Below the pieces are notes generated by a model that ran no database searches, was not told where the DNA came from, and saw only the letters and a list, made by a program, of their open reading frames with translations. A stretch of 53,753 nucleotides of DNA, filler included, from Jimgerdemannia flammicorona (taxonomy: Eukaryota), in NCBI GenBank assembly GCA_003990765.1. It is 3 parts of 3 records of this genome, joined end to end, with 100 filler letters (N's around TTAATTAATTAA, not from the genome) between each part and the next. Parts side by side here need not be neighbours in the genome. Positions count along the whole stretch, not along the records: positions 17,955 to 35,806 come from RBNJ01002384.1; 2 more parts are not named here. One strand, 5' to 3'. Of the stretch, positions 1 through 53,753 are shown piece after piece (positions within the stretch are counted from its first letter, which is position 1; every line of letters starts with the position of its first letter). The translations under genes were made by a program, and so were the position numbers.

Positions 1-14
1 TACAGGATTCACAC

Positions 15-1988
15 GTGAATATCGAGAAGACGACTACGATTACACATATGCTTCCGGGAACGCCCCCGGCAATCAACCTTACGCCTCCGGCGGCCAGTAC
101 TACGCCTCCGGCGAGTCCTCCGGTCACACCCCTGAAGACACTCTCGAAAATGTCACCTATCCCGGCGAGGATTCATTCGCCACCTCCTGGACCGAGGATA
201 ACTGAGATAAGGGATAGTGATGACGAGACTAGCGAAGCGGAGACGATTCTCCCATCTACGAAAGGTAAACAAAAGTGCAAATCCAGGACATTGGATACGG
301 ATCTAGGAGACTATTGGAATGTTCCGAAGACCCAACGCAAGCATCACGTGAACTACGCTTGCGAGTGCGCATACTTGACAACGGTGGATCCACGATCATA
401 TGACGAAGCTGTATCCTCCCCTGATAGCAAGGAGTGGAAGCGAGCGATGGATGAAGAGTATAATTCGCTCATCAGCAATGGTACTTGGGATCTAGTACCT
501 CTTCCGAGGGATCGTCAAGCTATAGGATCTCGTTGGGTATATAAAGTTAAGCGTCAAAGCGATGGAAGCATAGAGCGGTACAAGGCACGCTTCGTTGCTA
601 AGGGATATTCACAGGATTACAGCATAGACTATGACGAGACGTTCTCTCCCATATTCAAGCTCACTTCTCTATGCATACTACTGGCTATCGGCGCCGAGTA
701 CGATTACGAAATACAGCAGATGGACATTAAGACTGCGTTCCTGAACGGTGATGTAGATACAGAACTATACGTCCAACAGCCGCAAGGATACGAACTATAC
801 GACAGGCGGAAAGAGCTCGTATGCAAACTACATAAAGGGTTATATGGAATCAAGCAAGCGGCGAGACTATGGAATCGGAAGATCGATCAATATCTGCTTG
901 ACAACGGATTTCGGCGGTGTGAAGCGGATCCATGCATATATACGCAACATACATCCTCAGGAATGGTATACTTGGGGATATGGGTCGATGACATCATAAT
1001 CGTTGGCAAGAGGAGCCAAGTTAACGAAGTAAAAGCTACGCTACGCCAGGAATTCGAGATGACGGACTTAGGTGACGCGTCCTTCTTATTGGGGATAGCG
1101 ATTACACATGACAGAAATGAGCGTGCTATATACCTATCCCAAGCCACCTACGCTAAGCAAGTACTTGAACGATTCAGGATGAGCGATTGTAAGCCAGTGG
1201 CGATGCCAATGGAAACTACGACAAGGCTAAGGAAAAGTGACCCTATGCCCGACAAGAACATCCCCTATAGACAAGCGGTTGGATCCCTTATGTATCTTAT
1301 GTAAGGAACGCGACCAGACATCTCCTATACAGTAAACAAAGTGGCGCAGTACGCCTCATGCTATGACAACTCGCATTGGACGGCAATTAAGCGCATATTC
1401 AGGTATATCAAAGGAACAGCGGACTATACGCTCAGTTTGGGCAGTGATAAAGGACAAAGCGGGAGTCACGTGCGTGTCTCTGGAGCTTGCGACGCCGATT
1501 GGGCCGGCGACCTCGACGACCGGCACTCTACGACTGGATATCTCTTCCATATCGGCAAAGGGGTTATCTCGTGGCAAACACGTAAGCAATCATCAGTGGC
1601 CACATCCTCTACGCAAGCGGAATATCAAGTGTTGTCCACAGCAACTAAGGAAGCCGTATGGCTACGGAAATTACTAAAAGAATTAGGGTATACTCAGGAA
1701 CGAGACTCTACGCTGATCTTACAGGATAATCAATCTACAATTGCATTAGCAAAGAACCCTATACATCATGCAAGGACTAAGCATATCGACATTCAACATC
1801 ATTATATACGCGAATGCGTGAAAAACAGTACTATATGCCTGGAATATACGCCAACGGAGTCTATGACGGCGGATTCTCTTACGAAGGCCCTTCCGAGGCC
1901 AAAATTCGAACACTGCGTGCAAGGGATGTGTCTTATGAGCAACCCTACGCTACGGCCAGGATTCAGGGACCACCAACAACAACAATAA
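15..1988 (+). pseudogene. pol: Copia pol: reverse transcriptase plus RNase H, with one in-frame stop
   Basis: Motifs RWVYKVK, YKARFVAKGYSQ, QMDIKTAFLNG, LYGIKQA, IWVDD, DADWAGD, TKHIDIQHHYIRE. TAA at 1302-1304 interrupts YLM*GTRPDI without a frame change. Confidence 0.95.
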
Positions 1989-2326
1989 TCGACGCAAATC
2001 ACAAGACTTTCCTAATGGTGAAAAGCCTCCAATATATACATCTTACATCCCCTATGAACATTGCACATCCGTACTGCATTTCTATTTGCAAGCAAGCAAG
2101 CAAACATTTCAAGTAGACATCCATTTCGGACATTCGGACTGTTTATCAGTTCCTAGCGCACCCTTTCTACTACGTATTCTACCTATTTTAGTGCTTAGAA
2201 GCAGGGAATTCGGACATTTTTAGGTTGATAGATAGCACCCATTCTATCTATCGTTTCCTGCATTGCATTCATTAGTTAGTTAGCATGCATTTCTGCAGTT
2301 TGAGCGCATATCTTGTTGAGCGGGAG

Positions 2327-2489
2327 TGTTGAGATTTCTAGCTAATCAACTCGGTATGTAGCTCACGTGAAGGTGGCGCAGCTCACGTGTGAGGACGTCA
2401 TCAGTGGAAACGTCATCAACGCGTAAATACGCGCTTCGCACATATCAATAAAGATTGCTCCTTTATCCCTCAAATTCCAGTATTTCACA
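2327..2489 (+). repeat. Copia 3' LTR (~163 bp)
   Basis: PPT GAGCGGGAG at 2318-2326, then TGTTGAGA...TTTCACA with an internal AATAAA. Confidence 0.75.
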
Positions 2490-4638
2490 ATAGATATATC
2501 AGATATCTCTACTGATTCATTATCACTAATAAGTAAGAGAAAAAAAATAAAAACAAACCTAGTGATAACTAGGTATAGAATCATATTATAAAAGTAGTTT
2601 TATATATTATGCTAATAATTATAGTTACAAGAGTAATTGGTCTCATCAGTTATAAGAGTAGTTGGTCATCAGTTATAAGTATAATTAGTTATAAGCAGTT
2701 GAGATTCTAATATAGTATCATATCTCTCTATTCAAATAGAATTTATAAAGTAAGCTTATTAGTTACAACTATTATATGACTTAGAGCTATATATAGGCAA
2801 TATCAATAATCTTAAATAATATCTCTAAAAGTATTATAATACTATACTCTTATCTCTCTAGCATACTAAGAATTCTTGCTAATCTAAGAAAGATGATACT
2901 ATGAGTATAGATAGAATGGAATTCAGAAAGTATTTAGGAGGTTAATAGAAAAATAATTCATCAAATTTTATTATTATAAATAGGAATACACTAGTAAGAC
3001 TTTAAGTAATGAAAATTTCTATTAATTGATTGCTAACTTCATTATCACTGGGTATCAGCTATTCTCCACTATTAAAAACTCTGGCTTCAAGTATCTCTTT
3101 TATATATTACATTCTAATCTGGCTCTTCTATTGGCTAATATGATTTTATGAGTTATTTAAAAAAAAATTGAACTATTATAGACTTAAGTAAAAGCAAGAC
3201 TAGTAGGGTTTAAGTCAAAGGTATCACTTATACTTAATTGTTGAATATTGAATATTAATATCAAGGTCTTCTTTAGAATAATAGTCTATTAAATTGATAG
3301 TGATTGAAAGATATATAATATTATCTTAGACTTTGTAAATATTAGCAAAATAATATACATGAGTGCCAATCTTGCAAAGAGCCTAGAGCTGGTAATAGAT
3401 GATTTATTATCTAGTAATAATTAAATCATTGCTGTCATATATGATAATACTAGTAACAATAATACTTTATTTGAGAATCTCTATCATCTGCTTACTCATA
3501 TTCACTATTTAGATATATGTTGAATATTGTCATTTATAATACTCTTAGTTCTCTTAGTAAGCTCATTAGAAAGCTATGAGAGTTGATAAAGAATATTAAA
3601 AATTCAGTACAATAATAAGCATAACTAGCAAAAATTTATGAATTCTCTAGAATTTCCATTTTGAAGTCTCTTTTAAATATTATTACAAGATAGAGTTCTA
3701 TATATAAAATATTAACATGTGCTCTGAAGATTCATAAGGTAAGATTTTGAATCTATTTGTATAGATTTTAGAATATAATTCAGAAGTATTTTGGTACTAA
3801 ATAAATTAATATTATATCCAAATAGAGTTTATATATATTGTATACTATAGATAAGTAAATAAGTAATATATCTGAAGATATATAGCAATAGTTTAAATTG
3901 GATTTATTGATTTCTCAAGTCTTTTGCCAAAGTGACAACTATAATATCAGCTTTAAAGTATTTGATAATAGTGGCTATTATCTCACTATTTAATTAACTA
4001 TATAATTATCTCAAAGATATCATTGATATATATTGAACTAGTGAATATTTTAAGCAGATATATATATTTTTTTATAGATAATACTTACTGCTACTGAAAA
4101 TATATATATAAAACTTCTAAAGTATTACTATAAGATAATACCATTATATAGTATAGCTTTGGCCTTAGATCTATATATCAATATATATAATTTTTATTAT
4201 GAGTAATAGAAAAAATCTTTAATTGATAAATGGAAGAATCAAATAGAATATATCTGAAAAAAGGAATATAAGCCTGTTAATACTATTATTATACTCTCAA
4301 TATCTCATGATACTAATAATTTTATCAATTTAATATATAAGAAGAAATAGTGTATTAATAGATAATGAGCTTAAATAGTAGATATTGTTATTATATTTTT
4401 TAATTGACTTAATTGATTTTTACTCATATTTCTCTATTTTAGTTATTTGTTAGAGAATCCAGCTAATCCTCTTATAGATATACTGGATTGGTGATAGCAA
4501 AATCAGTCAGTATATCCTAATCTTTCATAAATAGCTCATAATTATCTTGTTATTTTAATAATATCTGTTCTATCTAAATATATTTTTTTTATTACTGATG
4601 AGCTAATAACTAAATATCAAAACAGCTTATGTATAAAT

Positions 4639-4673
<35 letters not shown>

Positions 4674-5068
4674 AAATTCTTAGTAATCTTCAGATATTTT
4701 TTACTTCCAATTACTCTAAATATTATCTAAATATTATTTAAATTATTTTTTCAAAGTAGAGTTTAGAGAGTTGGATTCAGGATTAAGTTAAGAAGTCAGG
4801 TTCAGGGTCAAATTTAGGGGTCAGGTTTAGAGTTAAGTTCAGAGATCAGATTCAGAGTTAGGTTTAGAGTAAATAATAGATTGGATTAAAGTCAAATAAT
4901 ATATATTTTCAAGTTAAGTTAAAGATAAGTGATATATAATTTTGAATCCATTTAAAGATAGGTAATATATAATTCTGAGTTAGGTTAAAGATGGATAATA
5001 TCAAATTCTGGATTGGCTGTTTTATGGGTCAGGTTTCAGATTAATTGGGTTAGGTTTGCAGAGCACTA
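2490..5068 (+). mobile_element. Highly decayed hAT DNA transposon with right end
   Basis: Relic dimerisation domain near 4485-4590 (DW**QNQSVYPNLS*IAHNYLVILIISVLSKYIF). DNTSNN-like motif near 3440. GGGTCAGGTT-like subterminal repeats at 4760-5060 end in the TIR GAGCACTA at 5068. Confidence 0.8.
4642..4671. repeat. (TA)n microsatellite
   Basis: Run of TA dinucleotides. Confidence 0.9.
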
Positions 5069-6080
5069 GATATCAGTCATTCTTCACTATTTAAAACTCT
5101 GGTTTTAAGTATTTTTTTCATATATTATACTCTGATTTGGTTCTTCTATTGACTGATATAATTTTACAAGTTATTCAAATTATTGTAAACTCAAGTAAAA
5201 GTAAGACTAGTAAGGCTCAAGTTAAAAGTATTACTTATACTTAATTGTTAGATATTAGACATTAATATTAAGATTTTTTTTGGAATAACAGCTTATTGAA
5301 TTGATAGTAATTGAAATATATATAATATTATCTTAGACTTTGTGAATATCAGTAAAGTAATATATATAGATACTATTTTTGTAAAGAGCCTAGAGCTGGT
5401 AATAGATAATTTATTATCTAGTAATAATCAAATTATTACTGTTATATATGATAATATCAGTAATAATAATACTCTGTTTGAGAATTTCTATTATCTACTT
5501 GCTCATATATATATACTATTTCAGATATATATTAAATCATATTATTTATGATACTCTTGGTTCTCTTAATAAGCCTATTGAAAAGCTATGAGAGTTGATA
5601 AAGAAGATAAAAAATTCAGTATAATAATAAGCACAACTGGCAAAAGTCTGTAAATTCTCTAGAATTTCCATTTTGAAGCCTCTTTTAGATATTATGATAA
5701 GATAGAATTCAATATATAAAATGTTAACATATACTCTGGCAATTCATAAGATAAGATTTGAAACCTATTTGTATAAATTTTGGAATTTAATTTGAAAGTA
5801 TTTTGGTACTAAATAAATTAATATTATATTCAAATAGGGTTTGAATATATTATATACTATAGATAAGTAATGAAGTAATATATCTGAAGATATATAGAAA
5901 TAATTTGAATTGATTTGCCAATTTCTCAAATCTTTTATCAAAGTGACAACTATAATGTCAGCTTTGAAGTATTCTACAATAGTAGCTATTATGTTACTAT
6001 TTAATTAACTATGTAATTACCTTGAATATATTATTAATATATATTAAACTGATGAACATTTTAATCAGATAAATATATGA
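5069..6080 (+). mobile_element. Second decayed hAT transposase fragment of the same family
   Basis: Aligns by eye with ~3052-4060 and begins mid-transposase immediately after the TIR at 5068. Confidence 0.8.
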
Positions 6081-6147
6081 TTTTGAAAGTAATTTTATTT
6101 ATAAATTTAGAAACTAATTTAGTAAGTAATTAGAAAGTAATATATAT

Positions 6148-7246
6148 TGTAATATATCTGGCTCAATGAAGACAAATTACAAGATTGGGAGTTGGTGTAG
6201 TTTGGCTTAAGCCTTTAGTTACTTTGTCAAAAAGTAACTAAATATTTGATAATTTCTAAGATCCTTAATATTTATAGTATAATAGTCAATCTGGATATAA
6301 TGGTCAAATTTTTTATTGAGATGGTTCTTGGATATAGTAGTGATTTTATATAGCAGTCTCTGTGTGATATGATGAATTCTTTATATATGTGATTTTTATA
6401 TGGTAATCTTATATAGCATAACAATCTCTATATAGTATAAGTGGACTCTTTATATAATTTTTTTGTGATGATTATATTTCTAAATATATATGATTTCTAG
6501 TGGAATAATCTTGGCAGTATTCCTTATATAGATTTGGTAGATAACTTGATTTGACTTATAACTCAGTTTGATAGATAACTTGGTTTGGTATAGATTCTTC
6601 TAAATCAGTGGCTCTCTGGGAATATCAGATAATCTGATAACTCAAATAACTTGAGTAACTCAGAAAATGATATAGTTGAATAACTTGAATAACTCAGTTT
6701 TGGTAAAAAAAACTCGAAATAATAGATAATACAGATTCTTTCTAGATTGGCAGCTTCTGGGAAATAACTTAGATAGTGTAGATTCTTAGTAAGTTATATC
6801 AAAGACTGGCTTTATTTGCATGAGGTTATATTGTAGACTAGCTCTACTATAAAGTTATATCAGATAGACTGACTTGGTGATAAGAATCAGGCTCTCTAAG
6901 AATAGCAAATGACATAGATTCTTTCTGAATCAGTGGACTTCTCTTGATAATAACTTGGATTCTCTGCTCTTAGTAAAATTATATTAAAGACTAACTTCAT
7001 TTGTACAAACAAGTTCACTGTGAAGTTATATTGAAAGACTGACTTTGTTGCAAGATAGTGGACTTCTTGAAAATGGTAGCTCTTTCTTGAGTAGTAGATT
7101 TAATCAAATTCTTCAGACTTATCTAGTAAGTATAATAATCAATCTTTATATTGAAAAGTAGACTAGAGTAAAAAGAGAGGCTGTTGCTTTAGATTTAATT
7201 TTAAACTGAAGTTTATTCACTCTTATCTCTGAGGTATTTTATATAG
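6148..7246 (-). repeat. Decayed LTR of an older minus-strand copy of Ty3 family A
   Basis: Reverse complement of the 7247-8449 LTR: 6148 TGTAATATATCTGGCTCAATG matches the LTR end, and GTTTATTCACT near 7211 matches AGTGAATAAAC. Confidence 0.85.
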
Positions 7247-8449
7247 TATGATAAACCAAAACATACCACCTGAATTATACCTTAACCAGATGACGTCAAC
7301 ATACAGCATAGTAACCAGCAACCATTGCTGCAGAAAACTGTATAAATAGCCAGACATACCAGAAAGGGTCTGTTTACCTGTACAGACTCTATACACCTGC
7401 CATAAGTAGCAGATCTATAGTTAGCCACATAGTAACCAGATAGCAACCAACTTGTATAAATTACTCCAGAGATAAAAGTGAATAAACCTCAGTCCGAAAT
7501 TGAAGCAAAAGATAAGTCTGCCTACCACACTTCAAGAGGAACTCTACAGCCACTATTAGGAGATTATGAGCTTATTTCCCCCACTCTGGTCCACTTTCCA
7601 ATACAAAGAATGAGTCCATTTTGAAGAGAAACTCTTGGTTCGCTTGCCAGATAAGCCTGAAGAATCCCAGTTTGCTGCCAAGTTCAAGAAAGAACTTCAC
7701 CATCATTTCTCAGCTATCTGCCATATCTCCAGAAGAGCCTGCCTTTCTTGCCACAAGCCAGTCTTTCTGATGCAACTTCCCAGTAGAGCCAGTCTATGAT
7801 GTAACCCCATACAAACGAAGCCAGTCTTTGATGTAACTTGCCAAGAATCTGAGTTATTTCCCAGAAAATCTGTGACATCTGAGTTATCTGAATTATCCAC
7901 ACCATCCAAATAAGTATTCTCAGTTGAAGCTGATTCAGAAGAATCTGCATCATCTGAGTTATCTACACCATCTAAGTTATTCATTATTCCCAGTAAGTCT
8001 GAGTTATCAAGTTATCCATTGTTAGCATTATTTCCAGTAAGGTGAATCTATGCGATATAATTTCCAGTGAGCCAAATTAAGTTATCTGCCAAAATTATCA
8101 GAACATCCTGCATAAGGAACCCATTTGCGCTATACAGAGATTGACACACAGAAATTGCATAAGGAGAACTGCTAAATTGCCAGACTGTCATACTATACAA
8201 ATTCCACCATTCCCAGTTAACCCAAGAAGGAAACCCATTCACACACAAATCGCCGCTACACCCAGAGAACTGTCCCAATAAGGAAATCACTCGCAGATAT
8301 CCAGCTTTGACTATTATACCACTAAACACTAAGAACCTCAGGAATCTTAGAACATTTTGTTGCTTTTTGACAAAGTAACTGGGGGCTCAAGCCAAACTAC
8401 ATCAACCCCCAACCTTGTAATTTGCCTCCATTGAGCTGGGTATATTACA
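7247..8449 (+). repeat. 5' LTR of Ty3 A
   Basis: TATGATAAACC (TGTGACAAACC in the 3' copy)...TATTACA. TATAAA near 7341 and 7455, AATAAA at 7481. Confidence 0.9.
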
Positions 8450-8450
8450 T

Positions 8451-8468
8451 TTGGGGGCTCAACTGGGA
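8451..8468 (+). promoter_or_regulatory. Primer binding site, tRNA-Pro-like
   Basis: TGGGGGCTCAACTGGGA directly after the LTR resembles the complement of the tRNA-Pro 3' end (TGGGGGCTCGTCCGGGA). Confidence 0.75.
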
Positions 8469-8499
8469 AGATTTCAAATCGACATGACTTTTCAGCTCA

Positions 8500-10530
8500 C
8501 AAGAACCTACAGTCAAACTGGATACATTTGATAAAACACCAACCTCTACCACTATAGGAGAACCAGTCATCACTAGCATTTGGACAGGAAGAGAAGTAAT
8601 CACATTAAGACTTGCCAACTACCCAGTATCAGAAGGATCCCAACCAGAAGCAGGAGGCAGTACAGCCCAAAATCCCCAACCAGATCAACCAGATAATATA
8701 GGCAGCTCTACTAGAGATTTTAGAGAACTTGCACAAGAACTAGAAGATCTTATTACATGAACCCAAGACCTTACAGCCAGATGCCCCACACCAGTCCCAC
8801 CAATCTCACCAATAGAACCTTTACCACAACCCCTTACAGAGTCAGAAGTACCCCCTACAAGAATACCTAGGTCCATTCCATCTCATCTAAGGTCCAGAAC
8901 ACCATCCTCAAGATACCCAAGCACCTCCATCCCTAGTGACAGTTCAGAAAGTAAATTAGAATCAGAATCTGAACTTGAACTAGAATCAGAAGAAAGTGAT
9001 AATGAAATGGCCACCTCATTGCCAACCTTTGCAGGATACCCAGAGGAAGACCCCAGAGAATTCCTTGATGGAATTGAAGGAATTGCAGCTCTAAGGAATC
9101 TTTCAGATGAAAGAAAAATTGCCATCTACAAGGCCCAGCTCAGAGAACCAGCCAGAGAAATTTTCTATCAAACAGCAGCTGACCAAGATTCAGAACTGGC
9201 AAGACAGATATGAGCAGCAATGTCTGATGAGCTAGAATATATGGCCATGGTCCACGGGCTCATTGAAAAGTATGCAGGAAATGAAACCCACTACAAGGCT
9301 CAAGAATCTATTATGAGGATGAAGATGAATCTTGGAGAATCACCCAGAGCCTTCTTCACAAGAATCTAGAAGAGAATGTATGCTGTCAGGTTCAATGCCA
9401 CCAACTAGGACATCATAGGTCCAATGACCTTCATGAATGGAATTCCCCCAAACATTGCCCAGTATATCCACACTCTAGACATCAGAAGGTCTGAAGAGCA
9501 AGTAGATGCAGCCCAAGGATTCTTTGATGTCAGACAAGGAACTACCTGGAGTGATCATGACAGAAAAGAAGAGAAAGAAGACATCCTGGTCAAAGCCCTA
9601 CAAGGACTCCTTCAAGGATAAGAAAGATCCAAAGAAAGGAGGCCAGCCAAGGAAGGAAAGAAAGACAGAAATAGAATTGAAGACCTCAGCTCTAAGTTGG
9701 ACTGATTGGTTGGACAGATTGAAAAACTTACTATACATGAAAATCAAAGCTATCTAGACAATAGAGAATACTCACCACAGAGGAGCCAAGGTTATCTATC
9801 AAGAGATAACAGGAATTACCAGCAAGAAGAAAGAAGGTTCCCTGTCCAAAACAGAGCCCAAGTCCAATACTTCCACTGTGGACAATTTGGACACTATGCC
9901 ACTGAATGTGACAACAAAAGAAGTGACCAAAGGGACTCAGAACCAGCAAACTGAAGGAATGACACTCAGTACAAGAAGACTGAAGCCCATCCTGTTGAAG
10001 ATTTCGAGGAAACAAGCAGTAGTGAAGACTACAGTGACCTAGACATGTACCCTACCAAGGTTACCATCCAAAAGACAGTCTACCCAGCAGAAAAAAGGAA
10101 GAGACCTGTAAGAAGGCCATTCAGGAACATCAGCAGAAGAATCATCTAAGAAGAAGACGAAGAATATAAGGAGGAACAAGTAGAAATACCTCCCTGAACC
10201 CCCTCACCTTTTATTCCTGAGACAAATGAGTTGCTACCAGAAGATGAAGAAATAGAACAAGAAGAACAGAAACCTGCTGCTCCAAAGCCTAAGAAGAAGT
10301 GCACTCCGAAGACCATACCTAGAGACATTTACAATGAAGCCTGGCAGAAGATTCAAGAAGTCAAGATGGAAGTCCCTCTCTTGCAGTTCTTGTAACTGAT
10401 ACCAGCTAAAGTCCAAAACAAATTGCTGAGAACCACCAGGTCTAGTACTGGCTGAGTTCCAATCCCACAGCAAGAACCAGCTTCCATCGCTGTGCAAGCA
10501 GCTGAAAGATATATCAGCACCTACTTACAT
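8500..10530 (+). pseudogene. gag: Ty3 A gag with zinc knuckle
   Basis: LPTFAGYPEEDPREFL capsid-like start near 9020 and (Y)FHCGQFGHYATEC near 9870-9910. Boundaries approximate. Confidence 0.8.
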
Positions 10531-13500
10531 GGAGATATTGGAGGACAAAAAGCAAAAATCCTCATAGACACAGGAGCAGCTGTCTGTGTCATTGCCAAAT
10601 GATTCTTAGATACCCTCCAATGGCCCATTGATGGACTATCTAACCTCAGCATCATAGTAGCAGATGGAGCCCAAACTCAGCCCCTTGAAGAAGTATGAAA
10701 TACCACCATATCTCTTAGACACATTCAGTTCTCCATCTCCAAAGCTGTTGTCACTGAAGCTATCACCTATGATATGATTCTTGGCACCAACTGGATGAAA
10801 GAAATGAATGCAGTTGTTAATATCAGCCAACAAGTACTCAAGTTTGATTACCAAGGAAAAAAGTATAGAGTTAAAGTGATCAGCTATAAGCAATCAAAGA
10901 AGAAGAAGAAGGTCACTATTCAGGAAGAGTATGCTAGCAGTGAAGAATCCACCACAGAAGAAGAGGAAGAATCTGAAGATGGAAATAATCCCAGACTCAA
11001 TCCCCGAATCAATCTGGTGGATGGCAGACCAGAAGACAATGTGTGGGCTAAGAACACTATTCTCATCACCATTGGAGCCATTGCAGGAGAAGCCAAAGGA
11101 TGTCCTATCTGCCTCAAGAGACACAAGTGTCCTGAACACTCCTCCAAGATCATGGGAACAAGGAAATCACCTGGCACAGTCTGCCCAGAGTATAGAAGGA
11201 AGAAGAAAAAATGCAGACATATTCCAGAAACACCTGCAACTGAGGCTGCAGAAGTACAGACAATTTGGGGTCAAGAATTGTCCAAGGAAGAAGAAACTTC
11301 TGATCAAGAAGTCTCTGAACAAGAAGCATCTGAAGAAGAAAAGATTCCTGAACTCATTCCTTAGGATGACCCTTACTGGACACCACCTGAAGACAATGAC
11401 CCTTGGAATACAGAAGAAGGACCCAGTATAATCACCATTATTCCTAAGAAAGAAACTCACCAAGAAAAGGCTTTTCGGCTAGGAAGATGTCTACACCAAA
11501 TGGTCTTCCACTCTCTCCAAGACTACTGCTATCAGTGTCATCTGTTGGACCAATAAGAAAGATAGAGACTCCAGAGACCAGAACCCCCAACTACTCTTAC
11601 ACAGTCTACCACCTTTCAACACCACAAGGTTATAAAGTCGATTTAGGGGACAAGGCTTCTTCACCTGAACAGAAATATACCCCTTGTCTACCCTTCCCCC
11701 TACCTATGATCAAGATGGGTACTAATTCCCAAGACAATAAGAGATAAATAGCTGGGAACATCATTTTCGGGTAATGGGATATTGCAACTATGGGAGACAC
11801 CCTGACTGCTGAGACTGCAGACATCAGAAGATTCACCTCAGTCACAATGTTACAGTACACACTTTGAAGAAAGGAGATAACCAAAGCCAGATCTGAAAAA
11901 GCCAGATTCGAAAAAGACCAAGAAGCCCAGAAAAAGAATTCTCAAGATCTATGATTTGGGAGAAGACATCCTAGCCCTCATCAGACATACAATCCACCAA
12001 GGATGGGCAGAAGATGTCACCAACTTCATGAAGGCCCTTGACCCTATAGGAAGGAGGGGAATCAACTATCTCTGAGACTCCTCTACTGGAGCCAGATGGC
12101 CACATCTCAACCTTAGAGCTTGGAGGCTTTCTGCTAGTGGAGCTTCAGCCTTAGGAAAGCCCGAACTCAGCAAGGATATTGCCCAGTATGCCCTGCTGCA
12201 CCCCAAGGCCAAACCCCCAACCAAAGCCCACCCAGAGAATGTAGGATATAATCTTCACAGTCTGGAGGATGAATCCATCAAGTCTGGAAAAACCTTCATG
12301 ATCAGAACCAAATTAGCCATGCAGTCACCCCAAGGAGCTTATATTCAACTGACCTCAAGGTCTAGACTTGCTAGACAAGGAATAACTGTAGAAGAAGAAA
12401 TCATTGACTCTGGATATACAGGCAAATTCAAGGTTATCCTATATAACAGCAGTATAGAATGGCACTGAATCATTAGAGGACAGAAGATTGCCCAAGCAGT
12501 CTTCATGAAGGTCAAAACTCCACAGTTACAGGAAGTCTCTGAACTAACTGAAGAAACAAGACAAGCTAAGGGATTTGGAAGTTCAGACAGGAAGGAGGTA
12601 CATCTCCTTCAAGTCAACCACCTCAAGAGGAATGTTCCCAGCAAGTGTACTGGCAACCAGTCAGACTGCACAAGAATCTCATCCTGGAGCCCAAAGAACA
12701 AACTACCTTCGAAATCTTTGCACCACCTGACTCCAGAAACCTTTTCTTTGAACCAAAGGAAGATATCCTACATCTGGACATAGAAGGACACACATTCCCT
12801 GACAAGATGAACCCAGTACACTTTCGAGCAACCAACCAAAGTTGGGAGACCATCATCCTGCTGAAAGGAATCATCATAGGACATCTGGTGTCTTTTCTCA
12901 ACCAAACTCATAGGGAAGTTTATGAACTAAATCTATCAGGAAATGGCAAAAGGTTCCAGAAGAAAGAAAAGGCCCCTCTGCGACCCAGGAGACAGTGAAG
13001 CCTTCCACCAACATTGGAGAAGAATTGACACCTCAACAATAGCAACAACTAGTAGAACTTCTCAACAAATATCAAGATATCTTCACCACCAATTATGGCA
13101 ACCTGCCATACAACCCATCATATCACTACAGCATAAATACAGAAAGTGCAACACCCATCCAGCAGAAACCCTATAGAATACTCCACCACTTGAAAACATT
13201 CGAAAGAGAGCACATTCAAGAACTCTTAGACAATAGAGTCATCTGACCCTCTACCAGCCCTTGGGCTAGCCCTATACTTATTGTACCAAAGAAAGGAGGA
13301 TGGAGACTCTGCATGAATTACAGGAAACTCAATTCAGTTACCAAAAAGGATACCTATCCTCTGCCCAGAATAGATGACCTTTTGGACCAATTATAAGATG
13401 CCAGATACTTCAGCAGTATGGACCTCTTCACAGGATTCCATGAGATTCCCATGGACCCCAAAGACATTCAAAAGACAGCCTTCCTCACTCTAGAAAAACT

Positions 13501-15460
13501 GTTTGAATAACTCCAAATGCCCTTTGGACTTTGCAATATACCTCCCACTTTTCAGAGGATGATAAATTCGGTCTATATCCCCCTGATCCACCACTGCCTG
13601 ATTGTATACATGGATGATTCCAATATCTATTCAGCAAATTTCAAAGAACACCTATACCACCTGGAGGAATTCTTCAAGCTCACCCACAAAAACCACTTGA
13701 GACTGAATGCAAAGAAATGCTACTTTGAGAAACAGAAACTCAAATTCCTTAGATTCATAGTTTCAAAAGAAGAAACTCATACAGACCCAAAGAAAACTGA
13801 GAAGATCAACAATTGGCCAGTACCCAAGACTCCAAAGGAAACACTATCATTCTTGATGCTAGTATCCTACTACAGAAGGTTTATCAAGGATTTTACCCAA
13901 ATCGCTGCCCCAATCTGAATCCTTCTCAAGAAAGGAACACCATTCAAATGGACAGAATCACAGGAAAAAGCCTTCAGAGAACTCAAGAACTGCATGACTA
14001 CAGCACCAATCCTTATGCACTCCAATCTACAGAAGCCATTCATCTTATATACAGATGCTTCCAAAGATGGCCTAGGAGCAGTTCTAGCCCAAGAAGGACC
14101 TGACCAACAGTACTATGTGATAGCTTATGTAAGCAGAGCTACCAATCAGCAGCAGATGAACTATGGTAGCACCAAACTGGAATGTCTTGCAGTCATATGG
14201 GTGGTCACCCTGTTCAAGCATTACCTTATTGGAAAAAGGTTCACCCTGATCATAGACCATGCAGCCCTCAAATGGCTATTCAACTACAAGGAACCTGCTG
14301 GAATCCTAGCCTGCTAGATTCTTATCCTTCAGGATTACAAAATCACCATTATTTACAAAGCAGGGAAAGCCCACAACAATGTTGATGTACTTTCCTGCCA
14401 GCTCCAATGAACCAGAAGAAGGGTGTCCTGAGAAACTACACCCTAAAAGGAGTTCCTCAGACCATCAAAGAACAAGAAGATCTCATCCAACAAGAACATC
14501 AGAAAGCCCACCAAGGAAAGACATGCATAGAAGACAAGATTTGAAAACAATATCAACATTGGCCCCACCTCAGAACCCAAGTCTGAAACATCATTCAGAA
14601 ATGTGTCATCTGCCAGAAGTACCAAGGAAAGAAGAACTACCAAGCCCCTCTGCAACTGATTCCCCCACCCACTCACATCTTTCAGAGATAGAGAGTAGAT
14701 GTAATTGGACCTCTACCAGTTACACCAAGAAGAAACAAATATATTCTTGTATTTGTGGAACATCTGACCAAGTGGCCCAAGGCTTTCTCAATGGAAATCA
14801 CAGATGTCTTAACCATTGTAGGCCTCCTCTATAAACTCACACTCAGACATGGACCCCCAGAAGAACTCATCTCTGACTGAGGCATGGAATTCATCAATAA
14901 CATAATCACAAGTTATGCCCAAATTCACAAGATCTACCTCAAAAGGACCACATCATATCACTCCCAGACCAATGGCATAATAGAGAGAATGAACCAGACC
15001 ATCAAGAAGGAAATTGCCCAAGTCAATCCTACTAATTGGAACCTCTGTTTACCTGAGATCCTATGGGAAATTTGGAACACCTCTGCTGCCTCCACTAAAT
15101 AAAAGCCATTTGAAATGATGTTTGCTAAGAGAACCAGAACTGCTGACTATGAGAATCTTAGAGACCTCCTCAAGAAGGCAGAACAGTTATATAATCAAGC
15201 CCAAGGACAGATTATCAAAGCCCAAGAAAGACAAAAGAAGTACTATAACCAAAAACAGAAGGATCAGAAGATCAAGATTGGAGATCAAGTACTAGTTTGG
15301 AGAAGCATGATTGAAACAAATTTTGCTACCAAACTGGAACCCAAATGGGAAGGACCTTATCTTGTATACAATATCAGAGGAACTAGCATCTATTTAAAAA
15401 GTATGGATAGATGAACCCTGAGAACACCAGTACACATCAATTGTCTCAAACTATATCTCC
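10531..15460 (+). pseudogene. pol: Ty3 A pol: aspartic protease, dUTPase, RT, RNase H, integrase
   Basis: ILIDTGA near 10560; SPWASP and MPFGLCN; YMDD at 13607-13618; LYTDASKDGLGAVL; DVIGPLP; YHSQTNGIIERMN; KLEPKWEGPY. Confidence 0.92.
12184..12590 (+). pseudogene. dut: Trimeric dUTPase domain in Ty3 A pol
   Basis: NVGYNL (motif I), SRSRLA (II), IIDSGYTG (III), QKIAQ (IV), RQAKGFGSSD (V). Confidence 0.9.
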
Positions 15461-15470
15461 CTTCTACACC

Positions 15471-15982
15471 ATGAGCCAAAGAATTGATCAGCACCTCCAA
15501 ACATTGGTCCTCAGCTCCTTCCAAGCCCTACCAGTTCCTCTACCCCAATTCGGCCAAGCTAATGGAAGCCCCCTTCAGAGGATCCAAGCTCATCAAGAAA
15601 ATCTCACCTTGGCCAGATGCCTACTACAAGTCCATCAACTGCAGACCTATTATGCAATCAGTAAACAATTGCAGAATCTCCCAGCCCCAGAGCAGACCTA
15701 CATCAGGAATACCACAGGTCTGACCAGAAGAGACACTACTGCTGCAGACAGACTATACACTATTTACAAATAAAATGTCACAGCCCTGATATAGGCACAA
15801 TTCTCCCTGAATGATATTCAAGGAATGAACTCTGTTACCTATTTGAGCTCATCAACTCTGTTGAAATCCTATTCCCTGAAGAAGAAGAGCCCATAGAATG
15901 GAGTGACCCTAGTATAGATAATGAAGATGATGGAACAGGTATAGATACAGAAGCAGCCTATACTTATTGAGATGATGACTGA
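15471..15982 (+). pseudogene. Accessory ORF3 between integrase and PPT, unknown function
   Basis: MSQRIDQHLQ...QLQTYYAISKQL...AADRLYTIYK with an acidic tail. Resembles the ORFs in the LTRs at 28848-29804 and 36708-37472. Confidence 0.6.
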
Positions 15983-16021
15983 AGAATAGTCTGGGACAGA
16001 CTACCCTTCAGTGGGGGCTGA

Positions 16022-17230
16022 TGTGACAAACCAAAATGTATCACCTGAATTATACCTTAACCAGATAACATGAACACACAGCATAGTAACTAGCAACCAT
16101 TACTGCAGAAAACTATATAAATAGCCAGATATACCAGAAAGAGTCTGTTTATCTGTACAGACTCTATACACTGTACAGACTCTGTATACTATATAGGTCT
16201 TGTATACCATACAGACTCTGTACACCTGCCATAAGTAGCAGATCTATAGTTAGCCACATAGTAACCAGATAGCAACCAACTTGTATAAATTACTCCAGAG
16301 ACAAGAGTGAATAAACCTCAGTCTGAAATTGAAGCAAAAGATAAGTCTGCCTACCACACTTCGAGAGGAACTCTACAGCCACTGTTAGGAGATTGTGCCC
16401 ACTCCAGTCCACTTTCCAATACAAAGAACAAGTCTGTTTTGAAGAGAAACCCTTAGTTCACTTGCTAGATAAGCCTGAAGAATCCCAGTTTGCCACCAAG
16501 TTTAAGGAAGAACTTCGCCGCCATTTCCCAGCTATCCACCATATCCCCAGAAGAGCCTGCCTTTCTTGCCACAAGTCAGTCTTTCTGATGCAACTTCACA
16601 GTAGAGCCAGTCTACAATGTAACCCTACATAAATGAAGCCAGTCTTTGATGTAACTTACCAAGAATCCAAGTTATTTCCCAGAAAATCTGCAACATCTAA
16701 GTTATTTGAATTATCCATGCTATCTGAATAAGTATTCCCAGTTGAAGCCGATTTAGAAGAATCTACATCATCCAAGTTATCTATATCATCCGAGTTATTC
16801 GTTATTCCCAGTGAGCCCAAGTTATTAAGTTATCTATTGCCAGCATTATTCCCAATAAGGCAAATCTACATGATACAATTCCTAGTGAGCCAAATCAAGT
16901 TATCTGCCAAAATTATCAGAATGTCCTGCATAAGGAACCCATTTGTGCTACACAGAGATTGAAATGCAGAAATTGCATAAGGAGAACTACTAAATTGCCA
17001 GACCATCATACTATATAAATTCTGCCATTCCCAGTTGACCCAAGAAGGAAACCCATTCACACATAAATCACCACTACACCCAGAGAACCATCCCAATAAG
17101 GAAATCACTTGCAGATATCCAGCTTTGACTATTATACCACTAAACACCAAGGACCTCAGAAATCTTAGAACATTTTGTTGCTTTTTGACAAAGTAACTGA
17201 GGGCTCAAGCCAAACTACATCAACCCTCAA
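16022..17230 (+). repeat. 3' LTR of Ty3 A, last ~40 bp missing
   Basis: PPT AGTGGGGGCTGA then TGTGACAAACC. The match to the 5' LTR stops at CAACCCTCAA. Confidence 0.9.
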
Positions 17231-17854
17231 TAATTACTATCTAATTACTATATGGCTAATTATATAGATTGGTATAGTAAAGCAGTCTTGGTTACCTAGT
17301 ATACTAGATATAGTATATGGCTAATTTATGATTTCAGTAGTATAATTCTGCTGCTCATCACATCAGCCCCTACTAAAGGATAGTCTGTCCTTAGACTATC
17401 CTTTAGTCATCATTCTAATATACATAAGCATCTTCAGTATTAATATCTGAACTATTATCTTTATTTGGTTATAAATTACTCTATTTAATAGGTTTTTCTT
17501 CTTTCTTTGGAAATAGGATTTCAATATAGTTGATAATACTCAAGTAGATAGTGAGATTCATTTCTTTTCAAATATCTTTAGATAATAGAGTATTCTATAG
17601 AATTTCTGCTAGATAGATATTCTGTATTTATACTGTGGTAATATAATAGGTTGTATGGCAGATTGCCATAATTAGAGATAAAGATATCTTGATATTTGTT
17701 AAGAGATTTTACTAATTATTACTATTGCTGAGATGTCAATTTCTCTCCAATATTGGTGGAAGGCTTTACTGTCTCCTTGATTACAGAGGGATCTTTTCTT
17801 TCTTTTGAGATATTTTTCCATTTCCTGATAAGTTTAGCTCATAGACTTCTCTTT
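17231..17854 (-). mobile_element. Remainder of the older minus-strand Ty3 A copy (LTR start to 17362, PPT, ORF3 and RT fragments)
   Basis: 17358-17420 is the reverse complement of ~15970-16025, and 17600-17854 matches ~12915-13150. Confidence 0.8.
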
Positions 17855-17954
17855 NNNNNNNNNNNNNNNNNNNNNNNNNNNNNNNNNNNNNNNNNNNNTT
17901 AATTAATTAANNNNNNNNNNNNNNNNNNNNNNNNNNNNNNNNNNNNNNNNNNNN
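17855..17954. other. Assembly gap with artificial linker
   Basis: 100 bp of N with a central TTAATTAATTAA. Confidence 0.95.
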
Positions 17955-17957
17955 CCC

Positions 17958-20900
17958 TTTTTTTTTTTTTTAAAAGTCACTTGAACTCCTTTATTCCACT
18001 AGTCTATATTAATTAAACTACACATTTATCTTACTAACTACCTATTCCACACTATAAGTATGAAATAAACCTAACAGATCCTATCAACCCACCCCAATTT
18101 TCCACTGCACCCCACTCTCACCTAGTACCAAATAACCCTGACTCCCCAATACAATGTCTTGTACCTTCTTTACTGCCCCCAACTCCTGCTGCCTCCCCTG
18201 GTACTACCAACCCTGTACTACCTCTCTCATAAGCCAGCACCATCACTCCACCAGGTCCCCAATTCCCACCCAACATTCACCTTCAAAGACCCATCACCAG
18301 TATGCTGCCATTAAGACCCACACACCCAAGATCTGCCCAACACCTCCCCAAATGTCCCCAACCTCTCCCACCAGTCTCCTCTGGGTAACTACACTGACAG
18401 AATCTCCTGGCCTCCTTCTATCAGAACCCCAATATTCCTCCAACATCTGCCAATAATTCTCTACTCCTGGGTAGGCCTCTATGATATACTCCAGGGTCTG
18501 AACTACTTCTCTAGAGATTTTGAAACACCATTCACAATCTCTGCATCCATTATCCACTATCTATCCCATCTGATAGTTCAATATTACATTACTTCTCAGA
18601 AACTGCCACCAAACTACTCAATATCTAGGAGGTACTACCTTATTCAAAGTAGCCACCCATCTCCAAATTCAACCCCATTCCCACATCTTGCCAATGTCAG
18701 CTGTCTGCCATCCTACTGGCCACTGCTCAAGAGGGCCTGATCTGGTCCATTCCATAGCCTCCACCAGAGAATAGTCCTTCAGCTCCTTCCCTCTTACCCT
18801 GAGTAGTCTAAGTTGCTACCATCACTGCTTGGGGTCAGCCCTCTCCCCTATTGCCTCTATCTCCAGCCATGTTAGTCCTATTATAAGCCAGGTCTCAACA
18901 ATGTTCCACCAGAACCCTTTGAACTGTATCCTCCCACCAATCCAACTTGAAGTAGCCCTCACAAATCCTTCCTTTCCACACTCTGGAGGCAGAATCTGAT
19001 CTCCCAATTGTCTATTGCCAATCTGCCCCAGCTTTCTTCCTCTAACTCTACTAATCGGTGACCCCACCAGCTCCTAAGTGCCTTCAACCTTTGCCTAAAG
19101 TCTACCAACCCCAAACCTCTATCAGTAATCAGTAGCACCAATACTTCTCATCCAATCTGTGGCTGTCTACTCCTCCAGAGCCATCCTTCAATAGTCTTTT
19201 TGAGCTGCTGCACTACCTACCTATGGAAATCTAAGTGGTAACCCAGATACCACAACTTCAGCAGCCAGTACACATTCAGGACTACCACTCTCCCCACCAG
19301 AGAGAAGTTTCGACCAGCCCAGCCTGTCAGCATACCTTCCCATTTCTGTACCATTGAACTCCACTACTCTCTTGGCAAAACCATCCCAAACACTGAAAAC
19401 CATATCTCTAAGTACCATACTGCCTCTCCTGTAGGCACTACTCAGCCAAACCCTGCTATCCCTAAGCCTGTACCAATCTCTAAGGTTTCATACTTTCCCT
19501 AATTCAACTTTGCACCTACCAACTCCTCATACTGTTCTATTCCTTCTCTTAAAATGTCCACATCTGCCACACTGCCTAGCCCCACCACCATGTCATCTGT
19601 AAAGGCTCCTAGCTTCCAAATGACCTCACTCATTCGCAATTCATTCAGCTGTCCTCTTAGCCAGGCCAATACCAGTTCCAGCAAGAGAATGTAAAGAAGT
19701 GGAGAAAGAGGATCATCTTGCAGAACCCCTCTTCCTAAGGCAAACTCTGGACTACTCCAGCCATTCATCAGCACTGCCCCTCAACAGCCTCGCATCAGTC
19801 CCATCATTCTTCCAACTTCTCCAAGATCAAACCCTACTTTCAGGAGTATCACCTCTAGATAATGTCACTGCACCCTATTATATGCCTTTTCCTGATCTAA
19901 GAAAACTATCCTCCCATTGACCTGCTGACTTCTACAGCCTTCTAAGATATTTTGCACCCAGACAGTACTGTCTCTGATCTGCTGACCCTTTACAAAGCCC
20001 CTCTACTCCTCCTCTATCAGTCTTCCAATCCACTGCTGCAATCTTCCTGCCAGGATTTTGGAGACTAGCTTCCTATCCACATTCAACTGCATGATTGGCC
20101 ACCGGTTATACCACTCCCTCCTATCACCTTTCTTCTCATACAGCAGAGACACCAGTCCTAAGCTTCCATTTCCAATCCACCATCCTTCTTCCAGCACATA
20201 ATTAACTATTTCAACAAGCCAAGCTCCAAATTCCACCTGAAACTCCTTCCAAAACTCCCAAAGGAGTCCATTCTCATCTGGTGATAAACCACCAGGTACT
20301 TTCTGCAGAACCTCCAACACCTTCTCCAAAGATACTCTGTCTAATACTAAAGCCCCTATCTCTGGCAGTGGCACTACTGGCCAGTCACATACAAGAGATA
20401 TCTCAGCAACATCCTCTACCCCAGTACCTCCTCTCCCATCATCATCACTCCAGAGGGTCCACCATTGTCCAGAAACCTCCTCCAACATATCCATGACACT
20501 GGTAACCTCAACACCATCTTCTTGTAATACTGAAGATCAGCTGTGTTGAACTTTTCTTACCTTTAAGATACCAGATAAGTATTTCATCAGTTGCTCACCC
20601 TCTTCTAGTCACCTAGCCCTCAGGCATGCCAGGAGCCCATCTATAACTCTATCCTCAGCCTCCCTCAAAGCTAACTATAAGTCAACTACCTCTCTAGCAA
20701 GCTGATGCTTCTTCTCTACTACTAGTGAACCATCCTCCAATACCTTCAGTTATCACTACAATCCTCTTTTGACTCCTCTTTCCTTGTCCTTTTGCTCCTT
20801 TCCCACCACCTCTCCAGTGTCTTGCCAATATGCACCTACAAGGTGTTTAAACTTATTCTACCAATCAGCAATAGACAGACCACCAGCCACCCATTGCTCA

Positions 20901-21616
20901 ACTTCCTGCCTGGCCAAGTATACAAATTGCTCCTATTCCACCGGGCACTGAAGTAAGGCTACATTAAGGTGCTAGCACCCACCTCTTCCATGAATAGCCT
21001 GGATCTTCTACACACCTCAACTCCCCAATAGTCTAACCATGGGCACCACTATACCCCAACTGTGTCAAAAACATTACCCCAATATTTAGCTACCAGTATC
21101 CAATCAATCCACATTCCAACCATCCCATTGTCTATCAAATATTACCTAGTAAAGGGTCTTGACTCATCTCCTACCCTCAATTATACACCATCCACCAATC
21201 CCATGCCCTTTTCCACCTGAAGCCACTGAGACAGCCCTAGAGAAACTGTTACACTAGCTCCACCATCAGACCAATCCAGCACACAGTTGCTTATCATATT
21301 GAAATCATTCCCCAGAATGTCTAACCCTAGAGCTACCCAATTCCCCCAAGCCAGCCACTCCTCCACCCATTGCTTTCACTCTCTGCCAACTGCTGGCAGA
21401 TACACAGAGCCCACCAAGAGTCTATCTCCTTGTCCTCTCTTCAGCCTTTCCCATACCAGATGATCACCAAATCTTTCCACATCAACTATCTCCCTCTTTC
21501 CAACCCCAACAAGAATACCAACTTGCTTACTCCAGCCAGTATCTCCAAACTATTCCTTACTCCATGACTCATAGTCCTCCTTGCCATAGGTCCAAATATT
21601 CTGAAGAAATACCACA
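17958..21616 (-). mobile_element. L1/Tx1-like LINE copy 1 (decayed ORF2: APE, RT, zinc finger)
   Basis: Poly(T) at 17958-17971. GVLQDDPLSPLL, AFTDD, RWPIMQLNVDRK and ILGNDFN motifs. Cut inside the endonuclease by the next poly(T). Confidence 0.9.
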
Positions 21617-24600
21617 TTTTTTTTTTTTTTTTTTTTTTATAGTCACTTGGACTCCTTTATTACCCAGTAGTCTAATACAACAATAATCCTATCCAACAGC
21701 TACTATATATCCAAGGTACAAAGCAGGGCCTATCAGCCCACACCTTCTCTCTACTACACCACTCTGTCATCTAGCACTAGGTAATTATAACTCCTCTGCA
21801 CAATGTCCTGTACCTTTCTCATGGCTCCTAACTGGTGCCTCTTCTCCTGAAACCACCACCCTTGCACCACTTCCAGAAGTAACCATCTCTACTGCTCCAT
21901 CAATTCACCAATTCCCATCCAGAGAATACCCATCACCAGTGCACTGCCATCAGGACCCAGATGCTAAGAATATGACCCAAGCCCCCCCCACACATCTCTG
22001 ATCTCTCCCACTAGTCTCCATTTGATCACTGGCCCAGAGGTGCCCCCTGGTTGCCCACCTTTATGACCCCAATATCCATCCAATACCTGCCAATATCCTT
22101 CAACCCCTGGACATGCCACTAATATATGTTCTAGTGTCTGCACCATACCACCATCTACCTCACAACATCATTCACACTCTCTGATACCTTCTGCATCCAT
22201 CTATTTTGTCCTGTACCCCAACATTACATTTCTCCTCAAGAATCTCCACTATACTATTCAGAACTTAGGTGGAACTATCTTGAGCAAGGTATCCCCCCAT
22301 TGCCATATCTGACCCCACTCTCAATCTTCACCAAACCCAGCCTTCTGTCAACCTACTGGCCATCTCTCCAGTGGACCTGTTCTGATCCATTCCATTGCAC
22401 CAGACAGAGAGTATTCTGGCAACTGGTGGCCACTAATATGAAGGTCTCCTAGGTGTCACCATTTCTGCTCTGGGTCTTCCTCATCACCTGGCTCTGAGCT
22501 AGTAAGCCCCATTGCCAACCAGACCTCTACAATACCCTACCAGAACCCCTTATACCACAATCTGCTGACTCTATCCACCTGAAGCAGCCCCCATATATCC
22601 TTCTTAGCCTCACCCCAGGGACAGAACCTGACCTCCCAATTGTCCATGGCCAGTCTGCCCCAACCATTGATACCTAATTCTACAAATCAACACCCCCACC
22701 ATCCTCAAAGCACCTTTAACTACCACCAAAAGTCCACCAACCCCAAACCACCATCCAATGTCCACACTACTACTGTCTCCTAACTAATCTGTGGTCACCT
22801 TCCTTGCCATAGCCATCCTTCCACCACCTTCTTCAAGTGCTTTATCACCCAATCTGGGAAGTCCAAGGGGTACCCAAGATACTACAGCTTAGGCAACCAG
22901 TATACATTCAGTACTACAACTCTTCCAACTAAGAAGAAGTCCCTTCCTGACCATCCTGTCAGAGCACTCACCCACTTCTATATCATACCACACCACCACT
23001 CCTTTGGCAACACCATTCCCTAAACTGAAAACCAGATACCTAGATATTGGACTGCCTCTCTTATACCAACTATTCATTCAAACTGTCTATTTTCTCCAAG
23101 CCCAGTCCTAAGTTCCATGGTCTCACACTTGCCTCAATTCAGTTTCACTCCTGCCAGTCTCTCATATTGTCCAACCCCTTCTTGCAGACTTTCAATATCC
23201 TCCATACAGCCCAACCCAATCACCATATCATCTGCAAAGGCCCTCAACTTCTAGACCACCTCTTCTATCTACAATCTCATCAGCCTCCCCTTCAGCCACA
23301 CCAACAAAGGCTCCAAGGATAAGATATAGAGCAGGGATGAGAGCAGATCCCTCTGTGGTACACCTCTCCCCAAGGTAAACTCTGGGCCACACCACCCATT
23401 CATCAGTACAGCTGCTCAACATCCTCATATCAGACCTATCAAGCTTCTAGCCTCCACCATACTGAACCCTACTTTCTGTAGTACTGCCTCCAAGTAGTTC
23501 TACCTTACTCTATCATATGCCTTTTCTTAATCTAGAAAGACCATCCGCCCATCTATTTGTTGACTTCTGCAGTCTTCCAGAACATTTGGCACCTAGGCTG
23601 TACTATCCCGAATCTGCCTCCCCTTAATAAAACCTCACTGGTCTTCACCCACTAATTGGCCCATCCACCACTGCATTCTTTCCACCAAAATTTTGGACAC
23701 CAACTTCCTATCTACATTCAGTAACATGATCAGCTGCCAGTTTATAGATATGTCTGTCTCCCTTCTCTTTATATAATAAGGAGACCAACCCTAAGGAGCT
23801 ATTACTGATCCAACAACCTTCTCTCAAAACAAAGTTCACCATCTCAACTAGCTATTCACCAAACTCAGCTCAGAATTCCCTCCAGAACTCCGAAGGCAGG
23901 CCATCCTCCCCAGGTGATGAGCCAGTCTGTACATTCCTCAATACCTCCAATACCTCCTTAAGGACCACTGTGCCCATTACTGTTCTACCCATCTCAGGCA
24001 CCACTACTACCAGCCAGCTGTCAACCAAGTTGTCACCATTCCTCTGTAGGACCTCACTCTCTGCTTACCCACCCTCATCCTGCTACAAAGTATGCTACTG
24101 GCCAGATATCTCCTCAAGTATACCAGTAATGTCAGTAACCTCAATCCCATCCTCCCACAAGACTGATGCTCAGCTGTACTGCACTCTCCTGGCTTTCAAG
24201 ATTCCTGATAAATATTTAGTGGGCTGCTCTCTTTCCTCCAAGCAACTTTCCCACAATCTCGCCAGTAGACTATCTATCACTCTATCTTCAGCTGCCCTCA
24301 AATCTAACTTCAGCTCAGCCACCTCTTTGGTCAGCTGGCAGCATCACTCTCCTGATAATTTTACTCCTTCCATTAGCCTCAGCCACTATTGGAGACCCCG
24401 CTCTACTCTCCTCTCTCTATCTCTCTGCTCTCTCCTAGCCACCTCACCAATATCATGCCAGTAAGCACCTGCCAAATGTTTAAATTTATCCCACCACTGC
24501 CCTATCAGCTGTTCACTGTTCTTCCACCACAATACATCCTGCCTTGCAATTATCACAAACTGTTCCCACCCTGCCTGCCTTTTGAGTAGAGCCACATTAA

Positions 24601-25821
24601 GTCTCCAGCAACCTCCACCTCTACCTATTGCCTGAAATCTCCCTTGCACCTTGACTCCCCAGTGATCTGACCAAAGATACCACTATACTGCTACTGAATC
24701 CAGTATATTACCCCAACATTCTACAACCAGAATCCAATCAATTCTTGTTTCAACCAAGTCCTCACCAACTGAATGCCATCTAGTAAAGGGCCCTGGTCTC
24801 TCCCTCTGATGTTGCCATACCCCATCAACTAAACCCATATCCTGCTCAACCTGAAGCCATCACAAGAGTCCAGCTGATACTGCTACATCCACTCCACCAT
24901 CAGATCTATCTAGTGTCATATCATGCACTATATTGAAATTCTCCCCCAAAATGTCCAGCCCAATCTCTTCTTAGCCTTCCCAAGCCAGCCAGCCCTCTAC
25001 CCATTGGTTTTGCTCTCTGCCAACTGCTAGTAAGTAAGCAGAGCCTACAGTAAGTCCATTGCCAGCTCCTTTTTTTAGTCTCCTCCAAACCAATCAATTA
25101 CCATAGACTGTAGTCTCCACCAAATCACCTTTTCCTAAACCAATCAAGATCCCCACCTGCTCATTCCACTCTGCACTGCCATATCATTCCTTACTCCATT
25201 CCATATAATCCTACTCACCATATTCTCAAATATCCTAAAGAAATACTACATCATACCTCCTGTTCTTTAGCCAATAAAATAGCCACCTCCACTTCACTCC
25301 ATCATGTAGACCATTCACATTTAGTGATGATATATGCAGATTGTTCACCATTATTGAAAAGAATATTTAAAGCTCCACCAGAATTGCCACTACCTTCTCA
25401 GCCTGACCATGGATGATTTCCTTTCATTTTTCACAGATAGCTCTCTAGATATGGGAACCATTTATACTACCACAGAAGATATCAACCCTCTCAGATGCTA
25501 CTCTCTAGATATCAGCCATCTGGGCCTCATCTACCTCATGTCCTTCATCATCCAGAAGTGCTGCCACAATTGTCATCACCAGTTTTGACCTCTGCAATAC
25601 AATATTGAGGAATTCTTCTCAAGCCTCCTGAGATCTATTAAACACATCCACTTCCTTGATGTCCTCCTCTATCAGTTCTTCGAGCACTGCCTGATACCAA
25701 TCATCTGCTGTAATCACCAGAGATCCAGGGGTGACAGGCCTTGGAGTCCTACTCAGCTCCTATAGCATATCTCTGTCTACTAATACATCAGAGACTACAT
25801 CTATCAGATCATCTTCCTCAG
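21617..25821 (-). mobile_element. L1/Tx1-like LINE copy 2 (ORF2 and 3' part of ORF1)
   Basis: Poly(T) at 21617-21638. ORF2 starts MVNNLHISSLNVNGL at 25351. Interrupted in ORF1 by the hAT element. Confidence 0.9.
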
Positions 25822-25849
25822 TAGTGCTCTGAACAAATGGAGTTGATCC

Positions 25850-26035
25850 AGATGAGATTCAATTCAGATTCGTCATATGATGGATTTGAATCAACTCGGA
25901 TTGGTCTCGTGATCTGATCCGGATCAATCTGGATTGATCCAGATTGATCCATCCAGATTGATCCATCCAGATGATCCATCCAGATTGATCCATCCAGATT
26001 GACCCATCTGGATTGATCCATCTGGATTGAAATCT
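25850..26035. repeat. hAT left subterminal repeat array
   Basis: Repeated GATCCATCCAGATT-like units. Confidence 0.85.
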
Positions 26036-28030
26036 TTGGTGACATCACCCTTTCTTTTGTTCATTTCACTCTTGTATTTTTTTTTCTGCCACACTTTGAT
26101 AACATCACCCTTTCCTTTGTTCCCTCTCTTTTCTTTGTTCTTTTTCTTTGTTCTTTCCTGCTGCATCATGAGCAAACAAAACAGCAGCCCTTAATTCATA
26201 CATTGGTTCAGTCTACTCATTTTTCACCCTGCAATGATCATCAAAAGAGGGAGTATTCGAGGTGGAAACATACTCTCTGCTGACAATGTTAGATTCTTTC
26301 TCATATAGACAGCACACAAGCTGCTCATCGAGAGCCAAAGGGGTGATGGTGGTGGCAGTGACGATGGCAATGGTGGGGATGAGGGAGAATTTCAGCAACA
26401 ACTTATGGCAGCCCTTTGGACCTCGGAATTCACAGACCTCACAGCTATGTATGCGGCAGCCTTTTTGGAGCAGCCAATAGTATATGTAGGTTGCTCACTC
26501 GGCCGCCACTTGTTTACTTGTGTTTATTTAAACTTTCCCAGTATGACCCAATTTACCTCATACTTTTCTTAGGGTCAACAGCTCTACAGCGAGATCTGCC
26601 AATTTTATTTGCAACATTTGGTCAAGATGAAGAAAGGCTGATAGATGTTGCGGGGCATGTCTTTGGTGGCTGAGCTGTTGAGTCAATGCATTGTATGGTG
26701 GAGGTCTCAAAAGGAATAGAAGCAAGCCTTCATGAGTAATTCTTGTGCAACTTGTGCAACTTGTCAGCATGCAACTTGTCAGTATGCAGCTCACTCACTC
26801 ATGCTCTTTTTCTGAAATACCCATCTCTGTGTTTTATTTAATTTCATTTTTACATGGTCTCCCCCTAAAAAACACCCACACCCACATACAACTCACATAC
26901 AATCCATCCACATGCAACCCACCTGCACACAACCTGCCCACATACAACCTACCTGCAACTCGCCCACACACAACCCACCCACATGCAATCTGTCTGCATA
27001 CTTATCTTGGTCCCTCAGATCAGGGCTCAGTTCTATTGGAAAGGAGAGTTCAAAGTTACCCAAGTTCAACCACATCCAGCATCTGATCAAATAGAGAAAT
27101 TTGAGGGCAAGATGTTCAGCATGAGCAGTACCAGCATTATTATCAAGGCTTGGGGGTCTACATTTGAATCAGAGCCAATCGTACTTGACCAAGGGGTCCA
27201 TTGGCCAGCAGGAGTAACCAAAGATGAAGAGAGCCATATCTTTATTAACGAACACAGAGAGGTGGTTGCAATGGTGGTAAGGAACCTCTACGGCGAAGAG
27301 CTTTATTGCCACATCAACGAGATTTGCAAGAATTGTGTCAAATACTGGGTGGCAGGAAAGAGGGGGTAAAAAAAGCAAGGAGGGGGGGTTTGGATGGGAA
27401 TTGGATATACTGTAACACTGGCGAAGGGTTGGTTCCGGAGTTCTGAAATCCCCCACACTCGTCTCCCTTTTTTTTTAACCCCTTCTCAGATAAATCACAC
27501 TCTTTGCCAACATACTCTTTTTTGATACAATTCCAGAGATGCACAAGATTCTGTACCCCTACCAGAACTTTAGAAGTACTGTTGAAGAGCAAACTGCATG
27601 TGAGCATGACATGGTCTGTGCAGTGATGGCGGCTATGATCTGGGGTTCTTTGAGCAGATTGGTAGAGCATATGGCAGACCAGCTTGGTGGTGATCTTAGT
27701 ATGGCTGTACATACATTCTTAGCATAATTTAGCATGCCATATGAGGTGAGGAGCTCCGCTTTTTTGGAGTGCTGCAGCCCGGGGGGTTTCTGTGGCCTGG
27801 GGGGTTTCTGCCCCCCTGAATGCAAAATTGACTGACTGGTTGCCATTCGTTTTGGCAGGTTTCCAAGCTGGGGCTCCCGGGGCTGGACCAAGGGCAGGCA
27901 TCCACCAGCACAGCCTGGCAGTATGAGGTTCTGGGCCAAGGATTCACCAACCATATGCTTGCATCACATCAGGATATGTTGGGCACAACCTTTCTCTGCC
28001 CACACACACAGACAACAATGTTACTCTGGT

Positions 28031-30059
28031 TGTAAGAGGGTTGCTTTTTAGGGTAACCATTATGTAGTTCTGGAAAGGTTTTCTGGATATTCTGGATGTT
28101 CTGGAAGACCGTTTTCTTATGGTTAAGATCAATTTCGTATGGAGTACGTCCTCTACACTTATTGATTTCAAGATCGGGTTGACGTCTCAACTAAAGTCCT
28201 TTTTTGGACTAGTTCTGGATATTCAGGATTTTCTGTATTTCAGGAAGTTCAAGAAACTAAGACCAACTTAGTTAAATTGGCATATCGCTGCAGACAATAC
28301 CCAATTAGGAAATTTTGTGATGGAGTTAGGAGTAGGACCTAACAGGGAGCGGATTTACTTAAGAGTGGTTTGTGGGTTATGGAATAGGTTTATTTGCTAT
28401 TCATGATATTGCTATACTAGGAGTATTTGTGTGAAGGGGTATCATGGGGAAGTATTCAGGAATGTTCTTGTGTGTTCAAGTCTGAGATTCTGAGGTCTGG
28501 GGGAGGGGGTATTTATACTAGTGAGGGGCTATCTGGACTATGCTAGATATGGATGTAGCACTAAGTGCCTTGCTGAGTCGGAATGCAGTCACGTAGTACA
28601 AGTGTGATCTGGCATGTCAAGAGATCGTCTGACTGCTGTATCAGTTCACAGTCATGTCATACAATGCTAATCTAACTATACTATGACTGCTAGGCTATTT
28701 ATGGGTTTAGGTGCTATCTGGGTAGTCTTCAATGACATCACCATCGATTGCATTATCTCTGATGAAGTAGTTGTCTAGGAAGAGTGGTTCATGGATTACT
28801 TCTCCTTGTTCGCTGAGATAGTAATACATTGGGACTTCGTCTCTGTCTCACAGGATAGCATCGTCTGTCTCGTAGGCTGGATAAGGTGTTGGTGGACAAA
28901 GGATGGGTGTATTGTCTTCGCTTTTGTCAGATTCACTATCTGCGTACCTTCTATAGGTTACAGCACTATGAGTTGCAGGATTGTAGTAAGCTGGCAGCTG
29001 TGATTCATGTCGCTCATACTCAGGTGGTGGAGTGGTTGGTTCAATCTCGAGGGTTGTCTGGAGGTACAGGTTGTGTTCTCCAGTCTCTTCATTGTAGTTG
29101 AAGTAATCAGGGGTGAACACAGGTTGGTATTCGTGCCAGTGGTCATTGTCCCAATAAGTCTCGTATGCAGTTATGAACTGTTGTAAGTTCATCGGCAAGG
29201 TTGGCGGAGTGATCAAGGTTGGCAGAGATTCTTGGCTAGAGGTCATGTCAGCATCAGAGGGATCATTGTCTTCTGCTTCGTCTTCATCGAAGTGGATTAT
29301 GTCATAGACATCCTTCATGGCATATCCAACTTGAGGCATTTGCAGGATGTGATCATTGGGGTGTGGAAAGGTTCTGTCTGTGGTTTCGACATACTCGAGG
29401 TACTTGTGGTTGAGTTCTTGTATCATCTCGTCGATTTGGCCATAGGACAGAGTAGCAACCATTTCGCTGGTAGTAACTCGGAGGCGGGGAATAAAGGTGC
29501 TATACTCATAAAAGAGTTCTCGATGTTTGCGGGCGATGAGCTTCTGGTGTTGAGACATCTGGGTGATGTCTGTATTGTTGTGGTGTTTGACCATATCTTC
29601 CAGGAGGTGGCTGATCTGATAGTAGCTTGAGATTTGTCCAATTCGGTGGGCCTCGCTAAGCATGTTCAGGGCATTCCATCAGGCTTCCATGAAGTAGAGG
29701 GGTGCCAGGCTATGGATATTCATGAGGGGCAGAGGGGGTGTAGCTCAGTTGACAATGGAATTCCAAATGTCAGCATGGATGTGGTTGTAGATCTCAGTGG
29801 TCATGTTTGTGTGTTTAGAAGTTGTGGTTGTTGTTTGTTTTGATTCTCTGATTCGACGCATCTTGGTGCTTGGTATATATGCATTTGGTCCTGATTGGTA
29901 AGATTCCATTTGTATAAATCTTGTGTTCCGTGACTTCGTATTGACTCAGCTTTGTGCCTGTGACTTCGGTTTGACTCAGCTTCGTGATCAAGCAGGTGAT
30001 TTTCAGATTTGTTCAGAGGTCGCATGTAATTTCGGTGGCTTGGAGGTTGTGCACTTATA
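28031..30059 (-). mobile_element. Ty3-type solo LTR (2029 bp) containing an ORF
   Basis: TGTAAG...CTTATA (decayed CTTACA). 5-bp TSD CTGGT at 28026-28030 and 30060-30064. Minus-strand TATAAATA near 28510 and AATAAA near 28390. Confidence 0.88.
28848..29804 (-). pseudogene. LTR-embedded accessory ORF, unknown function
   Basis: A 271-aa open frame extends upstream to ATG 29804 through two TGA codons that plausibly derive from CGA. Acidic, Pro/Tyr-rich C-terminus. Confidence 0.75.
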
Positions 30060-30539
30060 CTGGTAATATTTTACATCCCAGAAAGGAAGGGCCCAATCTG
30101 GGAGGATAGCGGCAGAGTCTGGTATGACCTCACCTATGGTTTCAGGGTCCCGTTTGCGGCCAACACAGTCATCCTATTCCAACCACATGACCACCACAGC
30201 ACTGTCGCCTTCGAGGAGAGCTCAGACATGACAGTCGTTGCACTCACAATGGATGACAGGCTCATCAAGGCCTGGGACCAGTGGGTGGAGCAGTTTTTGT
30301 GAGGGTTAGGCAATCTTTCGTGAGGGTTAGACAGCCATTTTGTGCAGGTTGGGTAGTCTTACATGGTGGGGTTGGGCCGGGCGCCTCTTATGTAGCACTA
30401 GTTTAGCTATTATGCAGGGCCCTACTGGCCGGGGTGCCTGTGAGACCTGAACTGGCAACTTCAACTACTGGAAATGCCCTCTGACTGCCAGAAGCACCCT
30501 CCAACCACCAGAAGCACTCTCCACCCCGGACTCCTAGGT

Positions 30540-31030
30540 GGCTTAGGGCTGCCCCTATGCTGCTGGTAGAGGGCTGCAAATTTTGCACACTCCCTCCACC
30601 TGCCCCGCCCATCCTGGACACTTGTGGCTTGGGGCAGCCCCTTACTGCCGGCAGAGGGCTGCAAATTTTTGTGCACTCCCTCTGCTGACCTCATACCTGC
30701 CAACTGACCCTGCCCACTGACCCGGGCACTGACAGCTTGGGGCTGCCCCTTGCTGCTGGTGAAGGGCCGCAAATTTTGCATGCTCCCTCCACTTACCCCC
30801 CCAATCTGGACACTTGTGGCTTGGGGCTGCCCCTTGCTGCCGGTGGAGGGCTGCAAATTTTGTGTGCTCCCTCCACTGACCCGCCCACTGCCTACTGCCC
30901 ACTGACCCACTAACTCACCCACCGACCCACCCACCAACCTGGGCACTAGCAGCTTAGGGCTGCCCCTTGCTGCTGGCTGAGGGCTGCAAATATTGCATAC
31001 TCCCTCCACTGCCGCCGCCAACTCTGCCCC
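30540..31030. repeat. GC-rich minisatellite inside the hAT
   Basis: About five units with core GGGCTGCCCCTTGCTGCYGGTGGAGGGCTGCAAATTTTG...CTCCCTCCAC. Confidence 0.85.
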
Positions 31031-31144
31031 ACTTTGGCCACAAACTCCAGGCCAAGTCCTCAGGTTTTTTTTTCCTTTTTATTATTTTGAAAGGTATTAA
31101 ATATTCCACAAGGCCAACCAACTTATCTATGGACCCACTGAATT

Positions 31145-33690
31145 TTAGTGGCCCGAGCCCCACCAAGACTTCAGACACATACATGCCTAGATTGTCTCAG
31201 CATTCAGTACACACCTCTTTGAGGCAACGAGGTCCACCCCACCTGAGAACACCTGCTCGATGGGAGTGCTGGAGGCAGGAATTGCCAGGTAGTCCCAAGC
31301 TATACCACACAGGCTGGGGAAGTCCATTTGATACAGCTGCATGCCCTGGTGGGTAGAGTGGTGGTTAGATTGGTGGGTTCAATTGGCCCAACACCCGCCT
31401 GACAACCCACCTTCCACCAGTTGAGCACCTCCATGCCCTCCAGCAGGACCATGCAGTTGCTGGCAAGATAAATGGTAAGTTCATCTATTGATGGCAGCTC
31501 TTCCACTGATGGCTCCCTCTTCCTCTTTCTGCTAAAGTAAATGTGGGACAGAAGGGATCTCTCAGCATATTCATCCAGACTTTGGCCGGAACCTTGCAGC
31601 AGTGTATAGTTTTTCCGGTACACTTCAATTACAGCCTGCTTGGTTCTCTCAATGAAGTACTGCTCCCAGCCCTGATCTTTATAGTATTGTAGCTTTAAGC
31701 ATGGGTCCAGTACTGTTCGAAGAAAAGGAGAGTGAGTTTTTGTGGGGTTTCCTCTGTTTTGGAAGGGGCAATGGCCATATGCTGACATCAACATACCTGT
31801 ACTGATTGAGTATACAGCGGTATCTGTTTGGGAGTAGTATTTTCTAAGCTTGCTTAGAGCAACCTCCACAGCATCTCTCTGATCCAGGCTTAACCGTAAA
31901 TCACCGCAACCCTCCAGCCTCTCCTCGAGCTTATCCTCTAGCCAGTCAATCAGAAGGTTGTATATCGATATTGCAGAGCTTATTGTCGGGGTCGTTTGTT
32001 TGACTATATCCTTCATACAATCGTCGAAACACTGGCAGTTATATGTGGTGAGGTGTTGTATTGTGCGGAGGCAGACAAAACGAGTATAGAGCCAGGGCAA
32101 CCACTACTTACTTCCAAAACTCTGACAACATTCCTAAGTATGTCCCACTTACTTTCACCTAGAGCCTTGGCCCATATTTCCTTGTCGGCAGCCATCATTG
32201 AATCTATTGGCTTTTTTTTTTTTTTTTTTTTTAAAAATAAATCTTCCATTATCCGAAACAGTTGCTTCAGCCGACTGAAGAAAAAAAGGATGCATATCAC
32301 AGCAAACTCCAGCGCATGCTGGATTATTGCAAATGATGAGTTCTAATGTGTACAGATGTCCAATATAAGCTCTTTCAGGGCTAAACTGATTGCCCTACAC
32401 TGTGCAGCGATTTTGTCTCATCATTGTGGGGATGATTGGACTGACACAATCAGTTTGCTTAGCTTGGAAATTATACTCAGGGCCCCTCCTCTCTCAGATG
32501 TTTTGTCTATGTGCGTAAGATAGTTCTGAACAGCGAGGTTCAGTACATGGGCCTGGCATCGCACATGGCAGCTTTCTGCACTGAAGGCCATGTTTTCCTG
32601 TTTGAGGCTGGCCGCTAAAACTTGGAAAAATATTGAGTTATTTGTGGCATTGTCTATCATAATGGCCAAAATCTGTACTTGAAATATTTGGTTGACAAAT
32701 TTATGTGAAAATAAGTAACCAATAAAAATCTGGTTTGGTTTAGGACCTCTCTCAAAATACTGACCTGATGGCAAGCCCCCCTTTTTTACCTTAGTGGTGA
32801 TCCCAAGCTCCCGGATACAACTAATAAAAGTATCTGTGATATTGTCTCCAGAATGAGGGCCAGCAAGTTTGACGAAGTCAAGGGTGAGAGATTTAAGCTA
32901 CCAATCGAGGTCAATCTAATGACCAGTAATGCCCAGAAATGAAATTGCATTAGGGGATGTCCATGTGTCGATCATAAATGAAATTTTGCCTGCCGAATTC
33001 TGCTTATTGAATGTGAGGTTAAATTGGTGAGCTCTTTTATATAATTCAGCTTGCAAAGGTCATGGTGCTGCCCTTATTTTACCTGAAGTGTCTGGTGAAG
33101 ATTGTTATACTCCTTCCTATAGGCCTCCAGGACATCTTTGCGAATAGTATTGGCACTTGGCAAATATATATCATGCTTGAGGAGGCCAAAGATGCTATGC
33201 AATTGATCACTCTCGATAGTTGTGAATGGCTGGTCTGTGCACACAATCTAGTGAATGAGCTGATTTCGAAATTCTGCTAAAGAGTATGGCTAAATATTTT
33301 TGATTAAATGGCATTATTGGTACAGAAATGGTCAAGCAATCAGATAAACATACCCACTACAGCTTGGATGTTGATTTTATTTGTCTCTGTGTTCTTTTTG
33401 ATTTTGTCAGAGTGTTTGTCTTTTATGTGTTGATTCATGTTCGAAGTTGTACCCCCAAGCATTTTGAACTTCTGGCTGGTGCAGTTCATGGGGGTGGATG
33501 AAACAATATCATGTATGTGTCAAAACAAAGTGTCAATAGGTGTATCTTAATTTTTTACCTGCATGGAAGGTGTGGAACTATCAGGGATATTTGACTTGAA
33601 GCATCATCGGTACTATGAACTGTTGAAGACTGATCTGTTGACATGTGTGTTTGCATGTATGTGTGTTGTGTTGTGGACACATCTGGCATA
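31145..33690 (-). pseudogene. Multi-exon hAT transposase (BED finger, DDE, dimerisation domain)
   Basis: TTSNMNQHIKDKH, DTWTSPN, IDNATNN, RCQAHVLNLAVQ, VLDP, LNWWK, DYLAIPASSTPIEQVFS. Several GT-AG introns and a few stops. Confidence 0.92.
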
Positions 33691-33699
33691 TGAGTCATG

Positions 33700-34105
33700 T
33701 GGAGGATTTGGATTGGAGGATTCAGTTGAAGGATTCGGATGAGGATTCGGATTGAAGGATTCAAATTGGAGGATTCAAATTGGAGGATTCAAATTGGAGG
33801 ATTCGAATTGGAGGATTTGAATTGAGTGATTCAGATTGAGTGATTCAAATTGAGTGATTCGAATTGAGTGATTTGGATTGGGGTGGTTCAGATGGGTGAT
33901 TCAGATGGATGATTCAGATGGGGCGATTCAGATTGAGTGATTTGGATTGAGTGATTCGGATTGGAGTGGTTCAGATAGGTGATTCGGATGGGGCAATTTG
34001 GATGGGGTGATTCAGATTAAATCTGAGTTGATTCGGATGGCTTCAGATTTGAGATTCGAATCAAACCATCATGTGATGAATTGAATCTGGATTTGATTTG
34101 AATTG
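33700..34105. repeat. hAT right subterminal repeat array
   Basis: Tandem GATTCRRATTGRRK-like units of 12-14 bp. Confidence 0.9.
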
Positions 34106-34122
34106 ACTTGTTTGGAGCACTA

Positions 34123-34614
34123 TTCCTCAGTATTCTTCTCCAGCCTTACTACCTCATCAGCCTCTGGACATTCCCAATGAACATTTGCCACTCCTGCTAT
34201 GTAAACATCCTCTAACTGGGTCTCTGATACTACCTCAACAATATCCTCAAAGCCCCCTTTGCCCATCTCCTCCCTATCAGCCCACTTCTCCTTCACTGGC
34301 ACATGAGCAGAGGTCTCCACACCCCTCAGCTATGAAAAAGACACCTCAGCTATCTCCACCTCCTCCATCTGACTCTTGGCCATTTCTACATACACTTCCT
34401 CCTCCATTTGTGCATCTTGGAGGACTGTCTGCAGTTGTTCCCAGTTTGCCTTCTGCTATCTCTTCCTCCTCTCTTTGGTCAGAATCCAAATCCAGTCCTT
34501 AGCAAACTCCTCCCATCTCCTCTTCCTAAGTTCCTTTGCAGTCTCTCTCTCCTCTAGGGCAAGTAACAATTCCTCCTCCTCCTGCTCAGATCCTTTCCTT
34601 CTCTATACCTTACA
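34123..34614 (-). mobile_element. Continuation of LINE copy 2 ORF1
   Basis: Resumes after the TSD, with the same purine-rich minus-strand composition. Cut by the next poly(T). Confidence 0.75.
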
Positions 34615-35792
34615 TTTTTTTTTTTTTTTATAGTCACTTGGACTCCTTTATTATCCAATAGCCTAATATAACAATGAATCTATCTAATAGCTATTATATA
34701 TCCAAGGCACAGAGCAGGGCCTATCAGCCCACACCTTCTCTCTACCATACCCCTCCATCATCTAGTACTAGGAGACTGTGACCCCTCTGCACAATGTCCT
34801 GTACCTTTCTCATGGCTTCTAACTGATGCCTCTTTCCCTGAAACCACTACCCTTGCACCACTTCCAAAAGCAACCATCTCCACTGCTCCACCCAATTCAC
34901 CAATTCTCATCTAGGGATCCTTCTCGAACACCCATCTCCAGTTCACCACCATCAGGACCCAGATATCAAGAATACAGCCCAAGCCTCCCCACATATCTCC
35001 AATCTCTCCAACCAGTTGCCATTTGATCACTGGCCCAGTGGCACCCTCTGGTCACCCACCTTCATGACCCCAATATCTCTCCAATACCTGCCAATACCCT
35101 TCAACTCCTGGACATGCCACCAATACATGTTCTGGTGTCTGCACCATACTACCATCTATCTTATAACACCACTCACACTCTCTTACACCTTCTGCATCCA
35201 TCCATCCTGTCTGGTACCCCAACATTACATTCCTCCTCAAGAATCTTCACCATACTACTCAGAACTTAGATAGAACTACCTTGAGCAAGATGTCCCCCCA
35301 TCACCATATCTGGCCTCACTCCCAATCTTCACCAAACCCAGCCTTCTGCCAACCACCTCTCCAGTGGGCCTGTTCTGATCTATTCCATTGCTCCAGACAG
35401 AGAGTATTCTGCCAACTGGTGGCCACTAATATAAAGATCTCCTAGACACTACCATTTCTGCTCCAGGTCTTCCTTAGTATCTGGCTCTGAACCCATAAGT
35501 CCCATAGCCAGCCAGGCCTCTACAATATCCCACCAGAACCCCTTATACTGTAATCTACTGACTCTACTCACCCAAAGTAGACCCCACATATCCTTTCTAG
35601 CCTCACCATAGGGGCAGAACCTAACCTCCCAATTGTCCATGGCCAGTCTGCCCTAACCATCAATATCTAATTCCACCAATCAACATCTCCACCTGCCTCA
35701 AAGCACCTTCAACTATCTTTAAAAGTCCACCAACCCCAAACTACCATTCAATATCTACATCACTACTGTCTCTCAACTAATCTGTGGTCACC
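34615..35792 (-). mobile_element. L1/Tx1-like LINE copy 3, 3' end
   Basis: Poly(T) at 34615-34629, then close similarity to 21639-22800. Confidence 0.9.
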
Positions 35793-35806
35793 TTTTTTTT
35801 TTTTTT

Positions 35807-35906
35807 NNNNNNNNNNNNNNNNNNNNNNNNNNNNNNNNNNNNNNNNNNNNTTAATTAATTAANNNNNNNNNNNNNNNNNNNNNNNNNNNNNNNNNNNNNN
35901 NNNNNN
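35807..35906. other. Assembly gap with artificial linker
   Basis: 100 bp of N with a central TTAATTAATTAA. Confidence 0.95.
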
Positions 35907-36113
35907 GATAGGCTTTATTAAGGGCTTTCAAATGACACCAAGATCATCAAATTTGGATGATTATTCATCAAATTATTGATGTAAACATTTAATTGTCTAA
36001 TTTGGAAATCAAAACAATGGTTGATTCGAATCCGATTCGAATCCATCCGGATGGGATTCAATCCGAATCAATCCGAATCCAATCCGGATTAAATTGACTC
36101 GTTAGGAGCACTA
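35907..36113. mobile_element. End of a young hAT-family non-autonomous element
   Basis: CpG-retaining ATCCGAATC repeats ending in GGAGCACTA. 35915-36020 resembles 53225-53335. A second decayed end, GAGTACTA, lies at 36250. Confidence 0.75.
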
Positions 36114-36260
36114 ATAAGGCATATTAAATAAGCTAAAATTTATTATATTTAGATATATTTGATTGAGTTATTGAATTTTGAAAAATTAGATTTAAATTGG
36201 ACTTTAAATCAAATTAACTCTTAATTTAATTTAATTAATTCTGAGTACTACTATAGATAT

Positions 36261-37789
36261 TGTCATGTAGTGGTTGCTGAGTCCTTCAAATATACCAGAT
36301 TCTTTTCAAGGTATATCTCTTAGACTAACTCAAGTTTGTTATAAGCAAGTCCTTATTAGAGTGCCTTCCTAAGGTCTTATAGTTCTCAAACTTCTTATCT
36401 TTAAACTATCTTGTTATCTCTTAGATTGCTTGTAAGGAAGTGTGTGTATTGCACTGAGAGGAACTGACTTTATTTCAGAGGAAATAAGAGGGGTATTTAT
36501 ACAAAATATAATTCAATGGTTGCTAAGATATAAAGCTAAATATAAATTCCAATAACTAAAATAAAATGCCAGAACAGGAAAAACTACTAAGTTCTAGAGT
36601 TGGTACTGATGGTTGTACAGATTCAGAATGCTGGTATAATTCAGTATTACATCAGAATACTAGTGCTGGCATTATTCAGTGTAACTAAGAGACTTAGAGC
36701 AGAATGTTCAGGACCATGGAGCTTCATCATCAGAGGTCAGGATGTCTTTAAAGGAGATGAGGTCTGCAAATTTATCATCATCACATAGGTCATATATTCC
36801 ATATACTTTGCATACTTTATATATTTTATTGTACATCTCATGTATGTTGTGCAGGATGATGTCATCGCCAATGACATCATCATATTCAGGAGGCCTGGGG
36901 CTCTCCAATCTATGAGGTTCTCTTCTATAAAATAGGGAACAAATGTGGGGTCTTGGAGAGATCTAATATAGATACTTGGGCCTTAGAATACTGAGATCAA
37001 TCCTTACAGGAATTGGTCTAGGTTGTCCTAGAGGATGGGATGCCAGAAGTCTTCTACTTCATCACTATTAAGAGTGATAGTGGATTGGGCTTCTGTAGCC
37101 ACCCTGGCTTCTAATGTATTGATATGGTGAGATGACAGATCTCTGAAGTCTGAGACTCTAACATACTCTAAGTTGGGGATCAACTATAGTGCATGCCTGA
37201 AGATCTGATGGATCCTCTTAGCTATCCTTGTTTTACATATATCTATGAGTGATATCTTGTAGCTCTTGAGGGCTGGCCTGTGGAAACTCCTGATAAAGGA
37301 GGTTTTCTATTTCATACTCCTGCCATATTTGGAGACATTCAGTAGCAATGGTGATCCTTGTTTCTATTTTACAGTGGTAGAGGATATAATGATAAGGATC
37401 ACCAGTACCCAGGTTGATACTAGGAGTCCTTCTTGAGTGGGTCCTTATGACTCTTCTGATGTCTTGAGACATCCTTTTTTCAACTGAGGTGTCTTGGTGG
37501 TTTCTTGACCTTGAGGTTTGGCAAGCAGCAGGCATTTTGTGGTAAGTCTTTGAGCTATTTTGGGATTGGTGGGTCTTGTTGGTTACTGTTATTGTAGGTT
37601 ACTGTTATTGTAGTTCCTTGATCCTTCTTTTATATTCCTCAAGATACTCATACTATGGTCACAATGACTCACAGTTGGTCATTATTGCTCATCTCATATG
37701 CTGTATGATCTTCTTGTACTTTGATCTAGTGGCTTGTGAGAAAAGGCTGTCTCCTGTGCTGATGTCATTATTCTGGGGTCACTATTATA
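36261..37789 (-). repeat. 3' LTR of Ty3 B (1529 bp)
   Basis: Direct repeat of 43487-44486 plus 50272-50831. Confidence 0.9.
36708..37472 (-). pseudogene. LTR-embedded accessory ORF of Ty3 B
   Basis: MSQDIRRVI...QIWQEYEIENLL...RIAKRIHQIFRH...IPNL with an acidic tail. Also present in the 5' LTR. Confidence 0.65.
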
Positions 37790-38149
37790 TCTTTCTCCTG
37801 AATAAGGATCTTCTTGAGTGTCCTTATTTATTAGTCCAATCCTGAAAAATTTGCTGATCTCATAACCTCTGGTAAGGGGTCGAAAAGTGATATTTATGGG
37901 CTGGTGTCTTCCCTTTGTATTTTGGTATGATGGTGAAGAGTTGCTCTCTTCATATAGAGCAAGGGTCTGATTCTGATCTTGACCAATCAGTTGATAGTTC
38001 AAACTCCTCTGGCTTTGAAAGTCTCATAGATGAGTAGTTGCTGGTGTCATATCTCTTAGAGAATGGTCCAGATAGATAGCCTGCTAATTATGGGACATAC
38101 TGTTATGATTTACAGACTAGAACCTTATGGGTGGTCATTATGTTTTACT

Positions 38150-41100
38150 TCTCTTGTATAGGTTTGTGATACTTCTTGAGTCTGTTCCTATGTACTATGG
38201 TAGGCAGTATAGTCCCTGAGATTTTTCTAAGCCAGAAGGTAGTTCCCTTGATATCTTGCACATAGAAGGGTTCTTCCTATTTGGGCTCCAGTTTTTGCAA
38301 CCATGAGGCTTCTACCATATTTTGATACAGTAGGATCTTTTCTCTGATTTGGATGGGTTCTAGGGTCTTGTAATTCTTTTCTGCATTCTTCCTTATCAGT
38401 ACTTGTAACTTGATAATGTAATCTTCAGCCTTCTTTCTGATTTGGTATAGTCTCTGGATTTCTGCATCAATCCATCTCCAAGTTAGGTCTAGATTTGTGA
38501 CTGAGGTTCTATCAGAATCTTCTTCTCTGAAGAGCAGTTCTCTTGGGGTAAAGTGTGTGCTCTGTGACTGTATGTCTCATAGGACAGAGAGGGTAGTTGG
38601 GAGGTAGTTATCCCAATTCTCATATGTCTCTGAGATTTTTGCCAGGATGTTCTTGAGGGTCTTATTGGTTCTCTCTATCTGTCTATTTCCTTAAGGGTGG
38701 TATGCAGTGGTCTTGATGTGCTGGATCTTGTATTTCTAATATATTATCTCATGGAATCCATTGACAAATTCTGTACCATAGTCTGTTGTGATTTGCTTTA
38801 GTGTCTTATAGCAGCAAATGATTTCTCAGTACAGGAAGTCAGCTATAGAGAGGGTATTGGCTTCTTATAATGCTCCTGCTTCTATCTATTTGGTAAAGAG
38901 GTCTACAATAACTATAATATAGTAGTTTCCTAATAGTATTACTGATAGTGGCCCAATGATATCTATTGCAATATGGTAGAAGGGGATAGGCTCAATTCTT
39001 GATAATCCAGATACCTAGTCATGCTGATCTTGTTTCTGTTTTTGGCACTTGTCACACTCTTTGACAAATTGGTACAGGTCTTCTTCCATTTTGGGCTACC
39101 ACATGGTTCTTCTTGCCTTATCATATATGTTGGTTCCTTTTAAGTATCCTTGCTCATGTACTTTCTTCATTATTTGATACTTCTTGTGTTTGAGTATTAC
39201 TAGCTTTCCTTCTTTTCTAAGTATAGTATTGTCTAGTTCAAACTGTTTCCAAGTCCAGTTGATGATAGTAATTGTCCAGAGTTTGAGGTGGTTGGGCATC
39301 TTCTACTGCCCAAGATAGCTAATTAATCCATAGTATAACTCCTTATTCATGTTGAATAGTCTTGATGGGGGTATTTTGGGGTGTCCTTGAGAGTGCATCA
39401 GTATTGGTATTGGTTCTTCCTGAGTGGTGCATAACAGTACAGTCATACTCTTGCAGCCTGTAGATCTATCTGACATATATTTCTTTGGGGTTCAGAGTAT
39501 AGAATAGCCAGGTAAGAGCAGAATTATCTGTTTGAATGGTGAAGTATTTCCCAGCTAGGTAGTAGTAGAACTTGTCTACTGCCCAAACTACTGCTAAGCA
39601 TTTAAGCTTACATAACTCATAGTTTTGTTCTGCTCCATAGATACCTCAGCTTGCATAGGAGATGACATATTTATATCCATCTTTCTTCTGAGCTAGAACT
39701 GTTCCAAGTCCTATAACACTTGCATTTGTCTGCAGGATGAATTCTAGGTTCCAATCTGGTCTTCTGAGAATAGATACTTAGGTCAATCTGGTCTTAAGTT
39801 CATTGAAGGTTTCTTGGTATTCCTTGGTCCATTTGAATTTGGTTTCCTTCTTCAGTAGCTCATAGATAGGTGCTATAATGTTGGAGTATCCTTTGATGAA
39901 TCTTCTGCAGTAGCTGGCCAGTCCAAGGAAGGCATGGACTTCTGTAGTTCTTCTGGGTCTCAGATAGGCTACAATAGCCTCAATCTTTATGGAGTCTGTG
40001 TAGATTTCTGTCTGATTGATGAGGTGTTCTAGATAGGTGATTTTCTGAGCTGCAAACTTGCATTTCTTAGGCTTGATATAGAGGCCATACTCCTTGAGCT
40101 TCTTGAGGGCTAGCTGTATGTGATTGACATGTTCTTGTGTAGTATTGCTGAAGATGATCATATCATCAACATAGATAAAGAGCTATTTTCCAATCTTGTT
40201 GCTGAAGACTCTGTTCATCATTTGCTAAAAACTTACTAGGGCATTGCATATTCCAAATGACATTTGCAGGTAGATATAGGTAGTGTCAGGTGTGACAAAG
40301 GCTGATTTCTTACTGGTATCTTGAGTGAGACTAATCTGATGGAAGCCTGAGAACAGATCCAAGGTAGTGTAGTATTTGGCTTCACTTCCAAGGGTGGTAA
40401 GGATTTCTTGAATATTTGACAAGGGCTGCCTATCCTTCTTGATGATTGCATTGAGCTTTCTGTAGTCAATACAGAGTCTTGGTGCAAACTCTCTAGACTT
40501 GCTTCCTTTCTTTGAGGCAAGGACAATGGGTGAAGCCCAGAGACTGATAGCTTGCTTGATGATTCCAGCTTCTTTCATTTCCTTGAGTTCTGCTCACAGC
40601 CATTCTCTGTAGACAGGTGGTATGAGTCTGGCTTTCTGGTAGATGGGCTTAGTATCACCAGTATCAACTTTGTAGTAGTACTTGGGTTCTTGATTGTGGA
40701 TATCCCTGAAGTCTGTAGTAAGTATTCCTTCGTTCTGATGCAGGATCTTGAGAAGTTATTCTTCCAGGGGAAAGTTTTCTCCAATAGTATATGTATACTT
40801 GTTCTGGTCCTTGTCTTTCTTGTGCTCAAGTTCAGTAATCTTGATGTGGCATAGGCTCCTCTTCTAGTAGATCTAAAGCCTTGTTCTCCTCTCTTGGTCT
40901 TGATGAATTTGATGGCTTTAGTGATCTTGGGTTTCTTGATTTTGTAGATCAGCATCTGGCCAATCCTGTCATACTTCTTGACTTCAAATGGAGTGGTGGG
41001 GTTGTGATTCCTAACTATAAGAAAGATCTTGTCAGTGTAATTAGGGTCAATTACTCCTTCTTCAACTGAGATTTCACTTTTGGCTAGACTGCTCCTGGTC

Positions 41101-43430
41101 TTGATAATTCTGGTATGGTTCTCTGGCAGCTTGACTCCAATTTCAGTACCAAGTAGGGTAGTGGTCTGGGGTTCAAGGGTAGCATCTTGAATACTGGTAA
41201 GGTCCATTTCTATGGCTCCTTCAGTCTTGTATTCTGGGATCTTGGCTTTGGGGTGAAACTTCTTAACCTTGAGGGTTGTGTCTGATTCTTGTTCCTCCTC
41301 ATCATCACTATCAGCCTGACACTCTGGAGGTTGATCATCTTCTTCAGCTTTTCTTTTTGCTTCAGCTGCTTTTTGCTCATACTTCTGTTGGTGGATTTTC
41401 CTGACTTTACTGATACAGGACCAGTAGTCATTTAGGTGTTCAGAGCAGTACATCCTAGTACCATGGGGGCATCTTCCTTGAGGGGTATAGCCATTAATGA
41501 TCTTGTTGTACCACTGCTCATCTGTGAGCTTGGGTGTCTTGTTCTTGTTCTTATTCACTAAGTGCATAAAGACTTCTGTGTCCTCTTCATCTCCTTCCTC
41601 CATACTGATAGGACTCCTTTGTGGACATTAATAGAGACTTGTACCTTTCTTCCTCTATAGTTGATCTGCATCTTCTGGGCATTGAGGTCAATGATGGCCT
41701 TGGTCTTGTGAAGCCATTGATTGCCGATGAGGATGTTATAGTTGGTGGTACTTGTAACAATCACATCTATTGGGATGGTAGTTTCTCCTATCTTGATGGG
41801 GATTTCTTGGATTTTGTCAAAGGAGGTAGCTCATGTACTATCTGCTGTAACATAGACCATCTTGGTGGACTCTTCAATATCCCAACCTAGGTGGTCAATT
41901 GTCTTCTTGCTCATAAGGCATCCTTCAGCACCAGTATCAATGATGGCATTAAAGATACAGTCTTCAATTTGACATAGGATATAGGCTGATGTCTTGCACT
42001 GGTCTTCAGATTCTTTGTCTAAGTCTTTGGATTCTTCTTGTATATTGTGAGCCTCTACAATCTTGTACTCTTGATTCTTGGTGGTAGTTGCAAGTCCTAC
42101 TCTCAACTGTTGTCTGAAGACAGGGACTTCAGCTAGTTGTTCAAAAGTAGCATTGACCTTCTGTTCCTTGAGGTCCTTATAGATATTATACTGGTGGATC
42201 TTGGTCTTGTACAGCTTCTGTTCCTTCTTGCTTTTGCTTTCTTCTGAGACTAGAGTAGTGACTTCTATGATTTGGTGGGCTGCTTTATCTAACTCCATGT
42301 CTTGATCAATCTCCTTAGGTTGAGTCTTACTTTGAATAGTGACAGCTGGAGTCTTCTTTGGTCTTCCAACTGGCTTGCTGTTGCTCTTCTTATCATAGGG
42401 CTTGAACTGGGTTCTGGTATCTTCAGTAGCAGGGTAGAACTTGAGCTCCTCATAGTATTCTTCATTATCAGTGTCACCAATTTCCTCGATGACTACTGCA
42501 TTGGTTTGTTCTCTGGTTCTACTAGTATTGCTTGGTTGGGCCTTATATCTCATTTCAGTCATGCAATTCTTTACATAGTAGCCTTCTTCTCCATATCTGA
42601 AGTATGTAATATTGTATTCTTCTGTAGTAGCTACAAATCTCTGCACTGGTCTCCTGTTGATACTTTGGACTTCTCTAACAACATCACTAAGGTGTGTAGT
42701 CATCTTGGCAAACTACTTGGTGAGTTTCTCTACTGGGTCAGCTTTGGCTGTCTTGGGGGTAGGTGGGGATGGTTGTCTGTTTACAACTATAGCAGGTATA
42801 ATACTGATTGGCTTCAGTGACTCTATCTTGATGCCAGTTATTTTCTCTATTGAATGTTCAGCAGAGTGTCTGGCAGTCCAATATCTCTGTGCAAAGACCA
42901 CTTTCTAATCAAGGGTTAGTACAGCTGGAATAGACCAGATTGCTAGGGCAATTTTAGAGTGAACTCCTTTGAGGAAGGTTGAATCCACTATTTGTTCCTT
43001 GAGGGCATCATCATAGCCAGCCAAGACAATCTGGTGGCAGATTCAGGTATAGAATAAGTTAGGATCTTCACTAAGTCTCTGGCAGATAGTATTGAGTTGA
43101 TCTTTGAGAGCTTGCTTGATCTCTTCAGTATAATATATTGTTCTGAGGAAGGCCTTCATGTTGGCAAGTTTAGCTGTACTATTATCAGCAATAGTGGCTA
43201 TATTGAACTTATCTCTGGTAGGTCCTCTGAGACTAACTAGTAGAAGGGCCAAATGTATATCTACACCAAGGGCTCATATAGTGGTGAATTGTTCAAAGTC
43301 TTCAATGAAGATCAGGATTGACTCTTTAGTAGTATATCTATAGAATATGGGGGGATGCATTTCCATCTTATCTTGAATTTTTGCAGAGATGACTCTTGTA
43401 GTCAGAGTAGTTGTTGTAGGGGTTGTTCAT
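38150..43430 (-). pseudogene. Ty3 B gag-pol
   Basis: Decayed knuckle YFRYGEEGYYVKNC, AIIDTGA, SLWASPIVL, LDLFSGFHQI, YVDD near 40165, FLGLASY, DIIGPL, W*EEPFY. Confidence 0.92.
40862..41275 (-). pseudogene. dut: Trimeric dUTPase domain in Ty3 B pol
   Basis: AIEMDL, TRSSLA, GVIDPNYTD, DRIGQM, RGEQGFRST. Confidence 0.9.
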
Positions 43431-43486
43431 TTTTTAGCTTGAAAGTGAGGGATTCGTCTTGAATCACCAGTCAATGAGTACCAAGT

Positions 43487-44486
43487 TGTTACGTAGTAGT
43501 CACTGAGTTCTTCAAATATGCCAGATTCTCTTCAAGATATATCTCTTAGACTAACTCAAGTTTGTTATAAGCAAGTTCTTATTGGAGTACCTTCCCAAGG
43601 TCTTATAGTCCTCAAACTTCTTATCTTTAAACTATCTTGTTATCTCTTAGATTGCTTGCAAGAAAGTGTGTGTATTGCACTGAGAGGAACTAACTTTATT
43701 TCAGAGGAAATAAGAGAGGTATTTATACAAAATATAATTCAATGGTTGCTAAGATATAAAGCTAAATATAAATTCCAATAACTAAAATAAAATGCCAGGA
43801 CAGGAAAAACTACTAAGTTCTAGGGTCAGTACTGATGGTTGTATAGGTTCAGGATGCTGGTATAATTTGGTGTCACATCAGAATACCAGTGCTGACATTA
43901 TTTAGTGTTACATCAGAATGCTGGTACTGACATTATTCTGTATAACTAAGAAACTTAGAGCAGAATGTTCAGGACCATGGAGGCTTCATCATTAGAGGTC
44001 AGGATGTCTTTGAGGGAGATGAGGTCCATGAATTCATCATCATCACATAGGTTGTATATTTCATATACTTCACATGCTTTATGTGCTTCATCACATGTCT
44101 CATATATGTCATATGGGATAATGTCATCACTGATGATGTCATCATGTTTGGTGGTAGGAAGGAGGCCTGGGGCTCTCCAGTCTATGAGGTTCTCTTCCAC
44201 AAAATAGGAAACAAATGTGAGGTCTTAGAGAGGTCTAACCTGGATGCTTGGGCCTTGGAATACTGAGATCAATCCTTACAGGAATTGGTCTGAGTTGTCC
44301 TGGAGGATGGGATGTCAGAAGTCTTTTACTTTATTACTATTGAGAGTGATAGTAGACTAGGCTTCTGTAGCCACCCTGGCTTTTAGTATATTAATATAGC
44401 AGGATGACAGATCTCTGAAGTCTGAGACTCTAATATACTCTAAGTTGGGGATTGACCATGGTGCATGCCTGAAGATCTGATAGATC
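43487..44486 (-). repeat. 5' LTR of Ty3 B, part 1
   Basis: Matches 36261-37214. Confidence 0.9.
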
Positions 44487-44549
44487 TTTTTTTTTTTTTT
44501 TTTTTTTATAGTCTCTTGGACTGCCCTTTATTACTGCCATCTATAATTC

Positions 44550-47500
44550 TAACAATACAATGTCACCCCAAACCCTCAACCAATGCCCCATGGACCCAAC
44601 TCTCCCCCCTCAACCTCTCCCTGCCCTAGCACAACCCAATCACCCACTATCTGAATCCTCCTACTACTCTTCCAGGAGATACACTATATCAAACTCCAGT
44701 GATTCCCCCCACTCAGCCCCCACCCTTGCCACCAGCTATTCAAAATGTCCAATAATTACCATTCCTAATGTGCTACCTTATCTCCAACTCCAACCCACTA
44801 TCCCTCTTCAAATACATGAACCCAATGCCCAGCCAACCCAACCCACATGGCCAGAGCCCAACCAAGGATCAGCCATTCATCTCCAACCCCACCCAACAGT
44901 CTCTGGCAGAGCTTTTCCCATCTCTCCCCTTCCCCTCCCTCCAAGGCACACAGCCCTAACTGGTCTATGATATATCTCCAAAACTCCTCCAAAACCTCGC
45001 ACTCACTAAGCCAATGTTCAGGCATTTGTACCACTCCTCCCTCCTGACCAACATTGAAACACTCCTCACACTTGAATACTCCACCATCCACCAAGTATCC
45101 AGACCAATAGTTCAATATTACATTCTGCTATAGGACTTGCCACCACACCACCCAGCACTTGGGGGGCAGCCACTACCTCACTCACTTGCTCTAAAGCCAG
45201 AGACCATGCCAATCCTACTCCTCACCAATTCCAACCCTCTGCCAGACTTTGGGCCACAGGTCTCTACCCAAGCCCTGCAGATACTCCAAATCCTTGCCAA
45301 GTTGAAAATCCTCCACCGGAATACCACCCAGCAAAAGCCTGTCCCACCACTATATCTGCAGTCCCCAATCCTCCTCGGCTTTCTCACCTCACTACCAAAG
45401 TCCAATTTTCTTAGTGCTATCCACCACCCCCCACCAGAAGTTTGTAAACTGCATCCTCCTGCTCCCATCCATGGCCACCATTGCAAGCAGGTCACCAGAG
45501 GTACCATGAGGGGAATACTGAACCTCTCACACTCTCTGCATGAGTGGCACCCACTCCTGGCCCCTTAGCTCACTTGTCCTCCTCAACCACCAAGCTCTCA
45601 AGCAGTGAAGCTGCTTAGTAAAGTCAACTAAACCCAGCCCACCTCTTTTCATGGACATCGTGAGCATCTCCCAACCCACCTGGCTTCGCCGCCCTCTCCA
45701 GATCCATGACCTCACTATCTTCAACAGCCCCCTGACCACCCAAGGTGGGAAATCCAAATGATATCCTACATACTACAGCTTCAGCATCCAATATATATTC
45801 AGCACCATCACCCTTCCAGCTAGGGACATATGTCAACCTTCCCATCACAGCAGAACATTTCCCCACTCCAGAAGTTGTCGATTCCACCAAGTACAGGAAA
45901 GAAGAGATCTGAATACCAAGAAGTAGATCCCCAAATAATGTACTGGTTCACTAACCAGCACCACTGTCCCAATGATATCACCACCAACAATTCCAGCACC
46001 CAGCACCAGAGTCTCACATTTGTACCAGTTTAGTTTAGCACCAGAACCCTTCTCATACCATTCCACAGACCTCTGTAACTCCCCCACATCTATCAAGGAG
46101 CTCAGCCCAATCACCATATCATCAGCAAAGGCCCCCACCTTCTAATTAATTCCAAAAATGTCCAAACCCCCAATCTGACACTGAATCCTTTCCAGTAGGG
46201 GCTCCAAGGAGAGGGCATACAATATGGAAGACAAAGGGTCCCCTTGCAGCACCCCATACCCCAGGGAAAAAGTTACCCCCCTGTGGCCATTAATGACCAA
46301 TGCTGCCTGACTATCCTCTAAGAGGCTGATCAATGATCTTCAGAACCCCAGGGGGATACCAATCCATTTCAGCACTCTCTCTAACCAGATCCTCCGCACT
46401 CTATCATATGCCTTCTCTTGATCCAGAAATACCAACCAGCCATCCACCCCTGCAGCCTGGGCACCTTCAATTACTCCATATACCCAAGCTATCCCATCAC
46501 AAATCAAATGGCCACTGACAAACCCACACTGCTCCACTCTAAGTATCTGCTGAGCAATTCCTTGCAGCCTCATCACTAAGATCTTTGTCACCAGTTTGCG
46601 GTCCATGTCAAGTAGCATGATCGGCTGCCAGTTCTTCCAATCTTCCCACCTCCTCTTATTCTTGTAGAGCAAGGAGACGAGCCCTAGGTGCTGGCCCCCA
46701 ATCTAAGACCCAGACCAAAGAACCTCATCACACATAGTGGTCATTTCCTCAAGCACCTCACCCACCCCAGCCATCTTCTTCCAAAAATCCCAGAGAAGTC
46801 CATCCTCCCCTAGAGCCATCCCCTTACTTGTCGAGGCCACAACCTTACAAATCTCCTCTCCACTCACTAGGTCTCCCAAAGCCCCTAGGCCCATTGCAGG
46901 GTTCGGATGCCAATCCCCCAGCTGCCTTTCAATGTCCAAAGCATCTACTCCTCCTTCCTCCTCACTCCATAGATTCTCCCAACAGGTTCTCAGTAATCCC
47001 AGAATTGCCGGAGTCCCCACCACCAGCTCACCATTCATATTCAGAACTCCCTCCCACTACTGCTTCATTCATTGTGCTTGTAACAACCACATCAAAAACC
47101 TAGTAGGCCTCTCCCCCTCCTCAAGCCCCTACTACTGCAGTTGGGTCACTATCTCCTCCTCCTCTTTTCATAACACACCTTTAAGCTCCTCCACCTCCTT
47201 TTGGATTCTCACAATATGCCAATCAGTCACCTCCCCATTTTCTAGCACACCTGCCCATCTCCCTATGAGTACTGCCAGATGTTGTGAGGCCCACAGTACC
47301 CTCCACCATCACTGGGCACACCTTCCTTTCCCTGCTTCCCTCCAATATCCCTGAGCATTTACCTTCAGTCTCCTCCAATGGTCCCCAATCCCCAGGCCCT
47401 GTTCCTGCCATCTTCCGATATTCCTGATAACCTCTATTTCCCAACCCTCCCACAAAGTCCTATCCTCTAACAAGGAGGAATTCAGCCACCAATGTCCAGG

Positions 47501-48227
47501 CCCATCCTCACTTCTCCCAAACCTCCCCCCTCCAAGCAGCCCCCAATGATCAGACCACAGACACTAAACAACTTCCAGCACCATCCAGACATCGGCTCCC
47601 CAGCACTCTGCTGTCAAAACCCAGTCAATCCTGGAGCCCAGCCCTGCTACCCAGTGGGTGTATACTTGCTGATTGTCCCAAAACTGTCTCCCCAACTCCA
47701 CTAAGGAACTCAACCTCTCTGTCTCCAACCAGTCACCCAACCCACCACTTTCGCTCTGCATGCCTCTTCCACCATCTGTTCTATCTATCTCCATATCCCA
47801 TACCATATTGAAATCACCCCCCATGCAGTCTAACCCCACCTCTCTCAAGACACTGGCCTCATTCAACCTGCAAATCCAATCCACTCTCTCCCCTCTCTCA
47901 GCCGGGCAGTAACAAGACCCAACTGTCAATGAGTCCCATCCAGGCCTCTTCTACACTTCCTACACCACCTGAGACCCCCAGTGTCCAATGTCTCTAATGT
48001 CCCCCATCCCTTTCCAAATGAGAATACCCACTTTCCCCCTCTATACTGCTGCCCCCCCCCCATTCCTTAGTCCAATCCTATAAATCTACATCTGCCTCAT
48101 AATGAACATTCTGTAACAAGAAGAGGTCTGCATCCAGTCCCCTAAGCTATCCAAATATATACTTCCTCCTAGCTGCCCCCTGTAATCCATTTACGTTCAA
48201 AGAGAATATCCTAGTTGTACTGTTCAT
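44550..48227 (-). pseudogene. LINE ORF2 (AP endonuclease, RT, zinc finger)
   Basis: FSLNVNGL, MGGDFN, SRIDW, WQPIMLL, LDQEKAYDRV, QGDPLS, AFADD, CEEC...EHWLSEC. Confidence 0.9.
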
Positions 48228-48239
48228 ATTGAAAGAATG

Positions 48240-50160
48240 TTACAATAGAGACCCCAGCCTAGTATTCCATGCTCATCTCATTCCCAGCCAGATCCAGGCA
48301 CTATTCAGCTTCCAAGTCACCCTCTACATTAGCCTGAGCATCCAGTGCCTCCAAGATTTCTTGACATTCCACCCTGTCCACTACCTCCATCTCCAACTGA
48401 TAGTCTATACAGACTGCATGTCACTTCTCTAGTCCCTTCCTCAAATTCCACAAGTAAGTTGCCCTGTCACTCACAATCCTCCTAAGTTCCTCTTCTCTCT
48501 GATCATCAACTTGATATTCAACCAACTCCAGGAGAACAGCCAGGATCTTGTTCCTCATCTTCCTCAGCACCTCTTCCCCCTATAGGATCTTCTCCCAATG
48601 CCTCTCTTCCATAACCCTGAAATCCTCTCCCTCCAGCTCTTCTGCTGCTACCCCTTCTAGGGTCTTCCACATCCACTTCTCCTCATCCACTACCTCTGCC
48701 ATACCCTGAATGATTTGTCCCCCATCTACCTTGGGGTCCACCAGCATGCTTCTCCTTACTGACTCATCCCACTCCTCATCCAGTACATCCAGCAGCTCCT
48801 CCTCCCCCTCAGCTCTACCTGAGACACTATACTAAGGGTGTACACCTTTGCTCATTTCCGCATCTGCCTTCCCTCTCCTCCTCCACTCCAATCTGAGCCC
48901 CACCCTGGGCCCTTTTGCCCCCCTCAGCCTAGATGCTCCCCTGCAAACCCACACCCCCCTCCCCTGAGCTCCCACCAGCTCCACCCCCACCCAACTTCAC
49001 CAGCAGCTCCTTCTGGATCTTCCTCCCCTGCATCTTCTCCCAGGCCCCTCTCTCCATCTGGACCCTCTTCCCATCCACCTCCCCCACCACTGTCCTGGCT
49101 TCAAACTCCTTCCAGGCCAATCTCCTCCTCGCAACTGCCCCTTCCAGATCCTCCAGAGCCCCTAACAGGTCTTCCTCCTCCTCCTGGGTCCCCTTCACCC
49201 TTGTGACCTTGTACTCCACTGGTCCCTACTGCAGCATTGTCAGCTAGTCCCTCAACTTTCCTATAATCTCCTTTCTAGCCAACTTTATCCTGACATTGAC
49301 ATCACCAGTCCAAAGCTCCATACCCTCCCAGACCTTGAACCCAACATCCACAATCTCTCTATACTCCTTGATTTCCTCCACAACCAACTCTCTGATCCTC
49401 TCCTTTGATAATATAGGGAGATCTAACACTGTCAACTACACCACTTGGGGGTCCCAATACATGCATCTGGCCATAGGAATCACAATCCCACCAACTGTCA
49501 CCTCTTTCTCCAAGGCTGCCAGCAAGGTATCTTCCTCCTCAAACCCCACCTCGACCCCTTCCTTCCCCTTCAAAAACTTCACCAATACTGCTCCTTTTGC
49601 CTTCTATACTACTAGTCCCAGAATCATCCTTATCGTTACCACCAAGCCTTGGAAACACATTGTGACCATGAATTCTGATCTCAACTTCTTGAGTAATGGG
49701 ACCGACACCATGCCTGTCATTCCATCTGCCAGGTCCCCAGGCCTTGTACCCACTCCATGTCCTGAATTATCAGCCACCATCACATCTGGATTTTTTGCCA
49801 GATCCTCAGTCACAGCTCCATCAACAGTCATATCTCCAGCCCCTACTCCTGCTCCTCCTCTACCATCTGAAACTCCTCTGGGCACACCTCCCTGTCTCCC
49901 ATCAGTAGCTGTCAATGCCTTCCCCAGGCCCAGCCAACCATCTAGCTCTGAGGTCATCTTCCCCATTCTGACCTTGTCAGCAAAGGTTGACCTCTCCCCT
50001 CCTCTCTGCCTCAGACTGCCCCTCCCTCCACCACCAGAGCCCTGGCTAGCCATCAAGGCCCCCAGCATCCCCAAACCATCTCTCTTCCTCCCCACCTGCT
50101 GCTAGCCAAAGGTACTGTCACCCCCCTGGCCAGTATACTCACCAGTTCGATCATTGCCAT
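48240..50160 (-). pseudogene. LINE ORF1
   Basis: Position upstream of ORF2. VLDLPILSKE...WTGDVNVRIKL and Glu/Arg-rich coiled segments. Frameshifted. Confidence 0.65.
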
Positions 50161-50271
50161 CTATGTCGATAGTTGTCAGATACCAAAAACATAGTAAAAA
50201 GTATTGTCTGAGTCTTGTATCACCCAAATATTACTGGTGAAAGATACATTGAACTTGTTGTCTGATGGATC

Positions 50272-50831
50272 TTCTTAGCTGTCTTTGTTTTGTATATATC
50301 CATAAAAGTGGCATCTTATAGCTCTTGAGGGCTGGCTTGTGGGAACTCCCAGTAGAGGAGGTTTCCTATTTCATACTCCTGCCACATTTGGAGGCATTTG
50401 GTAGCAATGGTGATCCTTGTTTCTATTTTATAGTAGTAGAGGATATAATGATAAGGGTCACCAGTACCCAGATTGACACTAGGAGTCCTTCTTGAGCAGG
50501 TCTTCATGGCTCTTCTGATGTCTTGGAACATCCTTTCTTCAACTGAGATGCCTTGGTGGTTTCTTGATCTTGAGGTTTGACAAGTAGCAGGTATTTTGTA
50601 GTAAGTCTTTGAGCTATTTTGAGATTGGTGGGTCTTGTTGGTTGCTGTTACTGTGGTTTCTTAATTCTTCTTTTATATTTCTTAAGATACTCATACTGTG
50701 GTCACAATGACTCACAGTTGGTCATCATTGCTCATCTCATATATCATATGATCTTCTTGTGCTCTGATCTGGTGGCTTGTGAGGAAAGGCTGTCTCCTGA
50801 ATTAATGTATTATTCTGGGGTCACTATTACA
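50272..50831 (-). repeat. 5' LTR of Ty3 B, part 2
   Basis: Matches 37215-37789 and ends TATTACA. Confidence 0.9.
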
Positions 50832-50849
50832 ATATCCAAATAAGATCAA

Positions 50850-52870
50850 TTACTAGTTTAGATATTTATACTACCTACTCTTATCAATCTATTTGACCTC
50901 TTATCTGGAAACTAAGCAACCCCTAGTCATACAGTATCTTAACTATATCAGATAGAAATCTTATCAGAAGAATTAACTTTTATAGTACCTCCAGCAATAA
51001 CTATAATGACTAATAGCTATATCTAAGCTTTGACTCAGCAATTGGTAGCTCTGATAGAAATAGTAGACTAGATAGCTAAACAGAATAAACTCACTAAGAC
51101 TCTGTAAATCTCAATATTCAGTGAAAAAAACAGTAATATTGAAAGCTTCATCAATATAGTTAATATAGATTATCATACTAACTAATAAAATAATAACTGA
51201 GAATCCTTCAGAATGCTCATCAATAATATAGACAGTATATTTCTGTAACTATTTGCCACTTCTGCAACTTAAGTAGAAATAGTTATAATCTTTTTCTCAA
51301 GAGTAGTAGCTGAGTTCTAATATATTCTAGAAGATCATTCAGTAATCTGAGAAGATTGCCCTCAAGTTATTATATAGAACTCAATTAATAATAGATTAAG
51401 ATAGAATGACTATAATATAGCTCTAGGACATAAGACCTCTCTGCTAAATAAGTTCTGAAATGCAGCCTATATTTAAGAGATCTAAAACAAGCTGATCTAT
51501 ATGAAATTCCATAAGGATAGCAAAGAGGATCTCAAAACTTTTGTCACTAGGATAGATACCTACCTCAAGACTGTGGAACTTATCTATTAAAAAAATAACC
51601 TAGCTATCAATGACACTAGAGCCAATCATCTCTTTGTAGCCCTATTAGATTGACTTACTCAGAAGATCAAGAAACAAGGTCTTCTTCAAAAACACAGACA
51701 GTACTTATACTATTTTATCCAAGTTCAACATAGAGCCTATGAAATCCTAACTACCTAGGCCTTATGAAACTAAGAGCCCAAGAAGGATCAACAAGATATA
51801 TAAAAGAACTATCTCATCTGAAAATAAGATCTAAAATAGCTAAAAGAACTACAGAAGGATCAAGGTATATATGTAGTAACAATAAATAAAGACAGCTCTG
51901 TAATAAGAGCCTATGCTTTATCTATAAGAAGAAAGGATATATATTATATATATATATTTAGAAAAGAAGAATAAAGGCTCATCTAGTAAACTGAGAAAAT
52001 ATAGCATCATTGTAATTGAGAAAGAATTAGATAGAAAAAGTCCAGAAAACATCATTAAGATATAAAAGATATTCTATAAGACTATTATCTCTACTAAGGT
52101 ATACTTAACTAATGCAGACTATATCTCTATAGTAGCTAAGATTTCACTATCCCACCAGGCTCAAATATAACTATATAAACTAGTATTGATATATAAGTCT
52201 CCAAGAGAATTTATATATATCTGTCTAGCTAAATAAAGTAGTCTGATTAAAGAATTCAACATTAGCTTAAGAGGAGTTATAGATCAAGGCTTTATAAGAG
52301 TGATTTGAGTTACAGTCTCTTTCTCTACTATTATACTGATTACAAGCAATTTTCTGAAGTTTCTTTTTCTAACTTTCACTCTCTCTATTTTGGATTAGTT
52401 TGCTATATCTATTATAGAGCAGTGAAGAGAGGTAATAGTGATAAGTTGTCTCTTTATTATTATCAGATCAGTGCTTTCTCTACTTTTTCATAGTTTCTGA
52501 TATCTCTAGCTATATCTGAAGTATACTTAATTTGGTATAATACCTTCTTCCTTTTGCTATCATCAATAAGATATCATCTCAGTATATTGTAGACTATATA
52601 AGAAGTTGGCCAATCTTAGATGTCAAGTACTAGTATAGGTTATCTATAGATTGTCAATATCTATAGTAGGGCTCTCTGAGCTTTGGTAAGCTTCTCAGTG
52701 AGTATAGTTTTGGTATAATAACTATTTTTTAGATAAATCAAAATGAGAGAGGAGATGGTTATTATAGATAAGAGAAAAGATAATAATAGTAAACCAGTCA
52801 AGTATTAGATGAAGGGCAGTTATTGGAGTTATTGCAGATATTATATTAGTGAGGCCTTTTGATTGGCTGG
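50850..52870. mobile_element. Very decayed retroelement-like relics
   Basis: Gag-like EDLKTFVTRIDTYLK near 51525-51575, with many TAA/TAG stops. Confidence 0.35.
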
Positions 52871-52880
52871 TAGGTAGTAG

Positions 52881-53413
52881 TAGTACTCCAAATAAGTCAA
52901 TTTGAATTAATTCTAAATAGCTTATAGGTGATACAAATCTGATATATTAATATTATAGTTTTGATTTCCAAATTAGACAATTAAATATTTATATCAATAA
53001 CTTGATAAAATAACATCCAATTTTATTGATCATAATGTTATTTGAAAACGCTTAAAGAGACTTTTTAATGATACTAAGAATATTGAAATCAGATAACATA
53101 TTGCCAAGTTACCAATAAAAACATTCTTTTGAAGAAATTTCCAAAATCAGCAAGTCAGATATTTTTCTTAATAACTCAGTAATATAGTATTTAATTTTAA
53201 TATTCTTGGTATCATTAGAAAGACCTTGTTAAGAGCTTTCAAATAATACTATAATTATCAAAATTAGATGATATTTTATAAAGTTATTAATATAAACATT
53301 AAATTATCTAATTTGGAAATTAAAACTATAATATTGATATATTAAATTCTCTTCAAATTATATCATCTATAAATCACTTCAAATCAATTTGAATCAACTT
53401 ATTCAGAGTACTA
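52881..53413. mobile_element. hAT-family MITE (533 bp)
   Basis: TIRs TAGTACTCYRAATAAGT. Degenerate 8-bp TSD GGTAGTAG / GGCAGTGG. Long internal inverted arms. Confidence 0.85.
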
Positions 53414-53454
53414 GGCAGTGGGATAGTATAGGCTGATATTCTGGCTATATATAA

Positions 53455-53753
53455 TGTGACGGTACAGCCGAATTTGGAAGAAGGAAATAGGGAATAGACA
53501 CTTGATCGCACCCATTCCCAAAGTAGTATAGTCTTATAGTTAGCAGTCCTCGATTTCGACATTGTCTAATTTCTTAGACATTGTCTAAATTTTAGACATT
53601 ATCCAAATTGAATACCCCGATTTAGCATAGCATTTAGACATTGTCTAAATGTTTCGACAAAGTCCAAATGACTCATTTATTACTTAGCCACCCTCTCATA
53701 GCTAGCAAACTTGTATAAATAACCCAGTATCTTCGAGTGAATAAACCTCAGAT
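53455..53753 (+). repeat. Start of an LTR related to Ty3 family A
   Basis: Begins TGTGAC. AACTTGTATAAAT...AGTGAATAAACCTCAG matches 7449-7492. Confidence 0.65.

Follow-up and report, generated by a model that had tools for sequence, protein, structure and literature searches.

The 53,753-nucleotide stretch of Jimgerdemannia flammicorona DNA analysed here (the window) probably holds a dead accessory protein gene, carried in the U3 region of a 2.03-kb LTR by a high-copy LTR retrotransposon family. The gene runs in the same sense as the LTR and lies wholly in U3; its frame is shaped as that of a protein gene, and the copy here is dead (Table 1). LTRs generally count as non-coding control sequence, which annotation pipelines mask, and a U3-borne protein gene would be a rare layout, which we know otherwise from a few retroviruses. 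A conserved gene in this position would double the gene dose per insertion, would leave gene copies in every solo LTR and would point to an accessory function in the struggle of retroelements with hosts by which they are methylated and mutated. The locus, though a dead copy, is of value in that it fixes both the LTR borders and the full extent of the gene.

Table 1 Features of the solo LTR, of the gene in its U3 region and of the adjoining host repeat (positions count along the window)
Feature	Position	Strand	Evidence or remark
Solo LTR, 2029 bp	28031..30059	minus	Depth step, joints, loose end, termini
TSD, upstream copy, ACCAG	30060..30064	minus	Single copy in empty-site contigs
TSD, downstream copy, ACCAG	28026..28030	minus	Single copy in empty-site contigs
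30-bp tandem repeat, 1.9 copies	29930..29986	minus	126-182 nt upstream of ATG; TGAGTCA in each copy
TATATA	29874..29879	minus	Starts 75 nt upstream of ATG; 70 nt between motif and ATG
Decayed 365-codon gene	28707..29804	minus	ATG at 29804, TAA at 28709-28707; relatives, periodicity, conservative replacements
Nonsense codon 20, TGA	29745..29747	minus	P0003 has Arg there
Nonsense codon 42, TGA	29679..29681	minus	P0003 has Arg there
Nonsense codon 319, TGA	28848..28850	minus	P0002 has Trp, then 46 more homologous codons
TATAAA, candidate LTR promoter, end of U3	28512..28517	minus	Single motif match
AATAAA, candidate poly(A) signal, R/U5 border region	28389..28394	minus	Single motif match
Decayed hAT transposase, host repeat upstream of insertion	31130..33700	minus	Pfam PF05699
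Tandem repeats following the hAT remnant	30521-31026		

The unit from 30059 to 28031 has the properties of a solo LTR. Contigs of four public sequencing runs (X1 to X4, of which X1 and X3 belong to one study and X2 to another) were placed on positions 26500-31500 at 80% likeness; all four runs contain part of these positions only (word shares 0.11-0.26), and the runs in which the sequence occurs are labelled soil metagenome. Summed contig depth was 4-20 times higher inside the unit than in its flanks. In X1 the summed depth per bin reached 809-2654 over 28003-30006 against 37-225 in the flanks, with a value of 263 in the boundary bin 30007-30173 that straddles the LTR end, and the step at the unit recurred in X2, X3 and X4. 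Seven contig rows from X1, X2 and X3 (two studies) jump from 28018 or 28021 to 30062, 30063 or 30081; the sides of these joints measure 21-67 letters (at least 31 in three of the seven rows, with sides under 31 in the other four), and the 6-10 letters between them rebuild the empty site predicted by removing 28031-30059 together with one ACCAG. On the plus strand of this empty site 4 of the 12 positions differ, all by transitions (C in the contigs, T in the window), and the remaining positions agree. Because the joints rebuild the predicted empty site, we place the borders of the 2029-bp unit at 30059 and 28031, and in X4 another copy has its loose end exactly at 28031, against unrelated DNA; no loose end at the 5' border of the LTR is among those listed. 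The unit had been taken for a 2-kb solo LTR in the earlier note on this DNA, and a discrete 2029-bp insertion with a 5-bp TSD and a matching empty site bears this out; the same TSD and empty site contradict a deleted internal fragment, the scenario that the note had set against its own reading. The solo LTR would have been left after recombination took out the internal part of an element.

The unit begins with TATAAG and ends with CTTACA on the minus strand, so that the 3' CA is present and the 5' TA is one G-to-A transition away from TG; its terminal inverted repeat matches at five of six positions and lacks only a G at the second base. Past the 3' end of the unit, two records of X2 and two of X3 have loose ends at 28029 that continue in LTR sense through a 3-nt spacer into TGGTAGCAG..., a sequence placed and built like a primer-binding site (15-27 letters, in metagenome contigs at 80% likeness). 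Because this primer-binding-like site borders the unit's end in other copies, the unit is also to be found as a 5' LTR. In the window, the gypsy element at 36.2-44.5 kb shows the matching layout after its own 5' LTR (...ACA, ACT, TGGTA). Elsewhere in the window the primer-binding motif has only one match, with two mismatches and at chance level, and the window contains neither tRNA genes nor a second copy of the unit.

Two other accounts of the unit deserve weighing against this evidence. It might not be an LTR at all but some other small element, mobile or non-autonomous (for instance a LARD-like remnant, or a gene-carrying insertion of no recognized class), whose CA end and 5-bp duplication are fortuitous, as would fit with the 5' end being TA instead of TG, with nothing in the window matching the unit and with neither paired LTRs, a polypurine tract nor an internal region turning up in the window or among the listed contig ends. 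We consider this distinctly unlikely because TGGTAGCAG... stands 3 nt past the same end in other copies from two runs of different studies, because the termini form an inverted repeat and TATAAA and AATAAA follow in U3-R-U5 order, and because the same change of TG to TA by G-to-A transition is described for a fungal LTR family under repeat-directed mutation (PMC10787394). Extra ORFs of LTR retrotransposons usually lie between pol and the 3' LTR (PMC7264820), which would suit an account in which the gene is the tail of an internal coding region (a post-integrase ORF3) running into the LTR, and the unit is the 3' fragment of an element. This is very improbable: the ATG at 29804 lies well inside the insertion, 255 nt from a 5' border at 30059 that is fixed by the TSD and the empty-site contigs, and the primer-binding-like site at the unit's other end in other copies argues that the whole unit is also a 5' LTR.

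Within this LTR the earlier note had described a protein-coding frame of 318 codons at 28848..29804. Its phase and its ATG start hold, the latter because P0003, one of two related database proteins, begins with the same residues, but the frame is not open: it runs on the minus strand with TGA at codons 20 and 42 inside it, and its end at 28848 is a third, premature TGA. The stop-to-stop open stretch spans only 28848-29678 on the minus strand, that is, 276 codons (271 from an ATG at 29663). Since P0003 has Arg at both positions, codons 20 and 42 are CGA to TGA changes at CpG. The placement of the gene inside U3 likewise stands in part, in that it has the sense of the LTR, lies upstream of the TATA box and bears the marks of a real protein gene, whereas the copy, with its three nonsense codons, is not intact.

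The gene has very few relatives. Among 1.84 billion representative proteins just two matches were found, P0003 and P0002, both of them fragments from contigs of about 1 kb, and word-indexed protein searches added no relative, returning P0002 alone from 119 candidates and P0003 alone from 29. P0003 (128 amino acids, from a 1180-bp JGI contig) is identical to the frame at 112 of 128 positions and has the same starting Met as the ATG at 29804. P0002 (247 amino acids, C-terminal; source, a 998-bp ENA contig) has the same residue as the frame at 165 of 246 positions and remains collinear with it past the third stop, 46 codons on, to the same C-terminus, with only two gaps, each of 2 codons. Run against the window, a profile of the three sequences also picks up the two pieces that flank the break in the frame. 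Searches of metagenome contigs with P0004 and alignment A1 gave 40 and 52 pattern matches, respectively, and no relative; genome contigs searched with A2 gave 115 pattern matches and no relative; and viral contigs searched with P0002, P0003, A2 and one DNA pattern gave no locus, one related stretch being reported without a locus. A family that is abundant in soil sequencing runs yet has two fragmentary protein relatives is effectively unstudied. A comparison with the post-integrase frame at 15411-15770, in the neighbouring gypsy element, gave no support for kinship (HMM E 0.084, hhalign probability 1.4%).

Several properties of the frame are those of a protein gene. Dinucleotide shuffling of the 2029-bp unit, repeated 2000 times, never produced an ORF of 276 codons or more, the longest shuffled ORF having 248 codons. 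Base composition differed strongly by codon position in the U3 frame (chi2 75.6, p 2.9e-14; 0 of 2000 shuffles as high) but not in three non-coding controls, namely the rest of the LTR and both flanks (p 0.14-0.53), and the coding controls of the window, the copia RT (4e-5) and the gypsy dUTPase (1e-4), gave a weaker signal than the U3 frame. The 80 replacements that separate the U3 frame from P0002 were conservative, with a mean BLOSUM62 score of +0.35 and 76% scoring at least 0, whereas neutral mutation of the window's own codons yielded means of -0.39 to -0.53; the observed mean was reached in 0 of 1000 neutral simulations under each of three transition/transversion models (0 of 3000 overall). 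A test on the number of stops was weak and not significant: 3.0-4.3 stops were expected neutrally against one seen (P(<=1) 74-177/1000), with the caveat that database proteins are pre-selected for being open. Neutral evolution of the frame, which would have spoken against the initial reading of it as a gene, is thus contradicted by codon periodicity and conservative replacements.

An alternative interpretation is that the frame is a by-product, either an ORF opened by base composition or a captured host gene fragment carried neutrally. The sense strand is indeed T-poor and A/C-rich (22% T, 16% G), which makes stops fewer, and the dead state of the window copy, the lack of any known domain, fold or wider family and the failure of the stop-count test to reject neutrality all go with such an origin. 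We nevertheless hold it to be unlikely, because dinucleotide shuffles that keep the composition never reach 276 codons, codon periodicity exceeds that of the window's own RT and dUTPase frames, neutral mutation gives far less conservative replacements than those seen against P0002, both indels against P0002 are whole codons and depth over the ORF in the soil runs is no lower than over the remainder of U3. That last observation, the match in depth between the ORF and the rest of U3, also makes the ORF a standing part of the family. In X1, depth over R-U5 (about 1900-2650) was roughly twice that over the gene (about 800-1340), and this contig depth suggests that subfamilies share R-U5 but differ in U3.

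The accessory gene is accompanied by candidate LTR signals. From its ATG, 255 nt inside the LTR from the 5' border, it extends to a stop 190 nt upstream of TATAAA, and TATAAA is followed 123 nt further on the sense strand by AATAAA, in the order U3-R-U5; that both motifs follow the frame on its own strand agrees with what had been noted at the outset. The 30-bp tandem repeat upstream of the ATG is a candidate enhancer, and its copy number differs among other LTR copies, as loose ends and insertions at 29957 indicate; TGAGTCA as such is not enriched in the window (11 found against 11.8 expected). TATATA, a single short motif match, may be the promoter of the gene itself.

The intact product would have 365 residues, a pI of 4.4 and a net charge of about -46, with 8% Tyr, 8% Pro, 17% Asp plus Glu and one Cys. 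It is without a hydrophobic segment, the maximum Kyte-Doolittle mean over 19 residues being 0.57-0.97. Pfam returned no family for any of the three family members at E up to 1, no relative was present among PDB sequences and the ESM Atlas gave no usable match. AlphaFold2 run on the three-row alignment reached a mean pLDDT of only 33.1, a value at which the model supports no fold; in its secondary-structure output, at that same confidence, helices cover residues 3-141 and little order follows. The product may be pictured as soluble and strongly acidic, with a helical N-terminal part of some 140 residues and a tail rich in Tyr, Pro, Asp and Glu that is probably disordered. Judging solely by position and composition, our best guess is that the product acts as a regulatory or adaptor factor specific to its family, for example an LTR activator or an antagonist of host silencing, and not as a structural protein or one of the membrane.

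In live elements the gene would sit in the 3' U3 portion of the element RNA. Its expression would go through a spliced or subgenomic RNA, or else start at its own promoter in the first 255 nt of the LTR, which would comprise the 30-bp tandem repeat and TATATA; its transcript would end at the AATAAA of the LTR. The earlier note had further proposed that solo LTRs spread the gene independently of gag-pol. This we do not uphold: being unable to move, a solo LTR cannot spread the gene and only leaves a decaying copy behind. We see only a slim chance that each LTR is a self-contained gene, with enhancer-like repeats and a TATA motif, the 365-codon frame and a poly(A) signal, so that even solo LTRs supply a trans-acting acidic factor for the whole family. 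Were this true, each insertion would deposit two copies, the factor might activate the family's LTRs or blunt methylation-based silencing by the host, and the gene would represent an undescribed class of retrotransposon 'public-good' genes that is abundant in soil eukaryotes.

Among known systems, MMTV sag shares the layout of a sense frame within U3 and upstream of the TATA box, and so present in both LTRs, the two frames measuring about 320-365 codons. Sag is a type II membrane glycoprotein, whereas the product described here has no membrane segment, and the null Pfam result for all three family members (E up to 1) gives no sequence relation between the two; moreover, MMTV is a vertebrate retrovirus, whereas the gene here belongs to a retrotransposon of a soil eukaryote. 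The nef gene of HIV/SIV and the bel/tas-bet genes of foamy viruses also encode regulatory or accessory proteins at the 3' end of the genomic RNA that reach into the LTR and are expressed from spliced RNAs or internal promoters. Their frames start in the internal region and overlap U3 only partly, in contrast to the start codon here, which is 255 nt inside the LTR, and there is no homology to them. In literature searches for LTR-encoded proteins, MMTV was the sole case returned with the U3-gene layout (PMC2191198).

The aORFs of LTR retrotransposons offer another comparison, since they too are lineage-restricted, fast-evolving, without an assigned function and without homologues outside their family (PMC7264820); examples are ORF0 of Retrosat2, which is internal and lies upstream of gag-pol (PMC3485330), and the extra ORFs of bdelloid rotifers (PMC5408684). 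Such aORFs sit in the internal region, whereas the U3 frame is confined to the repeat itself, with the 5' border set by the TSD on one side and the TATA box on the other. The review PMC7264820 phrases no ORF as being in, within or inside an LTR, and the LTRs of crapaud measure 339-443 bp and are without an ORF (PMC10787394). A search of full-text literature, covering journals other than subscription titles, found no protein gene borne by the LTR of a retrotransposon and returned only papers on MMTV and on foamy-virus miRNAs.

The LTR is inserted in an older repeat that adjoins the remnant of a hAT transposase, recognized on the minus strand, near 31160-31330, by its C-terminal dimerisation domain (Dimer_Tnp_hAT, PF05699; E 8e-09, score 35.6 bits, cutoff 21.4). 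The window is dense in transposons: a copia RT occupies 3-1304, and two gypsy elements, both decayed and bearing a dUTPase, span 7249-17230 and 36260-44486, with LTRs unrelated to the 2029-bp unit; the second of these is intact-looking in layout, though decayed, and dUTPase in fungal gypsy elements is already in print (PMC2864245). The ratio of observed to expected CpG is 0.02-0.25 in the old elements, 0.50 in the 2029-bp LTR and 1.15 in the copia piece, and CpG depletion together with the CGA-to-TGA lesions in the gene fits methylation-driven C-to-T decay.

The solo LTR, a 2,029-bp unit on the minus strand, lies within or immediately adjoins a host repeat that carries a decayed hAT-type transposase (see table), and contig depth shows that the host repeat, too, is present in multiple copies. 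The C-terminal dimerisation domain of the hAT transposase was located near 31160-31330. In the U5 of the solo LTR, two clusters of a 9-bp repeat (units TTCTGGATA/TTCTGGATT, read on the plus strand) form a possible protein-binding array; U5 was the most abundant portion of the unit in the soil runs, the public metagenome runs whose contigs were aligned to the solo LTR region.

Repeat features in the window, in order of position
Feature	Position	Strand	Details
Copia-type pol fragment	3-1988	+	RVT_2, E 6e-75
AT-rich 1-kb unit, two copies	3046-4073; 5064-6084		83% identical, 2 kb apart
First Ty3/gypsy element, decayed	7249-17230	+	paired LTRs about 1.16-1.2 kb
Frame between integrase and 3' LTR of first element	15411-15770	+	
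Two tandem 3.6-kb units	17958-25251		mutual identity 66%
9-bp repeat in solo LTR U5, two clusters	28081-28105; 28213-28240		2.8 and 3.1 copies
G/C-rich tandem repeats after hAT transposase	30521-31026		units roughly 90-190 bp, about 500 bp total
hAT-type transposase, decayed	31130-33700	-	reading split across three frames
Third copy of 3.6-kb unit	34615-35794		1.2 kb, at 84%
Second Ty3/gypsy element, decayed	36260-44486	-	paired LTRs about 0.96-1.0 kb

Both Ty3/gypsy elements have LTR pairs that are 85% identical and a dUTPase domain ahead of RT, and their CpG observed/expected ratios are just 0.08 (first) and 0.02 (second). Homology between the post-integrase frame of the first element and the LTR protein, the product of a decayed 365-codon frame in U3 of the solo LTR, was unsupported; the alignment to residues 22-71 was weak (HMM E 0.084; hhalign probability 1.4%). 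Adjoining the 3' LTR of the second element is a 580-bp stretch (37204-37787) that occurs again 13 kb away (50261-50829; 86% identity) and may be a piece of another nested element.

The 3.6-kb units and their third copy show extreme GC skew (about -0.45 to -0.53) and a CpG observed/expected ratio of 0.04; two ORFs tested in these units (20003-20536, minus; 23748-24464, plus) had no Pfam match. The AT-rich 1-kb copies are found inside a 21-26% GC stretch (3-7 kb) with a sharp border to DNA of ~45% GC. Unlike all other repeats in the window, the copia pol fragment has a CpG observed/expected ratio of 1.15; either the fragment is of very recent origin or it evades methylation.
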